From a virus (lineage: Duplodnaviria; Caudoviricetes), in IMG/VR virus record IMGVR_UViG_3300045008_000062, positions 1 through 62,926 of that record: 62,926 nucleotides of DNA; one strand, 5' to 3'. Within the stretch, counting starts at the first letter, position 1. Every line of letters begins with the position of its first letter. The position numbers and the translations under genes were made by a program. This document shows positions 1-62,926 of this stretch, piece by piece. Under the pieces are notes generated by a model. It worked only from the letters and a program-made list of their open reading frames with translations. It did not search any database and was not told the origin of the DNA.

Positions 1-550
1 GTCCGAAAACGGGTGGCAGATACACGATTACGCCGAGCATCAGGAGACTAAGGCCGATATTGAGGCCCGCCGGGAGCGCAACAGATTGGCAGGTCAGAAG
101 GGTGGTTTAGCGAAGGGTAAGCGAGGTGCTAAGCGAGTTGCTAAGCCATCCGCTAGCGAGTCGCCTAGCGAAAACGTAGCAGAGATAGAGATAGATGCTT
201 TATCTCCTAAAGGAGATAAAGCGGTGGCATCTTCACGTGCAAAACCCCGGAAACGCATCCCCGACGACTACATGCCGCTACGCGGCACCATCGACAAGAT
301 CCGCTCCGAGTTCCCTGCCATCACGGACCCGCAACTGAAGTCGATGCATGAGGACTTCGTCCTGTACTGGAAAGGGCAGGGCAGGCCGATGGCGGACTGG
401 GATGCCACGTGGCTGAGGTGGATGCGAAAAGAGGCCGCGAAGGTCGTCCCCGACCGGAGCACCAAGCCCGCCGCTTCCGATGCTGCTTTCGCCCGAACTC
501 AAGCGTTGAAGCTCGTAGTCCCGGACGACGGGCGGAGGGAACTGGAATGA
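1..550 (+). CDS. RepA-like replication initiator, C-terminal part (continues in frame from 62715..62926)
   Basis: Frame open from position 2 (SENGWQIHDYAEHQ...) into ORF 86..550; C-terminal 'FVLYW...DWDATWLRW' motif typical of phage initiators; followed by a helicase-loader-like gene. Confidence 0.75.
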   Translation, partial: SENGWQIHDYAEHQETKADIEARRERNRLAGQKGGLAKGKRGAKRVAKPSASESPSENVAEIEIDALSPKGDKAVASSRAKPRKRIPDDYMPLRGTIDKIRSEFPAITDPQLKSMHEDFVLYWKGQGRPMADWDATWLRWMRKEAAKVVPDRSTKPAASDAAFARTQALKLVVPDDGRRELE

Positions 551-960
551 CCCGCAACGAACTGATCGACGTGCTGTCCGTGATCGCCGCCGCTACTCGC
601 CGCACAGTCGGTGAAACCGATGTGGAGATTTGGGGCAGCGTCATCGGCCACCTGGACAAGGATCTGGCTTTGGAGGCGGTGGCGATGCACATCCGGGAGA
701 AGCCGGGTGTGTGGTTGGAGCCGGGGCATGTGGTCGCTAATGCGCGGGGGATTCTGCGGGATCGGGCTGCGCGGTCTCCGTTGCAACTTGGCCCGAAGGT
801 TCAGGAGGGTCCGGTGAAGGCGGCGTATGACGCGGTGGGTGCGTTGTCGGTGGATTGCCCGGCGTGTGAAGCGCCAGCTGGTGAGTTTTGTGTTGGCGGG
901 AAGGGCAAGCCGCGGCGGATGCCTTGCCCGAAACGGATTCCCCGACAGGAGGCGTCGTGA
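547..960 (+). CDS. Helicase loader/inhibitor (G39P-like N-terminus) with C-terminal zinc finger
   Basis: ATGA overlap with initiator; 'LSVIAA..RRTVGETDVEIW' N-terminus; CPAC..PAG..C..PC..R motif. Confidence 0.55.
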   Translation: MTRNELIDVLSVIAAATRRTVGETDVEIWGSVIGHLDKDLALEAVAMHIREKPGVWLEPGHVVANARGILRDRAARSPLQLGPKVQEGPVKAAYDAVGALSVDCPACEAPAGEFCVGGKGKPRRMPCPKRIPRQEAS

Positions 961-1298
961 CCTACCGGGCTATCGAGGTAACCACAGACCGCACGCACGA
1001 GCGGGGTGGCTGGTGCCGCATCGGCAGCGTCTTCTACGGCGGCCAGGTCGCACTCGGTTGCAAATGTGGATGGCGCAGCAAGTTCACCGAGCACCACTAC
1101 CAAGCCGATAGCGAGTTCCTAGCTCACGCGGGGTTGGAGCGGTGCTGCGGCCACAGCAGCCTGGAACACGACCCCGCAGGCAGGTGTATGGGCCGTATCG
1201 AAACTGTTACGGGGACAGCGGCGCATATGAGGTTCACGGAGCCCTGCTACTGCCGGGGATTCCCTGGCGGTGAATCGCATTGGAGTGCCGCGTCGTGA
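957..1298 (+). CDS. Hypothetical Cys/His-rich protein
   Basis: GTGA overlap, GGAGG RBS. Confidence 0.6.
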   Translation: MTYRAIEVTTDRTHERGGWCRIGSVFYGGQVALGCKCGWRSKFTEHHYQADSEFLAHAGLERCCGHSSLEHDPAGRCMGRIETVTGTAAHMRFTEPCYCRGFPGGESHWSAAS

Positions 1299-1418
1299 TG
1301 CCGAGTCCGATTGTCATCCGTTGGTACGACGTGCCGTGTCCACATTATGAGAAGCCAGCCAAGGTCATGTGCGTAACTACAGCGGGCAGGAGTTACATGT
1401 TTGAAACGGAGGAATGAA

Positions 1419-1733
1419 ATGGATTGGACCGTGGACGAACACACCGCTAAGGAACTACTGATGCAGTACAGCGAGTGGCTGGACGGTGAAGAACTTATGG
1501 CTGGCCCTTCCATCACAAACTGGGACACCCATGAACAGCTCGTGCGTAAGTTCATCTCGGTACGTAATCCCGCTGCTCGTCCGAGGGTGTGGTGGTTCCC
1601 CAATGACTGCACTTGCGGACCTGGTGATGGATGCACTGAGTGTCCCACCAACTCGGAGCGCGAACGGCTGCCGCAGAGTGAGTGGGAGTACTTCAAGCAC
1701 CTCAACGAATACCAACAGGAGAAGAACCAGTGA
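1419..1733 (+). CDS. Hypothetical protein
   Basis: GGAGG RBS before ATG 1419; coupled to the next gene. Confidence 0.6.
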   Translation: MDWTVDEHTAKELLMQYSEWLDGEELMAGPSITNWDTHEQLVRKFISVRNPAARPRVWWFPNDCTCGPGDGCTECPTNSERERLPQSEWEYFKHLNEYQQEKNQ

Positions 1734-1885
1734 GCGGCGAGCTTCGAACGCATTGCGGATACCGCTGGGCAGCGAGGGGCCGGGAACACGAAGGGACTCA
1801 CATCTGCGCGTACCCGCCAGATGCCAGACATCCCCAGGATCATCGTTGCCGTTGCGGCGCTAGCACGAAGGACGGGAAAGCCTGA
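1730..1885 (+). CDS. Hypothetical small Cys/His protein
   Basis: GTGA overlap, AGGAG RBS. Confidence 0.5.
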   Translation: MSGELRTHCGYRWAARGREHEGTHICAYPPDARHPQDHRCRCGASTKDGKA

Positions 1886-2019
1886 TGTCTGAGTTCTCTG
1901 ATGCTTGGAAGACCCAACCTCGTGAGTGGACGGAAGTCCTCGACGCTGACGGGGATGTGATCGCAATGTTCCGTGACGAGCACTTAGCGGAGGAGTACGC
2001 GGAATGGATGAACGGATGA
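1885..2019 (+). CDS. Hypothetical 44-aa protein (not in ORF track)
   Basis: TGATG overlap; MSEFSDAWKTQPREW...EWMNG fills the gap exactly. Confidence 0.55.
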   Translation: MSEFSDAWKTQPREWTEVLDADGDVIAMFRDEHLAEEYAEWMNG

Positions 2020-2372
2020 GCGAGAGCGCAGCAGAAGTGATCGCGGCATCACTCAACACCGAGATCGTCGGACACTCCGGCGACTACAACGGCGGAAGAC
2101 TGACCTACAGCCGTTCGTTGGATCTAGCCATCCAGGGCCTCGACGCTCTCCGGGAAGCAGGCTGGGCCGTCGAGAAGCTGCCCGAACCTGACCATCGCCA
2201 AGATGCCACGGAGGACGAGAACGGGCGCATCGACTACGAATCGGGAGACGTGTCTGTTTTCGATGACGGCGAGATCCACGTGTGGGGTGCTGTCTGGGAG
2301 CCTGCGGCGGTGCGGCACTTCGGGCTGTCACTCCTCGCCGCTGCTGCGGTTTCCCAGGACGGTGAGAGATGA
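2016..2372 (+). CDS. Hypothetical phage protein (paralog of 54727..55074)
   Basis: ATGA overlap; 'LREAGWAVEKLPEPD...LLAAA' motif. Confidence 0.65.
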   Translation: MSESAAEVIAASLNTEIVGHSGDYNGGRLTYSRSLDLAIQGLDALREAGWAVEKLPEPDHRQDATEDENGRIDYESGDVSVFDDGEIHVWGAVWEPAAVRHFGLSLLAAAAVSQDGER

Positions 2373-2502
2373 GCGCCGACGTGTTCCCGGACTGTCTGTG
2401 GGCTTCTGAACGTCGTTTAGCGTCTCTCGGCGGTGATGTGTCGGGGGAGGGTGTTGTGGACGCTCTGGGGCCTTCTGGGGCGGCGGGAACGGACGGTGTG
2501 GC

Positions 2503-2721
2503 GTGATCCTCGACGGCGAAGCCTTGAACGTGATGGCTGGCTGCATCAGCCGCGGCGAGAAACCCACCATTGACACGCAGGTGATCGAGACCGACGTGTG
2601 GTGCGAGGAATGCCGCATGGATTCCGCCGCGCGGGCCGCCGTCACGGTCGTCACCCCCGAAGCGGTGTACGAGGCAGGCACCCTCATCTACTGCGTACTG
2701 CACGACAGGAGAGACGAATGA
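2503..2721 (+). CDS. Hypothetical protein
   Basis: ORF in coupled operon; CxxC. Confidence 0.5.
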   Translation: MILDGEALNVMAGCISRGEKPTIDTQVIETDVWCEECRMDSAARAAVTVVTPEAVYEAGTLIYCVLHDRRDE

Positions 2722-2939
2722 TCACCCGCATCCGAGATTGGATCGACCGCTACGAACATGGCCCTCTTGTCGCATCCTTGGTGATCATCCTTACGCCCGT
2801 GCTGGTCGCCATGCAGATCGTGTACACGCAGGAGGGCGCCCCGTGGTGGTTAGTTCCGGTGGCGCTGCTGGGTTTCCTGGTTCTCTCGGGGTGGATCTGT
2901 CTTGTCGTTGCTGCTGTCACAAGGTGGTTCGGGCGGTGA
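2718..2939 (+). CDS. Membrane protein (2 TM)
   Basis: ATGA overlap; two hydrophobic segments. Confidence 0.6.
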   Translation: MITRIRDWIDRYEHGPLVASLVIILTPVLVAMQIVYTQEGAPWWLVPVALLGFLVLSGWICLVVAAVTRWFGR

Positions 2940-3100
2940 CTGCTGTGGAGGAGCCCGACGAGATCTCAGCCCTCGTGGACTGGCAGCTCTCTAAGCGTGG
3001 TGTTTTGGACACGGTGATGTGGACGTGCCACAAGTGCCGGTGTAGGTGGCAGTCGGGTCCGATGTCCTGCCCTGAATGCGGAGAAAGGAAACGCAATTAG
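2936..3100 (+). CDS. Small zinc-ribbon protein
   Basis: GTGA overlap; CHKC...CPEC. Confidence 0.5.
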   Translation: MTAVEEPDEISALVDWQLSKRGVLDTVMWTCHKCRCRWQSGPMSCPECGERKRN

Positions 3101-3184
3101 CCGCGATTTAGTGGCCGTCTATAGCGTGTAATGCGTTGTCTACCACGGTATTATGTATGGAACACCAAATGCAGGGAGCCCGGA

Positions 3185-3499
3185 ATGAGCAGGAACGTAT
3201 GCAAGAACTGCGGCTCCACTGTGGAACAAGGCCCCTACGGTAGATGGCTCCATGCTGGAACTCGTGAACCGCGGTGTCTAGTTTACGCGGAGCCGTTCGC
3301 CCCCTTCGGAACTCCCATCGAGTTCCCTGGTGACGCAGAGGAAGGTTGCGGCTGCCATCACTGCAATCCGCAATATCACGGGATGCGGATGTTCCTGTGT
3401 TCGCAGTGCGGTAATAAGCGTTGCCCAAAAGCGACTTTCCACGGCCTGGAATGCAGCGGCAGTAACGCGCCCGGCCAAGCGGGGAGCCGGTACGCATGA
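3185..3499 (+). CDS. Hypothetical Cys-rich protein
   Basis: GGGAG RBS before MSRNVCKNC; 'MFLCSQCGNKRCPKA...SNAPGQ' motif. Confidence 0.6.
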   Translation: MSRNVCKNCGSTVEQGPYGRWLHAGTREPRCLVYAEPFAPFGTPIEFPGDAEEGCGCHHCNPQYHGMRMFLCSQCGNKRCPKATFHGLECSGSNAPGQAGSRYA

Positions 3500-3687
3500 T
3501 TGGACTTGACGAGTGTGAGTGGTGTGGCTGCGATCTCGATGACTGCCTGAGTGATCCATGCAGGGATCGTGCTGAAGCGCACGCCGAGGAGTACTACACC
3601 CCGTCAGGTTTGGACGAGTTCGCGCCCGAGACAACCCGTAACCATTCTCCTGCTCGTCCGTTGGCTCTATTCGAGGAGGAGCAGTGA
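3496..3687 (+). CDS. Hypothetical protein
   Basis: ATGA overlap. Confidence 0.55.
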   Translation: MIGLDECEWCGCDLDDCLSDPCRDRAEAHAEEYYTPSGLDEFAPETTRNHSPARPLALFEEEQ

Positions 3688-4034
3688 GCGAGCTGAGCGA
3701 CGAGCAGGTTGATGCTGAACTGTCGACGGCGATCTACGGCTACGACCCCCGCGATAAGTACCCGGAGTGGTCGCACGCGCAGATGCGTGATGCTTACCGG
3801 GCTGGCCGGGAGGATGCGCTGGCTGAACATCGGGAGTTGTTGACTGTTCGGTCGGTGGAAGAACTAGACGCCCTACCCGAGGGTTCGGTGGTGAAAGACA
3901 GTGTAGGGGTGATCTGGGAAAAGGATTGCGGGTGGTGGACTCCGGGCATTGATATGGAGCGTGTTGTTGAGCCGGATTGGGTTCCCGCTCTTGTTCTGTA
4001 CCGGCCCGACTGGCCCCTAGAAGAGAGGGCGTAA
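3684..4034 (+). CDS. Hypothetical actinophage protein
   Basis: GTGA overlap; 'VEELDALPEGSVV' motif common in actinophages. Confidence 0.65.
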   Translation: MSELSDEQVDAELSTAIYGYDPRDKYPEWSHAQMRDAYRAGREDALAEHRELLTVRSVEELDALPEGSVVKDSVGVIWEKDCGWWTPGIDMERVVEPDWVPALVLYRPDWPLEERA

Positions 4035-4043
4035 GGCGAAAAG

Positions 4044-4583
4044 ATGGCTACTACTCCTCGCCGATTGCGACCACAGGGGATGACTCTTCAGGAAGCGTTT
4101 GATTGGTATCCAAAGACTGAGGTGGAACCCCCTCCGCACCTGTCGACTAAGTGTTTGGCGTGGCAGGCCTCTGTCCGGAGTGAAAGCAACCCGTACGGGA
4201 ACTTTTGGTGGGGAAGCCGGACGGTCTATGCGCACCGAGTCGCCTACGAACTGGCGTACGGCGAGATTCCTGACGGGATGGTTGTCGACCATCGATGCTG
4301 GAATCCCCGATGCGTCAACCCGGACCATCTTCGGCTCGCCACAAGGAAGCAAAACAACGAGAACCTATCCCAGGTTCCGAAAAACTCTACGTCCGGAATT
4401 CGTGGTGTCACTTGGCATAAGGGTGGTCGAAAATGGCGTGCGCACGTGAAGCACAACGGCAAAGAAGTGCACCTAGGCTTCTTCGATAGCATCGAGGATG
4501 CTGATGCTGTGGCTCGCGCCAAACGGGCTGAGTTATTCACTCACGTCACCGAGTTTCCGCAGGCACCCTGGGAGACACCATGA
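4044..4583 (+). CDS. HNH homing endonuclease with AP2-like C-terminus
   Basis: 'AHRVAY...VDHRCWNPRCVNPDHL...N' HNH_3 motif; 'SGIRGV.W...KWRA...HLGFF' AP2-like domain. Confidence 0.9.
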   Translation: MATTPRRLRPQGMTLQEAFDWYPKTEVEPPPHLSTKCLAWQASVRSESNPYGNFWWGSRTVYAHRVAYELAYGEIPDGMVVDHRCWNPRCVNPDHLRLATRKQNNENLSQVPKNSTSGIRGVTWHKGGRKWRAHVKHNGKEVHLGFFDSIEDADAVARAKRAELFTHVTEFPQAPWETP

Positions 4584-4681
4584 CCGCCTGTGCTCATCTG
4601 ACTGTTCATGGTCCTACTTCTGCTGGTACTTGGGTGTGTAACTCGTGCGGTATGGAACTCATCTTCGGGGAGACACCATGA
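4580..4681 (+). CDS. Hypothetical 33-aa protein flanked by 14-bp direct repeats
   Basis: MTACAHLTVHGPTSAGTWVCNSCGMELIFGETP; GGGAGACACCATGA at both ends. Confidence 0.5.
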   Translation: MTACAHLTVHGPTSAGTWVCNSCGMELIFGETP

Positions 4682-4935
4682 GTGTCAAGGTCCCGATCTA
4701 TGTCAACGAGAAGCTTGTCGGTGAGATGGCCATAGTTCGTCAGGTGCGGAACCTTCCCCCGGGGAATGCGGATGATGACTGGCGCGCCTTCGAATACCGA
4801 TGGGAGGTAACTCAGACCTACCCGCATCACCGGAGAACGTCAGGAAGGTGTTTCCACACCCCGCGTGATGGGGTTTGGAAGCTGGTTGCAGAGGCCATGA
4901 AATCGGTTCCAGGTTGGGTGATGAACCATGACTGA
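4678..4935 (+). CDS. Hypothetical protein
   Basis: ATGA overlap, GGAG RBS. Confidence 0.6.
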   Translation: MSVKVPIYVNEKLVGEMAIVRQVRNLPPGNADDDWRAFEYRWEVTQTYPHHRRTSGRCFHTPRDGVWKLVAEAMKSVPGWVMNHD

Positions 4936-5106
4936 GCGCATAGAGGAATCCATTCCTGTTTGTAACTGCACGGATGTTCCATTCGCTGCTTTTGGTGGTG
5001 AGCCACACCGCCATTTGGGCTATCTGTCCAGCGATGAGAAGAGGCTGACGCCGACGAACCGGGCTGCACTCCGGAAAGCTCAACGCGAACACCGCAGGCG
5101 GTCCTG

Positions 5107-5295
5107 ATGGCTGATTATCGGGACACTGTTGGCAATCTCCCCGGAGGCCCGTACGAGGAGAACGACTGCCTTCAACGGGATTGCGGCACGTGCGGGGCTC
5201 CTGCCGGTAAGAGGTGCGTCGTGGAGACACTGCGCGGTCCGAGGCCGCGTCACATGCCATGCCTATCGAGGCTGCTGAAGCGGGAGGACCAGTGA
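5107..5295 (+). CDS. Small zinc-finger protein
   Basis: CGTCGAPAGKRC...HMPCLSR. Confidence 0.6.
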   Translation: MADYRDTVGNLPGGPYEENDCLQRDCGTCGAPAGKRCVVETLRGPRPRHMPCLSRLLKREDQ

Positions 5296-6197
5296 GCGAC
5301 ATCGTTGACCGCATCGACGAGCTGGTCGATGCCTCTCTGTCGGTTGGCCCGGTGGATGACTACAACGCCGACCGCTATGACCGCTGCCCGCATTGCTCCA
5401 GGCATTGGCATGGGCTGCCGGTCACGGAACGCATCGCGGGAATGTACTACTCGGGCAGGTTCGATGAGGACTACCGGGTTGACGAGGACGACTCTCGAAT
5501 CCTCTGCCGGGGTTCGGACTTCATCGGCCCAATGCCGGCTGAACGCCCGGTGTGGGGGGACACGCGTAGGCGTGTCACCGCGGAGATTGGCCCTGGCTCT
5601 CCGCGCTGGCTGCAGGGCCTCATCGTGGATACCGAGAACTATGTGGCATCGATGATGGAAGCCATGGGGTTACCGGCTGGGTACTGGTATCTGGGTTCTC
5701 GGAGGAACCGCTGGTGGAAACTCACCCTTCCAAATGATGCTGAGATTGTTCAGCAGATCACAGATTCCGAACCACCAACCACCACACTAGTGGTCGGCGA
5801 TCAGTCTGAGACGTGGCCCACGGAGAACGTCCACATCAACCACCTCGACGTTCCCGACGAGATCCGCCCGCAGTCCATCATCCGTGTTGCTCCAAGACGC
5901 GTTGAGTTGCATGTCCTAGTTGATGTGGCCCCCCATGTTGGCGGTACGTGGGAGCCGATGACCGCCCCCGGAGTCACGACCCATCCCAGCCGGGGCCTCA
6001 CGAGGGTTGGGCCTTATCCGTGGGATTTCGAGTACACACCCGTTGAGGGGCAGACGGTTTCGTTCGCCGCTAACGGCCGGGTTCTGACTGGCCGCATATC
6101 ACGGGTGGAGCATCCCAGCGACTGCGAAACTGTGATGACTGTTCGGCAGGATTCCGACGGGCCAGGGTGGCTCGCACTCAACGAGGAGAACCCCTGA
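5292..6197 (+). CDS. Hypothetical protein
   Basis: GTGA overlap, GGAGG RBS; long ORF. Confidence 0.7.
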   Translation: MSDIVDRIDELVDASLSVGPVDDYNADRYDRCPHCSRHWHGLPVTERIAGMYYSGRFDEDYRVDEDDSRILCRGSDFIGPMPAERPVWGDTRRRVTAEIGPGSPRWLQGLIVDTENYVASMMEAMGLPAGYWYLGSRRNRWWKLTLPNDAEIVQQITDSEPPTTTLVVGDQSETWPTENVHINHLDVPDEIRPQSIIRVAPRRVELHVLVDVAPHVGGTWEPMTAPGVTTHPSRGLTRVGPYPWDFEYTPVEGQTVSFAANGRVLTGRISRVEHPSDCETVMTVRQDSDGPGWLALNEENP

Positions 6198-6352
6198 TGC
6201 CGCTCGCCCAATTGCGTATCTGCGACCCCTGCAACAAGATCAGGTGGGCTCCATGTTCTATTGCTTGCAGGGTTCCTGATGGGGGACAACGGGATTCATG
6301 GCTTCCTAATTTGCAGGATGGTGCTGGTGAGATCCCCAAGGAGGCAGCGTGA
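6197..6352 (+). CDS. Hypothetical small protein
   Basis: TGATG overlap, GAGGAG RBS. Confidence 0.5.
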   Translation: MPLAQLRICDPCNKIRWAPCSIACRVPDGGQRDSWLPNLQDGAGEIPKEAA

Positions 6353-6912
6353 CCGAGGCCCACATTCTCTACCGATTCTTCGCGGCCGATGACACGCTCC
6401 TATACGTCGGCATCACTAACGACCCGCTGTCGAGATTCAATGGCCACTACCGAGATAAGTCTTGGTTTCGGCAAATCTCCAGGTCGACGATGGAGCACTT
6501 CGAAACCCGCCAGAAGCTTGCGGCCGCCGAAATTCACGCCATCAAGACCGAGAAGCCCAAGTACAACATCACCCACTCCGTTGCGCCGCTCCCCAATCGC
6601 ATTGGGGTCAAAGGTCGCGCATATGCCGCCAGGGGGGATGCAAGCAACTTCCCTCGACCCGACGCCATTGCCTGCGATGATCCGACCCCAGAAGAGCGTG
6701 AGCTACGACTCGATGCACTGGAGGAGCAGATCCGCAGAGCGCACGGATATCTCATTCCGGGTCGCCCCTGCCCGTCGTGCAACTCTCTACTTCTGACGCG
6801 TGAATACGACGGGTTGATCAAGTGTGTGTACTGCCTGGATATGTTCACCGATGAGGACCTTGACCAATCAGATTTGGAAGTGTTGAAGAGTCGACTGGAG
6901 GACGCGTCGTGA
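6349..6912 (+). CDS. GIY-YIG nuclease family protein
   Basis: 'LYRFF...LLYVGIT....RF..H...E..AI..EKPKYN' GIY-YIG signature. Confidence 0.85.
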   Translation: MTEAHILYRFFAADDTLLYVGITNDPLSRFNGHYRDKSWFRQISRSTMEHFETRQKLAAAEIHAIKTEKPKYNITHSVAPLPNRIGVKGRAYAARGDASNFPRPDAIACDDPTPEERELRLDALEEQIRRAHGYLIPGRPCPSCNSLLLTREYDGLIKCVYCLDMFTDEDLDQSDLEVLKSRLEDAS

Positions 6913-7577
6913 GCATGGATTTCTTCCTGGATCGCAAACTCCAGGCGGCACTTCAAGAGAGGCTGGCCACTGTGCCGGCGCTGGTTGAGGACCTGGTAGT
7001 CACCATCACCCGTCAGGCGAAAATCCAACGTTCGGGATTGGGCAGTCCCCGAAGGCAGAAGCCGGGATCTCGCCTGCCGTTCCACATCGCCGCGGCCGAC
7101 GCCGCTGACGAGCTGCACAACTCCCTCGTGACGTGGGTGCGGTTCGTCTGCGAGGAGCGCCAGGTCCACTACACCGACAGCGACGACGACATCACCCTGT
7201 CCCGGTGGCTGCGGCGGCACATGATCTCCCTCGCTCTCACCGAGGGGTCGGAGGAGGCGTACGACGACATCACGGCTCGGATTGACGAATGTCGGCGCCA
7301 GATCGACCTCCCGCCCGATGATGAGATCATCATCGACCGCGCGAGGGTTCATGAAGCCAATCGCCAGGTATTGACCGCGGGGCAGGTGGAGCGAATCGCC
7401 CCAAAATTAGGGGCGATGGGAAATGGCCTGAATAAGCGCCGGGTGGAAACTCTGGAATCAAGTGGGCGACTCAAATACTGCGCAAGAGACGGCGAGGTGA
7501 AGTTCTATCAATTGGGCGATGTTCTCGATGCCCACCACCGCCATGCGACACGCAAGCCGAGAAAGAAGGCGGCATAA
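6909..7577 (+). CDS. HTH DNA-binding protein, probable late-gene regulator
   Basis: Last early gene before a promoter/terminator gap; C-terminal 'YQLGDVLDAH' winged-HTH-like end. Confidence 0.55.
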   Translation: MSMDFFLDRKLQAALQERLATVPALVEDLVVTITRQAKIQRSGLGSPRRQKPGSRLPFHIAAADAADELHNSLVTWVRFVCEERQVHYTDSDDDITLSRWLRRHMISLALTEGSEEAYDDITARIDECRRQIDLPPDDEIIIDRARVHEANRQVLTAGQVERIAPKLGAMGNGLNKRRVETLESSGRLKYCARDGEVKFYQLGDVLDAHHRHATRKPRKKAA

Positions 7578-7700
7578 GCGACACGCCATAGCAAATGCTT
7601 GACAACAAAGCGCTTAGGTGCGGTCTGGGTGATAGGCTGACGCCGTCGGCGCAGGTACGTCCATTAAGCCACTCGTGTAAATGTCCGCGGGTGGCTTTCG
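7578..7700 (+). promoter_or_regulatory. Putative late promoter followed by a hairpin terminator
   Basis: GCGACACGCC 7578-7587, -10-like TAGGCT 7633-7638, stem AAGCCACTCG/CGGGTGGCTT 7666-7697 followed by T. Confidence 0.45.
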
Positions 7701-7750
7701 TCGTATCAGGAACCCCTCGGAGGCCGCCAGTGACCACATTCGCGCAACCC

Positions 7751-7930
7751 ATGTCTCTTGAACGGCGGATCAGTTTGGCTCTGGCGCACCTCCGGGCAGC
7801 CCGCTACGACTCGAATCCTCGGGATATCACGGTGGCGTCGCGGCAGATGGATGACCTGTTGGAGCGGATCGCCTGCAGACCGTTACGGGTGATCGACCCG
7901 CAGCTTGACGAGCACCTGACTGTTAGCTGA
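7751..7930 (+). CDS. Hypothetical protein
   Basis: ORF after the regulatory gap. Confidence 0.5.
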   Translation: MSLERRISLALAHLRAARYDSNPRDITVASRQMDDLLERIACRPLRVIDPQLDEHLTVS

Positions 7931-8014
7931 CGAGGCTATCAACCTCGTCGTGACCGCTATTCCACCGCTTCGAGCGGTTTGCTATCCCTCTCCGATCAGC
8001 CCTAGGAGAACACC

Positions 8015-8335
8015 ATGGATGATGAGATCCGTAACCGTTTGAAAGCCCTTCGGGACAAGCTGGCGCCTGTCCCTGGGTTTCCTCATGTTTTGGCGTCTGG
8101 TGCGGATATCGCTGAGTTGATCGACTGTTTGGTGGCGATGAACCCGAAGCCGAAGATCACGATCACGAACAACATCGCCTCCGAGGATCGTGCCGCGAAG
8201 TACGGCAGTGAGTGTGCGGCGAAGTTCGCGGATGGGCTTACAGGTCTGCCGCCGCGCCTGGTCGCACCTTTGACTGATGTGGTGAACAATCTGACGGTTG
8301 TTCGCCGCCCGTGGTGGAAGTTCTGGGGCAAGTGA
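8015..8335 (+). CDS. Hypothetical protein
   Basis: AGGAG RBS; C-terminal RPWWKFW. Confidence 0.65.
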   Translation: MDDEIRNRLKALRDKLAPVPGFPHVLASGADIAELIDCLVAMNPKPKITITNNIASEDRAAKYGSECAAKFADGLTGLPPRLVAPLTDVVNNLTVVRRPWWKFWGK

Positions 8336-8466
8336 TGAAGGGCAACCTTTGGCGTATCACCGGCCGCGGCAAGATTCACGGCCGAGACTGCTACATGTTC
8401 ACAACGACTGTGGCGGATGTGTACCGAACTTGGTTTATCCCCGTCGATGCGTTCTGGGGCAAGTGA
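8335..8466 (+). CDS. Hypothetical 43-aa protein flanked by 18-bp direct repeats
   Basis: MKGNLWRITGRG...DAFWGK; TGATG overlaps at both ends. Confidence 0.5.
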   Translation: MKGNLWRITGRGKIHGRDCYMFTTTVADVYRTWFIPVDAFWGK

Positions 8467-8693
8467 TGCCCGAGGTGCCGCGGGTCTCGGTGACTCACGC
8501 CTTATCGGGGATGGACCCGGAGCAACGCAAGTGGTTTGTGGCGGGCTTGAGTCTCGCCTACGGTGCCGTGTTCGATGAGTTCGCCCGCGAGGCCGACAGT
8601 CCGAAGATGAGCCTGAGCGCGGTGTTCGAGCGCCTACAAGAGCAGTTTGAGGCCGCGATGACCGAGGTTGCGATCAGTGAGTTCCAGCCGTGA
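8466..8693 (+). CDS. Hypothetical protein
   Basis: TGATG overlap. Confidence 0.5.
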   Translation: MPEVPRVSVTHALSGMDPEQRKWFVAGLSLAYGAVFDEFAREADSPKMSLSAVFERLQEQFEAAMTEVAISEFQP

Positions 8694-9118
8694 CTTCTCT
8701 GGCTGAGCGTCTTGCTCCTCACCTGTCTGGTGTGTTGGTTCACCCCGGAGACCCTGAGAAGGGCATGAAACCGTCGAACCTGGCCCCCCTGCCGACTTTC
8801 GCGAGTCAGGTGCAAATGCCGAAGGGCATGGCGGAGGATCTGGCGGAGCAGGCCGGCCTACCACACTCGGATTTCGCCCTGCTGTACACGGAGGCGTGGC
8901 TGCACCTCCTCACCACTGTGGGTGGCGTGGAGCTGGTGGATCAAAACGAACTCGCCGATCTTCGTAGGGCGGCGCAGAAGCAGGAGCATCGCCGCAACCA
9001 GATACTCGAGTTCCACACCCCGTGTGGGGCGACGATTCGGGCGATGGTGAAGGACTTCAACACCGACAATCCTGTGGTGCCTTGTGAACTGGTCAAACAC
9101 AACTGCGGGGCACGATGA
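8690..9118 (+). CDS. Hypothetical protein
   Basis: GTGA overlap. Confidence 0.65.
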   Translation: MTSLAERLAPHLSGVLVHPGDPEKGMKPSNLAPLPTFASQVQMPKGMAEDLAEQAGLPHSDFALLYTEAWLHLLTTVGGVELVDQNELADLRRAAQKQEHRRNQILEFHTPCGATIRAMVKDFNTDNPVVPCELVKHNCGAR

Positions 9119-9245
9119 TGCTGCTAAAGTTGTCGGTGCGCACGGGCCTATCCCGACATGGAATGTCGAATATGATGGGGTCGCCGTTAACAGGTCACTG
9201 GGGTCACTGCCCAAGGCCCGTGCGCCAAAGCTCCCGGTTGGCACG

Positions 9246-9431
9246 ATGACTGAAGCCCGCCGCGCCGTGGTTATGGCTTTTATCGTCACCACCGCATCCG
9301 TGGCTGCACTGTGCGCAGCGTTCGGTGGATGGCTCGGATTCTGGTCATTCGCGATCGGGTTCGTCGCATCCGCTACACCGAGGCTCATCGGGATGGCTAT
9401 CGAACGCCGCTACACCAAACGGCCAGTCTGA
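9246..9431 (+). CDS. Membrane protein (2 TM)
   Basis: Hydrophobic segments; start uncertain. Confidence 0.45.
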   Translation: MTEARRAVVMAFIVTTASVAALCAAFGGWLGFWSFAIGFVASATPRLIGMAIERRYTKRPV

Positions 9432-9552
9432 TGTCTGAGAAGCCTGACATGTCTTCCATGTCTGATGGTGAGCACACCAAACTGGTGGACGGCATCCTCG
9501 CAGCCCTGGAGAAGAATTTGGGTATCCGGGTCACCGCTTGGGAGCGGGTGAA

Positions 9553-10095
9553 GTGACGTTCGACCTCGGACCATTCATCACGGGGGATCATCATTACGCC
9601 CTGCTGGAGCATGTACTCACTGAGTACCGGCCCGAGGGTGTGGCTTTGGAGTTCGGGGTCGGACCTGGGCAGAGCACACGCCTGATCGCCACACACATGC
9701 CGGTGATCGGGTTCGATTCGTTCGCCGGCCTTCCCGAGGATTGGCGACCTGAGTTCCCCCGGGGCAGCTTCGCTTTCGCCCCGCCGACAATCCCGAACGT
9801 TCGGCTGGTGGTCGGATGGTTCGACGCCACCCTCCCAACGTTCAACTTCCCCGACAACGTTGGTTTGATCCACATTGATTGCGACCTGTACTCATCCACG
9901 GCGACCGCCCTGCAGTTCTCCGACCCGAAACCGGGCACCATCCTGGTGTTCGATGAGTTCTTCGGCTACCTCAACGCTGAGGATCATGAGCAGCGCGCCT
10001 TCCAAGAGTGGGCCGACAAAACGGGGATGTCGTGGGATGTGATCGGCCACGGCCACCACGAACAGTGGGCCATCAAGTTGAAGGACACCCGATGA
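9553..10095 (+). CDS. Class I SAM-dependent O-methyltransferase (TylF/MycF-like)
   Basis: Motifs LEFGV, GFDSFxGLP, IHIDCDLYSS, ILVFDE. Confidence 0.85.
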   Translation: MTFDLGPFITGDHHYALLEHVLTEYRPEGVALEFGVGPGQSTRLIATHMPVIGFDSFAGLPEDWRPEFPRGSFAFAPPTIPNVRLVVGWFDATLPTFNFPDNVGLIHIDCDLYSSTATALQFSDPKPGTILVFDEFFGYLNAEDHEQRAFQEWADKTGMSWDVIGHGHHEQWAIKLKDTR

Positions 10096-10949
10096 GAACC
10101 ATCATGTTCGTGTTCGGTGGCCGGAAACCGAACATCGAGTTGGCGTTGCCGTTCTACAAGCGCATCCTCGACGAAAACCCGGACGTGGAGATCCATTTGT
10201 GGGATCTGGCCCGCGACATCCACGACTCCCGCTATATGCGCACCCTCACCGGTATCGACCGGCTCACGGTGCGCACCGAGTTCTATCAGGGCAACGGCAG
10301 AGCCATGTCGGGGCAGAACCGGGTGTGGAACCACTACACCAACCCTGAATACCAGGATTGCGTGTTCGTCAAAGCAGATGACGATGTCGTCTTCTACGAC
10401 ACCGATAGGTTCAGAGCGTTCCGCGACTCCATCACCGCCGATGATGTCACTTCCGCCCTGACGATCAACAACGGCGCCTCCACCCGCCACATCCCCCCAA
10501 TATGGGAGCTGTACGAGCAGTTGAACATCCCCCTGCTGGATGTGCATTTGTCCGCCGAGTACGCGGAGCTGTCGCACCGCTGGTTCTTCGACAACTGGCA
10601 AACCCTCACTGCAGGCGGCAGCCCTGTCCGCACCGAGGAGTGGGTGTCGATCAACTGCATCGGATACACCCACAACACCGGTAAACGTATCGCCGGCCTG
10701 TTGGGCACCCGCCCCCCCAGGGAGATCGCCGGCCGGTTCTTCACCCCCCGCAACCGGGTCGGAGACGAAGGCGCAGTGAACATGCTGCCACGCCTCATCC
10801 ACACGGGGTTCACGGTCGCTCACTTGAACTTCGGCCCACAGATCCGTCAGATGGATGACGCCTTGTACGCGGATCTGCGTAAGCAGTACGCCGACGTTGG
10901 ACGCCAATACCTCTGCGACAACACTACTCAGGTAGGATTGAACACCTAA
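10092..10949 (+). CDS. Glycosyltransferase (GT-A fold)
   Basis: 'FVKADDDVVF' DxD motif; 'SINCI', 'GDE', 'VAHLNFGPQ'. Confidence 0.75.
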   Translation: MRTIMFVFGGRKPNIELALPFYKRILDENPDVEIHLWDLARDIHDSRYMRTLTGIDRLTVRTEFYQGNGRAMSGQNRVWNHYTNPEYQDCVFVKADDDVVFYDTDRFRAFRDSITADDVTSALTINNGASTRHIPPIWELYEQLNIPLLDVHLSAEYAELSHRWFFDNWQTLTAGGSPVRTEEWVSINCIGYTHNTGKRIAGLLGTRPPREIAGRFFTPRNRVGDEGAVNMLPRLIHTGFTVAHLNFGPQIRQMDDALYADLRKQYADVGRQYLCDNTTQVGLNT

Positions 10950-11020
10950 TCGAAAGCGGCCCGGACGGTGCTACCAACACCGCTACCCGGGCCTAACCGC
11001 TCTACAGAAGGCAAGCGGCT

Positions 11021-11749
11021 GTGAACGACGATACGTGTTCAATCGAACAGTGTGAACGCCCCCGCAAGTGTCGGGGTTATTGCGATACGCATTACAAGCG
11101 CTGGCTGCAAGGGCGGCCACTAGAGGCACCCTTCAAGCGCACGCGATGTTCTGAACGTCAATGCACAGTGGATGGCTGTGAGCGGAAGCAATTCGCCCTG
11201 AAGATGTGTCAGTGCCACTACAGCCGCAATCGAAAGTACGGCGACCCCTTACTAGGGCCGCCGCCAGCACAGAAGTTCTCGTCTATCGAGGAACGGTTCT
11301 GGGCGAAGGTGGATAAGACCGGAGACTGCTGGGTGTGGACTGCGCATCTGTTCCATGATGGATACGGCCAGTTCGCCACCAAGACCAAAGGCGTCACGCG
11401 GACATGGAGAGCCCACCGCATCGCCTACGAATGGGCGTACGGCCCCATCCCCGATGGGATGTTGGTCGACCATCGCTGCCACAACCGCCGATGTGTAAAC
11501 CCCGATCACCTACGGTTAGCCACTCGAAACCAGAACAACCAAAACCGTCAGGGCGCGCAAAGCAACAGCAGATCCGGTATCCGCGGGGTGCAGCAACTCC
11601 CAAGCGGGCGATGGCAAGCCCGCGTCCGACATCGCCGACAAGATATCCATGTCGGGATCTTCGATACCGCTGAGCAAGCCGAAGCGGCAGCTATCGCGAA
11701 GCGCAATGAACTGTTCACTCACAACGACAGGGATCGCCTCAGAGTATGA
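11021..11749 (+). CDS. HNH homing endonuclease (2 N-terminal Cys/His zinc repeats, HNH_3, AP2-like)
   Basis: CxxxxC..RGYC..HY repeats; 'ERFWAKVDK..CWVW', 'AHRIAY...DHRCHNRRCVNPDHL'. Confidence 0.9.
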   Translation: MNDDTCSIEQCERPRKCRGYCDTHYKRWLQGRPLEAPFKRTRCSERQCTVDGCERKQFALKMCQCHYSRNRKYGDPLLGPPPAQKFSSIEERFWAKVDKTGDCWVWTAHLFHDGYGQFATKTKGVTRTWRAHRIAYEWAYGPIPDGMLVDHRCHNRRCVNPDHLRLATRNQNNQNRQGAQSNSRSGIRGVQQLPSGRWQARVRHRRQDIHVGIFDTAEQAEAAAIAKRNELFTHNDRDRLRV

Positions 11750-12453
11750 GCAACGCGTTCGTTGTGGCATTCAGAGATCGCGGTGTCGACGAGTACCGCA
11801 AGAAGAACTTCGACTTCGTCACCGAGTATGTCCGTAAACTCGACCTTGGCCCCGTCTACATCGTTGACGACGGCCGCACGGGTTCCGAGTCGTTTTGCCG
11901 GCATGCGGCATACAACGCCGGCAGCCGCCGCGCCTTCGACGCAGGCGCCACCACCATCACCTACTACGAGGCGGACATGATCGTTCCCCGCCAACAGTTG
12001 GTGGACGGCATCGCCGCGGCCCTGGAAACGCCACGCCTGGTCATCCCCTTCGATGCCAGGCACGAGTACGACGCCGACCAGTCCGATCAGATCATCAACG
12101 GCGCCGACCCGAACACCTTCACAGCCCCAGTCATCAAGCGGGCACCTCGAAGGATCGGCGCAGTCAACATCATCAGCGCCGAAACCTACCGGGCCATCGG
12201 ATGCTGGGATGAGCAGTACGCCGGCAGCCACTGGGATGACCGCTCAATGGGTATCGCCTTCCGTGTTTGCACTGGCAATGACGAGAGGTGGATACCGGGA
12301 CCCTCGCACCATCTTCACCATCTGCCCGGGTATCAGGGCGGGCATCTGACGTTCGAGGATCGTGCAGCCACCGCACGCAACCGCAGACGCTTCATGAAGT
12401 ACGAGCGAGCACGAACCCCCGAACAGATCCGCCGCCTCACCACAGGCAACTAA
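11746..12453 (+). CDS. Glycosyltransferase (GT2/GT7 C-terminal-like)
   Basis: 'VVAFRD', 'AAYNAG', 'EAD', 'IGCWDEQYAGSHWDD', 'HLHH'. Confidence 0.8.
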   Translation: MSNAFVVAFRDRGVDEYRKKNFDFVTEYVRKLDLGPVYIVDDGRTGSESFCRHAAYNAGSRRAFDAGATTITYYEADMIVPRQQLVDGIAAALETPRLVIPFDARHEYDADQSDQIINGADPNTFTAPVIKRAPRRIGAVNIISAETYRAIGCWDEQYAGSHWDDRSMGIAFRVCTGNDERWIPGPSHHLHHLPGYQGGHLTFEDRAATARNRRRFMKYERARTPEQIRRLTTGN

Positions 12454-12455
12454 AG

Positions 12456-12797
12456 ATGCCACGCCAACGCCTGAGGGTGTGCAACCAGCCAGGCTGCCCC
12501 CACCTCCAACGAGGCCCACGATGCCCGGATCATGAGCGGGAACACGAACGGTATCGCTGGGAAACAACACCCACGAAGGTCACCAGGGAAGCCGACAAGG
12601 CCAGACGCAAAGCCGCAGTCGACCAACACCGCGCCCGCTTCGGCGACTGGTGCCCCGGCTACAACAGAGACCCACACCCCACCGAAGACCTCACCGCCGA
12701 CCACATCGAAGAGATCGCCCACGGCGGCGACCCACACGGCCCACTCCAAGTCCTCTGCCGATCATGCAACGGACGCAAAGCCAGAACTACTCGATGA
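12456..12797 (+). CDS. HNH endonuclease, terminase-associated (HK97 gp74-like)
   Basis: CxxxxC..CxxH N-terminus; 'TADHI.....GG......LQVLCRSCNGRK'; lies just upstream of the terminase genes. Confidence 0.85.
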   Translation: MPRQRLRVCNQPGCPHLQRGPRCPDHEREHERYRWETTPTKVTREADKARRKAAVDQHRARFGDWCPGYNRDPHPTEDLTADHIEEIAHGGDPHGPLQVLCRSCNGRKARTTR

Positions 12798-13221
12798 ACT
12801 CATTACCCGAGTTGCTACACATCAGCCGCGCCGCAGCCACACTCTCCGCCGCGCCGTCACTGTAGATCGACACAATCGCCCGCTTCTGCGCGATCTGCTC
12901 ATCCCGATCCAGGATGCATCGCCGCTTCAACCCAGGAATCGCCCCGAACTCCTCCTGCGTATAGGACACGACCGCCCCGGCACACATACCGTCACCGGGA
13001 ACCTGCGGATTGAAAACCTGCACATAGTAGGGGCCACCTTCAAAGGTTTCGAACCGGCAGAACCGAGCATTCATCCGCCCACCAGGCGGCGTCGTCGTCA
13101 CCACAGACGACACCGACGACGACACAGACAACCGCCCTTCAGGCTCTGCCGTGCCAGCCGTCTGAGCGCCACACCCGCCCACCATCAACACCACACCCAG
13201 CGCCGCCAAAGTTCGCCCCAT
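12787..13221 (-). CDS. Putative lipoprotein (moron-like)
   Basis: MGRTLAALGVVLMVGGC signal/lipobox-like N-terminus, Ser/Thr linker, Cys-containing domain. Confidence 0.65.
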   Translation of the reverse strand: MGRTLAALGVVLMVGGCGAQTAGTAEPEGRLSVSSSVSSVVTTTPPGGRMNARFCRFETFEGGPYYVQVFNPQVPGDGMCAGAVVSYTQEEFGAIPGLKRRCILDRDEQIAQKRAIVSIYSDGAAESVAAARLMCSNSGNEFIE

Positions 13222-13229
13222 CCCGCGAT

Positions 13230-13406
13230 GGTAACGCACACACGCAACGCCGCTGACCTGCACAAACACACCACGCACGCCACTGACCTGCACGTTTGCG
13301 AACCACCCCCTGCCGGGTGACCCCAAGTAAGGCCACCCGGACACACCCTGGCCAAGGGGACTCGCAGTCCAGACCCCTGAAATGTTTGTAGAAAGGCATA
13401 GCTGCC
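13230..13406. other. Probable packaging origin (cos) region
   Basis: Non-coding gap before terS; sharp change from C/A-rich to G/T-rich top strand; tandem CTGACCTGCAC repeats. Confidence 0.5.
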
Positions 13407-13826
13407 ATGACCCCACGCCCGCTACCTGCAGGTTTGGCTGAGGGTGGTGCTGCGCTGTGGGAGTCGGTGACTGAGGCGCACTCCTTGGATGAGGTGCAGG
13501 CGGTGCAGTTGTTGGAGGCGTGCCGGGCGAAGGACCGCCTGGACAAGTTGGACATGTTGTTGCGGGGCGATGTCGATACGTGGGCGAAGCTAGTTCACAA
13601 GACGCGCACCGAGGATTACGAGCTGCACATCGATGATGCGTTGGCGAAGGCGAATGCGACGGCGAATCAGATGAAGCAGTTGTTGGCATCGCTTCGGCTG
13701 CCTGATGATGCGGGGAAGCGTCCGCAGGCACGTGGTGGGGCGCGGGGTTCGTATGCGGCGTCCGCGGCGAAGGCGGGGAAGGTGTCGTCGTTGGATCGGG
13801 CGCGGGCCGCGAAGACGGGTGCCTGA
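13407..13826 (+). CDS. Terminase small subunit
   Basis: GAAAGG RBS; 'G..LW..V...L.EACR..DRLD.L...LLASLRLPD' family; precedes terL. Confidence 0.85.
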   Translation: MTPRPLPAGLAEGGAALWESVTEAHSLDEVQAVQLLEACRAKDRLDKLDMLLRGDVDTWAKLVHKTRTEDYELHIDDALAKANATANQMKQLLASLRLPDDAGKRPQARGGARGSYAASAAKAGKVSSLDRARAAKTGA

Positions 13827-15423
13827 TCGTTGGGCTGGGCCGTTGTTCGACGGCCATATCTGCTCTGTCGGCTATGAGGTCCTGGATTGGATTCACGAGT
13901 ACGCCTGCCATGGGGTGGGTGATATTCAGGGCCAGCCGTTGGATCTTGATGATGAGATGCGTGACCACATTGTGGAGGCGTACCGGATAGATCCGGATTC
14001 GGGTCGCCGGGTTTATAACGAGGCGGTGTTGTCTCGGCCGAAGGGTCGGGCGAAGTCTGAGATCGCTGCTTTGGTGGTGTGCGCTGAGGCTTTCGGGCCG
14101 GTGCGTTTCGATGGGTGGAATACTGAGGGGCAGCCTGTTGCGCGGCCGGTGAACTCGCCGTTGATCAAGTGCCTTGCCACGGAAGAGGGTCAGGCGGGAA
14201 ATACGTTCTCCACGGTGGCGTTCATCGCTGGGGAGTGGGGAAAGGATGTTCACCCCGACATTTATGGGGCGGCGTCGGGGGTTCGTCAGTATCAGTCTGC
14301 GACGGCGATCTATCTGCCTCATAACGGGGAGATCCGGGCGTGTACTTCGGGGGCGGCGTCGAAGGACGGCGGTTTGGAAACTCATGTGGTGGCTGATGAG
14401 ACACACTTGTATGTGTTGCCGGAGTTGCGGAACATGTATGCGACGACGGCGAGGAACATGGGTAAGCGTTTCGACGCCGATCCGTGGCTGCATCAGACTT
14501 CTACGGCGTACCGGCCGGGTGAGAACTCGGTGTTCGAGGAAACGTTGACGTTGTGGCGGATGAAGAAGCTTCCTCCGTCGGTGTTTGTGAATCATCGTGA
14601 GGCGTCGGGGAAGATCGACATCACCGACCGGGAGCGCACCATCCGCCAACTGCGGGAGGTGTACGGCGAAGCCGCCGAGTGGATTGACCTGGATCGCAAG
14701 TTCCGCGACATGAACGATCCGCGGATCTGCCCTGACGAGGAGACCGCGGCGCGGTACTTCCTGAACCGGCCGTTGTCGTCGAAGGATGCGTTCATCCCTG
14801 ATGATGTGGTGAAACGCCAAGCCAGGGCTGAGGCGGTGGCGCCAGGGGAGCGGATCGCTCTGGGGTTCGACGGTTCGTTGAGTGATGACGCAACAGTGCT
14901 GATCGGGTCCCGGCTGTCGGATGGGTTCCTGTTCCCGGTGGGAATCTGGGCCAAGCCCGCCGGCAATGAGGGTTTGTGGTGGGAAGTTCCGAGATCGGAT
15001 GTGCTGGCGAAGATCCGGGAGGCGTTCGCCCGCTACGACGTGACCAGGATGTACGCAGACCCGCACGAGTGGCGCTCTGACCTGGACGATTTGGCGGAGG
15101 AGTTCTCCGAGGAGCGGGTTGTGCAGTGGTCCACCACCCGGGATATGCCGATGCACTCTGCTCTGGACCGTTTGAGAACTGACCTGATGAACGGGCAGCT
15201 GTGGCATTCGGGTGACCCGTTGATGATGGAACACTTCTCCAACGCCTATGTGCGCATGAAGGGCCGCTATCGGCTGGTGCGCAAAGAGCATTCGAAGTCT
15301 GACCGCAAGATCGACTCCGTGGTGGGCGCCACCCTCGCCTACGAAGCGAGGGCTGATTCCCTCACCGCAGTTCCTAAAGGTGGTTTGACACGGGTCGGGC
15401 GGGGTTCTGTCCGCGGATACTAG
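13819..15423 (+). CDS. Terminase large subunit
   Basis: Walker A RPKGRAKS, Walker B VVADE, nuclease GFDGS..DD and KIDSVV. Confidence 0.95.
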   Translation: MPDRWAGPLFDGHICSVGYEVLDWIHEYACHGVGDIQGQPLDLDDEMRDHIVEAYRIDPDSGRRVYNEAVLSRPKGRAKSEIAALVVCAEAFGPVRFDGWNTEGQPVARPVNSPLIKCLATEEGQAGNTFSTVAFIAGEWGKDVHPDIYGAASGVRQYQSATAIYLPHNGEIRACTSGAASKDGGLETHVVADETHLYVLPELRNMYATTARNMGKRFDADPWLHQTSTAYRPGENSVFEETLTLWRMKKLPPSVFVNHREASGKIDITDRERTIRQLREVYGEAAEWIDLDRKFRDMNDPRICPDEETAARYFLNRPLSSKDAFIPDDVVKRQARAEAVAPGERIALGFDGSLSDDATVLIGSRLSDGFLFPVGIWAKPAGNEGLWWEVPRSDVLAKIREAFARYDVTRMYADPHEWRSDLDDLAEEFSEERVVQWSTTRDMPMHSALDRLRTDLMNGQLWHSGDPLMMEHFSNAYVRMKGRYRLVRKEHSKSDRKIDSVVGATLAYEARADSLTAVPKGGLTRVGRGSVRGY

Positions 15424-15435
15424 AAGGAGGTCACG

Positions 15436-16878
15436 GTGACTTCACCCTACGAAGCCACGATGGCCGCCTGGGCAGCCACCGAGGGTTTATCTCAATTGAA
15501 GCCCCGAGCCACGGTGATGCTGCCCGTGATGCCCGCTGAGGGGCTTCCGGAGTGGTGGCGGGACCGCCTCTACAAGAAGATCACGGAGCGGCGCCCGTAC
15601 ATCGAGTTCATGGAGGACTATTACTCCGGTAACCATCCGCTGCCGTGGCTTCCCGCGCAGGCGAGGGCTGAGTTCCGCCGCATCTTGGCGATGACCCGCT
15701 CGAACTACATGGGTTTGGTGTGTGACGCCCAGGTGGAACGGATGACCGTTCAGGGGTTCCGCATCGGGGACAGTGTGGACGCCGACAAGGAAACTTGGCG
15801 GATCTTTCAAGCCAACAACATGGACTCCGACCTGGATCAGGGATTCCTGGAGGCCGCGAAGTGTGGCTACGCCTACCTGATGGTGGGGCCGAACCCGCGG
15901 GATGAGAAAACACCTCGAATGTCGGTGGAGCATCCGCTGCAGACGATTGTGGAGACCGAGCCCGGGGATCGCAGGTCCCGCGCTGCGGGATTGAAAACAT
16001 GGCTGGATGACTGGACGGGCGAGGTTGTGTCCCGCCTGTACCTGCCGGACTGGGTGTTCGGGTGGCGCGGGAAGGTGTCGGCGACGAGCGGTGTGCCGCA
16101 GTGGAAGCCCGACGGGGAGCCCTACCGCAATCCCGTGGGCGAGGTGCCCATCACGGAGCTGCTGAACAACCCCCAATTGTTGGGTGGGGGACGGTCGGAG
16201 CTTCACGACCTGACCGATATTCAGGACCGGGCCAACAAGACGATTGCCGACCGGTTGATTACCCAGGACTATGGGGCTTTCCCGCAGAAGTGGGCCACCG
16301 GGTACCCGGAGGAAACCGCCGACGGGAAACCCAACACCATCGACATCGGGCGGGACCGCATGGTCACCTCAGATGTGAAAGAAACCCAGTTCGGGCAGTG
16401 GTCCGCCGCCCCCCTGGACCCGTATTCTGCGGCGAAACGCGAAGACGTGAAGGACATTGCGTCCCGCTCCCGTACCCCCGCGCAGTATTTGTTGGGGGAG
16501 ATGTCGAACGTCAACGGCGAGACGTTGAAGGCGTCCGAATCGGGGTTGGTGTCGAAAGTGCGGCAGCGCTTCCGTGGCCACGAAGACGGCATCGAGGATG
16601 CCGCCCGGATGGCGCGCCGCCTGGCCGGCATCTCCACCGACGCCGATGGGTCCATGGAAACGATCTGGCGCGACCCCCAGTATCGGACTATCGCCGAGGT
16701 GACGGATGCGGCGATCAAACGCCTCCAGTCCGGCGGAATCACGTTGCGGCAGTTCCGGGAAGACTGCGGATACTCCGCTGCGGAGATTGAACGCATGGAA
16801 GCTGAGGATGCGGTGGGCGACCCGCAGTTGGAGCGTCTGTCACGACAGTTCGTAGACGTGACAGGTGACACTGCCTGA
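15436..16878 (+). CDS. Portal protein (SPP1 gp6-like)
   Basis: GGAGG RBS; 'YYSGNHPL','NYMGLVCDA','GAFPQKWATG'; follows terL. Confidence 0.93.
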   Translation: MTSPYEATMAAWAATEGLSQLKPRATVMLPVMPAEGLPEWWRDRLYKKITERRPYIEFMEDYYSGNHPLPWLPAQARAEFRRILAMTRSNYMGLVCDAQVERMTVQGFRIGDSVDADKETWRIFQANNMDSDLDQGFLEAAKCGYAYLMVGPNPRDEKTPRMSVEHPLQTIVETEPGDRRSRAAGLKTWLDDWTGEVVSRLYLPDWVFGWRGKVSATSGVPQWKPDGEPYRNPVGEVPITELLNNPQLLGGGRSELHDLTDIQDRANKTIADRLITQDYGAFPQKWATGYPEETADGKPNTIDIGRDRMVTSDVKETQFGQWSAAPLDPYSAAKREDVKDIASRSRTPAQYLLGEMSNVNGETLKASESGLVSKVRQRFRGHEDGIEDAARMARRLAGISTDADGSMETIWRDPQYRTIAEVTDAAIKRLQSGGITLRQFREDCGYSAAEIERMEAEDAVGDPQLERLSRQFVDVTGDTA

Positions 16879-17857
16879 CGCTGCAGCCACCTACTGGCGG
16901 CGGCAGCAGAACATCAACGCCTCCACAGTGGCTTTAGCGGGCCGCATGTGGCAGGTGAGCAACGGCAACCCCGACCGCTGGGAAACGGCTGCTCAACACT
17001 TAGCGGCGGCGGTGTCGAGAGCCCAGGCCACAGCCGCGATGCTCGCCGAAGAGTACATCGAAAACACTCTCACCGAACTCGATATTGATGTCGAACCACT
17101 CGCCCGCATCACCGCAGCGCCGCTGATCGGGCGCACCGGCTCCGGATTCCCTCTCGGGGAGTTGTATTCGGGGCTTCCACAGCAGTTGGCGCTCCACAAG
17201 CAGCGCCTCGGCGAAGACCTCGCGGCGCTGACAGCGACCAGGCGCCAACTTGAAGCCAGCGTTCAAACCACCATCTCTGACACCGGCAGAGCCGCGGAAT
17301 CGCTACACATCGCCATCCGGCCCCGGGTGGGATATGTGCGGATGCTCAACCCGCCCTCCTGTAAGCGGTGTGTAGTTCAGGCGGGGAAGTACTTCAAATG
17401 GAACACCGGATTCAAGCGGCACGAACGCTGCGACTGCCGCCACATCCCCTCCTCGGAGTCAGCGTCCGGGGATTTGAGGATCAACCCGAAGAATTACTTC
17501 AGAGGGTTACCGAAAGAACAGCAGGACAGAGTGTTCGGAACTCGCGGCGCGCAAGCCATCCGGGACGGCGCGAACCTTACCCAAGTGGTCAACGCCGACC
17601 AAGGTATGAGGGTGGCGCAGGTATACGGACGGAATCTGGCGATCACCGACCAGGGCGTCACCCGGTTCGGCTTCGCCGGCCAAATCAACCGCGCCAGAGG
17701 GCGAAGGGCGTCCACCACACCGCGGTTGATGCCGGAAAGCATCTACCAGATCGCCGAGGACCGCAAAGACGCGGTACGGCTGCTGCGGTTGAACGGCTAC
17801 ATCCGTCCCGAAGACGCCGGAGTCCCAGACATTGAGTCTCTACTTCGCCTTGAGTGA
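16865..17857 (+). CDS. Head morphogenesis / MuF-like minor capsid protein
   Basis: 'YVRMLNPPSCKRC','FKRHERCDC' motifs; between portal and scaffold. Confidence 0.8.
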   Translation: MTLPDAAATYWRRQQNINASTVALAGRMWQVSNGNPDRWETAAQHLAAAVSRAQATAAMLAEEYIENTLTELDIDVEPLARITAAPLIGRTGSGFPLGELYSGLPQQLALHKQRLGEDLAALTATRRQLEASVQTTISDTGRAAESLHIAIRPRVGYVRMLNPPSCKRCVVQAGKYFKWNTGFKRHERCDCRHIPSSESASGDLRINPKNYFRGLPKEQQDRVFGTRGAQAIRDGANLTQVVNADQGMRVAQVYGRNLAITDQGVTRFGFAGQINRARGRRASTTPRLMPESIYQIAEDRKDAVRLLRLNGYIRPEDAGVPDIESLLRLE

Positions 17858-17941
17858 TTGAAACTTCCCCCATTTAGGGGTTGTCGCCCACATCCAGCGA
17901 TCAATGGATGGGTAGTGCCGACGGGCTTACGGGAGAAAAAC

Positions 17942-18460
17942 ATGACTGCGGAAGCAGGGAACGACACCGAATCAGGCCAGGAATCCCCCGAGGGCGCCCC
18001 CTCGAAGGAGTTCGAGCCGATCACCTCGCAAGAGCAACTGGACCAGTTGTTCAACCGTAGGTGGGCGCGTGAGCAGGCCAAGATTCACGAGCAGTACAAG
18101 GGATTCGACGAGATCAAAGCCAAGGCTGAACGCTTCGATGAACTCGAAGCCGCCAACCAAACTGAGTCTCAACGAATCCAGGCGGAGCGCGAGTCAGCGT
18201 TGCAGAAGGCAGCCGAAGCTGAAGCCCGTGCAGCAGCAGCAGAGCAGGCCGCTTTGCGGCAGCGCATCGCCATCGAAGAAGGTCTCCCCCCGAAGTTCGC
18301 GTCCCGTCTCACTGGTGAAACCGAAGACGAGTTGCGGGCCGACGCGAAGGAAACCTTCGGCGATTTCATCGCCACACCGTCGTTCGACCACGGACCGCGG
18401 AGCAAATCCGCGCCGAAGTCGATGAACGACCTCATCTTCGGCGCAGCACAGAAGCGCTGA
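17942..18460 (+). CDS. Scaffolding protein
   Basis: GGGAG RBS; coiled coil; 'RLTGETEDELRADAK'. Confidence 0.85.
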   Translation: MTAEAGNDTESGQESPEGAPSKEFEPITSQEQLDQLFNRRWAREQAKIHEQYKGFDEIKAKAERFDELEAANQTESQRIQAERESALQKAAEAEARAAAAEQAALRQRIAIEEGLPPKFASRLTGETEDELRADAKETFGDFIATPSFDHGPRSKSAPKSMNDLIFGAAQKR

Positions 18461-18518
18461 AAACCGCAGGACACCGGCACGGCCCGGTAACTGCCAACAC
18501 TAGAAGGAGATACCAACC

Positions 18519-19472
18519 GTGCCGTACAACAATCTGACCTCTCGGAGCGATGCTGAGGCGTTGATCCCGCAGGAAGTGTCGAACGAATTCCTCGGCTATG
18601 CCGCCAAGGAGTCCGCCGCTCTGACGCAGTTCCGCCGTGTCCCGGTCGCCGGTAAGCAGGTCCGTTTCCCGGTCCTGTCGGCGCTGCCGCTGGCGTACTT
18701 CGTCAACGGTGACACCGGGCTGAAGCAGACCACCGAGGTGGGCTGGGCGAACAAGTACCTCAACATCGAGGAGATCGCCACCATCGTGCCGATCCCGGAG
18801 AACGTCGTGGACGACATCCGCGACGCCGGGAATATCGACATCTGGTCGGAGATCCAGCCGGCCGTGGTGGAGGCCATCGGTCGCACCATCGACGCCGCGG
18901 TGTTCCTGGGCACGAACTCGCCTGGTACGTGGCCGACGCCGATCCTGACCGCCGCCACTGCCGCGGACAACGATGTGCCGGAGGGGTCCACCGCCGCTGA
19001 GGGTGGGTTCTACAACGACATCGACAACGTCCTCGCCGTGGTGGAGGAGGACGGCTTCGACGTGACCGGTTTTGTCGCGGCCCGCACTGCGAAGGGCAAG
19101 CTGCGCGCCGCCCGCAACGCGCAGGGTGACCGGCTCGACGCGACCCGCACCGACGCCGCTCTGTCCACCATCGACGGGCTGCCGGTGTCGTACCCGATGC
19201 GGGGCTTGTTCCCGAGCAATGTTCGGCTGTTCGCCGGGGACTGGTCGCAGTTCGTGATCGGTGTCCGCCAGGACGTGACGTTCAAACTCCTGACTGAGGC
19301 TGTCATTCAGGACAACACGGGCGCCATCGTCTACAACCTGGCCCAGCAGGACATGGTGGCGATGCGAATCAAGATCCGTGTCGGCTGGCAGGTCGCCAAC
19401 CTCATCAACAACGACCAGCCCGTCGAGGATGACCGCTACCCGGTCGGTGTTCTGACGGTCGACGGCAGCTAA
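18519..19472 (+). CDS. Major capsid protein (HK97 fold)
   Basis: AAGGAG RBS; 'LIPQE','GDWSQ','NLAQQDMVAMR'; strong GC3 bias. Confidence 0.93.
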   Translation: MPYNNLTSRSDAEALIPQEVSNEFLGYAAKESAALTQFRRVPVAGKQVRFPVLSALPLAYFVNGDTGLKQTTEVGWANKYLNIEEIATIVPIPENVVDDIRDAGNIDIWSEIQPAVVEAIGRTIDAAVFLGTNSPGTWPTPILTAATAADNDVPEGSTAAEGGFYNDIDNVLAVVEEDGFDVTGFVAARTAKGKLRAARNAQGDRLDATRTDAALSTIDGLPVSYPMRGLFPSNVRLFAGDWSQFVIGVRQDVTFKLLTEAVIQDNTGAIVYNLAQQDMVAMRIKIRVGWQVANLINNDQPVEDDRYPVGVLTVDGS

Positions 19473-19489
19473 GGGAAAGGAACACGGCC

Positions 19490-19630
19490 ATGGCTGAATC
19501 GAAGAAGGCGCCGGAGTCCGAGGAGGACAAGGGATACCGCGGCGTTCAGGTCGACGAGACCCCGAACGAGAACTACACCGTCGCGGGTGTTCTCGCCGGT
19601 AAGCCCACCCCGGAGACGGACTCCAAGTAG
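19490..19630 (+). CDS. Small 46-aa virion-associated protein (not in ORF track)
   Basis: GAAAGGA RBS; MAESKK...GYRGVQVDETPNENYTVAGV. Confidence 0.7.
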   Translation: MAESKKAPESEEDKGYRGVQVDETPNENYTVAGVLAGKPTPETDSK

Positions 19631-20058
19631 TGAAGTTCGCCGACCAGGCTGACGTGACCAGCCGGTTCGAGGGAACGTTTCCTTCGGACCGGCTGGCATG
19701 GGTGGGCGTCCGCATCGGCGATGTGGAGAACGCACTCATGGGCGTCATCCCTGAACTGCGGAAGCCTCTCGCTGAGATTCAGGAGCGGGCTGAAGCGCGC
19801 GGGGACGCTGGGTATGTGGACCGTGTCATCACGTTGGTGTGTGACAAGGTTCTTCAGTTGTACCGCAACCCGTCTGGTGCGGTGCAGCGCTCTCAAACAG
19901 TGGACGACGTGTCTGAGTCGTGGTCTTTGCAGCGACCTATTTCTCAGGCCACGATTTCGTTCAGCCTTGATGAGTTGGCTTCTGTGCAGTTCACGGAATG
20001 CTCCCCGCGTTCGGTGCGGTTGGTGGCGTGGACTGACGACAAGTGGTCGACGTGCTGA
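19630..20058 (+). CDS. Head-to-tail adaptor
   Basis: Position; 'LYRNPSG...SQT' motif. Confidence 0.75.
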   Translation: MKFADQADVTSRFEGTFPSDRLAWVGVRIGDVENALMGVIPELRKPLAEIQERAEARGDAGYVDRVITLVCDKVLQLYRNPSGAVQRSQTVDDVSESWSLQRPISQATISFSLDELASVQFTECSPRSVRLVAWTDDKWSTC

Positions 20059-20462
20059 ACATTCCGGGAGAGTTCGGTCGGCAGACTGTCGGGTTCGTCA
20101 CTGTCACCGATTCGGGTACGCCGGGCTATCTGGGTGTTGTGGAGCAGGCCCGCGCCGTGACGACGATGTCCGGGGTTCGGTTCCGCCCGTTGAACACTGA
20201 AGAAGCCGCTGGTTTGACCAGTGAGCTCAAAGGGTTGACCACCATTGCGGATGAGGTGTGGAAGTTGACTGCCCCCGCGGCGGCGGCTTCGCTGGCGGCG
20301 CAGTCCACGGGGGAGATCGTCTACGACGGCACCGCCAACCCTATGTGGGATGACGACGACAACTCCAACGTCTTCCAGGTTGAAGGGTTCAATCAGCCCA
20401 AGCCCGGAATGTATGGCGGGGTTCATCACGTCACCATTCTGTGTTCGCGGCAGAGGTCGTGA
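20052..20462 (+). CDS. Head-to-tail stopper
   Basis: Position, size, beta-rich. Confidence 0.7.
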   Translation: MLNIPGEFGRQTVGFVTVTDSGTPGYLGVVEQARAVTTMSGVRFRPLNTEEAAGLTSELKGLTTIADEVWKLTAPAAAASLAAQSTGEIVYDGTANPMWDDDDNSNVFQVEGFNQPKPGMYGGVHHVTILCSRQRS

Positions 20463-20827
20463 TGGCGAACCCTCTGTTCCGGTTCGGCGTTTCGGATGCG
20501 GAGTTAGCGCAAGCTATCGCCACCTCCAGCGAGGTTGACGCCGGGCTGAAGGAAGAGGCCCAGAAAGTCGCCGACTACTGGGTTGATCAGTCCCCTGTCG
20601 ATGAAGGGGACTACGCGGCGTCGGTGAAGGTGTTGAGTGTCCGTCACGGTAAAGCGGTGGTGGGGACGAAGCATTGGAAAGCCCACATGATCGAGTTCGG
20701 CACAAAAGCCGACCCGCAGGACTCCGAATCCCCATTCGGCCCTGATACTCCCACTCCGGCGTTTGCGGTGGGGCAGAGGGTTGCTGAGCATTTCGGCGGG
20801 GATCTGACCGGGGATGGCCTTGAATGA
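20462..20827 (+). CDS. HK97 gp10-like neck protein
   Basis: 'SPVDEGDY','AHMIEFGT','TPAFA'. Confidence 0.75.
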   Translation: MANPLFRFGVSDAELAQAIATSSEVDAGLKEEAQKVADYWVDQSPVDEGDYAASVKVLSVRHGKAVVGTKHWKAHMIEFGTKADPQDSESPFGPDTPTPAFAVGQRVAEHFGGDLTGDGLE

Positions 20828-21261
20828 GCGCACCCCTCTTCGGTGAGGACGCCCCCGACGCTGAGGATTTCGTGGTGTCGTGGCTGCAACCTCTGCTGCG
20901 GTCGGGTGTGGAGAGGCGTCAAAGCGACCCGTGGCCGTTCGCTCTGGTGCAGCGCATCTCAGGTCTGGACAACCCGGAAGCCGGGCTGGATGACCCGGTG
21001 ATACAGATCGACATTCTCCACAAGGTGAAATCCGGTACTGTTCCTGTCTCGGTTGCGGGTAAGCAGTGGGCCAACGACGTTCACCGACGAATGACACTGC
21101 TGGGGTTGACATACCCTGACGTGACTTTGTCTGACGGCAGTGTCGCCGGGATTGATTACCTTACGGTGTTGATTCGCCCGCGCCGCGAACCATTCGGCGA
21201 CGAAACCGTCGCCCGCTATGTGGCCCGCTACAAGCTGGGCCTCTCTTACGTCGCAGCCTAA
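20824..21261 (+). CDS. Tail terminator
   Basis: 'PFALVQRISG.D', C-terminal 'RYVARY'. Confidence 0.75.
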   Translation: MSAPLFGEDAPDAEDFVVSWLQPLLRSGVERRQSDPWPFALVQRISGLDNPEAGLDDPVIQIDILHKVKSGTVPVSVAGKQWANDVHRRMTLLGLTYPDVTLSDGSVAGIDYLTVLIRPRREPFGDETVARYVARYKLGLSYVAA

Positions 21262-22010
21262 GACGCCAGTGGTGTGGTGGGGCTGAATGGCCAGGTAGCG
21301 CATTTGCTGGTGTTGCAGCGCGCGCAGGCTGGACGAAGATTCGAAAGGCAGTCCATGCCCCCCTTCGCCAGGGGTTTGACGTGGTCCATATGAACAGTGC
21401 CCTCAATGGGGCGCCTGCAAATCCAGCACTGGCCGCCCCAGTACGCGATCTTTTCTTTCACCTGCGAAGGGGTGTAAGGAATGCGCTGTGCGCCACGCTT
21501 GCGTGCGCGCCAACGCGCGACGTACGCGCTGTTATGGGTCGGGTTCTCAGCACGAAACTTGCGCCGACTCTCCCGCCTCTTCTCACGCCACAAGTCTGGG
21601 TTGAGGCTCCGGCGCTTGGCATCTCGAAGGCGACGCCTCTCGCGATCTGCATCTGTTTGAACCCTGTTTGGGTACCTGTATTTGGGGCGGTTGCGCTCGT
21701 ACCAGTCGCTTTCGGAGTAATAGACCTTGGCCTTGGAGTTTCGGCAGGGCTTGCAATAGCAGTTGTATCCATCCGTCCGAGTTCTGGAACGCCCGAAGTC
21801 GTTGAGCGGCTTCGCCATCTTGCAGCAACTGCAGATCTTCAGCCCATCTAAAGTCGGCTCGAAGTTACGAGCAGCGCGCGCCTTCGCTTGGGATCGAGTT
21901 CGTGCGTTCTTGCAGGGCTTGCAGTAGTAGCAGAGTCCATCCTTCTTCTTCCCGTCCCGATGAAAGTCGGTGTACGGCTTCAGTTCACCGCAGTCGCGAC
22001 AGGTCTTCAT
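21258..22010 (-). CDS. HNH endonuclease with two N-terminal zinc-ribbon repeats
   Basis: KxCxxC...F......DG...YCKPC twice; 'CWIC....HMDHVKPLAKGG....NLRPACARCNTSK'. Confidence 0.9.
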   Translation of the reverse strand: MKTCRDCGELKPYTDFHRDGKKKDGLCYYCKPCKNARTRSQAKARAARNFEPTLDGLKICSCCKMAKPLNDFGRSRTRTDGYNCYCKPCRNSKAKVYYSESDWYERNRPKYRYPNRVQTDADRERRRLRDAKRRSLNPDLWREKRRESRRKFRAENPTHNSAYVARWRARKRGAQRIPYTPSQVKEKIAYWGGQCWICRRPIEGTVHMDHVKPLAKGGMDCLSNLRPACARCNTSKCATWPFSPTTPLAS

Positions 22011-22162
22011 TGGCCTGCGTAGGCCTGCCTGATCGCCTCAATGACGAGGTCACGCTTACTCCGCCCGGTCTCATAGGCCAAGCGGTGTAGGAGTTCGGCG
22101 ACATCCAGCGGCAACTTGATCGCAAAATTCGTCGGCGGCCGACGGCCAGAAAAAGACGACAT
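22007..22162 (-). CDS. Ribbon-helix-helix (CopG-like) DNA-binding protein
   Basis: 'NFAIKLPLDVAELLHRLAYETGRSKRDLVIEAI' RHH pattern; ATGA-coupled to the HNH. Confidence 0.8.
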   Translation of the reverse strand: MSSFSGRRPPTNFAIKLPLDVAELLHRLAYETGRSKRDLVIEAIRQAYAGQ

Positions 22163-22182
22163 GTAACCAAGTTTACATGTCG
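22157..22182. promoter_or_regulatory. Palindromic operator CGACATGTAA-N6-TTACATGTCG overlapping the RHH start and -10
   Basis: Perfect 10-bp inverted repeat; minus-strand TAAACT lies 7 nt upstream of the ATG (leaderless). Confidence 0.7.
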
Positions 22183-22228
22183 AAACCGCCAAACATGTGG
22201 ATTGCTAACCCAATACAAGGAGAACTAA

Positions 22229-23050
22229 ATGACGCAGCCCGCAGTCGGCACGACAATGTCAGCCGGCGGATTCCTCGACATTCATCGCCCCTTCATTGAG
22301 CGCGGCGGCGCGCAGGCGGTGTTCATCCGCGATAACCGTGGTTCTGCCACGGACATGTCGCCGTTCACCGCGTTGGGTGCGGTGAACTGGTCGCCGTTCG
22401 CGCAGGACGGTCAGCCCCGCGACGACCTGCTGATCCGTAAGCGGGTCAGCGGCAAGTTCGAGTATGTGGCCGCCGCTAACGACGGGTGGTTCCGTGTCGG
22501 CGCCCAGACCGATGATGGTGGCGCTGAGCGTGAACCCGACACCACCTCCGACGACATGATGGTGTTGCAGTCGAAGTTCCCGGTCGACTCGGAGACCACG
22601 GAGAAGGCGTACACGGTTCGGTTTGTGGCGGCGGAGACGGCGGACCCGCTGATCCACCGCCTCGAAGATGAACTCCCCCTGTGCGACAGCGCGGGAACAC
22701 CTTTGGTGCCGTTGCCGGGTGAGCCGGACTACTTCTCCGGCCCCACCGTCGATTTGGAGGCCACCGCCGAATACCAGATCGGCCTGCTGTACGCGCGCCG
22801 CACGTCGGGCGGGTTCATCTACCGTTTCGAGGGTTACCCGGCGTGCAAGCTGGACTCGCAGGCGTCGAAGCAGCGGTCCAAGACCGACCCGGACACCGCG
22901 GACCTCACCTACAAGGTGCTGCCGAACGAGTACTTCATGCGCCCCGATCCGCTGTGGGACGGGGTCGGTAACCCGCCTCTGGTTCCCGGCTATTTCGGTG
23001 TGTGGTTCGGCGGACCCGGCTGGGACGCCCAGTACTCCGAAGGTTCGTAA
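22229..23050 (+). CDS. Major tail protein
   Basis: AAGGAG RBS; position before chaperones and tape measure. Confidence 0.85.
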   Translation: MTQPAVGTTMSAGGFLDIHRPFIERGGAQAVFIRDNRGSATDMSPFTALGAVNWSPFAQDGQPRDDLLIRKRVSGKFEYVAAANDGWFRVGAQTDDGGAEREPDTTSDDMMVLQSKFPVDSETTEKAYTVRFVAAETADPLIHRLEDELPLCDSAGTPLVPLPGEPDYFSGPTVDLEATAEYQIGLLYARRTSGGFIYRFEGYPACKLDSQASKQRSKTDPDTADLTYKVLPNEYFMRPDPLWDGVGNPPLVPGYFGVWFGGPGWDAQYSEGS

Positions 23051-23155
23051 CTAAGACCTCACCGGGTGGGCGTGGGGCGGTTTGGCGGCCGCCCTGGGCT
23101 AGCGCCCGCCCGGTGAGCCGCCATTTCTGTCGCCAAGCCCGAAAGGAAGCCCAAA

Positions 23156-23665
23156 GTGTCCGACAACGAAATCTCCGAGGACGTCAAGAAGCGGCACGTC
23201 ATCAACGCCGCCGATGCGCGCGCGCAAGCCTCCGAGGGAACGTACGGGTTCCTCAAGAGCGAGTTCCGCCGCGCGAAACCCACTTCTGAGTATCCCGACG
23301 GGGAAGTGTTCGAGATCCCCCACAAAGACCTGTTCGACTTGGATCAGCAGGAACGCTGGGATGATTTGCAGGACGAGATGCGCACCTGCTACGAGCACGA
23401 CCCGGACGTGTTGGCGCCGAACGGTTCTCTGATCGCGAAGGGTCAACTCGTGTATCCGCACCGCTGGGCGAAGACCACAGAGAAGGGCAAGAAGGGGGAG
23501 CGGGTCAAACCGTCCTGGCCTGAACGGTTGGCGATTGTGTTGTGGGGTGAGGATGGGGCGGCGCGGGCGAAGGCCGGCGGAGTCCTGTTCAACGAAATCG
23601 AATTGGTGTGGGCTAAGCAGCGTCTCGCGCTTGAGGAGCGTCAGAAGTCCGACCCCAAAAGTTGA
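23156..23665 (+). CDS. Tail assembly chaperone (G)
   Basis: GAAAGGA RBS; ends GAC CCC AAA AGT TGA. Confidence 0.85.
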   Translation: MSDNEISEDVKKRHVINAADARAQASEGTYGFLKSEFRRAKPTSEYPDGEVFEIPHKDLFDLDQQERWDDLQDEMRTCYEHDPDVLAPNGSLIAKGQLVYPHRWAKTTEKGKKGERVKPSWPERLAIVLWGEDGAARAKAGGVLFNEIELVWAKQRLALEERQKSDPKS

Positions 23666-24050
23666 GCTCGCCATCGCGGTGTGGCGTCAGGAACCCACCG
23701 CGATAGAAGCCGAGCTGATCGACCGCGGCCTAGACATCCTCGACTGGCACACAGGACGCATGTCGTCTCGCCGCCTACTGGTTCTGCTTGAGCATCCCAA
23801 ATCGGCGGATTCTCCGTATGCGCGTGCGATGCGTGACGGGGAGTGGCCGGAGTGGATGGAAATGCTCAAGGAACTCCACAAAGAACTAGCCCTATATCGG
23901 GCGTCTTGGTATGTGGGGAAGAAGGGCGAGTACAAGCCGAAGGTGTTCCTGAATTGGAAGGAACGCCAACAGCGTTACGACGAGATGCAGGACCTTGAGG
24001 CACGTCAGGCCGAGGTCGATGAAGAACTCGAATCCATTGGTTGGGGCTAG
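23156..24050 (+). CDS. Tail assembly chaperone (GT), programmed frameshift at CCCCAAAA 23653-23660
   Basis: Downstream ORF has no own RBS/start, lies in the +1 frame and ends just before the tape measure. Confidence 0.75.
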
Positions 24051-24059
24051 AAGGGTGGT

Positions 24060-27000
24060 GTGTCTGTGCCGATTACTTTGAAAGTTGCGGCGCAGGCCGA
24101 CAACCGCTCGTTCAAGCAGGCCGCCGACCAGGCGGAGCGGGTTTTCGCCGATGCGGGTAAGGCGGCTTCTGGGTCGTTCGCGAAGTCGTTCGGTCAGGGT
24201 TCGAAAGAGGTCAAGCAGGCTGTCTCCCAGTACGCGAAAGCGTATGACGCTGTGGCGGATGCTACGGGCAAGGCCACGGTGGCGGAGAAGCAACGCCAGC
24301 AGGCGGTGCAGAAGTCTGAGCAGTTGGCGAAGCAGGCCGCCGCCGCGGAGAAGAAACTAAACGCGGCCCGCGACGCCGGGGACACCAAAGCTGTCACGTC
24401 CGCGGAGAAGGAGTTGGAGAGGGTGCGGGATCAGCAGGCCCGCACCACCACTCAAGTTGTCCGCTCCGCTGAGGCTGCTAGTAGGGCTCGACGTCAGGAG
24501 CAGCGGGAAACCCGCGAAGCCGTCCAGGCGTATCGGGAGTTGCAGAACGCCCAAGTGAGGGCTTCCCAGGGTGGTTCCACCCGGATGGCGGGCGGGATCT
24601 TCTCCGGCATCACCAGCCAATCCTCCGGTGTGGTGGGGCAGTTCACCTCTATCGGCGGGTCGGCGGGTAAAGCGTTCGTCGGTGGCGCGGTCGCGGCGAT
24701 TGTGGCGGGCGGCCTGGTCTCTGCGGGGGCTAAGGCCGCGGGGATGGTGCTGGACGGCTTCAAATCCGTCATGGACACCGGGATCGATTTCTCGAAGACG
24801 GTCAACAACTTCCAAGGCGTCACGGAGTCCTCCCCGGCGCAGACGGAGAAGATGGCCGCCGCCGCTCGGGCGTTGGGTGCGGACACCACCATGGCCGGGG
24901 TTTCGGCCTCGGACGCGGCGAAAGCCATGACGGAGCTCGCTAAGGCCGGGTTCACGGTGGATGAGGCGATCACCGCGGCCCGCGGGACGATGGCGTTGGC
25001 GACTGCCGGGCAGATCGACGCCGCGCAAGCCGCCGAGATTCAAGCTTCCGCGATCAACGCGTTCAACCTTGACCCGCTCAACGATGCGGCGAGGGTGGCG
25101 GATGTGTTGGCGAACGCCGCGGTGGGTTCCGCTGCTGATATCCCAGATTTGGCTCAGGCGTTGCAGCAGGTCGGCGGTGTCGCGCAGGGATTCGGCGCGG
25201 ACATTGAAAGCACTGTCGCGGCGTTGGGGATGTTGGCGAACGCCGGCATCAAGGGCTCCGACGCCGGCACGCTGTTGAAAACCACGCTGCAGTCGATCAC
25301 CGACCAGGGCAATCCAGCGCAGGAGGCGATCAGGAACCTCGGTTTGAGTCTGTATGACTTTGACACGGGGGAGTTCGTCGGGTTCCGGGAGTTGTTCCGC
25401 CAGTTGGACGAAGCCCGTAGCCGTTTGCGGCCGCAGGACTTCCAGGCGCAGACGAACATTCTGTTCGGATCGGACGCGATGCGCTCCGCCATGTTGGGGA
25501 CCGTCGCGGACTTCGACCAGATGGAAGCCGTCATCGGCCGTGTCGGCACGGCCGGGAATATGGCGAAAGCGCAGATGCAGGGCTGGCCCGGAATCATGGA
25601 GGGCGTTTCGAACTCCACCGAGGCGTTGAAGCTGTCCCTGTACGACATTTTCAACACCCCCGCCGGGCAGGAGTTCGGCAACAAGATCGTGGAATCCCTT
25701 GACGGTCTGGTGGATTGGGTGAACACCCACAAGCCAGAGATCATCGGGTTCGTCTCTGCTATCGGGTCGGCGGGCGCTTCCATCGCTGACACGTTCCTGA
25801 TGTTCGGCGCCCGCATCATGGACACCGGAGCCACCATGGTCGATTTCGTGAACATGGTGTTCACGTCGATGCTTGAAGGCGGATCGAAGACCGCGCAGTT
25901 GTTCGGCGGGATCATCAAGCATATCCCCGGCTTTCAAAGTGTCGGTGAGGGCATCGAGGACATGGGGGCGAAGTTCGACAACGCCGCCGACAAACTTCAA
26001 GCCCTCCCAGGGCAGATGCGGACCGCCGCGAACGGACTCGACTCGTTCCGCGAAGGCATCCGGGGGATGCGCGACGACTTCGTCGGCTCCATGGGGGAGA
26101 TGGCGTTAGCGGAGCAGAAGAACCGCTTCTACGCGCAGTCGTTCAAGCAGATCCAATCCGCGGTGGAGCTGATCCCCGAAACCAAGCAGATTGTGGTTCA
26201 GGACAACTCGCCGGAGGTTCGGCAGAAACTCATCCAGTTGGGGTTCGCCGTTCAGGAGTTGCCGAACGGGAAACTGGTCATCAACGTCGAGTACCGCGAT
26301 CCCAGTGGGAAGCTGGTCGACCCGTCCCAGTTGGGGGTTTCTCAAAGGCAGTTGGATGACCGGGATTCCCGCCAGCACGACTGGGGTATCGACCCGCCCG
26401 CCGGGCCGGCACCCTTGGGAACGCAGTCCATCCCCGCAGGTGGGGGTTCCTCATCTTTGCCTGACGCCCCGGTGTTGCCGATCAACTACACCAACACTGC
26501 GGGGATGACCGCCGAGTTGGCGTCGGCGCAGAACCGGGTAGATGAAACCCGCCACACGTTGGCGGAGAAGCAAGCGAGGCTGAATCAGCTTCTCGAGTCC
26601 GGCGTCGCGGATGAGGCTGAGATTCAGAAGGCCCGCAACGACGTCGCGAAGGCAGGGCAGGACGCCAACGAGGCGCAGATGCGGTTCGTGGACGCGCAGA
26701 GGAAGGTCAGCGAGAAGCAGTCCAACCAGCTCAAGGGTGCCACCACGGATTTGAATGAGTTCGGTGCCCAACTGGATTCCGACTTCGGGATTTCGAAGGG
26801 TTTGGCTGGCATCGCGGACAACCTGGTGAGGTTCCTCGGCGCGCTGGCTCTGGCGGGTCCGGTGGCGAAGCTGCAGCAGATCTCCGACGCTGCCGGGGAT
26901 GAGGGCTCCGGCCTGATGGGGATACTCGCCTCCAATGGGGCGTTCGGGGAACAATTCCTACCCAACCGCGGCGCGGCGGCGCCGACTGGGTCTGCGACAC

Positions 27001-28205
27001 CTGGTGTTGGTGCACCATTGTCAGGCATTCCGCAGTCAAGTTTCAGCGACGCCAACTTGCAGCCTAACGCGGCGCGGCTGAACGACGTGATCGCAGCGAT
27101 GTTCCCGGCAATCACTGACATCGGTGGGTATCGGGCCAGTGACCCCTACCCGGATCATCCGTCGGGGCGCGCCCTGGACATCATGATCCCCGGCTACGAC
27201 ACGCCGCAGGGCAAGGCGTATGGCGATGCCATAAACCAGTTCCTCCACGCGAATGCCGCTGCACTGGGAATTGATTCGACGATCTGGCGGCAGCAGTACC
27301 AGCCTGCGGGCGGGGCGCCGTCAACGATGGAAGATCGCGGATCACCCACGCAGAACCATATGGATCACATCCATGCTCTGACAACCGCAGGACAGTCAGG
27401 GTCGGGGGTAGTGTCCATGCCAGTCGGAGGTCCTGCGCCCGTCACCGCCCCGTCAGCCGCGGGGAGTTTCGGCGGCATCCCCGTCCCCCTCCCTGTGATC
27501 ATCGTTGGCGGATTTCCGGCGACTGCCACCGCTGGCGGCGGGCTCGTCACCCCCCCGGGAACTCCCGGATTCACCCCCACCCCCGGCGCTGCCCCTGGTG
27601 GCCCCGGTGTAGCACCGTCGTCCACTCCTCTTCCTCCGCTGCCCACGTCGATCCCCGGTGGGGCTGCTGGGGGGCCGTTGGGTACTGGTTTCCCGCAAGG
27701 GCTCCCAGGTTTGGGCGGTCAGGCGTACCCCGCCCAAGGTGGCGAAGGCGGCGTCGGGATGGGTGGTATGGCGATGGATGCCGCGATGCTCGGAACCAGC
27801 GCCCTGGACATGATGGCCCCCGGCGCTGGCGCCGCCGCGAAGGTCGGCATCCAGTTGGCGAACCGAACGATCAAATACGCCGGGCAGGTCGCCGGCATCG
27901 GTGTTTCCGGTTTGTTGGAGACGTTCTCCCCCGCAGGGGACAACCCGAAGGCGTCTATCGGTAATTCTTGGCTGGGGAAGATCATGGGCGGCCTCGCCGG
28001 GGCGGCTCCTTCGCTGCCGAACATGGCGGGCGGGAAGAAACCCGACGCCATCGGCGGGGGTGACGCCCAGGCCGGGGCTAAGGCGGGCGGCAACACAATC
28101 AACAACACGCTGAACCTGACGAACAATCGGGCCACTGAGGACATGGCTGGTAATCAGGCCGTTCGGGAGATGGGCGCCATGTATGCACCCTCGGGTACGC
28201 AGTGA
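24060..28205 (+). CDS. Tape measure protein with embedded peptidoglycan-peptidase-like domain
   Basis: 1381 aa, Ala-rich; TP901-type core 'GIKGSDAGTLLK'; 'GGYR...DHPSGRALD...HMDHIH' domain. Confidence 0.95.
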   Translation: MSVPITLKVAAQADNRSFKQAADQAERVFADAGKAASGSFAKSFGQGSKEVKQAVSQYAKAYDAVADATGKATVAEKQRQQAVQKSEQLAKQAAAAEKKLNAARDAGDTKAVTSAEKELERVRDQQARTTTQVVRSAEAASRARRQEQRETREAVQAYRELQNAQVRASQGGSTRMAGGIFSGITSQSSGVVGQFTSIGGSAGKAFVGGAVAAIVAGGLVSAGAKAAGMVLDGFKSVMDTGIDFSKTVNNFQGVTESSPAQTEKMAAAARALGADTTMAGVSASDAAKAMTELAKAGFTVDEAITAARGTMALATAGQIDAAQAAEIQASAINAFNLDPLNDAARVADVLANAAVGSAADIPDLAQALQQVGGVAQGFGADIESTVAALGMLANAGIKGSDAGTLLKTTLQSITDQGNPAQEAIRNLGLSLYDFDTGEFVGFRELFRQLDEARSRLRPQDFQAQTNILFGSDAMRSAMLGTVADFDQMEAVIGRVGTAGNMAKAQMQGWPGIMEGVSNSTEALKLSLYDIFNTPAGQEFGNKIVESLDGLVDWVNTHKPEIIGFVSAIGSAGASIADTFLMFGARIMDTGATMVDFVNMVFTSMLEGGSKTAQLFGGIIKHIPGFQSVGEGIEDMGAKFDNAADKLQALPGQMRTAANGLDSFREGIRGMRDDFVGSMGEMALAEQKNRFYAQSFKQIQSAVELIPETKQIVVQDNSPEVRQKLIQLGFAVQELPNGKLVINVEYRDPSGKLVDPSQLGVSQRQLDDRDSRQHDWGIDPPAGPAPLGTQSIPAGGGSSSLPDAPVLPINYTNTAGMTAELASAQNRVDETRHTLAEKQARLNQLLESGVADEAEIQKARNDVAKAGQDANEAQMRFVDAQRKVSEKQSNQLKGATTDLNEFGAQLDSDFGISKGLAGIADNLVRFLGALALAGPVAKLQQISDAAGDEGSGLMGILASNGAFGEQFLPNRGAAAPTGSATPGVGAPLSGIPQSSFSDANLQPNAARLNDVIAAMFPAITDIGGYRASDPYPDHPSGRALDIMIPGYDTPQGKAYGDAINQFLHANAAALGIDSTIWRQQYQPAGGAPSTMEDRGSPTQNHMDHIHALTTAGQSGSGVVSMPVGGPAPVTAPSAAGSFGGIPVPLPVIIVGGFPATATAGGGLVTPPGTPGFTPTPGAAPGGPGVAPSSTPLPPLPTSIPGGAAGGPLGTGFPQGLPGLGGQAYPAQGGEGGVGMGGMAMDAAMLGTSALDMMAPGAGAAAKVGIQLANRTIKYAGQVAGIGVSGLLETFSPAGDNPKASIGNSWLGKIMGGLAGAAPSLPNMAGGKKPDAIGGGDAQAGAKAGGNTINNTLNLTNNRATEDMAGNQAVREMGAMYAPSGTQ

Positions 28206-29914
28206 CCGCCTCAGTCCGTTACCCGTCCGGGAAGGCCACCCCGCACGCGGCGTTCCATTTCCTCGCCGGAACCCATCCGCGGGTGAAGTTGAAATCCCCT
28301 GACGGGTCGGTGGAGATCGAACTGATGGGTGGGGGTGCGATCCCGGACAGGATCTCCGCACCGGAGTGCGTGCGTATCAACGGACCCATCAAGGGTTTGA
28401 TCGCGCCGTGGAAGTTCATCGACCAGCAGGGCGCTAACGAGGACGGGGCCACGTACATCGATTCGGTGTATGAGCCTGCCACGGTGGAGATACCGGTCAG
28501 GATCACTGCTAGGGATGGGAAGCATCTTCGGCAGGTGGTGGATCATCTGTTCGGGTGTCTGTCGAAAGAACGCACCTCCCAACTGTCGTGGTTCACGTTC
28601 GAGCGCGGGTTCTGGTGGGCTGACGTGCGGTGGGCCGACAAGCCTCCCGGCGGGTTGAATCTGGGCGGGCAGCGCCGAACCCTCGAAACCACCCTTGTTC
28701 TTCGGTCGGATCGTGGGGCGTGGAGAACCTACGACGACGTCGCCGAGTTCGCGTTCGCCCACGAATCTTTGGTTGACACGTTCGACACCGACTATGTGGA
28801 AGAAGGACATATCGGCCCGGACTGGTCCGTGTACCTCCCCAACCCCGGTCGGGGGTACCCGTACACCAGTGGCGGTTCGGTGCGGTGGCGCGACGACCCG
28901 GACAAGTTCCTGTTCACCGAGGGTTCTTCGTATGTGGCGACGCATAAAACGTTCACCACGGAGACGAACAACCAGGTCAACGAAATCGTGTTGGACACGA
29001 TGCTGGAGCTTGGTGGGCGGACCCTGATTTTGGGCAGGTATGGGCGCCGCACGGATGGGTCGTGGAACGGTTACGGGGTTGGGGCGTGGCTGCGCGGCTC
29101 CTCGGTGCAGTTGGTGGCGTTCAACAACTTCCACGAAACCGAGATCCGCACGTGGTTCAACATTGTGCCCCCGATCTTCGGTGAGAAGTGGCGTTTGGAG
29201 TGCGGCGGACTCGACGGCAACGGCGTGTTCGATGAGCGGGTGTTCCGCGTGAAGCGCGGCGACGGCTCAGGGTTGACGTCTTTATACGCGAAGGACGAAG
29301 CGGGGGTTTCCCCGCTCGGTGCTGCGTTCCGGGGCGCTGGTGGGTTCGGCGGGTATGCGGCCGGGGCTCTTGTCACTCAGGGTTCCCCGGCGGACATCCG
29401 GAAAGTATCTGCCGGTGATTCGAGTGAGACGACGCAGTCAGGGTTTCTGCGGCGCATCAACATCGGCGACATCGATCGGTGGGATGAGTACACCCTTGTG
29501 GGGCCGGGAACGTTTCAGATCGCCGCCGCCCCCGGATCAACGGACATTGTGGAGTTCGGGCCACTGTTGCCGAACCAGGTGGTTCAGTTGCGGACAAGCA
29601 ACCTCCGGCAGGCCGTCGTTGATTTGACCCGCGTCCCCGCTACCGCAGACGAGTTGGCGGAGTACAAGGACGTGCTTAAGCAGCTCGAATCGTTCGGCCC
29701 GGTCGCGTTGGAGGCCAACGCCAGTGCTTACGGGGTGATCCCACCGCAGTCGAACATGCACCGGCTGAAGAGTGGTTCATTCACCCGACCAGTCCCGGCG
29801 AAGTCCCCTGGCAGGCAGGCGGAGCCGGTCAAGGTTGCGGTGTCCATCACCGGAGGTAATGCCGACTCCCTGATCAGGGCAAGCGGAACGTCCTTAAGGC
29901 GTTATCCAAATTGA
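28202..29914 (+). CDS. Minor tail protein (distal tail-like)
   Basis: First gene after tape measure; 'QQGANEDGATY'. Confidence 0.8.
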   Translation: MTASVRYPSGKATPHAAFHFLAGTHPRVKLKSPDGSVEIELMGGGAIPDRISAPECVRINGPIKGLIAPWKFIDQQGANEDGATYIDSVYEPATVEIPVRITARDGKHLRQVVDHLFGCLSKERTSQLSWFTFERGFWWADVRWADKPPGGLNLGGQRRTLETTLVLRSDRGAWRTYDDVAEFAFAHESLVDTFDTDYVEEGHIGPDWSVYLPNPGRGYPYTSGGSVRWRDDPDKFLFTEGSSYVATHKTFTTETNNQVNEIVLDTMLELGGRTLILGRYGRRTDGSWNGYGVGAWLRGSSVQLVAFNNFHETEIRTWFNIVPPIFGEKWRLECGGLDGNGVFDERVFRVKRGDGSGLTSLYAKDEAGVSPLGAAFRGAGGFGGYAAGALVTQGSPADIRKVSAGDSSETTQSGFLRRINIGDIDRWDEYTLVGPGTFQIAAAPGSTDIVEFGPLLPNQVVQLRTSNLRQAVVDLTRVPATADELAEYKDVLKQLESFGPVALEANASAYGVIPPQSNMHRLKSGSFTRPVPAKSPGRQAEPVKVAVSITGGNADSLIRASGTSLRRYPN

Positions 29915-32076
29915 CTGCGACGTTTGACCACCCGAATCTCCAGTTCTGGACTAAGGAACTCGATTCGGGGGTTCCCTGGCGCGCAGCGGAGGCCGCGAAG
30001 AACATCGCGGACGCGTTCTCCTCATCGAACACTGACGTCAAAGTGACGGTGTGTGACGCGTTCTGGAATGAGATCGGCCCGGCCGGGAACTACATCGAAG
30101 TCTCCGGCACCATCCCGAGAAACGCAGCCCCGCAGGCGACGTTGAAGCTTCCGGAAAACCATTGGCTGGACCCGTACCTGTCGCAGTGTGAGAACACGAT
30201 GGTCGGCGTCATCATCGAGACCGACGGTATCTCCGAAGCGTTCTATGTGAAGCGGCATCGGGAGAAGCTGGACGAGGACGGAAAGGTCACTCTCACAAGC
30301 GAACTCGTCGGCATCTGGGATATTTTGAATTACCTCCCGATCTGGCCGTCGTGGTATTTACCCATCGCCACCCAGCCATTTAGCCACGCCATCTACTTTT
30401 CGCCCCTGTGCTCGGTGATCGAGGCGATGGCCGCGCAACAGTCGTTCCGCATCCAATCCGGCCTGAATGAGTTCCTGAACAACATCACGGGGCTCAACCC
30501 TGATGTGCGGGCGTGGGTCGGCACGATGTTGCAGGCCATCAAGAACGACGCGCAAACCGGGTCAGTCCTGAAGACCCCTTTGTATGTGGTTCGCACTGGG
30601 GTGTTCGGTGATTCGTCGCCGTTGTTCTGCCGCACCGTGAGGATGGAGACGGTCGGTCAGGTCATCGCCGACATCACCAAAGCGTACGGCGTGGACGTCC
30701 GGGTGTATCTGTGGCGGCCGGGGATGGAGCAGCCGGACAAGTACTCCAACCTCACCCATCCCACATATGTGATGACGGTGAAAGACCGCTCACAGATTGA
30801 GGGTCCCACGAAAACCGCTTTGGACTCTGCTCTCAGGTTCCTGGTTGACACCCAAGGATCATTGTTGGGGAAGACCCTTGATCCGTTGTTGAACCCGAAC
30901 GGCGAGTACGCCCCTGAGGGGGTGTACATCGCGCCCGCGTTGGGTTTGGTGTTCGTCCCGCCGTATGCGCAGTTAGAAACCCCGGACACGATTGTTGCTG
31001 ACGGTGAAGTGATCCGATCCAAGTCGGCGTTGATGACGTACGAGATCGTCCGCTCAACACCGTTGGGGTGGCAGCACATCATCGGCGGGAAGTGCGTCTC
31101 CGGTGAGACATTGGTGCACACCAAAGATGGGCTAGTTGAGGCACGGTCACTCGTCGGCCGGGAAGTGATGACCCTGTCCGCTGGCGGGGTGTACCGACCG
31201 GCAGTGTGGAAGACCTACGGCGAACAACAACTCTTCAAGGTGACGTTCGACAACGGCGATCACATCTTCGCTACCGATACGCACGAGTGGGTTGCGGTCG
31301 GGCACGAAAACCGGGTGATCACCCTCGACTTGGTGGGGAAGCGCATCCCACGTGTCGCCCACGCCGACCATTACGGCGAAGCCGACTACCTGGCCTCAGC
31401 GGATGAATCCTCCGAGGTTGTCAGCGTGGAGGTCACTGACCGCTTTGAGACGGTGTACTGCTGCGAGGAGCCAGTCACCAACACCTGGGTAGCGGGCGAC
31501 GGGTACCTGACTTCTAACTCACCGAAGTGGCTTAACGATTTGTTGAACGCTTTCTATTCGTTCGTCATTGATGCGGCGCAGATTATTTTGGGGTTTACGG
31601 GGGTTCCCTCCAATTTGTTGGATGGGTTCCTGAATGATGCCTTCTTCGCATTCCAGCTAATCCAGCATTATTCACGCCGCGATGATGTTGGCCCGTATCA
31701 CCCTGCTATAGAGGTCTTTACACCCACGAACTCGAGCCCATACAACATCGAGGCCCTGTTCCAGCTAATCCAGGTTTTGTGGGACTCCAGAGGTTATACG
31801 ACGGCTGTGGCAACGTTCCGCGGCCAAAACGGACCGTTCAAATTGGGGCGGGATATCTTCCCCGGAGCATTGATGAGTTTGGTGTATGCGTCCCGGACAA
31901 AGGTTTTCACCGACCACATCGAGTTGGTCAGTTTCAAGTCCAACCGTACGTCTCGGGAGTTGACGGTGCAGATCGGTGATGGAAAGCCGATTCAGCATCC
32001 GATTGTCGAACTGAAACGAAACGTCAGCGAGGTCATCGCAGCGGTGAATATCGCAACCTTGGCTCCGAGCTCCTAG
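29911..32076 (+). CDS. Minor tail protein (Gp37-like hub) containing an intein
   Basis: Conserved 'GGK|SPKWLND' motif interrupted by an intein. Confidence 0.85.
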   Translation: MTATFDHPNLQFWTKELDSGVPWRAAEAAKNIADAFSSSNTDVKVTVCDAFWNEIGPAGNYIEVSGTIPRNAAPQATLKLPENHWLDPYLSQCENTMVGVIIETDGISEAFYVKRHREKLDEDGKVTLTSELVGIWDILNYLPIWPSWYLPIATQPFSHAIYFSPLCSVIEAMAAQQSFRIQSGLNEFLNNITGLNPDVRAWVGTMLQAIKNDAQTGSVLKTPLYVVRTGVFGDSSPLFCRTVRMETVGQVIADITKAYGVDVRVYLWRPGMEQPDKYSNLTHPTYVMTVKDRSQIEGPTKTALDSALRFLVDTQGSLLGKTLDPLLNPNGEYAPEGVYIAPALGLVFVPPYAQLETPDTIVADGEVIRSKSALMTYEIVRSTPLGWQHIIGGKCVSGETLVHTKDGLVEARSLVGREVMTLSAGGVYRPAVWKTYGEQQLFKVTFDNGDHIFATDTHEWVAVGHENRVITLDLVGKRIPRVAHADHYGEADYLASADESSEVVSVEVTDRFETVYCCEEPVTNTWVAGDGYLTSNSPKWLNDLLNAFYSFVIDAAQIILGFTGVPSNLLDGFLNDAFFAFQLIQHYSRRDDVGPYHPAIEVFTPTNSSPYNIEALFQLIQVLWDSRGYTTAVATFRGQNGPFKLGRDIFPGALMSLVYASRTKVFTDHIELVSFKSNRTSRELTVQIGDGKPIQHPIVELKRNVSEVIAAVNIATLAPSS
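31093..31518 (+). mobile_element. Mini-intein (142 aa, no homing endonuclease)
   Basis: Block A CVSGETLVHTKDG, block B ATDTHEW, block F VYCCEEP..NTWV, block G DGYLTSN, +1 Ser. Confidence 0.92.
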
Positions 32077-32084
32077 GAGAATCC

Positions 32085-32960
32085 GTGTCTTTCAACACTG
32101 AGTGGCGCATGGTCGACAACTACAACGGCTACGGCGGCACGTGGTGCGTTTTGGGCATGTCGGAGATCGCTTTCCGGGTGGAGGATGACGGCACGATCTC
32201 CAACCTGTTCCTGGCTGCCGCGGCGCCGCAGGGCGGACTGCCGCGCGGGGTCAGTAACTATCCCGCGCTTCTTCGGGGGCCGAGGGGTTATGCGCCGTCG
32301 TTCGTCAAGGGCTCCAATATTGAGATCGCGCACGACGATCCGACGGAGACCGGGTTCGACATCAACCTGATCGCCGAAGAGACCGAAGTGTCGGGTCCGG
32401 TTTGGGAGTTGAACCTGATTCAGCGGGCGGGCGCTCCCGGTGGTGATGGTGAGGCGATCCTCGACCCCACCGATTACGGGACTCCGGCTTTTGGGCAGAA
32501 CCTCACCGTCGCCGCTGGTGCAACGACTTTCGAGCTGACCTACCCGAAGGTGGGTGGGTTGCATCTGCCGACGTCGATCTCCTCGGCCCCGGACGGTTCG
32601 ACTGCTGAGGTGACGATGGCCGTGGTTGATATCGCGGCTGGTGTGTACAACTTCGACTGGACACCATCGTTGCGGGGGAACGCGGTGTGCATCGGGTCGA
32701 CGTCGGATGTGCAGGTCGATCTGATCGTCCGCCGCGATGATGAGACAGGCGGCAACATCATCGGTAGGGGTGCGGGGATTTCGGGGCAGAAGTATCAGCA
32801 GCCCAACCTGGTCTCGAAGGTGGAGTCCGGCACGAACGTGGTGAATGCCGGCGAGGCGTGCACCTTGTATTTCCGGACGAAGAAGATGGGCGGCTCGGCG
32901 ACGTACGGGGCGGCGGCCTCCACTGCAGCGTTTGAGATGTTGGTGGTCCCCGTACCGTGA
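32085..32960 (+). CDS. Minor tail protein
   Basis: AGGAG RBS; tail operon. Confidence 0.75.
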   Translation: MSFNTEWRMVDNYNGYGGTWCVLGMSEIAFRVEDDGTISNLFLAAAAPQGGLPRGVSNYPALLRGPRGYAPSFVKGSNIEIAHDDPTETGFDINLIAEETEVSGPVWELNLIQRAGAPGGDGEAILDPTDYGTPAFGQNLTVAAGATTFELTYPKVGGLHLPTSISSAPDGSTAEVTMAVVDIAAGVYNFDWTPSLRGNAVCIGSTSDVQVDLIVRRDDETGGNIIGRGAGISGQKYQQPNLVSKVESGTNVVNAGEACTLYFRTKKMGGSATYGAAASTAAFEMLVVPVP

Positions 32961-33949
32961 CCTCGCCTGAGCCGTGGGAAGTTCTGTTCGAGGCTGTCCA
33001 GGGTCGCGTTCCCGGCAGCACGAAGCAGCAGCCGACCAAAGAAGACTTCGACGAACTCGGCCGCAAAACAAAATTCGCGCAGCGCCGGTACGCGGCCGAT
33101 GTTGCAATGACCTCAGGGTTCGTTGACACGGGAGACAACGACCCACTCGACTGGCTGACCAACTTGTTCACCGGTATCGAGAACTCGATCACCGCGAACA
33201 CCGAAGCTATCGCGAACCTGGAAACCATAGCCGCCGCAACAAATGTGACCGCGGCGTGGGTGTCCGACCTTGAAGACATGGCCACTATCCCGAGGGCGCT
33301 GGTGAAAACCGATGCTCTGACGGGAAACAGTTCGGCCCCGAAGTTCCGCGACGTCCTCGACTACGACTCCGTGTCCTCCAGCGGCACGTCTGAATACCGG
33401 CTGCATCGAGGGGTGTGCCCAACGATCCGCCCCGAGAAGGTGACCGGGGCTTCCGAGGGGCACATCTACTACACCCCGATCATCGTTGACCGTCACGGCA
33501 CAGTGGACCGGATGCGCTGGATTGTCGGCGCTGACACGTCGCTGTTCTCGATCAACTACTACGAGATGGCGTTGTGCGTCTACAACCCTGCCAACGGGAA
33601 CGTGGAGAAGGTGTGGGGGTCCGGCGACATCAAGGACGGCGCCTCGGACACCACCACTCTCGATGAGGTGTATGTGTCGATGGGCATCTACCAGGAATGC
33701 ACTCCGGGCCAGATTTTGTTTGTGGCGCATCAGCAGACCGCGCCGAGCGCGTTGCAGGTGACCCGTAGGTTCGCCGCTGTCGACCAGTTGAACAGGGCCA
33801 GGAATGTGCCGCTGCTGGACGCGGCCTGCTATGTCGCCGAGGACTATTCGCAGGGCATCCCGTCGAGTATCAGTTTCGCGTCGTTGACCCGGGAGAACCG
33901 GTTCCTGCCGTTCGGTGCGATATCGGTGAACGCTCTGGAGGGGTCGTGA
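32957..33949 (+). CDS. Minor tail protein
   Basis: GTGA overlap; tail operon. Confidence 0.75.
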   Translation: MTSPEPWEVLFEAVQGRVPGSTKQQPTKEDFDELGRKTKFAQRRYAADVAMTSGFVDTGDNDPLDWLTNLFTGIENSITANTEAIANLETIAAATNVTAAWVSDLEDMATIPRALVKTDALTGNSSAPKFRDVLDYDSVSSSGTSEYRLHRGVCPTIRPEKVTGASEGHIYYTPIIVDRHGTVDRMRWIVGADTSLFSINYYEMALCVYNPANGNVEKVWGSGDIKDGASDTTTLDEVYVSMGIYQECTPGQILFVAHQQTAPSALQVTRRFAAVDQLNRARNVPLLDAACYVAEDYSQGIPSSISFASLTRENRFLPFGAISVNALEGS

Positions 33950-34155
33950 TGACTCCGGAGGAGATCGGCTTGCTCGCTGACACTCCTGGCTATTGGTGGC
34001 GCGACTCTAACGGTGATTGTTACGCCACCGCAGAGTTCGATGAGCAGTCCCCTGACACCTACCTGATGTATGCGTCGCCTGCTTGGTGTGCGCAGTGGGG
34101 TGGGGATTGGGAAGCCGCCGCCGCTGCTTTGGCTGAGATCGCCGCTCAAACCTAA
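33946..34155 (+). CDS. Hypothetical tail-region protein
   Basis: GTGA overlap. Confidence 0.6.
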   Translation: MMTPEEIGLLADTPGYWWRDSNGDCYATAEFDEQSPDTYLMYASPAWCAQWGGDWEAAAAALAEIAAQT

Positions 34156-34169
34156 ACGAGAGGACCGTC

Positions 34170-34547
34170 ATGGGTATTGGACCTGCCCCGGCAACTGTGA
34201 ACGAGTGGGTGGATTTGACGTTCGTGAACCGGCCGGTGTGGCTGCAACTCCACACCGGTGATCCGGGGACGAATGGGGCGTCGAACCTCGCGGATGTGGA
34301 TGGCCGGCAGTTGGTGATGTTCACCCGGACCTCTACGGGCGTTGTGCAGCCTACGGGTGATCCGGCCGTGTTCGTGGTCGACGTCGCTGCTTCTGACACG
34401 AACATCACTCACGGGTCTTTGCACACCGAGGCTGAGGGTGGGACGTGGGTGTGGAATCTGGTGGCGGTGTCGCCGACTGCGGTGGTGGGGGGCGATGAGG
34501 TGAAGGCCGGGTCGATGGAGTTCCGCATTCCGGGGTGGACTGCCTGA
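34170..34547 (+). CDS. Minor tail protein
   Basis: 'WLQLHTGDPGTNGASN' motif. Confidence 0.75.
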   Translation: MGIGPAPATVNEWVDLTFVNRPVWLQLHTGDPGTNGASNLADVDGRQLVMFTRTSTGVVQPTGDPAVFVVDVAASDTNITHGSLHTEAEGGTWVWNLVAVSPTAVVGGDEVKAGSMEFRIPGWTA

Positions 34548-35683
34548 TGGCTGTCGGTAGGGCGGGGGTCGGGTACACCTCCAAATATATTCTGGGTGGC
34601 TCCACTTCGGGGTCGGTGGAGTGCCCGGTGAATGTTTCTTCGGCGTCGGACACGTACGGTTTGGCGTTCTTCGGTTTGACCGGTGACACGGATATTTCCA
34701 CGTCGGGTGCTTTCACTGCGACGTGGGATTCGGTGGCGATGACCCCTGCGGGGGATCCGTTGTTCTTCGATGAACACACGGGTCATTACCATTCGGTGTT
34801 GGCGCCGTTCATCATTTCCGGCCCGACTTCGGGTGATGTGGCGGTGGCGTATTCGGGTATTGAGGGCGGCCTCATCACCAAGAACGTATTCCTCGCTGCG
34901 GTGGCGTTCTCCAGTGTCGAAGCCCTAGACCTCGATAGCATTGAGGATGCGGTGGTGACAGCCACCGGTTCCACTTCTGTGGCGACCAGCAGTGTGACTG
35001 TCCCGTCTGGGGTTCCGGCGGACCGGGTGATCTCGGCTCATCTGATCGGGCAGTTCCGGGCGTTCTCCGGTTTCAGCGGAACAAAACTCGCCGCACCCCT
35101 ACGTGCGGGTGGCGGGCAACTGTTGGTGGGGGAGTCGCGGGGGGCTACGTCTGTGGTTCCCACGGTGACGCATAATGCGTCGTCGGCGAATTGGGCGGCG
35201 TGGGGGTTGAACCTCGACGCCCTGCCTATCGAGTCGTTGGGGTTCGCCACCTCCACCCTCGTGATCCCTGCGGGGAGTTTCGGGGTGGACTTGTACCGGT
35301 GGGCTGAACCCCACCCCGACCGGGACTACATGGTCCCCAAGTCCGGTAGTGCGGATGCGACGGTGATCGCCGGCGCCACAGTCCGTTCCGCTAATGGTGT
35401 GTTGATGCCGGTGTGGGTGAAAGACCCCGACGACACCCTCGACTACACACTCCGGTGGAATAACCATCTCGCCCCCGATGATGAGATCGTCGCGGTGGAG
35501 CACACCCCCACAGGGTCGGTGCGGGTCATCTCTGAAGGCATCAACCCGGATAACACGGCGATGACGCAGGTGTGGATCAAGGGCGCTACGAGGGGTGTGA
35601 CGCACCCGATGCGCATCCGCTACTGGACTAAGAGGGGTCGGCAGCACGATTTCACGGTGTTCTTCGCCGGGGAAAACAATTGA
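34547..35683 (+). CDS. Minor tail protein
   Basis: TGATG overlap; C-terminal 'KDPDDTLDYTLRW' adaptor-like domain. Confidence 0.75.
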   Translation: MAVGRAGVGYTSKYILGGSTSGSVECPVNVSSASDTYGLAFFGLTGDTDISTSGAFTATWDSVAMTPAGDPLFFDEHTGHYHSVLAPFIISGPTSGDVAVAYSGIEGGLITKNVFLAAVAFSSVEALDLDSIEDAVVTATGSTSVATSSVTVPSGVPADRVISAHLIGQFRAFSGFSGTKLAAPLRAGGGQLLVGESRGATSVVPTVTHNASSANWAAWGLNLDALPIESLGFATSTLVIPAGSFGVDLYRWAEPHPDRDYMVPKSGSADATVIAGATVRSANGVLMPVWVKDPDDTLDYTLRWNNHLAPDDEIVAVEHTPTGSVRVISEGINPDNTAMTQVWIKGATRGVTHPMRIRYWTKRGRQHDFTVFFAGENN

Positions 35684-36486
35684 CCACCACCTTCTGCCTG
35701 GCAGGGTTTTCGGGGAAGCTGCTCGACAAGAACCACCTGGGTGGGGAACTGTTCAAAGGCCGGTTCACCCGTAGGGATATCCCGTATGACAATAGGTTTT
35801 TCGGGAACCTGAACTTCAACGACGGCCGCACGAAAGCCAAAGCCGCCCTGCTGGAGTCTAAGGGGAATGTGGTCGTGTTGGGGCAGTCGATGGGCGCCCG
35901 TATCGCCTGCTCACTCATGAACGACCCCGACGTGTTAGAGAAGTGCCCACCGTCGCGGTGTGTGTTCGTGCTGACGGGGAACCCGGATCGGCATTACGGG
36001 GGGGCGTCGAACGTCCCATATTCCGGGATCACTGAGGCGTACAGCGTCACCGGCATCCCCGACGCTGTGCAGTACCGGGTGTGGGATTGCGCTAACCAGT
36101 ACGGGATCGCGGAGGACTATCCCACGAATCGGAGCGTGAAAGCTGCGGTGGACAACGTGTCCTCCAAAGTGCACTCGGACTATACGGCGACGTTTATGGG
36201 TGACCCGAGGAACACGGTGTGGGTCGACCCCACAAACCCCAACGCAACCTACATTCTCTCCCCGACCTACCCGCTGCCCACCATTGAGGCGAAGTGGTAT
36301 TCGCTCCAACGCAAAGCGGACGAGGACGCGAAACTGCGCCCCCAAGTCGAAGCCGCCTACTCCCGCCCGTTCCCCGCCCCGGTGACAACGATCAACCGCA
36401 TGTGGTCCACCAACACCGGATACGACGCCACCCTACGACGGTTTGTCACCATGCCGAAACCCGCGCCGTGGGACCCATTCTCTTGA
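35680..36486 (+). CDS. PE-PPE-domain / cutinase-like serine hydrolase
   Basis: GQSMG nucleophile elbow, 'FVLTGNPDR..GG', 'QYG..EDYP', 'VHSDY'. Confidence 0.8.
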   Translation: MTTTFCLAGFSGKLLDKNHLGGELFKGRFTRRDIPYDNRFFGNLNFNDGRTKAKAALLESKGNVVVLGQSMGARIACSLMNDPDVLEKCPPSRCVFVLTGNPDRHYGGASNVPYSGITEAYSVTGIPDAVQYRVWDCANQYGIAEDYPTNRSVKAAVDNVSSKVHSDYTATFMGDPRNTVWVDPTNPNATYILSPTYPLPTIEAKWYSLQRKADEDAKLRPQVEAAYSRPFPAPVTTINRMWSTNTGYDATLRRFVTMPKPAPWDPFS

Positions 36487-36496
36487 GGAGGACCGA

Positions 36497-39439
36497 GTGA
36501 CCGCCATTACTGGAAGCGTCAAGGACGTCACCGGGGTTGAAGACAACGACACCCCGTGGTCGTTCGCGTCGGTGATCCGGTTCGCCGAGGACGGGTCGGT
36601 GATCACCGAGAAGCCGCGGGAGGTTCGGGCGGTCAGCGGCAACCTGAAAGTGAACCTGGTCCCCGGGTATGCGATTGTCACGTACGGCAAGCATGTGTGG
36701 CAGGTCAACGTCCCTGAAACCCCAACGTCGTTGAAGGCGTTGATTGAGGCGGGGGTGGCGTACCCGCCTGATACTCCGCAGGCTCTCCTGGATGCTGCTG
36801 TGGGCCAGTATGTGGAGACTCACCGGGAGCAGTTCCGCACTCGTGCTGTTCCTGTTGTGGGTGACCCCACAATGGCCCAATGGGTAGACGAATACAACAA
36901 CCCTGTCGGTGATCCTGTCCCATGGTCTGAAGTGGTCTCAGATGAAGTCGCATACGCGGCAGCGGAAGCGCAAACCCCCGCAGCAGCGGAAGCTTTCTGG
37001 GCTCTCCAGGCTCCGCAGGTGGTTGCGGGTACTGAGCCGGATACGGTGCGGCAGAAGTTCGGCGACACGTACGGGCCGAACTTCCCGGCGGTGATGGGGC
37101 TGGTCGACGGTTTGGGTGACGCGGGGACCGTCGGCAAGGATGTGGTGAAATCCGAAACGGACGCCGATGCGAGGGCCGCGATCAAGGCCCTCCCTTCACA
37201 GCCCACACTCCGCACACCTTCAGCCCTGGCGTGTTTCACATTCGATCCTGGCTATACCGAAGACCTCACAGTGATTAAGCCGATCTTCGACGCTAAGGGC
37301 GTGAAGATGGGCATCGCGATTGTGTCTGACTTCATCGGGTCTGCGGGGCGGTTGACGTGGGCGCAGGTGAAGCAGCTCCATGATGAGGGCCACGAGATCC
37401 TGTCGATGGGCAAAACACACCCTGATTTGACCGCGCTCGACGAGGCCGCGGCGCGCGCCGAGATCAACGACCTGGCCGCCTACACTGCAGAGGGGATCAC
37501 GGTCAACGGGTATGCCTACCCGTTCGGTGACACCACGCCTTTGTTGCGCAGTATCGTGCGGGACTACTACGACTACGGCATGTCCACATCGGGCAGCACG
37601 CACCCGGAAGCGTCTGGATCTCAGGAGCCGTTGTCCACGTACGCTATTCGCCGGATCTCATTGAAGGATGATTCGGTCACTGCGGACCATTACGCGCAGA
37701 TCGACGCCGCCATCGCCAACGGTGAAATCATCGCGTTCATCTCACATTCGGCCACCGAGTTGACCGGGGCAGGGTTGACCAGGTTGGCGGATGTGATCCA
37801 GTACTGCCTGGACAACGACGTACCTGTGGTCACGCCGGGTGAGGCGGTCGCGGCGGCGAGGAACATCTTCGATGTTGGTGACTATCCCGGCGGTGTGCGG
37901 TACGGGGTGATATCCAAGTCGGGTGCGATGTATTCGGCAGGTGGCCTTCCGATACTGCCCGGTGGCAGCGGAATCTTGACGACTGTGCCTTCGGGCTATC
38001 CCGAGGGTGTGACGATTCAACGCGCTCAGGGCGCGACCGGGACGGTAACCGATTCGCCTCGCGCCGACTTGGGTGCGGGTACGGTGCGGACCACGATCAC
38101 CGGCAAGGGAATCAGTTCAGGAGCAGCGCCCTCCGGTGGAACCCTGAACTATCAGGAGTTCTTCGGCACTGATCAAAGTGTGTGGATTCGTCACGCCAAC
38201 GCGGATAACTCGGCGTGGGGCTCGTGGTTTCGCATCGACTCTGCTCATGTGCGGGCTAAAGCGTCGACCGAGTTGGCTGTCCCCCCGAGCAGCTACGCCC
38301 AAGGTGTCACCGTCAGCGCAGTCACCGGGGCAGGTATATCGGGTTCGCCGCGCGCCGATCAGGGTCCGGGTTCGGTTCGGACCGTCATTGTCGATGCCGG
38401 TTCGGGTATCACGTCTGGCACCCTGAATTATCAGGAGTTCTTCGGCACCAACGGCGGGGTGTGGCTGCGCCGCGCCAGCGCCGACAACACCAGTTGGGGT
38501 GACTGGTACAAAGTTTCGGTAGCTGAAGGGCCTAGGACGTGGGCACCGTCCGCCAACTACCACCGCGGCGAGCGGGTCATCCTGCCAACCGGAGGATTGG
38601 GCTATGTGGGTTCGTCGCGCACCAGCGGCGCGACATGGGATTCGACTGAACGGAACTTCTGGAATTTCCTTCCGGGCGGGCATATAGAAACACTGACTCC
38701 CGGCACTACGTCGTGGCGGGCACCGTTCGGCATTTCCCAGATCATCACTGCTGACCTTGAAGGGGCGGGCGCTGGCGGGAACGGTGGCGGATCAGCTACG
38801 GGCTCAGTCAATCAGGTCGGAGGGCCGGGCGGCGCGGTAGGCGAGCGCACCATCAAGCACGCTATCGCGGTCACTCCCGGCGACACCTATACGTGCGCGG
38901 TCGGTGCTGTGGGCACCGGAGGGGTCGGCGGCGCAGCAGGCGGCGACAACCCCGGCACCGTAGGAATCAAAGGCGGCGACACCACCCTCACGATTGGCTC
39001 CACCACCTACCAGGCGAAGGGCGGCAATGTCGGGGCGCAAAGCCTCGGAAACTCCACTACCACCGTGAACGCGGGCGGCGGCGGTGGCGGCCCCACGAGC
39101 ACAGTGTTCGCCACCACTGGAATTCCTGGTATCGGCGGGCACTGCACCAGTAGCGTCGGGCAAGCCACCTTCCCGCTATCCGGTCATCTGGGCGGCGGCG
39201 GCGGCGGTCCCGCTAACAGCGGCACGAACAGGGGCGGACTTGGTGGCGGCGCGAAGACCACACCGGCCACAGTCCTGGCCACCACGACAGCGGGCGGCTC
39301 CGCTGACAGCAACGGCGGGAACGGCACCACGGCGACCGAGGTCGGCTGCGGTGGCGGTGGCGGTGGCGGCGCGAACAACGGCGGTAAGGGCGGCGACGGC
39401 GGCGACGGCGGCCCCGGCCGAATCACGCTTGAGTTCTGA
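36497..39439 (+). CDS. Tail fibre/minor tail protein with polysaccharide deacetylase-like domain, tandem knob repeats and Gly-rich C-terminus
   Basis: GAGGAGG RBS; NodB-like 'FTFDPG','LTW.Q...L...GHEI','YAYPFG'; two ~80-aa repeats; Gly-rich tail. Confidence 0.8.
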   Translation: MTAITGSVKDVTGVEDNDTPWSFASVIRFAEDGSVITEKPREVRAVSGNLKVNLVPGYAIVTYGKHVWQVNVPETPTSLKALIEAGVAYPPDTPQALLDAAVGQYVETHREQFRTRAVPVVGDPTMAQWVDEYNNPVGDPVPWSEVVSDEVAYAAAEAQTPAAAEAFWALQAPQVVAGTEPDTVRQKFGDTYGPNFPAVMGLVDGLGDAGTVGKDVVKSETDADARAAIKALPSQPTLRTPSALACFTFDPGYTEDLTVIKPIFDAKGVKMGIAIVSDFIGSAGRLTWAQVKQLHDEGHEILSMGKTHPDLTALDEAAARAEINDLAAYTAEGITVNGYAYPFGDTTPLLRSIVRDYYDYGMSTSGSTHPEASGSQEPLSTYAIRRISLKDDSVTADHYAQIDAAIANGEIIAFISHSATELTGAGLTRLADVIQYCLDNDVPVVTPGEAVAAARNIFDVGDYPGGVRYGVISKSGAMYSAGGLPILPGGSGILTTVPSGYPEGVTIQRAQGATGTVTDSPRADLGAGTVRTTITGKGISSGAAPSGGTLNYQEFFGTDQSVWIRHANADNSAWGSWFRIDSAHVRAKASTELAVPPSSYAQGVTVSAVTGAGISGSPRADQGPGSVRTVIVDAGSGITSGTLNYQEFFGTNGGVWLRRASADNTSWGDWYKVSVAEGPRTWAPSANYHRGERVILPTGGLGYVGSSRTSGATWDSTERNFWNFLPGGHIETLTPGTTSWRAPFGISQIITADLEGAGAGGNGGGSATGSVNQVGGPGGAVGERTIKHAIAVTPGDTYTCAVGAVGTGGVGGAAGGDNPGTVGIKGGDTTLTIGSTTYQAKGGNVGAQSLGNSTTTVNAGGGGGGPTSTVFATTGIPGIGGHCTSSVGQATFPLSGHLGGGGGGPANSGTNRGGLGGGAKTTPATVLATTTAGGSADSNGGNGTTATEVGCGGGGGGGANNGGKGGDGGDGGPGRITLEF

Positions 39440-39680
39440 CCGACTCGTATCGCCAGTGCCAGTCGTTTTGGCATTTACACAGGTCCGATGACCAGCCGTT
39501 GTGGTCGTCTTGGCCGGCGCAGTGGCGGCGGCGCTCATCGAGTCCGATCTCATGGCCGCACGCAGGGCAGGCGTCCAGATCGTCCGGCTGCGGATGGAAT
39601 ATCCGCTGGTAGACAGCCCACAGGAGCGGTGCCCACATGATCGCGCCACCGATGGCCAGCACCCACGCCATTTCCCCCAT
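39423..39680 (-). CDS. Small membrane protein with Cys/His-rich C-terminus
   Basis: N-terminal TM, CPACGH; antisense between tail and lysis genes. Confidence 0.55.
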   Translation of the reverse strand: MGEMAWVLAIGGAIMWAPLLWAVYQRIFHPQPDDLDACPACGHEIGLDERRRHCAGQDDHNGWSSDLCKCQNDWHWRYESVRTQA

Positions 39681-39707
39681 CGGGTCATCGTAGCGAGGAG
39701 GTCCGCT

Positions 39708-39848
39708 GTGTTGAAGAGTCTTCGTGAGCGTTGGCGTTACCTGGCGTGGTTTGACGTGAAGATCGCCCGTTTGTGGCAGTCGGTGGTGTGTGTGGGTGTG
39801 GTGGCCGTGATGGCCCTAATCCTCGGACTCCTGATGTGGTCGCTGTGA
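39708..39848 (+). CDS. Small membrane protein
   Basis: GAGGAGG RBS; one TM; GTGA-coupled to lysin A. Confidence 0.55.
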   Translation: MLKSLRERWRYLAWFDVKIARLWQSVVCVGVVAVMALILGLLMWSL

Positions 39849-41092
39849 CGTACGGCCTCCCGACCGGCACCCGAATCACGTACGGCTCCCCAGGGTTCCC
39901 TTCGTGGGTGTACCAGCTGGCCGACCACTTCGGGCTCAAGGCCAGCACCTACCCCGGCCATCAAGAGTCGCATCGGAACGAGGCGGGATTCGCCGCCAAC
40001 CCGAACAAACTCAACCGCGGCATCGACTGGTCCGGCCATGTCGCCAACATGCAGCGGTTCGCCGACTACCTCATGACCGTCAAAAGTGCTCTTGAGCAGG
40101 TGATCTGGCAGAACCCCAACACTGGGCAGAAAGCCGGTGTCGCTGGGGGCAAAGACGTCACTGTCACCGGCTACTACGCCGCCGACTATGCGGGGCATCG
40201 GGATCACGTCCACACCCGCCAATCATCACCCATCCCACTCCCTGGAGGTTCCGTGGGACTCGCCGACCCCTTCACCGGAGCCGTGTGGTCACCCAACCGA
40301 CGCAAACGCAGCCTCGGCATCCCCCGCTGGATAGCCCTGCATACGCAGGAAGGTGGCCGCACCGCCCGCGGTCTCGCCGGATACCTCGCCAACCCCTCCT
40401 CCCAGGTGTCCTACCACGTTGTCGTTGACGACCACGAGATCCTGAAAGTCGTTTCCGAAGATGACTACCCGTGGGCCGCAGCGAACGCCAACCAATACGC
40501 CTTCCACCTCTGCGGCGCAGGCACCTACGCGGGCTGGTCGCGGGGGAAGTGGCTGGAAACCGACGCCTCGGACGGGAAGAACGAAGACGCCGAACTAACC
40601 AACATGGCAAAAGTCGTCGCCTGGTGGTGCCAGAAATACAACATCCCCCCCGCGTGGATCGGTGGCAGGGGTGTGCCGTGGGGATCGGACGGCATCTGCG
40701 GACATGCTGACTTCGGCGCGTGGGGCGGCGGGCATCATGACCCCGGCCCGAACTTTCCCGTCGATGAACTCATAAGACGGGTGAAAGCGTTCCTCGGCGG
40801 CACCACACCCCCACCACTACCCGCACCACCACCGGTGCAGGCACCGAACACGAACCCCGGCAAGTACGCCGGGGTTCTGTTGTATCGGGGCAGAGCCAAC
40901 AACGTCGAGCAGGTGCGGCTGGTACAGCGCCGACTCAAGGCCGCGTACCGCTCTTACGCGGGCCACTTGGCGGTGGATGGGGATTACGGCCCACAAACCG
41001 AAGCGGCGGTGCGCGAATTCCAGCGCCGCTCAGGACTGATCGCTGACGGAATCGTCGGACCGATGACCGCAGCAGCATTGAAAGCATGGTGA
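39845..41092 (+). CDS. lysA: Lysin A (N-terminal peptidase-like, Amidase_2, peptidoglycan-binding)
   Basis: 'IALHTQEG','VSYHVVVD','ICGHAD..GGHHDPGPNFP'; C-terminal 'VDGDYGPQT..AVREFQ...ADGIVGP.T'. Confidence 0.92.
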   Translation: MTYGLPTGTRITYGSPGFPSWVYQLADHFGLKASTYPGHQESHRNEAGFAANPNKLNRGIDWSGHVANMQRFADYLMTVKSALEQVIWQNPNTGQKAGVAGGKDVTVTGYYAADYAGHRDHVHTRQSSPIPLPGGSVGLADPFTGAVWSPNRRKRSLGIPRWIALHTQEGGRTARGLAGYLANPSSQVSYHVVVDDHEILKVVSEDDYPWAAANANQYAFHLCGAGTYAGWSRGKWLETDASDGKNEDAELTNMAKVVAWWCQKYNIPPAWIGGRGVPWGSDGICGHADFGAWGGGHHDPGPNFPVDELIRRVKAFLGGTTPPPLPAPPPVQAPNTNPGKYAGVLLYRGRANNVEQVRLVQRRLKAAYRSYAGHLAVDGDYGPQTEAAVREFQRRSGLIADGIVGPMTAAALKAW

Positions 41093-41098
41093 CCTGAC

Positions 41099-42100
41099 AT
41101 GGCATGGGCTCCCGCATCCAAACCCGGTGACACCGCCCCCCTCATCTCCGACGCGAAACGGAAACTAGGCGCCTACTCCTACGGGAAAGGGTTGGGCGAA
41201 TCCGACACCTACACCGTGGAGTTCGGTGTCGCCCTGGTGCAGTTCCAGATCAACCGCAACGCCCAAATCCTCAAAGGCCAGGTCCGGGACATGCCCGGCA
41301 TGAACGTCACCGGAATCTTCGACTGGGCGGTGAAGAAGAACCTCGGAATCCTGCCCGAACAAACCCGACCGAAGTTGCCGGTCATCTTCACCATCAACGG
41401 TCATCTGGGCGGATTGTTCGATGGCCCCGCCTACTTCACCGCCCGCGAATTGGAGAAGCGGGGCCGGGTGCGGGTGCAGCCCGTCGGGTATGACAACACC
41501 CGAAAACCGTTCAACAACCTCTCCGGCATTGTGGAGTTGGAACGCCTCCTCAACGATCCGGTCGTCCTCCCGCCGGGGACGCCGTGGGCGAAACTGTCGC
41601 ACTCTCAGGGCTCGATTGTGGACTGCGACCACCACGAACAGTTCGTGGCGCCGAACCTGAACCGGTGGCCCTACAGCGGATTCAAGGGTGGTGTGCGTTT
41701 CGGCAACCCCCGCCGCCCCATGGACACTGTCGCCCCGTGGATCGCAGACCCGCCCCCTAAGGGCACGGAGGGTTTAGACCCCGACTGCCTCGATGAGCCC
41801 ACCCTCGGTGTGGCGGAGTGCAGCAGGGACGGCGACCTCTACGCGAACAAGAAACGCGGCGCGGCAGGCGATTACAAGGAAGCCGTCTACATGGCGATAG
41901 CGCGGGGGAAACTCACCGGCCCGGACAGCCTCGCGAAGGAGATGGGGAACATCGCGGCGATCTTCGCCAACCCTATCGGGGTGTTCGCCCTGTTCCAGGC
42001 CATCATTTCGGGGGTTTCCGGGCTCATCACTTTACGTGAGCATGGCGAGTTCGATTTGCGCCCTTGCATTGATCACACCGCACGAATCCTCGGAATCTAG
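41099..42100 (+). CDS. lysB: Lysin B (mycolylarabinogalactan esterase, cutinase fold)
   Basis: 'QPVGYD','SHSQGS','FGNPRR','DGDLY', late His; follows lysA. Confidence 0.85.
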   Translation: MAWAPASKPGDTAPLISDAKRKLGAYSYGKGLGESDTYTVEFGVALVQFQINRNAQILKGQVRDMPGMNVTGIFDWAVKKNLGILPEQTRPKLPVIFTINGHLGGLFDGPAYFTARELEKRGRVRVQPVGYDNTRKPFNNLSGIVELERLLNDPVVLPPGTPWAKLSHSQGSIVDCDHHEQFVAPNLNRWPYSGFKGGVRFGNPRRPMDTVAPWIADPPPKGTEGLDPDCLDEPTLGVAECSRDGDLYANKKRGAAGDYKEAVYMAIARGKLTGPDSLAKEMGNIAAIFANPIGVFALFQAIISGVSGLITLREHGEFDLRPCIDHTARILGI

Positions 42101-42109
42101 GAGAACATC

Positions 42110-42307
42110 GTGAATTGGCAGCATTATTGGAAAGCGATCCTGACGTTCATCGGGGCGGTAGCGACGAACGCTTTCGCCGACCTGCTGCAGTCCGGGCAGC
42201 CGTGGCCCTCCACGGGCGGCGAGTGGGTCCGCTGGAGCGTCTCCATCATCGGCACCACCTACCTGGTGTACCGGGTCCCGAACAAGCCCATTGAGCCGGC
42301 GACGTGA
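42110..42307 (+). CDS. Holin
   Basis: 'YWKAI', two TM, 'VYRVPNKP'. Confidence 0.75.
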   Translation: MNWQHYWKAILTFIGAVATNAFADLLQSGQPWPSTGGEWVRWSVSIIGTTYLVYRVPNKPIEPAT

Positions 42308-42594
42308 TGCCGGCGTGGGGTCCTGAAACGTGGGGTGACTTCAGTGTTGTCGGGTTCGCGGTGTTCATCACCATCCTCATGTTCGTCGCCCAGGTAAGAG
42401 GGTGGATTGTGTTCGGCCCCCACCACCGCGAAGTCGTCGGGCAGAAAGACCAAACCATCCAGCAGCTATACATCCGGGCCGATAAATCCGATGAGTCCAT
42501 CGCGAAACTGTCTGAGGCGTTGTCGAAGAAGAACGGCACCGAGGATTTGGCGGCGGCGTTGTTAGCGGAGACACGGAAAGCGGTCGGCCAGTGA
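42304..42594 (+). CDS. Lysis-cassette membrane protein
   Basis: One TM, 'RGWIV', coiled coil. Confidence 0.7.
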   Translation: MMPAWGPETWGDFSVVGFAVFITILMFVAQVRGWIVFGPHHREVVGQKDQTIQQLYIRADKSDESIAKLSEALSKKNGTEDLAAALLAETRKAVGQ

Positions 42595-42803
42595 TGTGGC
42601 CGTGGAACCGGCAGCGCGCCGAAGCCGAGAAGGCCCGCCAGGAGTTCATTGAGGCGCAGCGGAAAGCGAAAGCCGCTGAGGAGCGGCGTAAGGCAGTTGA
42701 CCGGCTGATCGGGAGGTCGATGGCGACATCAGCGCGCCTGCGCCGGGAGGTTGAACGGAACGGGTTCTCGGATCTACTACAGCAGGCTTGGGGGGCACGT
42801 TGA
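42591..42803 (+). CDS. Lysis-cassette hypothetical protein
   Basis: MWPW N-terminus, 'RNGFSDLL' C-terminus. Confidence 0.7.
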   Translation: MMWPWNRQRAEAEKARQEFIEAQRKAKAAEERRKAVDRLIGRSMATSARLRREVERNGFSDLLQQAWGAR

Positions 42804-43186
42804 TGGTGTGGCTGTACGCGGCCGGGGTCGCGGGGATTGTCGGCACCATGCTCAGCGACATCTGGTTCGACATCGACTACCGGGTTGCGGCGAACGTCTC
42901 CCTGATTTATGTGGCGTCGTTGACGACGATCTTCCACTTGTTGTATGCGTTGCGGTCGAATTGGCGGGCGAACCGGGTGGGGAAGATCTTCTTCGTGAAG
43001 ACGGTGTTCCTGCCGGTGATGTTGTGGCAGATCGTGTTGTCGACGTGGTGGAACGAGGATTACCCGTTCCGGCAGCAGATCCGGTTCGCTATCTACAGTT
43101 TGATGGTGGTGGCGTATTTGGCGATGGTGATCACGTTGTGGAGTGAGCAGCGGGCGGACCGTCGAGACCCGGACCGGGAGCTGTGA
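42803..43186 (+). CDS. Membrane protein (4 TM, holin-like)
   Basis: Four hydrophobic segments; 'RSNWRANRVG'. Confidence 0.7.
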   Translation: MVWLYAAGVAGIVGTMLSDIWFDIDYRVAANVSLIYVASLTTIFHLLYALRSNWRANRVGKIFFVKTVFLPVMLWQIVLSTWWNEDYPFRQQIRFAIYSLMVVAYLAMVITLWSEQRADRRDPDREL

Positions 43187-43341
43187 GCGCGATCAAGGGT
43201 GACCCGAGTATTGAGCGGGGTTTCGCGCTGCTGGTGATTTTCATAGCGGTGTCTGCGGCGATCATCGCTGTTGTCCTGCTCTACAAGTAGAATGGATGTT
43301 TAGGAGCTGAACCGGACCCACTGTCCGTGTAGGCGCCTTCA

Positions 43342-43384
43342 GCCGCCCCGCATGAGCTTCGGGCTCAGAGCGGGGCGGCCTTTT
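43342..43384 (+). terminator. Intrinsic terminator after the lysis cassette
   Basis: GCCGCCCCGC/GCGGGGCGGC stem with inner TGAGC/GCTCA stem, followed by TTTT. Confidence 0.75.
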
Positions 43385-43459
43385 CTGTTCGGAAAGTTCA
43401 CCCTTTTCGGCAGAGCGTGCCATATGCGGGAACGGTGTCCCGTGCGCGACAATATTGGG

Positions 43460-43735
43460 GTGCGGATCACGGTCAGGACTGGGGATGTGGCGATCCTGTT
43501 CGGTGCCGCCGCGATAGCCGTGTACGAGGCCCGGGTCTCTGATGATGAGGATTTGATCTCGCGTCGGATCGCGGCGTATCGCAGGCATCCCGTGGGGAGG
43601 ATCATCGCGGACACGGTGATCATCGCTACCGCGATCCACCTCTGCGAATATGCAAGCCCTGAGTGGGATGCCTATCACTGGCTGATGCGCTGGTTTAGGC
43701 CCTCAGCGTCGTCTCCAGATGAGCCAACCAGCTAG
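43460..43735 (+). CDS. Membrane protein
   Basis: Two hydrophobic segments; start uncertain. Confidence 0.55.
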   Translation: MRITVRTGDVAILFGAAAIAVYEARVSDDEDLISRRIAAYRRHPVGRIIADTVIIATAIHLCEYASPEWDAYHWLMRWFRPSASSPDEPTS

Positions 43736-43795
43736 TACGGCCAGCACTACAGCCCCCAAAGGCACAACAAGTTCACGGTCTCGTTTCTCACCCAT
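43703..43795 (-). CDS. 30-aa single-pass membrane peptide (not in ORF track)
   Basis: MGEKRDRELVVPLGAVVLAVLAGWLIWRRR. Confidence 0.55.
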   Translation of the reverse strand: MGEKRDRELVVPLGAVVLAVLAGWLIWRRR

Positions 43796-43877
43796 GAGAG
43801 GTGTCTACCCCGTTGACGCGGATGCTGATTGCGTAATGCACTACTCGGTTTCTGAACCGAGACCTACCTGAAATACC

Positions 43878-43906
43878 TGCGCCCCCTCTACGGAGGGGGC
43901 GCATTT
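43878..43906 (+). terminator. Intrinsic terminator hairpin
   Basis: TGCGCCCCCTC-TACG-GAGGGGGCGCA-TTT, perfect 11-bp stem. Confidence 0.75.
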
Positions 43907-44000
43907 GTCGTTGGCGGATGTTAGGATTCGACACATGTTCGCTCACCGATCGAGTTCCTCCCTGCGACTCTCGTCGTAGCGGAGGGCGCTTGCCCTCACA

Positions 44001-44083
44001 GGAGGGTGAGCATCAGGTGATGCAGTCCGGTTGCTAACCGGATACGGATTCTCCCCCGTCTGGTTCAAGTCCAGCACCCTCCG
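44001..44083 (+). tRNA. tRNA-Ser(GCT)
   Basis: Acceptor GGAGGGT/ACCCTCC, anticodon arm TCCGG-TTGCTAA-CCGGA, long variable arm, TTCAAGT T-loop, G73; no encoded CCA. Confidence 0.85.
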
Positions 44084-44093
44084 CGCAACACAT

Positions 44094-44178
44094 GGAAGGT
44101 GCCGCCGGATGGTCGGCAAGCGGTCTTGAAAACCGTGGTACGCATTGTGTCGTAGGGGTTCGACTCCTCCACCTTCCG
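44094..44178 (+). tRNA. tRNA-Ser(TGA)
   Basis: Acceptor GGAAGGT/ACCTTCC, anticodon arm GCGGT-CTTGAAA-ACCGT, long variable arm, TTCGACT T-loop, G73. Confidence 0.85.
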
Positions 44179-44179
44179 C

Positions 44180-44253
44180 GCTCCTGTAGCCCAATTGGTA
44201 GAGGCACCAGATTTAGGTTCTGGTCAGTGCGAGTTCGAATCCCGCCAGGAGCA
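44180..44253 (+). tRNA. tRNA-Leu(TAG), short variable arm
   Basis: Acceptor GCTCCTG/CAGGAGC, anticodon arm CCAGA-TTTAGGT-TCTGG, TTCGAAT T-loop, A73. Confidence 0.9.
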
Positions 44254-44255
44254 CG

Positions 44256-44412
44256 TCGGGTCGACCTTGCGGTGACGACCAGGGCTAGCGCCGTAGGCGA
44301 GGATCGGCGGCGGACACATCCAAATGGCCCTGGCGACCCGGTTCGTCGTGTTTGGGGGATAGGATTGAGCGGGGCCGTAAGCGCTGACACGCTCCACGGC
44401 CCCTGACCCCAA
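44256..44412 (+). ncRNA. Candidate structured RNA(s) downstream of the tRNA cluster
   Basis: Nested stems TCGGGTCG/CGACCCGG and CCAGGGCTA/TGGCCCTGG; second hairpin GGGGCCGT/ACGGCCCC. Confidence 0.45.
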
Positions 44413-44446
44413 CCAGAATGCTGAGGAATCCCAGAAGGGGCTAACC

Positions 44447-44671
44447 ATGAAGACTAAAGGACGTTGGTCCTGCGAGCGATGCTCACACGACTATGACGAA
44501 CATGGACGGAACGGCGCGGCCTGTCAGCACGTCCACTTTTCCGAGAGCCGCATCGTTCATGGCAACCCTGATGATGGCGTCACCGTGAATCGGGATTGGA
44601 CGGCTTGTGAGTGCCTGTATTTCGTTGGCGCAGTCGTTCCGGGGTCGGTGCGGGAGATGGAGCAGCGATGA
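44447..44671 (+). CDS. Array gene 1, Cys/His-rich hypothetical protein
   Basis: AAGGGG RBS; ends SVREMEQR. Confidence 0.7.
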   Translation: MKTKGRWSCERCSHDYDEHGRNGAACQHVHFSESRIVHGNPDDGVTVNRDWTACECLYFVGAVVPGSVREMEQR

Positions 44672-44970
44672 GCGAGCTGACAGCGAAGTGCGAAGCTCCC
44701 TGGTGGCTGCCTAGTCGTTCGTCGAAGCCTGAGCATCACGTCATGGTGTGGTGCGGCGGAGCGCACGCCCACGTAGACCTGAGCCCGATGTTCTGGACGA
44801 ATAGTCCTCGTCGGGACTTCCCGCACATTGTGCTCGGCTATGAGGATGAGGAGCCGTTGCAGCCAGAGATTCACGGCGCTAGTGAGCTTGCTGATTGGGC
44901 GAAACTGCTGGTGTGGCTGAATGCGCAGCCGTGGCCGGATTGGTCGGTGCGGGAGATGGAGCAGCAGTGA
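44668..44970 (+). CDS. Array gene 2, hypothetical protein
   Basis: ATGA overlap; ends SVREMEQQ. Confidence 0.7.
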   Translation: MSELTAKCEAPWWLPSRSSKPEHHVMVWCGGAHAHVDLSPMFWTNSPRRDFPHIVLGYEDEEPLQPEIHGASELADWAKLLVWLNAQPWPDWSVREMEQQ

Positions 44971-45110
44971 GCGGGCCGAGGCCGGTCATTCTTTACGCCC
45001 CGAGCACTCGGGCACCCCAAACTTGGGTCAAAATTCTTCGAGAACCGCACTCTGTCGACATCACCCCGGATGAAGTGAAGTTCATCTTCACGGGCGAGAT
45101 GGAGCAGTGA
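44967..45110 (+). CDS. Array gene 3, hypothetical protein
   Basis: GTGA overlap; ends GEMEQ. Confidence 0.65.
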   Translation: MSGPRPVILYAPSTRAPQTWVKILREPHSVDITPDEVKFIFTGEMEQ

Positions 45111-45340
45111 TGAGCGGCTGTCTTCCCTTCTTCCCGGGCATGACTCCACGGTTCACGATCCGCGTGTGGGACAGGCCCCGGCAGGACGACCTCGCCAGAC
45201 TCCTGGGGGAACCGGCACCGCCCGCTGAGCCCGTTGCGGACATCGAGGTTGATTCCAACGCTGACACGGAGCTGCACTTCAATCACTGGGGGTATGAACT
45301 GATCCCACAGAAGCAGTTGACCGCAGGGGAGCAGCGATGA
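45110..45340 (+). CDS. Array gene 4, hypothetical protein
   Basis: TGATG overlap; ends AGEQR. Confidence 0.65.
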   Translation: MSGCLPFFPGMTPRFTIRVWDRPRQDDLARLLGEPAPPAEPVADIEVDSNADTELHFNHWGYELIPQKQLTAGEQR

Positions 45341-45774
45341 GCGACGCCGATTGGGAGTGCAGCGAGGCGGAGTTTCGCATCCGGTGCGCCGCAGCATCCG
45401 TACGGAAGGAACGAGCGACCGCGCCGCAGTGGCTCACCGACCTACAGCAAGCCACCGACGATTACGTCACCCAGATCCTCAGCGGAAACCCGCCCACCCC
45501 GCCGTGCACCCACCGCTACTGCCGAGACCAGGGCTACGGGCTGTGTATGGGTGTAGCGGGTGCACAGATTGACATGATGGAAGACAACGGACTATCCCGG
45601 CGGGAAAGCGTTCCTGAAGGTGGTCAGTCAGTGGTGAGCGATCCTGCCGACGAGTGCCGCCATGAGCACATCACCACCATGGACTGTCTACCGCCGATCC
45701 ACTGGTGCGTCGACTGCCACCAACAACTCCCGCTTTCTGATCGCGAGAAGCAGCTCTACCGCGACTACACCTGA
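45337..45774 (+). CDS. Array gene 5, hypothetical protein
   Basis: ATGA overlap; two Cys/His clusters. Confidence 0.65.
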   Translation: MSDADWECSEAEFRIRCAAASVRKERATAPQWLTDLQQATDDYVTQILSGNPPTPPCTHRYCRDQGYGLCMGVAGAQIDMMEDNGLSRRESVPEGGQSVVSDPADECRHEHITTMDCLPPIHWCVDCHQQLPLSDREKQLYRDYT

Positions 45775-45775
45775 T

Positions 45776-46114
45776 CTACGGGCATAGGTGTTTCACTGCC
45801 GTGTCCACGATGATCGGGGCCGAGTAGGCGGACGGCATCAACCCTTCCCCGTGACTGAGCCAGTCCACGACCATGGTCTTGGGTTTCCCGCCGGCCAGCT
45901 GGTCGCACACCCACCGCCCGGTTTGCAGGGCTGCGGTGTAGTCCTCGAACTGCCCCCAGCACACGTTCTGCCGGCATTCCCGTGGCCGCTGGTCGTGGTC
46001 GATCATCCCAGCCTGATCCATAGCGGTGATGTACGACGTCTCATCAGCCCGTGCTGGAGCCGCCAGCGCGACTGCTGCGATGCTGATCCCGACTATCCAA
46101 CGCCCTGCCCCCAT
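45776..46114 (-). CDS. Secreted DUF732-like protein
   Basis: Signal peptide ending APARA; 'AL..GR.VC..L..G...AV.HLCP'. Confidence 0.75.
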   Translation of the reverse strand: MGAGRWIVGISIAAVALAAPARADETSYITAMDQAGMIDHDQRPRECRQNVCWGQFEDYTAALQTGRWVCDQLAGGKPKTMVVDWLSHGEGLMPSAYSAPIIVDTAVKHLCP

Positions 46115-46268
46115 GCGTAGAGGGTAGCTGGAATCGGGCCGGTTCTGTCCGGTGTTGTCCCTTGACGCCGTCAAAGCCTCCCACCGTTTCCCCAGTTCGT
46201 CCGAGTTCTTTTCAGTCCTGTCAAGATCGGAGAAATCGTGTCTGACCTGCTAGAACACCGTATCAGCA

Positions 46269-46294
46269 AGGGGTTCGAATCCCCTTAGCTCCAC
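46269..46294 (+). other. attP common core (3' end of host tRNA-Ala)
   Basis: AGGGGTTCGAATCCCCTTAGCTCCAC = T-arm plus acceptor 3' strand of an actinobacterial tRNA-Ala; about 480 bp upstream of the tyrosine integrase. Confidence 0.85.
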
Positions 46295-46371
46295 TTTTGA
46301 CCTGCGGAAACACCCCCCCATTTTGTTAGTCAAACGGTTTGTCAATACGGTGGTCGGGTAAAATTGTCGGC

Positions 46372-46773
46372 ATGAGCCGCCCTGTGCCACTTGAAGCTTT
46401 GCTTGACGAGTCCTTTCGGCGATCGTTTGACGCCCGAACCCGCCCCGGTCTGTGGGGGTGTAGGGAGTGGGCTGGGTCAGTTCAGCGGGGCTACGGGCAA
46501 GTCCAGTGTCAAGGCCGCACCCTGCTGGTGCACCGGGTGGCGTGGATGACACACCACAATCGGCACCTGCCTAGCCGAACGGCCGTTGATCACCTCTGTT
46601 GCAACAAGCTCTGCGTTAACCCGTACCATCTTGAGGCAGTCACTCATCAGGTAAATGGGTGGCGGATCACTGAGCCGCCACCAGGTTGGGTTCCAGTCGC
46701 GAGAGGTAGACGTGTACGCGTCGAAGCCCGCCACCTGTACACGCGCACCGGGAAACCGCGAAGGGTAGCCTGA
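46372..46773 (+). CDS. HNH endonuclease (HNH_3)
   Basis: 'CREWAG....GYG','VHRVAW','VDHLCCNKLCVNPYHLEAVT...N'; TAAAAT 7 nt upstream. Confidence 0.85.
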   Translation: MSRPVPLEALLDESFRRSFDARTRPGLWGCREWAGSVQRGYGQVQCQGRTLLVHRVAWMTHHNRHLPSRTAVDHLCCNKLCVNPYHLEAVTHQVNGWRITEPPPGWVPVARGRRVRVEARHLYTRTGKPRRVA

Positions 46774-47855
46774 TGGCGTCTATCAGGAAGCGCCCTCGGG
46801 GCGACGGAACTGTTAACTACTCCGTGCTGTATGCACTCAACGGCAGGCAGTCATCATTGCCGTTCGACTCGGAGAAAGCCGCCGCGGCATTCAAAGCCGC
46901 AGTCGACGTGCATGGCGCGCAGAAAGCTTTGGAGATGTACGGGCTTTCTATCGGTCCCCGCCGCCGGACCGGGCTGACGGTGGAGCAGTGGGTGAGGCAC
47001 CACATCGACCACCTGACCGGGGTGGAGCAGTACACCAAAGACAAGTATGAGGCGTACCTACGTCGGGACATCGGACCGCACATAGGGGGAAAGGTCCTCA
47101 CGGAATTGTCACGTGACGATATTTCTCGGTGGGTGCAGATGCTTGAGAAAACCCCGCACCGGGGGAGGTTGCCCGCCCCTAAGACGGTGAAGAACAAAGT
47201 GCAGTTCCTCGCTGGGGCTTTGAACGCTGCCGTGAAGGCGGGAAAGATCCCCTCTAACCCAGCCGCTGACGCCCGCATCACCCGCACCGGAGACATCCAC
47301 GAGCACAGATACCTGACCCGCCTGGAGTTCGACCTCCTCCTAGAGTCCACGACGGAGTACTGGCGGCCCATGGTGGAGTTCCTGGTTCGCACGGGTTTCC
47401 GGTGGGGTGAAGCGTCAGCGCTGAAACCGTCCGACGTCAACATGGACGAGGGGACGGTGAAGGTTGCGCGGGCATGGAAGAAGGACTCCACCGGCTACCG
47501 GATCGGCCCCCCGAAAACCCGTAAGTCGAACCGCACGATCAAAGTGTCGAAGAAGGTTCTTGAAAAGCTCGACTACTCGAATGAGTGGCTGTTCGTGAAC
47601 CGAGACGGCGGACCGGTGAGGTACCACGGGTTCAAGGGCAGGGTGTGGGACAAGGCGGTGAAGAAAGCCAAGCTGGAGCCCAAACCCACCCCGCACGATT
47701 TAAGACATACCCATGCGTCGTGGCTGCTGAACGACAACGTTCCGATGGCGGTGGTGTCCCGCCGGTTGGGCCACGAAACCATCGGCATCACCGTCGACCT
47801 GTACGGGCATATCGACAAGTCCAGCGACGAAGCTGCGGCCGAGGTAGCCGGCTGA
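46773..47855 (+). CDS. int: Tyrosine integrase
   Basis: TGFRWGE, PKT, HDLRH, LGH, LYGH catalytic motifs. Confidence 0.95.
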   Translation: MASIRKRPRGDGTVNYSVLYALNGRQSSLPFDSEKAAAAFKAAVDVHGAQKALEMYGLSIGPRRRTGLTVEQWVRHHIDHLTGVEQYTKDKYEAYLRRDIGPHIGGKVLTELSRDDISRWVQMLEKTPHRGRLPAPKTVKNKVQFLAGALNAAVKAGKIPSNPAADARITRTGDIHEHRYLTRLEFDLLLESTTEYWRPMVEFLVRTGFRWGEASALKPSDVNMDEGTVKVARAWKKDSTGYRIGPPKTRKSNRTIKVSKKVLEKLDYSNEWLFVNRDGGPVRYHGFKGRVWDKAVKKAKLEPKPTPHDLRHTHASWLLNDNVPMAVVSRRLGHETIGITVDLYGHIDKSSDEAAAEVAG

Positions 47856-47856
47856 A

Positions 47857-48183
47857 TCATGGCCCCCATATCTCGCTGACGATCGCCCGACCGCTGGTTA
47901 TGTGGCAGCCGTAGGTCACTCTGACGGGGGCGTTGAACCCGTTCACGGTGCGGACCTGGCCGCGTACCTCCGCTGGTTGGCCGCCTTCGGCTGGACGGTA
48001 GGTGCGGTGGTCGAACTCGGCTACGTCGGGATGTTTTAGCCGCGAAAGCACCGCTGTTTCGCAGGCTGATTGCGCGTCCACTTTCGCGCTGGCGCGGTCC
48101 CAATCTTCACCGCACCCGCAGAGGAGCGCGAGCACAGTCAGTGTCAGCGCCACTGTACGTAATTGCGAAAACAACGATTTCAC
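47857..48183 (-). CDS. Putative lipoprotein
   Basis: Signal peptide with LCGC lipobox; 'C..AV..RLK.P..AEF...NGFNA' domain; start uncertain. Confidence 0.65.
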   Translation of the reverse strand: MKSLFSQLRTVALTLTVLALLCGCGEDWDRASAKVDAQSACETAVLSRLKHPDVAEFDHRTYRPAEGGQPAEVRGQVRTVNGFNAPVRVTYGCHITSGRAIVSEIWGP

Positions 48184-48408
48184 CCCTAGTTGGCGAACGG
48201 ATCGGACACCGAAACCGCGGCAGGAAACTGTTTCCGTAGGAAAATGGCATTCCGTGGCATCGACTGACAACCGGTGGGCACCCTCGTAACCGCACGTTCA
48301 CTTTCACGGTAATCAATTGGCTGCCGGGGAGGCAGCCCCAACGAGGGGGCCACAGTGGACACACATCCCATGCCGCACATACAGAGGGAACCCACCGGCT
48401 CGCTGTCA

Positions 48409-48978
48409 CTACGACGCCGTATCCGATCCCTCATCATCGACATCCCCCCCTCCACCTGGACTCCCGCCGAGGCCGCCCGTGTCCTCGGAGTGCTCTCCGA
48501 GATCAGGAGTGATCGACTTCGTAACGGTAACGTCGTCTATCTCAGGCGGCGACAGGGCCGCTAGATCCTCCTTCTCTTTACTCGCTTTGCTCGATGCTCC
48601 CGCCGACGCGTTAGCTTCCAGGACATTGCGTTCTCCTCTCATCCGGCGCCGAATCTCGGCAATTAGTTCATCGTCTGTGGCCCGCTGAAGCGGGCCGGGT
48701 GGAGGTTGATGGTTGTACTCATCGGTGCCGAAGCCTGCGATCCGCAGGGCTTCGGACACGTCCCAGTCGACGGCCTTGGCCGCGGCGATGACGGTCGCGG
48801 CAGTGGTGCCGATGGGGATGTCCTGGCCGCGCATGCGTTGGTAGCCCGACTCGAGTTGGTACCAGCGCCCTGAGCTGATCGCGCCGTGCGTGCGTCGTGC
48901 GGCTGCGCGGACGGCGAGCCCGGCTTTTAGGCGGGCAGCTTTCAAGGCTGGTCCCAGTGGCCAGTCAGGTCTGCTCAT
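48409..48978 (-). CDS. Immunity repressor (XRE-type HTH)
   Basis: 'GLAVRAAARR...ISSGRWYQLESG','ATDDELIAEIRRRM'; divergent from Cro. Confidence 0.85.
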   Translation of the reverse strand: MSRPDWPLGPALKAARLKAGLAVRAAARRTHGAISSGRWYQLESGYQRMRGQDIPIGTTAATVIAAAKAVDWDVSEALRIAGFGTDEYNHQPPPGPLQRATDDELIAEIRRRMRGERNVLEANASAGASSKASKEKEDLAALSPPEIDDVTVTKSITPDLGEHSEDTGGLGGSPGGGGDVDDEGSDTAS

Positions 48979-49145
48979 GATTCATATCGTGGCCCGCGAA
49001 CAGGTGCGAAGTCTACTTTTCGCAAGGCGGACCACCTTCGCAATTACACCAAGGTAACTTTCGAACATTGCAGGTCAGCGCCGTGCAACACGCAAACAAG
49101 GGCGAACCCTTGCCATTCGCACGTGTTCGCAGTACAGTTCGCAGC
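48979..49145. promoter_or_regulatory. Lysis/lysogeny switch: divergent promoters with 15-bp operators
   Basis: TTGCCA(49110)-17 bp-TACAGT(49133); GCGAACAGGTGCGAA 48996-49010 is an inverted copy of TTCGCACGTGTTCGC 49116-49130. Confidence 0.75.
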
Positions 49146-49409
49146 ATGACGAAAACCCGATTCGGGGTCTGGCACTCACTCCGAGTGGTCCGGGAACGGT
49201 CCGGTTGGGCATCAGCCGACCTCGCCCGCAAGACGGTCCTCAACGAGAAGCCCATGAGCCCCGGCTACCTGTCCGATCTGGAAAACGGCAAGCGGTGGCC
49301 CAACGCCAAAGTCATCAAGGCCCTGGCCCTCGCGCTCAACGTTCCGTACACGGTGCTGGAGCGGCACGACCACCCCGACGACCACCCCGACGAGAACGCC
49401 GCCGCATAA
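49146..49409 (+). CDS. Cro-like HTH protein
   Basis: 'LRVVRERSG...DLARK...SPGYLSDLENGKRWP...IKALALALNVP'. Confidence 0.85.
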   Translation: MTKTRFGVWHSLRVVRERSGWASADLARKTVLNEKPMSPGYLSDLENGKRWPNAKVIKALALALNVPYTVLERHDHPDDHPDENAAA

Positions 49410-49465
49410 GAAAGGCCCCCCGCAGGACAAGTGCGGAGGGCCGCCGACAGAGAGGAAACATCTCA

Positions 49466-50344
49466 GTGTCAGAACTACAGCTTACCGGTGATGGGTCACC
49501 GTTCGATGCCATCAGGCGGGTGACACCGGAGGGCCGCGAATATTGGTCGGCCCGCGAACTGATGCCGCTGCTGGGGTACGAGAAGTGGGAACGGTTCGCC
49601 GACGCCATCGACCGAGCCAAGATCGCCGCCCACAACTCCGGCTATGTAGTCGCCGAGCAATTTCCCGCCTCCGGGAAAAAGGTCGAACTGGGCAGCGGAG
49701 CGCAGCGCACGCTCCACGACTATCACCTGTCCCGGTACGCCTGCTACCTCGTCGCAATGTCCAGTGATGCCCGCAAGCCCGAGGTCGCCGCCGCGCTGAC
49801 GTACTTCGCCATCAAGACCCGCGAAGCCGAGACGCGCCCAGCCCTCCCAGACATCACCACCCCGGACGGCCTGCTGGCTCTCACTCAGATGTTCAGCGAC
49901 ACCGCTAAGCAGCTCGTCGCCGAGCAATCCAAGTCGAAGGTGCTCGAAGCGGCAATTGAAAAGTCGGCCCCCCTCGTCGCGAAGGCGGAAGCCCACACCG
50001 GTTCCGATTCCGATGTTCACCGGCAGGAGTTCGCCCGGGAAGTGATGGCGTGGGGGCAGAAGCAGAACGTCGACATCAAGCAAGCCGACGTGATGCGGTT
50101 CCTCGGACATATCGGGTTGTTCATCCGCGGGGAGCGTTCCGATACGGGTCACGCCACCGCCGATGCGCAGCGCCGTGGGCTGGCATTCACCCACAAGGAC
50201 GTGGCGCGTAACGGATACGCCTACGCCACAGGGAAGCTCACCCCGGCCGGGCAGGACTACGCGTGGAAGCGCATCACCAAATACGTCGGCGATCACGGGA
50301 CGTTGGAACTGCCGCGCGAACTGCGAGGTGGTGATCCGGCATGA
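49466..50344 (+). CDS. Antirepressor (BRO-N/DinD-like N-terminus)
   Basis: 'SPFDAIR...EYWSARELMPLLGYEKW','DYHLSRYACYLVAM','YFAIKTREAE'; C-terminal 'LTPAGQDY'. Confidence 0.88.
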   Translation: MSELQLTGDGSPFDAIRRVTPEGREYWSARELMPLLGYEKWERFADAIDRAKIAAHNSGYVVAEQFPASGKKVELGSGAQRTLHDYHLSRYACYLVAMSSDARKPEVAAALTYFAIKTREAETRPALPDITTPDGLLALTQMFSDTAKQLVAEQSKSKVLEAAIEKSAPLVAKAEAHTGSDSDVHRQEFAREVMAWGQKQNVDIKQADVMRFLGHIGLFIRGERSDTGHATADAQRRGLAFTHKDVARNGYAYATGKLTPAGQDYAWKRITKYVGDHGTLELPRELRGGDPA

Positions 50345-50655
50345 GCGCGCCCAACGAGACCCTCCGCAACTATGTCACGAGCGTCGGATTCTCTCTGACG
50401 CTAAGCAAGGCGCAGATCGAACTGCTCGTCCTGCTGGACCACTTCGGTAGCCATGCCGCGCTACATCGGGCTGGCCGAAGCCCTTCCATGTACGTGCCAA
50501 CCATTCGGGCACTTGATCATCGTGGCCTGACCGACATCCGATCCACGGACGGCATTCTCACAAAGGCTGGCCGGTTGGCGTGCGAATTATTACGTGAGGC
50601 GGGCATGTACGCAGAGGTACTTGAACGCAAAGGGATTGAGCCGGTGGCCGCATGA
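50341..50655 (+). CDS. Hypothetical winged-helix-like protein
   Basis: ATGA overlap; 'L..RGL.......LTKAG'. Confidence 0.6.
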   Translation: MSAPNETLRNYVTSVGFSLTLSKAQIELLVLLDHFGSHAALHRAGRSPSMYVPTIRALDHRGLTDIRSTDGILTKAGRLACELLREAGMYAEVLERKGIEPVAA

Positions 50656-50990
50656 AGTTCTCTGGCGACTACCTCTACCGAGTCCGGATCACGAGATACC
50701 CGGACGGCGCATGGCAGCCCATCACCGCCATTGACCCGGACCACCCCGAGGACGCTATTTGGATACCAACGCCCGGTTGGCGCCCTCCCGGTTGGCGGCC
50801 TCAGGGTGACTACGTCCGCCTCCACGGAACCGACGAGTTTGTGTGGCCCACCACCACTCACGTGTGGGGTAGCTACTCGACGGCGAAACGTCGCGCTGAT
50901 CTCATCGAATCATTCGGAGCGACAGCCGTTGTTGAACGATCCAGCCGAATCGTCTGGCCCGATCCGGATGGGGAGGTGTTGGCGGCATGA
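50652..50990 (+). CDS. Hypothetical protein
   Basis: ATGA overlap. Confidence 0.7.
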   Translation: MKFSGDYLYRVRITRYPDGAWQPITAIDPDHPEDAIWIPTPGWRPPGWRPQGDYVRLHGTDEFVWPTTTHVWGSYSTAKRRADLIESFGATAVVERSSRIVWPDPDGEVLAA

Positions 50991-51583
50991 GCGTCGACAA
51001 GGCCTCGCCTAGCCGTGGCGCATGGCGTCCAATAATGCCGCGTAAGGCTAAAGCCATTCTCCTGGATGCCCGCGAACTGTCCTCCGAGTATGGCTGGACG
51101 GACGAAGCCCTCGCGTCAGTTCACGCAGCCCGCGATGCTGGGTGGACTTTGCAGGAGATTGGGGATGTTCTCGGTTGCACACGCGAATACGTGAGGCAAC
51201 TGTACGAGAAGGATGTAGACCCCGCCGTCGAGGTAGTTGGCTTTCCACAGAAACCGAAACGGCCGAAAGCTCCGAAGGCGATCCCAGGTCACGTATTACG
51301 CCGAGGGCTTGTATCCCCCGAAGAGATCGTCGAGTTAGCGGAGTTGCAGAAGGTGGCGAGCCGCCGCCGAAGTAATGGCAACCCGGCGGCTGTGCTTGCC
51401 GCAGAAGAACTATGGCGGCGCGTGAATGACCTGGTCGATATCGGCGTTCCGCACACTTGGCTGTCCAGGCAGATGGGAATGTCCGCTGGAGCTGTGAGAT
51501 TCGGCCTAGCGCGCTATGGGTACCGACCAGGCCCCCCATCCCAGACGCGGCGGCGCACCGGAAGTGTCGGTGATCCCGCATGA
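50987..51583 (+). CDS. HTH DNA-binding protein
   Basis: 'GWTLQEIGDVLGCTREYVRQL' sigma-4-like HTH; second HTH near the C-terminus. Confidence 0.75.
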   Translation: MSVDKASPSRGAWRPIMPRKAKAILLDARELSSEYGWTDEALASVHAARDAGWTLQEIGDVLGCTREYVRQLYEKDVDPAVEVVGFPQKPKRPKAPKAIPGHVLRRGLVSPEEIVELAELQKVASRRRSNGNPAAVLAAEELWRRVNDLVDIGVPHTWLSRQMGMSAGAVRFGLARYGYRPGPPSQTRRRTGSVGDPA

Positions 51584-51840
51584 CTCGCACGTATTCCCTT
51601 TCTGAGGTAGCGGCGATGGTGTTGCCGCCAGAGTGGAAGCAGCCAGAACTGTGGTTGATGCGCCGGCTGCGGCGCGGGGAGATCTGCGGCTACAAGGTGG
51701 GGCATTCGTGGCGGATGCGGCAAGCCGATGTGGACGCCCTGATTGAGACGTATCTGAACACCCACACCGTAGAGGTTGTGGAGCCGGTGTCGGTGCTGGA
51801 GGGGCTTTCGGCAAGGGCGAAAAGGAGATTGGCGTCGTGA
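51580..51840 (+). CDS. Excisionase-like HTH protein
   Basis: 'YSLSEVA...LRRGEI.GYKVGHSWRM...DVDALI'. Confidence 0.75.
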   Translation: MTRTYSLSEVAAMVLPPEWKQPELWLMRRLRRGEICGYKVGHSWRMRQADVDALIETYLNTHTVEVVEPVSVLEGLSARAKRRLAS

Positions 51841-51922
51841 CTTATCTGCCGTGGATCTTTGTGTCGTGGTTGTTGTGGTCTGCGCTCCTGCTTGGGGGCT
51901 GGGCGTTGAGGAGGGGTTTGTG

Positions 51923-52123
51923 ATGGGGGAAGCACTGTTTTGGTTGGGCGGTGCCAGTCTGTTGGCGTTGTTTGTGTTGCGTGGCGCGTTCAGTGCTGGC
52001 CAGGTTTCGGTGCGGCACAACGTGATCCTGGAGCGCACGGACAGGGATGTGGCTGTGGCTGACGCTGCGGAGCATCTGTCGGGGGTGTGGGCTGATGAGG
52101 ATTACCGGGAGGTGACACCGTGA
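51923..52123 (+). CDS. Small membrane protein
   Basis: TGATG overlap with upstream 28-aa TM peptide 51837..51923; N-terminal TM. Confidence 0.55.
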   Translation: MGEALFWLGGASLLALFVLRGAFSAGQVSVRHNVILERTDRDVAVADAAEHLSGVWADEDYREVTP

Positions 52124-52557
52124 TCGACATCGTGGAGCGGGCGAAAGCAGCCCTAGAAGGTGTGACTGAAGGTCCGTGGGACGCGAATGAGGCGTTTGGT
52201 GCGTCGTTCGTTTGTGCTGGCGACAGGACGGCTTCCATCTCCCGGTCCTCGGTTGTTCGAATGGATAACCGGCCCGGACGTCGGCAGGATCACATAGACG
52301 CCGAGTTCATCGCTGCTGCCCGCGATTTGGTTCCTGAGTTGGTGGCCGAGGTAGAGAGACTGCGGTCGTACCGCTCGATTCCTCCGGGCATGGTTTGGCA
52401 GGACTATTACTCGCCAGACGAGGTGATCAAGGTTCGGAAGCCGCTGGACGATGAGATCGAGCGGCTACGCACCGAGAATAAGCGGCTACGCAGCGTGGTC
52501 ATGGATGCCGCCATCTCCCAGCATCGGGAAGCGTTGAAAGGCATGCCCGATGACTAA
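52120..52557 (+). CDS. Hypothetical protein (Ead/Ea22-like)
   Basis: 'T.GPW','DAEFIAAARDLVPELVAEVERLR'. Confidence 0.7.
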   Translation: MIDIVERAKAALEGVTEGPWDANEAFGASFVCAGDRTASISRSSVVRMDNRPGRRQDHIDAEFIAAARDLVPELVAEVERLRSYRSIPPGMVWQDYYSPDEVIKVRKPLDDEIERLRTENKRLRSVVMDAAISQHREALKGMPDD

Positions 52558-52713
52558 CTCCGCTGCCGCCTCCGTGCTCAACGCCCTAGCTGTTTTGGAT
52601 GCGGAGGTGATGTGTCGTGAGGCCGAGCATCAACGCGTACTAGATGAGAACCGGGAGTTACAGGTGCGGGTGGCGGAGTTGACCGAGCAGATACGAGAAC
52701 TCGAGGGGGAAAA

Positions 52714-53376
52714 GTGATCACGTCGCCCCTGCGGTCTGTGCGGTATCTGGCCGAGGCCATGATGTCTTTGGCGAAGTGGGCTGTAGGGGAGGCTGTCGCC
52801 GAGATCGATTACCGGCTGGTGCAGTTGGATTACCGGCTGCAACCCTCGCATGTTCGGCAGGGGTGGGCGGCGGAGCTGGCTGACATCGAGGCTGGCATTG
52901 ATGTCCACGAGCCGAATGCCCCGTATCTGCAGTGGGGTGGACCCGAAACCTGGCCGCAAACCGTAGATGACGGTCGATGCCACGGCTGTGGACGGTGGTT
53001 CATGCACACCGACGACTGCCCTGGAGATCCCCCGTATTGCAATAGGTGTGGGTATCCGCACCCGACCACGCAGACCTGTTTGCGTGACCAGTCGTCTCCG
53101 GTAGTGCCCCCCACTGCTACCGGTGACCGTCCTGCTGGGGTTGTAGCTGATCCCCCCTCAGCTCCCCCAGCAGGACACCCCTACTACGAAGTGTTTGTGC
53201 CCGAAGAAGATCGAGTACCGACGAGTGAGCTGCTGCGCTGGGGAGCGGTTTGCGCAGATGTGCTAGCAGATATGACCGCTGAACAGCATCGTGGCGGGCG
53301 GAACCCCTATCGACTGGACGCTGCCGCCATGCGGAACCGAGCAGACGCATTTCAGGCCATCGAGAACACCACGTAA
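52714..53376 (+). CDS. Hypothetical protein
   Basis: Long ORF in the early operon. Confidence 0.6.
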   Translation: MITSPLRSVRYLAEAMMSLAKWAVGEAVAEIDYRLVQLDYRLQPSHVRQGWAAELADIEAGIDVHEPNAPYLQWGGPETWPQTVDDGRCHGCGRWFMHTDDCPGDPPYCNRCGYPHPTTQTCLRDQSSPVVPPTATGDRPAGVVADPPSAPPAGHPYYEVFVPEEDRVPTSELLRWGAVCADVLADMTAEQHRGGRNPYRLDAAAMRNRADAFQAIENTT

Positions 53377-53591
53377 GGCGGTGGCTCACCCGCCTATAAC
53401 AGGTGAGCCACCTAACTCAGCAGGAACACCAACAACAGAAAGAGGTTCCAGTGAGCACATCAAGACTATCCGACGACCCGAGTGGGTGGAGTGACGACCG
53501 CCTCGAAGCCCACAGCTACGACCTGTGCGAGATCCCCAGAAACCTGAACGGCTACCTGGCCCAAGAGGGCTTCGAACCGGAGGTGATCTGA

Positions 53592-54401
53592 ATGGGTCGC
53601 CAAGTGCGTCGTGTGCCGCTCGACTTCGATTGGCCCACAGACAAGGTCTGGCAAGGCTTCCTGATGCCCGACAAGTACGACGAGGAGCCATGCCCCGACT
53701 GTTACAGCACCGACTACACCGGGAAACGCGTCTCGGGTTCCGGTGAGACAGCGGCGTCGAAGTGGCTGCACGCAGCCTTGTACCTAGTCGGGATGATGGC
53801 AGACGATATTCGGGCGCAGTCGTTCGAGGGCACCGAATACGAGTTCACCCCGCACGGCGACAGTAGGTCCAAGCTGCATCCGTATCTGGCGACGTTGCAT
53901 TCCATCAACGTGTATGAGAAGCGCAGACCCTCCGCCGACATCGTGGATCTCGTCAACGGGATCACTGGACGCGACAACTTAAGCTTGGGGACTGGATCGG
54001 ATTTCGCGTACGCGGCGCGGAAAGTCCTCGTGGAAGCTGCTGGCCTGCCCGAGAAGTGGGGGTGGTGCCCAACCTGTGATGGGCACGGCTCTATCGAGAT
54101 GTACCCCGGACAGAGGACAGAAGGGGAGAAGTGGTCCGAGGAGGACCACGAACCGCCGACCGGTGAGGGTTGGCAGTTGTGGGAGACCGTCTCGGAGGGA
54201 TCTCCTATCTCTCCGGTGTTCGACAGCCCGGAGGGGTTGGCGCGGTGGATGTCGTCTGACAGCTACCGGTGGGGGATTTCCACTCCGATGGAGTATGAGG
54301 CTGCGTTGCGGTTCGTGACCGGCGACGGCTGGGCACCAAGCATGGTTCTCGGATCGACGGGTCTTGTCTCGGGTGAGCAGTGGATCGCGGAGGAGTCCTG
54401 A
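53592..54401 (+). CDS. Hypothetical protein with DnaJ-like CxxCxGxG
   Basis: GGAGG RBS; 'MGRQVRRVPLDFDWP','GWQLWETVSEGSPISPVF'. Confidence 0.8.
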   Translation: MGRQVRRVPLDFDWPTDKVWQGFLMPDKYDEEPCPDCYSTDYTGKRVSGSGETAASKWLHAALYLVGMMADDIRAQSFEGTEYEFTPHGDSRSKLHPYLATLHSINVYEKRRPSADIVDLVNGITGRDNLSLGTGSDFAYAARKVLVEAAGLPEKWGWCPTCDGHGSIEMYPGQRTEGEKWSEEDHEPPTGEGWQLWETVSEGSPISPVFDSPEGLARWMSSDSYRWGISTPMEYEAALRFVTGDGWAPSMVLGSTGLVSGEQWIAEES

Positions 54402-54730
54402 TGAGGCCGCGCAGGGTGCGGCACGTGCACCGTCTCCTCGCCTCAATGGCCGTCGGAGCCTTAGGTGCTGCTGCGGTGTTGTTCTCCGCTGAGGCCCGAG
54501 CTGATGTGTTGTCGAATTACGTCGCCGACAACGCCCACCTGGTGTGCATGTTCTTGGATGACTTCCCGTCGGTGGAGGGGTTCAACACGGTCGCCGCTGC
54601 AATCGTGGACGACGGCCTGTCGGAGGACGCTGCCGCGGCGGTTGTTGCCCGGTCGGTGATCGCGTTGTGCCCGGAGCATTTGCGGGAGTTGAACCTGTTC
54701 GTTGCGCGCTGGCAGGCGGTGCAGGCATGA
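54401..54730 (+). CDS. Secreted DUF732-like protein
   Basis: Signal peptide; 'VC..LD...SV...CPEH'. Confidence 0.65.
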   Translation: MRPRRVRHVHRLLASMAVGALGAAAVLFSAEARADVLSNYVADNAHLVCMFLDDFPSVEGFNTVAAAIVDDGLSEDAAAAVVARSVIALCPEHLRELNLFVARWQAVQA

Positions 54731-55074
54731 GCGCCGAAGAGGTTGTCGCCTTCGCGCTACAGGCTGCCGAGAGTCGCATACTCCGGCAATCCGGTGGTGA
54801 CGAAATACCTGGATGGTCAGTACTGGCTGCGGCTGCTATTGGCACTCTTGAAGAAGCCGGGTATGTGATCGTGCACTTGCCGGAGCCGGATCAGGGCGAC
54901 GAAGACGGCATCGGCTGGTGTTCAGGTCCGTTGACCGACTGGGGTGTCTACGTGCCCCGAGATATTCCTGACGGGAAGGTGTATGACCAGAACGGTGGGG
55001 TGACTCCGGAGCAGGCCCGCCGGATCGCGTCGTGGTGGCTAGCAGCCGCGAACGCCGCGGAGGCCCAGTCATGA
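54727..55074 (+). CDS. Hypothetical protein (paralog of 2016..2372)
   Basis: 'LEEAGYVIVHLPEPD...WLAAA'. Confidence 0.65.
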   Translation: MSAEEVVAFALQAAESRILRQSGGDEIPGWSVLAAAAIGTLEEAGYVIVHLPEPDQGDEDGIGWCSGPLTDWGVYVPRDIPDGKVYDQNGGVTPEQARRIASWWLAAANAAEAQS

Positions 55075-55388
55075 CCATTGTGGGGGAACTGCACTTCAAC
55101 ATCCCGAACGACGACTGGGTTCGAGACGCCATCTGCACAACCACCGACCCTGAGATCTTCCACCCGGAGAAGGGCAACCAAAACCACGAAGCCCGCAAGA
55201 TTTGTCTCGCATGCCCGGTGAGGATGCCCTGCCTGGAATGGGCGATGACCCACAACGAGCGGGGGATTTGGGGCGGATTCAGCGAACGGGATCGCGACCG
55301 GCTGAAGCGGTTCGAGAACCCGATGCAGGGAAAGACGTTGGGTCATAGCGGGGGATGCCGCTGCTGCGTGTGCAGGAGGGCGTCGTGA
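55071..55388 (+). CDS. whiB: WhiB family transcription factor
   Basis: 'W...AIC...DPEIF','ARKICLACPVRMPCLEWA','GIWGG.SERDR'. Confidence 0.92.
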   Translation: MTIVGELHFNIPNDDWVRDAICTTTDPEIFHPEKGNQNHEARKICLACPVRMPCLEWAMTHNERGIWGGFSERDRDRLKRFENPMQGKTLGHSGGCRCCVCRRAS

Positions 55389-55741
55389 GGTGCCCGTATT
55401 GCGGTCGGGAGATCGTGGTGTCTCAGTCGCGGTTCGTGGTGCATAACGTGGAGAACGTTCCCCGTAACGGCACGATCTGCCCGACCTCAAACCAGCGCAT
55501 CCCCATTACCGGGGTGTCGAATTCGGATCACGCGAACCGTGCTGATGTGTTGATGGATTTGGCGTGTCAGGTGCAGGACCAGGACCCGCACATTGTGTGG
55601 CAGTACTTGACGTGCCTGCCTTCCGATGAGTTGCAGCGGTTGTTGATGTTCGCTTTGGCGGCTCTGCCGGTGGACCGCACTCTGGATGAGATGTGGGGTT
55701 GGGTCAAAGCCCTACCGACTTCGAGATTGGCGGCGGTCTGA
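55385..55741 (+). CDS. Hypothetical protein
   Basis: GTGA overlap; CPYC. Confidence 0.65.
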   Translation: MRCPYCGREIVVSQSRFVVHNVENVPRNGTICPTSNQRIPITGVSNSDHANRADVLMDLACQVQDQDPHIVWQYLTCLPSDELQRLLMFALAALPVDRTLDEMWGWVKALPTSRLAAV

Positions 55742-56397
55742 TGGAAGAGCGTTGGTTGCCCATACCTGGATACGAGGGCTCCTACGAGGTGTCAGACCTC
55801 GGGCGGGTGCGCTCCATTGACAGGACTATCTGGAATCGCGGGAGTCGATTCGTCCGAGGACGGCTGCTAGCTGCGCACCCAAGTACTTTCGGTCACCCGC
55901 GTCTATATCTATCGCGAGACGGTCGGCGGAAGTATTTCGGCGTTCATCAGCTAGTGATGCTGGCCTTTGTCGGACCCCGTCCAGATGGCATGGAAGTGCG
56001 TCACCTGAATGGGGACGAATCCGACCCGCGCCTCTGCAACCTGGCATACGGAACGCATCGGGAAAACATGGCAGACATGGTCGCCCATGGTCGAAGTGTC
56101 TTGAAAGACCGCTGCATCAATGGTCATGAGATGTCGGGCGAGAATCTGTGGTGGTATCGCGGGTACCGCAGATGCCGCTCCTGTAAGCGCGAGCACAACC
56201 GACTGTCGGAAGAACGTAAGCGGAGAGCCAAAGGTGTTACCGGTAAACCAAAGACGCATTGCGCCCAGGGGCACTTGTTAGCTGGTGACAACCTATATGA
56301 GACATCGTCCGGCCATCGTGGGTGTAAGGCCTGTCGCAGGGAGTTTCAGCGGCGCTATCGGGCGAAGCTTAAAGCCAGGCTGAGGGAGGCGTCGTGA
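55741..56397 (+). CDS. NUMOD4-HNH homing endonuclease
   Basis: 'W.PIPGYEG.YEVSDLGRVRS' NUMOD4; 'VHQLV..AF...EVRHLNG....NL.YGT..EN'; two C-terminal C..GH...C..C repeats. Confidence 0.92.
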   Translation: MEERWLPIPGYEGSYEVSDLGRVRSIDRTIWNRGSRFVRGRLLAAHPSTFGHPRLYLSRDGRRKYFGVHQLVMLAFVGPRPDGMEVRHLNGDESDPRLCNLAYGTHRENMADMVAHGRSVLKDRCINGHEMSGENLWWYRGYRRCRSCKREHNRLSEERKRRAKGVTGKPKTHCAQGHLLAGDNLYETSSGHRGCKACRREFQRRYRAKLKARLREAS

Positions 56398-56524
56398 CGT
56401 GTGTGTTGTGCGCGTTGGGGTTCGGCCTCTTAGTGGGGTTTGTGTTGGTGTTTCTGTCTCCTCTGTGGCTGATCGCCCCGTGTGTAGCGGTCATGGCCTG
56501 GGGGATTCTCACGGAGGAGAGCAG

Positions 56525-56752
56525 GTGAACGATTCCAGGTATCTCAGGCTTCTCGCCTGCCTAGATGACGCTAGGGGCTGTTACGAGGCTGCCGAGCCAG
56601 CCCAGGCCCGCGTGTTGGCCGACGAGCTGCCCGATTCTGATCCGCGCGTGTTCTTGCTGCGGATGGCCGCCCGGATGGCTGAGCAGCACCGCGCCGGTAT
56701 CCGCGAATTGTTGTTGAAGTTCAACGCCTTAGAAGAGAAGGGTGGCGCGTGA
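56525..56752 (+). CDS. Hypothetical protein
   Basis: GGAGAG RBS. Confidence 0.55.
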   Translation: MNDSRYLRLLACLDDARGCYEAAEPAQARVLADELPDSDPRVFLLRMAARMAEQHRAGIRELLLKFNALEEKGGA

Positions 56753-57055
56753 TGTGTCTGGTGTGTAACGGGTTGGGGTGGGTTAAAGCCGCCCCGGTAG
56801 TGCGTCGGGTGACCGGCGAGGGTGAGAAGGACTTCGTGTCTTGGGATCACATGACGTTGACGCCGTGCTGGGGTTGCGGGACTACACGATTGGCGGTGCT
56901 GGCGCGATGACGGGTGAGGAGTTGCTAGCGCAGATTCCGGAGGAGTTGCGGGATCAGAAGGTGTTGGGGGATGGCGAAACCCCGAGGGATTGTGCACGTC
57001 ATTTCGATGAGACGGGTTGCAGGGCTTGTTGGGACATTCTGAGGAGGCTGGCCGC

Positions 57056-57565
57056 GTGAACCCGACAGCCACATTGGCGCTTTGTAAATGGTTGAAGGAC
57101 CGCATCAAGGATTGGGAGACGGAAGCTAAACGCGACCTCGGACTGTTGCCGGGGGAACGTAAAGCCGCTGTGGTCGACGGAACCGTCCTGGGGCACGTGA
57201 CTATGGCGAAGGGCCGCAAAACCGCCCGTGTAGCCAACGAGGCCGCTGTGTTGGCGTGGGTGAAAGCCCACCACCCCACCGAGGTAGAAGTCTCCGAGCA
57301 GGTTCGGCCCGCGTTCCTGAAGGCACTGCTGGATGACGCCGCGAAGAAGGGCGCGTTCATCGACTCCGATGGGGTGGTGATCGACGGCCTGATCGAAGTC
57401 GTTGAGGGCGACCCGTACCCGATATCAAAGCTGGCTGATGATGCGGACCTCGCTATCGCCGGGTTGTTGGGGCGTGGCGCGTTAGGCGTGAACGGTCTGA
57501 AAGCGTTGCCGGAGCCGGAAGACCGGTTTACTCAGGATCGCCGCGCCGCAGGGGTGGAGGACTGA
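57056..57565 (+). CDS. Hypothetical recombination-module protein
   Basis: GTGA overlap; directly upstream of the AAA ATPase. Confidence 0.7.
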   Translation: MNPTATLALCKWLKDRIKDWETEAKRDLGLLPGERKAAVVDGTVLGHVTMAKGRKTARVANEAAVLAWVKAHHPTEVEVSEQVRPAFLKALLDDAAKKGAFIDSDGVVIDGLIEVVEGDPYPISKLADDADLAIAGLLGRGALGVNGLKALPEPEDRFTQDRRAAGVED

Positions 57566-58554
57566 TGACACCGAGGACGAGACAGCCCAGCGGTGTGGCG
57601 AACTGGCCCATGATCCTGCTGGAAGGCCCGGACTCCGTGGGAAAGTCCTACCAGGCCGCGCAGTTCACCGGCTGCCCGAAAACCGGGCAAGCGTACTGGC
57701 TGGACATCGGCGAAGGGCAAGCCGACGAATACATCAATGTCCCCGGAGCCGACTACCTGATCTTGGATCATGACGGGTCGTGGGCGGACATCCTCAACCA
57801 GATCCGGGAAGCATCTAAGGATGAGCAGGAATCAGAGTTGCCGGCGGTGTTGGTGGTGGATTCCGCGTCGAACGTGTGGGACATGCTGAAGGCGTGGACT
57901 GACACTCGGGCGCGGAAGTCGAAGAACGGGAAACGGATTCTGGCTGCCGACCCGGACGCTGAGGTGTCCGCGGCCCCGAACTTGTGGAATGACGCCAACG
58001 CCCGCCATCACCAGTTTGTGAAGGCTTTGCACGAGTTCCCGGGCATCGTCGTGTTGACCGCTCGCGGCAAGGAGACGGTGGCGATGGACAAGGATGGCCG
58101 ACCGATCCCGAACGCGAAGGACTATTCGGTGGAGGTCAACAAGTACCTGCCGTACCGGGTTTCTGCTCATGTTCGGTTGTCGCGGGATAACCCGCCTGTG
58201 GTGGTGTCGTTCCGGTCCGCGACTAACGGTTTGAGGCCGGGTGTGGATGAGCCGAAGAAGTATCCCGAGTTCACGTTGGACCATCTGGTGTTCGACGTGA
58301 TGGGGCTTCAGGCGGCGCAATCTCGTGAGGTGACTGAATTGGTCACCGATGAGGGCGTGCTGGCCGATGAGGCCCGCAGGGAGTTGGGGGCGTTCATTCG
58401 GGAGAAGAAGCTGTCCTACAAGAGGATTGTGGAGCGTTTCTACGGTGAGCGTGAGGAGCAGTTGGAGGCGACTAGGGACGCTCAGGCGGTGCGGGATCTG
58501 TTGCAGTCGTTGCGGGATGAGGTCGCGGTGGACGAAGCGCAGGCCGCGTCATGA
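57565..58554 (+). CDS. AAA_24 / Sak4-like ATPase (recombination)
   Basis: Walker A GPDSVGKS, Walker B LVVDS, 'VVLTARGKE'. Confidence 0.8.
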   Translation: MTPRTRQPSGVANWPMILLEGPDSVGKSYQAAQFTGCPKTGQAYWLDIGEGQADEYINVPGADYLILDHDGSWADILNQIREASKDEQESELPAVLVVDSASNVWDMLKAWTDTRARKSKNGKRILAADPDAEVSAAPNLWNDANARHHQFVKALHEFPGIVVLTARGKETVAMDKDGRPIPNAKDYSVEVNKYLPYRVSAHVRLSRDNPPVVVSFRSATNGLRPGVDEPKKYPEFTLDHLVFDVMGLQAAQSREVTELVTDEGVLADEARRELGAFIREKKLSYKRIVERFYGEREEQLEATRDAQAVRDLLQSLRDEVAVDEAQAAS

Positions 58555-58796
58555 AGATCGATCTGCCCAGACCCGCGATCCGTGTAGAGCGGATAACCCA
58601 CAAGGGTGGTGGTGTCACCTCCCCGTACGCGAGACCGCCCATGGCGCCCGTGTTCGTGATCGGCATGCGGGACGGGGGAACGATCACCCTATCCGAGGAG
58701 GAAGCCCTTGAACTGCATGTGGCGCTGAGCGAATGGGTGGACGGCCTCCCGGGTCGGAAAGACCGCATTGCGGACTCTCTGAAGGAGCCGTCGTGA
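58551..58796 (+). CDS. Hypothetical protein
   Basis: ATGA overlap. Confidence 0.6.
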   Translation: MKIDLPRPAIRVERITHKGGGVTSPYARPPMAPVFVIGMRDGGTITLSEEEALELHVALSEWVDGLPGRKDRIADSLKEPS

Positions 58797-58966
58797 AGTA
58801 CTCCGTTCGGTGTTTCCAGTGTGATCCTGCGGGTCAGTTTATCGCTGACTGCCCGAACGCGGTTGATGCGCAGGTGATCGCGGATCGCCATGAGCACATC
58901 CGTACAGGCCGCCATAGGTGTGTGGTGTCCCCGATGTTTGAGACACCGTTGGAGGGGCTGCTATGA
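58793..58966 (+). CDS. Small zinc-binding protein
   Basis: GTGA overlap; CxxC...H...H. Confidence 0.55.
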   Translation: MKYSVRCFQCDPAGQFIADCPNAVDAQVIADRHEHIRTGRHRCVVSPMFETPLEGLL

Positions 58967-59105
58967 GCACGCATCGTTTGATCTGTCCTTGCGGGTTCGA
59001 TCAGCGGGTTGATGGATGGCTTGATGCCCGCGCCATCCAAGCCCTCCACAACCGAACCGAGGGTTGTGACGCAGTCATAGACCTCAACTACACACGGGAG
59101 ACAGC

Positions 59106-59441
59106 ATGAGCTACGACGTGTACGTCCACTGCCACACCTGCGGCGGAGATCTTATGGACGGTCACACCAACATGACATCGAACGTGTCGGGTGTCTGGGA
59201 CAAGGCAGGTGCTCGTATCCGCGACTGGGATGGAAAGACTGGCGTGTCTGTTCTCCCGGAGTTGCAGGCGGCGATCAACGAGCTGTCCCGAGACATGCTG
59301 CCTTACGAGCGCGAGGAATACGAGGCGCTCGTTCGTGGCGGAGGTACTTGGGGGACGGTCGAGTCCGCCCTTGAGTTCCTAACTCGCATCAGGGATGCCA
59401 TCTGCCGGGACCCCTACGGCACGTTGGGGGTGAGTAACTGA
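59106..59441 (+). CDS. Hypothetical protein
   Basis: GGGAG RBS; 'NMTSNV','WGTVESALEFL'. Confidence 0.7.
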   Translation: MSYDVYVHCHTCGGDLMDGHTNMTSNVSGVWDKAGARIRDWDGKTGVSVLPELQAAINELSRDMLPYEREEYEALVRGGGTWGTVESALEFLTRIRDAICRDPYGTLGVSN

Positions 59442-59553
59442 TGCGTTGGTGGCATGTGCTGCGGGGTCACCGAATCAGGACCGTGGGGGCTCGTATCCCG
59501 AACGTTGTTCCATCGACGTGGGAGAAATGCACGTGCGGGAAGGTCTGGTACCT

Positions 59554-59928
59554 ATGAGCCGCCCCACTGGTTTCCCGCCGAAGGTGCGGCGGCTGATTAT
59601 GGAACGCGCCGGTATCGAGGGTGACTGGGTGCGCGACGAGGTGTCGGGGATGTGGGTTCATGTTGAGGACGCCCAACTGCACCACCGAATTCCACGGGGT
59701 TCCGGCGGGTCGAAGCGCCCGGAGGTGAACCAGTCGGCGAACGGACTGGTGCTGTCACCGACCACGCATTACCGGGTCGAGGTGAATCGAAGAGATGCCC
59801 TGAAGAAGGGCTGGTTGATTTCTAAGTTGTCCGTGGAGTTGCCGTTTTCTGTTCCTGTGTTGCTGCATCACGGATGGGTGGTGCTCGATAACCAGGGTGG
59901 ATGGGAACGAACCGAGGAGGCGGCATGA
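59554..59928 (+). CDS. Degenerate HNH-like protein
   Basis: 'QLHHRIPRGSGG......ANGLVL....H..VE..R..A...GWL'; zinc-binding Cys residues absent. Confidence 0.7.
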   Translation: MSRPTGFPPKVRRLIMERAGIEGDWVRDEVSGMWVHVEDAQLHHRIPRGSGGSKRPEVNQSANGLVLSPTTHYRVEVNRRDALKKGWLISKLSVELPFSVPVLLHHGWVVLDNQGGWERTEEAA

Positions 59929-61043
59929 GGATCGGATCTCTCTGCTCTGGCGCTGGTGCACTTGACCTCGCAGTGGAGCAGGTCTTTGGCGCGAAGACAG
60001 CCTGGCATTGCGAAATCGACCCGGCCGCATCGAAAGTTCTCGCACACCGCTGGCCCGGCGTGCCGAACTTCGGCGATCTGACTGAGGTCAACTGGAACGC
60101 ATTGCGGTTCCACATCAACGACATAGACGGGGTAAGTCTCAAACCCGACGTCCTCACCGGAGGCTACCCCTGTCAGCCGTTCAGTCATGCAGGCAAGCGA
60201 AAAGGAACTGACGATGAGCGACACATCTGGCCCTACATCCGTGAGGCAATTCGCCGAATACGACCCCGATACACGTTCCTGGAGAATGTATCCGGCCACC
60301 GGTCTCTGGGGTTCGATCGAGTTCTCGGAGACTTGGCCGAGGACGGGATGCATGTCCGATGGACGAGCCTACGAGCTTCCGACATCGGAGCACCCCATCA
60401 GCGCGAACGGCTGTTCATCCTCGTTACCGACCCCGAGCGCCAGCGATACCAGCAAGCACTCGGGTCAACCACCCGAGAAGCGTCAGGGGCACCATTTGCG
60501 ACTGACGGACATTACCGAGCATCTGGCTGCGTACCGCTAGACCTGTTGCCGGGAATCGCTCGCGCCTGCGGCAACGGCGAACTTCTACCGACGCCGACGA
60601 GTAGAGATCACAAGGGGCACAACCAACGGCGGGATAAGACCTGCCTTACTGGCGCGCTGCTGCCTACGCCCGCCGCTGCAGACGGTTCACGCGGCCAGGA
60701 TCTCGCCCGCGCCAACCGCGACGGCTCCGGCGGCGACGACCTCGTCACTCTTGTTGTGAAGGCCGACCGGGCGCAGCAGTGGGGAAAGTATGTCGATGCG
60801 ATCACCCGCTGGGAGTCCATCGTGGGCCGAGCGCCATCACCCACCGAGCCGAACCGCAACGGCAATCCCCGCCTGAATCCCGCGTTTTCTGAGTGGATGA
60901 TGGGCTGGCCCGCCGGCTGGGTCACTGAGGTGCCTGGGATTTCGCGTAATGACCAGCTCCGCATCATCGGCAACGGTGTCGTGCCGCAGCAGGCTGTGGC
61001 CGCTCTGTCGTGGCTTCTTTCAGTGAGTGAGGTGGCGGCGTGA
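59925..61043 (+). CDS. DNA (cytosine-5) methyltransferase
   Basis: SLCSGAG (I), GYPCQPFS (IV), ENV (VI), HQRER (VIII), LPTP repeats, EWMMG (IX), GNGV (X). Confidence 0.93.
   Translation: MRIGSLCSGAGALDLAVEQVFGAKTAWHCEIDPAASKVLAHRWPGVPNFGDLTEVNWNALRFHINDIDGVSLKPDVLTGGYPCQPFSHAGKRKGTDDERHIWPYIREAIRRIRPRYTFLENVSGHRSLGFDRVLGDLAEDGMHVRWTSLRASDIGAPHQRERLFILVTDPERQRYQQALGSTTREASGAPFATDGHYRASGCVPLDLLPGIARACGNGELLPTPTSRDHKGHNQRRDKTCLTGALLPTPAAADGSRGQDLARANRDGSGGDDLVTLVVKADRAQQWGKYVDAITRWESIVGRAPSPTEPNRNGNPRLNPAFSEWMMGWPAGWVTEVPGISRNDQLRIIGNGVVPQQAVAALSWLLSVSEVAA
60214..60540 (+). CDS. Nested alternative-frame ORF inside the methyltransferase (putative second subunit)
   Basis: AAGGAA RBS, ATG 60214; 'FSETWPRTG..SDGRAYELP...SSSLPTPSASD'. 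Confidence 0.55.
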   Translation: MSDTSGPTSVRQFAEYDPDTRSWRMYPATGLWGSIEFSETWPRTGCMSDGRAYELPTSEHPISANGCSSSLPTPSASDTSKHSGQPPEKRQGHHLRLTDITEHLAAYR

Positions 61044-61293
61044 TTCAGGTTGTTGATATTTCCACAGGCCAGGTCGTACGGGAGTTCCCCACGTATGGGG
61101 AGGCTGTGGTGTTTCGGCGGGATGTGTTGGGGTCTTCACCGGCACGGTTTGAGATTCGGGGAGTGGCTGGGAGTGGACATGTCCGGGTTTGAAGCGACGT
61201 TCATCGAGTCCGAGATCCGTGCTGCGATCAAACGCGTAGGGGCCAGCTTGTCCTGCTGGACGATATCGGCGGGTTTCACCTCCTGGAGGCAGC

Positions 61294-61539
61294 ATGAGTC
61301 ACGACCCTGAGTGTGAGTCCCGGACACGGTTCGACCTCAATGCTGGGGTGTTGTACTGCGCATCCTGCGGCGGGAATTACGAGCCTGCCGCCCCGATGCT
61401 CTATGCCCGTATGCGGGAAGCAGCCCAGGTGTTGGTTGAGGTTTCGGAGCTGTATGAGGCGTTTGACCCCCACAAGACCCCGTGGTGTGCGGAGGAACTG
61501 TTGAACGAGGCCACCCATGTTGAAGCGGAGGAAGTATGA
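61294..61539 (+). CDS. Hypothetical protein
   Basis: GGAGG RBS. Confidence 0.6.
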   Translation: MSHDPECESRTRFDLNAGVLYCASCGGNYEPAAPMLYARMREAAQVLVEVSELYEAFDPHKTPWCAEELLNEATHVEAEEV

Positions 61540-61663
61540 CCGGAGCTAGATCCGAGTGGGTCGCATTCCTGTGCGATAGGTATTCGCGCCCATACAAGAC
61601 CACGATTTTCTCTCCTGTGTGTGGTTGGTGTCTCCCCACACACCCAATCCTGGAGAAGAAACA

Positions 61664-61840
61664 ATGAGCGCAAAGCGGCCGGATGGGCATTCATGGTTCA
61701 ACCTCTGGTTCGACGCCTATCACCAAGCCTTGTTCCGGGCTGACCTCACGGGCCGACGATACCGAGTGTGGTTTGAGCCGAATAACCGTTGGTGGAACAT
61801 CACCGAACTGACCGAATGGCATCGCGGAGAGGGTGCGTGA
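61664..61840 (+). CDS. Hypothetical protein
   Basis: GGAG RBS within a repeat; ATGA overlap. Confidence 0.55.
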   Translation: MSAKRPDGHSWFNLWFDAYHQALFRADLTGRRYRVWFEPNNRWWNITELTEWHRGEGA

Positions 61841-61885
61841 TGGATGTTGAGTTGATGTGCCCAATCCTGGAGAAGGGCAAATCTG

Positions 61886-62098
61886 ATGGGTGACGTGTAC
61901 TTCGCTCCGAGCAAGCACCGCTGCAGAACCCCTGAGCGGTGGTCTCGGCGGCTCGGTTCCGTGTGGCTCTGCGATGACTGCGGCACTTACTGGACGCTCC
62001 GGCACACGAAAGACTTATGGGGGCGGATGTGGACCCCCGTGCGGTGGTGGCACTTCGAGGCCCGGAGGCGAATCAAGGGGTCCCGTCATGGATGCTGA
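61886..62098 (+). CDS. Hypothetical protein
   Basis: TGATG start; 'GSVWLCDDCG..W'. Confidence 0.55.
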   Translation: MGDVYFAPSKHRCRTPERWSRRLGSVWLCDDCGTYWTLRHTKDLWGRMWTPVRWWHFEARRRIKGSRHGC

Positions 62099-62400
62099 TG
62101 ATCTTTACGCTTGGCGTCGGAGGTGGGTGTATCACAGGTCTGCGTGGGGGAGGGGACATCCGCGTGAAAAGCCTGGTGTAGACGGGGATTCGGGTGCTGA
62201 CTGCGATAGAATTACAAGGTTGAAAGACCCGGCGCCAGCGGTCAACTGGCCCGGGCTATGGCAGGGAAGAAGCTAAGGAGTTCCCCACATGACAGATGAT
62301 AGCGCGAACAAGGATCGTTACCGCGAAGAGGTTGTCGGACTCTACGTCGAGTCGATCGAGGTCTGCGGGACATGCTGACCAGGGTTCTGGACGGTGATGC

Positions 62401-62715
62401 GTGATGCCTCAACGTATTCAGCGGCGCAGAACCAAGGGCTGGCGCATGCCAGATGGAGCCGTTTACGTCGGAAGGCCGACCAAGTGGGGTAACCCGTTCA
62501 GAGTCGGCCGCGATCCTGACCTTGGCGAAGTTCCCACCGTATGGCTGTCAGTGAAGAACTACCGGTCCTGGATGACGGACCCTCTTCGTTGGTGTCTTCC
62601 GCCGCCCCCTGATGTATCAGAAATCCGCGGCAAGGATTTGGTTTGCTGGTGCCGACTCGACGCAATGTGTCATGCCGATGTGCTTCTGGAGTTGGCGAAC
62701 CGGGGTGATGCCTGA
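62401..62715 (+). CDS. DUF4326-domain protein
   Basis: 'VYVGRPTKWGNPF','RGKDLVCWC.....CHADVLLELAN'. Confidence 0.85.
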   Translation: MMPQRIQRRRTKGWRMPDGAVYVGRPTKWGNPFRVGRDPDLGEVPTVWLSVKNYRSWMTDPLRWCLPPPPDVSEIRGKDLVCWCRLDAMCHADVLLELANRGDA

Positions 62716-62926
62716 TGGCGGGCAAGGACCCCAGGCTGTTCATCAAAGTGATGCTGGACTTCGCGGAAAACGAGAAGATCCTGCCGCTGTCGGATGCCGC
62801 TTTCCGGGCGCTGATCGAGATGACTCTTTGGTCGCGCGCGAGGGAGTCTGACGGGTGGCTAGCGAGTCGCTTAGCTCTCGCTAAGTGGTCGCCAGAAATT
62901 TTGCATGAACTGAGCACGAACCACCC
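62715..62926 (+). CDS. RepA-like replication initiator, N-terminal part (runs off the window end)
   Basis: TGATG overlap; 'F.ENEKILPLSDAAFRALIE...WS.....DG'. Confidence 0.8.
   Translation, partial: MAGKDPRLFIKVMLDFAENEKILPLSDAAFRALIEMTLWSRARESDGWLASRLALAKWSPEILHELSTNH

Follow-up and report, generated by a model that had tools for sequence, protein, structure and literature searches.

Phage genes that have no visible similarity in their bodies would not be expected to end and begin in nearly the same nucleotides, yet five consecutive small genes, here called g1 to g5, do so. What is the repeat at their boundaries, and how did it come to be there? The genes lie in a 62,926-nt stretch of DNA (the window) that represents the complete 62.9-kb genome of a temperate siphovirus, whose host is probably a mycolic-acid actinobacterium. 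A preliminary description of the sequence regarded the repeat as a portable linker for expression and recombination, by which genes could be added, removed or shuffled as ready-coupled cassettes, possibly with insertion next to the leader as in integrons.

Mosaic boundaries in phage genomes tend to coincide with gene boundaries. Two models have long been rivals as explanations, homologous exchange at short boundary sequences and random illegitimate joints followed by selection, as set out in PMC3233612. The present locus bears on that debate: nested copies of one junction stand in series, apparently grafted onto the native termini of unrelated genes at differing points, and a 16-nt coupling junction reappears, letter for letter, in many unrelated phages. 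Repeated use of the repeats, if proved, would connect the two models, with illegitimate joints creating the short homologies for later exchanges.

Genomic setting of the array

The genes g1 to g5 form an accessory operon that is probably translationally coupled. They occupy a variable slot, with lysis genes and tRNAs on one side and a putative attP and the integrase gene on the other. All features given here lie on the plus strand unless stated otherwise. Upstream, ARAGORN identified tRNA-Ser(gct) at 44001-44084, tRNA-Ser(tga) at 44094-44179 and a class-I tRNA of 75 nt with anticodon tag at 44180-44254 (58.7 bits on the Rfam tRNA model); both Ser tRNAs additionally match the Rfam tRNA-Sec model below threshold. 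A leader runs from the tRNAs to g1 (44255..44446). Over positions 44233-44338, identity to the tmRNA gene of Bxz1-like mycobacteriophages, at its 3' end and in the spacer downstream, is 86-87%, and a leader piece at 44401-44442 is retained in a relative from run X12. The folding stability of the leader is no better than that of shuffles (z -0.36). No sigma-70-like promoter was found within 43300-46900, and the sole strong terminator found, at 43878-43903, lies 5' of the tRNAs.

The array is closed by a convergent DUF732 gene on the minus strand (45776..46174; Pfam PF05305, E 1.7e-8). Beyond it, a fragment resembling a tRNA 3' end, with T-arm and acceptor strand, was read from the sequence at 46262..46294 as the putative attP core; it has GTTCGAATCCC in common with a tRNA of the phage. 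A free-standing HNH endonuclease gene, recognized by domain and family match (46339..46773), stands between the putative attP and the integrase gene. It is missing in one relative, where a joint in run X13 leads from 46345 to 46772 with 13 letters between. The tyrosine integrase (46773..47855; PHROG 1, E 7e-74; PF00589) is of the ordinary phage type. Further away, an AAA_24 ATPase gene (57565..58554; PF13479, E 5.4e-12) encodes a candidate annealase, labelled 'Sak4-like' earlier; Sak4-type annealases are core-only RecA-like ATPases that anneal single strands, and we take them to belong within the Pfam family AAA_24. The protein also matches PHROG 1366, whose function is unannotated, and has no NCBIfam match.

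The junction repeat

Four consecutive junctions of the array carry related sequences, located by repeat search. The 24-mer GGTCGGTGCGGGAGATGGAGCAGC is exact at 44643-44666 and 44942-44965, which confirms the identity reported for these sites. Even with up to three mismatches it has two matches in the 62,926 nt, against a mean of 0.00 in 100 dinucleotide-preserving shuffles. Similarity between the two copies reaches 38 nt at 89% identity; a further upstream extension in a MAFFT alignment was dropped, as the residues concerned are native to each family. The first junction, J1 (44643..44680), takes in the tail of g1, a pair of GGAG motifs, an ATGA stop/start overlap and the first g2 codons. J2 (44942..44979) equals J1 at 24/24 positions and then passes through a GTGA overlap into the start of g3, J3 (45092..45117) consists of GGGCGAGATGGAGCAG followed by a TGATG overlap and AGCGG, and J4 (45328..45344) is GGAGCAGCGATGAGCGA, which matches the right part of J1 at 17/17 positions.

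The encoded tails (SVREMEQR, SVREMEQQ, GEMEQ and GEQR), the stop/start overlaps (ATGA, GTGA and TGATG) and the M-S starts of the downstream genes all agree with the preliminary description. Its statement that the copies become progressively shorter holds for their left boundary, which recedes along the array, but not for the contiguous stretch shared with J1, which is longer in J4 (17 nt) than in J3 (12 nt).

Shorter words lead to the same junctions. At up to three mismatches GGAGCAGCGATGAGCGA has five matches where 0.27 are expected, a count reached by 0/100 shuffles; these are the array junctions at 44659, 44958, 45101 and 45328 and a weaker one at 3675. GAGATGGAGCAG is exact at 44654, 44953 and 45096. 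A core of GGAGCAG, 3 nt and TGAGCG is present at 4/4 array junctions, and the looser pattern GGAGCAG-N0-4-TGAGCG occurs five times in the genome, with four of these in succession, where 0.025 are expected. The genome has 123 candidate overlap junctions; the longest words common to any of them are the 24-mer and 17-mer of the array and an 18-mer pair at 8.3 kb, and for almost every other pair the common word is no longer than 10 nt. In runs X9 and X11, independent Logan contigs span J1, J2 and J3 with 0 differences, which rules out an assembly artefact. The junctions are copies of one another and not chance resemblances.

The shorter motif RTGAGCG is found 22 times on the plus strand and 4 times on the minus strand, mostly at ORF starts. 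A fifth junction of similar form stands at 3678, 40 kb from the array. A stoperator-like repressor site was considered for the repeat and dropped, the motif being confined to the array and the one site at 3678.

The five genes and their families

Four of the genes were read as plain ORFs: g1 (44447..44671; 74 aa, Cys/His-rich), g2 (44668..44970; 100 aa), g3 (44967..45110; 47 aa, with a GTG start and the tail GEMEQ) and g4 (45110..45340; 76 aa). The fifth, g5 (45337..45774; 145 aa), is composite by comparison of its ORF with relatives. None of the five matches a Pfam or PHROG family. With the tails trimmed, 10/10 pairwise local alignments of the bodies gave z-scores of -0.7 to +0.8 (300 shuffles each). 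The bodies are unrelated, as had been described, and the genes are not diverged paralogs. The products of g1, g2 and g4 and the middle part of g5 fall into separate small families, one apiece, that are found elsewhere with other neighbours; in loci L002, L005 and L006 the relatives of g2, of g4 and of the g5 core adjoin quite different genes. No relative of g3 was detected (tblastn against GenBank phages), unlike the other four genes.

Among GenBank phages, blastn in near and distant modes and tblastn with g1 to g5 found no relative of the array. In IMG/VR, single-protein scans with the integrase and g5 and a profile of g2 gave no match, profiles of g4 and g5 found one distant locus each, and neither the 24-mer nor a degenerate 21-mer has a further occurrence. 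Two weak Halobacillus matches to the g2 profile in a genome collection were judged unrelated.

The family comparisons locate the ends of the genes. The single relative found for g1, P0009, is 79% identical and ends in SVREMEQP; because it keeps this ending, the SVREMEQR tail appears to be native to the g1 family. In g2 the family-conserved part stops at ...PWPDWS and the final seven residues are the g1-type tail. Five full-length relatives of g2 are known at 63-81% identity, and 5/5 keep ...PWP(D/E)W(S/T) but differ beyond it: one ends in SVREMERQ, one in SLPGVEQR and three in longer unrelated tails. An additional relative, P0028, bears yet another tail. P0002, 81% identical to g2 by BLASTP, already has the SVREME tail. 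Conservation of the g4 family stops at ...QKxLTAG, after which the junction supplies the tail EQR; g4 has five small relatives with differing tails, and near-identical variants of it end in TAGEQQ and TSGMEQR. Since conservation in g2 and g4 stops at the repeat and their relatives carry other tails, the repeat is, on these sequence comparisons, a unit of tail, Shine-Dalgarno sequence and stop/start that was apparently grafted onto unrelated genes.

AlphaFold2 models gave a mean pLDDT of 77 for g2, with residues 96-100 below 50, and 63.9 for g4, with residues 66-76 below 50, and the grafted tails of both are predicted to be disordered. The g2 model had no match in the PDB (Foldseek best E 0.84; VIA-align best Z 4.2).

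The view that the array consists of five plain small ORFs fails for g5. In this gene a core, whose relatives are 80-85 aa long, stands between an N-extension (residues 1-29) and a C-extension rich in Cys and His that begins at about 45606; homologs of 80-83 aa cover only residues about 30-100. An internal junction-like sequence, GTGAGCGAT, is present at 45634, and in a contig from run X12 positions 45606-45770 are replaced by 33 other letters. Leads for g5 from the ESM Atlas were all below 0.9.

A generic core in other viruses

The 16-nt core of the junction was found in 95 IMG/VR loci. Examination of 80 of these yielded 60 distinct testable high-GC sites, among which a GC3 frame test recognized 31 true overlapping gene junctions and 17 further gene starts. 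The flanks of the sites are unrelated. High-GC phages use the right-hand 16 nt of the linker as a generic junction and, as this is so widespread among unrelated flanks, part of the similarity within the array is shared translation grammar. This qualifies the proposal of a portable expression and recombination linker, which is supported in part, by the copies themselves and by some breakpoints at their edges.

Breakpoints in relatives

Relatives of the phage are known from metagenome contigs only. Their contigs vary in gene content, and they do not share one fixed set and order of g1 to g5. Joints were taken from one contig alignment at 80% likeness with joint sides of 23-42 nt, and joints of this type can stem from repeats or from other organisms. 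On that footing, 3/7 joint ends within the array coincide with the edge of a repeat (44943, 44671 and 44975; sides of 23-42 nt, 80% likeness), and the remaining four lie inside g5 (three) or at its stop (one).

One contig from run X12 is 99% identical to the phage (4 differences in 496 nt) from 44943, the second base of J2, through g3 and g4 and into g5, and about 85% identical in the flank at 43705-43855. It joins 44442 to 44943, and at most 266 unaligned nt replace the tRNA region and both g1 and g2. Additionally, two contigs from run X13 place 23-24-nt pieces of the junction beside other partners (44671 to 45778 and 44975 to 45423). Joints between two junction copies were not seen in runs X9 and X11, whose low-depth contigs have no bearing on absence. 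Given that the copies are not due to chance, that the gene bodies are unrelated, that relatives lack one fixed set and order of these genes and that some breakpoints fall at repeat edges, recombination at or adjoining the repeat is a fair reading.

Origin of the repeat

Translational coupling commonly involves an ATGA or GTGA in which stop and start overlap, with the Shine-Dalgarno sequence placed upstream inside the preceding gene, and 4/4 array junctions have this form. They differ from the ordinary coupled junctions of the genome, nearly all of which have 10 nt or less in common, in sharing 12-24 nt. The reading we favour, with a probability of about 60%, is that the repeat is a recombination footprint and a hotspot of short homology lying over a translational-coupling junction, with no dedicated site-specific enzyme involved. 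The repeat has two layers. The generic layer is GGAG, 5 nt, ATGA and GCG, that is, a Shine-Dalgarno sequence, an overlapping stop/start and a Ser codon, a unit that high-GC phages reuse repeatedly as a coupling junction. The lineage-specific layer is the final 7-8 codons of g1, which recombination may have placed on the 3' ends of g2 and g3 and, more weakly, of g4.

We infer that this happened through out-of-register crossover between related phages or prophages at few shared bases; for g2 the crossover patch would be GGTCG, with CCGG before it. The product would carry one gene's body followed by a tail, a ribosome-binding site and downstream genes that come from a different genome. Each event would swap out a native, disordered C-terminal tail and leave a direct repeat on either side of the inserted gene. 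Repeats of 17-38 nt could then serve general recombination as short-homology substrates, so that more deletions, insertions and gene conversions follow, possibly helped by the AAA_24 (Sak4-type) protein of the phage. Insertion next to the leader, as suggested earlier, is not supported: the newest-looking event concerns g2, behind g1 and not at the leader.

One finding speaks against a simple footprint. The relatives P0002 (81% to g2) and P0009 (79% to g1) both bear the SVREME tail, so the graft would be older than about 20% protein divergence, and the persistence of 24/24 identity between J1 and J2 after so old a graft would need gene conversion, selection at the nucleotide level or allele swapping. 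This leans toward a linker under selection, a possible but distinctly less probable explanation in which the repeat is kept so that an AAA_24/Sak4-type annealase can swap accessory genes between co-infecting phages or prophages, as a homologous-recombination counterpart of a cassette array. Such selection would suit the intact identity of J1 and J2 in the face of about 20% protein difference in the same-tail relatives of g1 and g2, the 3/7 in-array joint ends at repeat edges with junction pieces beside non-orthologous partners, the tail variants among near-identical g4 proteins and the presence of the AAA_24 gene; phage annealases are also reported to recombine short and diverged sequences (PMC3945230, PMC2327257, PMC5499656). 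It sits poorly with the absence of the 24-mer and degenerate 21-mer elsewhere in IMG/VR, with copies of varying extent and no fixed unit, and with the other breakpoints inside g5. Circles or deletion variants were likewise not seen in the near-identical runs X9 and X11 (low-depth, with no bearing on absence), and selection for evolvability is hard to tell from a passive footprint. Somewhat less probable again is that the repeat is an actively used homology cassette, a unit of tail, ribosome site and start that leads each accessory gene, with an annealase acting on 17-38 nt to insert, delete and allele-swap genes between co-infecting phages or prophages. If true, it would be a recombinase-independent, translation-ready counterpart of the integron, and the generic 16-nt SD/ATGA core would widen the reach of exchange across unrelated high-GC phages.

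Pure convergence on the same optimised Shine-Dalgarno sequence, spacing, ATGA overlap and Ser second codon is unlikely for the array. The 16-nt core at 31 true junctions and 17 gene starts among 60 unrelated viral sites, RTGAGCG as a common start context in this genome and the J-like junction 40 kb off at 3678 are all of the kind that convergence produces, but it fails on 24 identical nt with seven synonymous positions, on GAGATGGAGCAG three times in a row and on five occurrences of GGAGCAG-N0-4-TGAGCG, four consecutive, where 0.025 are expected. The 24-mer refutes it for J1 and J2, and only J4 remains to it. We consider it more doubtful still that C-terminal (V)REMEQ(R/Q) is a functional peptide tag, kept for example as a degradation or interaction signal. 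P0009 and P0002 retain the tail and one reading frame serves all four tails; against this, the identity is at the nucleotide level with wobble positions included, the tails dwindle to EQR, family members carry unrelated ones, and the tails are predicted to be disordered. A GGAG-rich ribosome site in that frame encodes GAG-ATG-GAG anyway.

Integron cassette arrays are defined by attI, attC and IntI. The array resembles them in its small, co-oriented, unrelated genes with a repeat at each 3' end, and a tyrosine recombinase is encoded 1 kb away; even so, an integron-like site-specific system, or an origin as diverged tandem paralogs, is very improbable. Neither an attC-type imperfect palindrome, an IntI nor an attI beside the integrase is present, the repeats are coding and carry a ribosome site, and the junctions contain no inverted repeat. 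Windows of 78 nt round J1 to J4, folded as DNA on both strands, gave no attC-like hairpin (8 folds, z -1.74 to +1.73), and the repeat was mostly unpaired. The integrase, proposed earlier as a candidate enzyme, reaches 34.9 bits against the integron-integrase model TIGR02249, where the cut-off is 265, and 25 bits against NF011946, where it is 435, and adjoins its own putative attP resembling a tRNA 3' end. Paralogy is contradicted by the unrelated bodies and their separate families elsewhere.

Comparison with known systems

A footprint and hotspot of short homology of the kind we favour has a published precedent. In the account of Island3 gp67/gp68 in Cluster I mycobacteriophages (Pope et al. 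2011, PMC3029335), an inserted small gene that has no homologues bears the C-terminal residues and nucleotides of the upstream gene, and the passage on this pair attributes it to short-repeat recombination, 'fundamentally similar' to exchange at boundary sequences. As described there, one pair has 18 aa and about 50 bp in common and the sister phage Brujita is without the gene. Here the adjacent, unrelated g1 and g2 similarly share SVREMEQ and 24/24 nt. Unlike the one pair described for Island3, the array has four consecutive junctions with nested copies of 24-38, 12 or more and 17 nt, and a second pair elsewhere; Island3 has a sister phage for comparison, while the present phage has metagenome contigs only.

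In the lambdoid boundary or linker model, as outlined in the relevant passages of PMC3029335 and PMC3233612, short shared sequences at gene boundaries recombine homologously and thereby shuffle modules. The present repeats are likewise short boundary sequences that flank non-homologous genes. Lambdoid linkers, as presented there, are defined across many genomes, whereas the copies described here are all found in a single genome, overlap with coding tails and form in part a generic SD/ATGA junction. As matters stand, the locus illustrates clearly a process that is already known, and is not a new system.

Outside the array, the genes at 8.3 kb, which have no match among GenBank phages, contain a second pair of adjacent junctions, in which a common 18-mer flanks a 43-aa ORF.

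Genome properties and layout

The 62,926 nt of the window make up a whole IMG/VR virus record with a completeness rating of 100% and a G+C content of 61.4%. PHROG and Pfam scans of the window identified terminase, portal, capsid and tape measure genes, two endolysins (39773-42100), a holin (42788-43186), a repressor on the minus strand (48412-48978), an AAA_24 ATPase (57565-58554), antirepressor, excisionase and WhiB genes, and several HNH endonuclease genes. The closest GenBank phages are Mycobacterium phages, whose matches cover just a few per cent of the genome. This gene set and these matches show the window to be a temperate siphovirus with no near relative in culture. Sequencing runs containing the phage are for the most part lake-water metagenomes, with partial presence in activated sludge and in one organism run.

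A strong terminator hairpin (43878-43903), three tRNAs (44001-44254) and a 192-nt leader (44255-44446) precede five small plus-strand ORFs, g1 (44447-44671), g2 (44668-44970), g3 (44967-45110, GTG start), g4 (45110-45340) and g5 (45337-45774). Beyond them lie a convergent DUF732 gene on the minus strand (45776-46174), a fragment like a tRNA 3' end (about 46262-46294) that is a putative attP, an HNH gene (46339-46773) and the integrase gene int (46773-47855).

The junction repeat

An array of junction repeats, as the preliminary description had reported, is present between these ORFs. A 24-mer encoding the upstream gene's tail and a GGAG Shine-Dalgarno, identical at 44643-44666 and 44942-44965, has two exact occurrences in the window against 0.00 expected. 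Over 38 nt, the g1/g2 and g2/g3 junctions, J1 (44643-44680) and J2 (44942-44979), are 89% identical. J1 and the g4/g5 junction J4 (45328-45344) both carry an exact copy of the 17-mer GGAGCAGCGATGAGCGA, which has 2-3 mismatches at J2 and at the g3/g4 junction J3 (45092-45117); exact copies of GAGATGGAGCAG are found at J1, J2 and J3. The genome has five occurrences of the pattern GGAGCAG, 0-4 nt, TGAGCG (0.025 expected): the four array junctions in succession, and one more at 3678. This J-like junction, GGAGCAGTGAGCGAGCTG at 3678-3695, is 40 kb off the array and follows a 63-aa gene (3496-3687) that ends EEEQ; the following gene begins MSEL, like g2. Independent contigs from two runs near-identical to the window (X9 and X11) bridge J1-J3 with 0 differences, which rules out an assembly artefact.

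Once the shared tails were removed, none of the 10 pairwise protein comparisons of g1-g5 rose above noise (z -0.7 to +0.8). The gene bodies are thus unrelated, as had been proposed, and diverged tandem paralogs are excluded.

The right half of the repeat has a wider distribution. Its core 16-mer GGAGCAGCGATGAGCG is matched exactly at 95 IMG/VR loci; 80 of these (L018-L097) were fetched. Removal of 20 rows, which were duplicates sharing a 64-nt context, loci with less than 55% G+C or sites less than 180 nt from a locus end, left 60 sites in unrelated high-GC viral contigs. In a GC3 frame test, 31 of the 60 were junctions where the overlapping TGA closes one gene and the ATG opens the next; the other 29 have a downstream gene only (17), an upstream gene only (5) or neither (7). 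Both bases preceding GGAG are purines at 39/60 sites, and the flanks of the sites are unrelated. Within the window, RTGAGCG occurs 22 times on the coding strand versus 4 on the opposite one, many at ORF starts. The recurrence of the 16-mer at 31 junctions among 60 unrelated sites and the strand bias of RTGAGCG argue that the right half is probably a junction that high-GC phages commonly use for coupling, and suggest that GGAGCAGCGATGAGCG would be a strongly preferred one. Because this half is generic, the J1/J4 identity is weaker evidence of copying than the J1/J2 identity. Convergence on such a junction would produce similar boundaries, but it fails to account for 24 identical nucleotides with seven synonymous sites or for four consecutive junctions of the same type, in a genome where nearly all other candidate junction pairs have at most 10 nt in common.

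Gene families and the limits of conservation

None of the five genes matched Pfam or PHROGs, and each gene tested has a separate small family. We found one relative of g1 (79% identity), five full-length relatives of g2 (63-81% identity) plus the protein P0028, and five small relatives of g4; 9 of the 15 matches in the g4 search were g4 itself in near-identical form and long proteins matching over short repeated stretches, judged irrelevant. No relative of g3 was found by tblastn against GenBank phages. Relatives of g5, of 80 and 83 aa and one in the IMG/VR locus L006, match residues about 30-100 only. The g5 gene is a three-part fusion whose relatives (80-85 aa) match the middle part, and an in-frame GTGAGCGAT at 45634, inside g5, resembles a relic gene start. 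In the three loci with readable DNA, relatives of g2, g4 and the g5 core have wholly different neighbors: the g2 relative sits amid other small coupled genes (L002), the g4 relative is in a 77-kb phage (L005), and the g5-core relative is flanked by a lysin and an integrase (L006). The remaining array genes are absent from the L005 and L006 records.

Conservation in the g2 family extends through ...LNAQPW(P/R)(D/E)W(S/T), kept in 5/5 full-length relatives, and beyond it the tails diverge: SVREMEQQ in the window, SVREMERQ in P0002, SLPGVEQR in P0001, longer unrelated tails in P0003-P0005 and yet another in P0028. In g2, the W-S codons mark the start of the 24-mer. The sole g1 relative found retains PGSVREMEQP, which suggests that the SVREMEQ-type tail is g1's own and foreign to g2. 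The g4 family is conserved to ...QK(M/Q)LTAG with variable tails after it, and the endings TAGEQQ and TSGMEQR occur in variants nearly identical to g4. In AlphaFold2 models, pLDDT is below 50 for residues 96-100 of g2 (mean 77) and 66-76 of g4 (a poor model), so that both tails are predicted to fall outside the fold. That family conservation stops where the repeat starts, and that tails vary, points to a unit of tail, GGAG, stop/start and next gene that has been joined onto unrelated genes at differing points. At the g2 joint, GGTCG is common to both parents, with CCGG before it; a microhomology-guided crossover would leave such a shared GGTCG.

Gene content and breakpoints in relatives

Contigs of four runs, X9, X11 and the relatives X12 and X13, were aligned to 42000-48500 at 80% likeness. 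The same five genes in fixed order, an outcome that the preliminary description had set against its own reading, were not seen; relatives differ in gene content. Eight joints have an end within 43855-45801; the array itself contains seven joint ends. The expectation that breakpoints coincide with the repeat holds for only three of the seven, at repeat edges (44943, 44671 and 44975), where the joint sides are only 23-42 nt, the intervening letters are unread and joints this short may mislead. The other four lie at the boundary of the g5 N-extension and core (45423), at that of the core and C-extension (45590 and 45605) and at the g5 stop (45771).

From 44943, base 2 of J2, through g3 and g4 into g5, one X12 contig differs from the window at 4 of 496 nt (99% identity); it has 23 differences in 151 nt in the flank 43705-43855 and at most 266 unaligned nt in place of the tRNAs, g1 and g2. 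In X13, a 24-nt J1 piece ending at 44671 is joined toward 45778, and a 23-nt J2 piece ending at 44975 is joined toward the g5-core start at 45423. In one X12 contig, 33 letters replace the entire Cys/His-rich g5 C-extension (45606-45770). Other relatives are without the tRNAs (43855->44401) or without the whole stretch between terminator and DUF732 gene, the latter included (43911->45801).

Origin of the repeat

We consider, with a probability of about 0.6, that the repeat is a recombination footprint superimposed on a translational-coupling junction and serving as a short-homology hotspot as well. The process at this locus would then be of an already known kind. Pope et al. 2011 (PMC3029335) described gp68 of Island3, a protein without homologues that matches the upstream gp67 in its 18 C-terminal residues and in about 50 bp; the authors attributed the pair to recombination at short repeats, which they likened to the boundary-sequence model, and termed it the first such example among mycobacteriophages. 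Adjacent unrelated genes of the array likewise share a C-terminal tail and the underlying nucleotides. Two competing models of phage mosaic boundaries are laid out in PMC3233612, and relaxed recombination by phage annealases is treated in PMC3945230, PMC2327257, PMC5499656 and PMC5928155.

The chief difficulty is to reconcile the age of the graft with the J1/J2 identity. An SVREME tail is already present in relatives about 20% diverged in protein, and J1 and J2 are still identical, so that gene conversion, nucleotide-level selection or allele swapping between repeats would be required for their upkeep. For this reason we retain, as an unlikely account, a repeat selected as a recombination linker, which would explain why J1 and J2 are unchanged since a graft older than that divergence. 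Recombination is supported from the earlier interpretation, and its integron-like polarised system is not: the repeats show no folding on either strand, no inverted repeats occur within them, and the integrase is of the ordinary tyrosine type found in phages. The 'Sak4-like ATPase' named there is the AAA_24 protein, a plausible candidate catalyst of short-homology exchange.

Copying by short homology is probably not peculiar to the tRNA-proximal array, to judge from a second repeat pair at 8.3 kb. An identical 18-mer, GTTCTGGGGCAAGTGATG, lies at 8320-8337 and 8451-8468, either side of a 43-aa ORF (8335-8466); this ORF and the 106-aa gene upstream each end FWGK, then TGATG. Relatives of these genes were not found among GenBank phages.

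Flanking elements

The third tRNA (44180-44254) is 75 nt long, putatively Leu by anticodon, scores 58.7 bits as an Rfam tRNA and is without the long variable arm that bacterial tRNA-Leu usually has. Its final 22 nt and the following 84 nt (44233-44338) are 86-87% identical to the tmRNA gene 3' end and downstream spacer of about 190 Bxz1-like (Cluster C) mycobacteriophages; no tmRNA gene was called in the window. The DUF732 gene at 45776-46174 adjoins the putative attP, a site whose neighborhood often houses genes expressed from the prophage, and a second DUF732 gene lies at 54380-54730 on the plus strand. At least three more HNH genes are found at 11021-11749, 55693-56397 and 59446-59928. The HNH gene at 46339-46773, which separates the putative attP from int, is cleanly missing in one relative, with 13 other letters instead (46345->46772), a precise absence typical of a free-standing homing gene.
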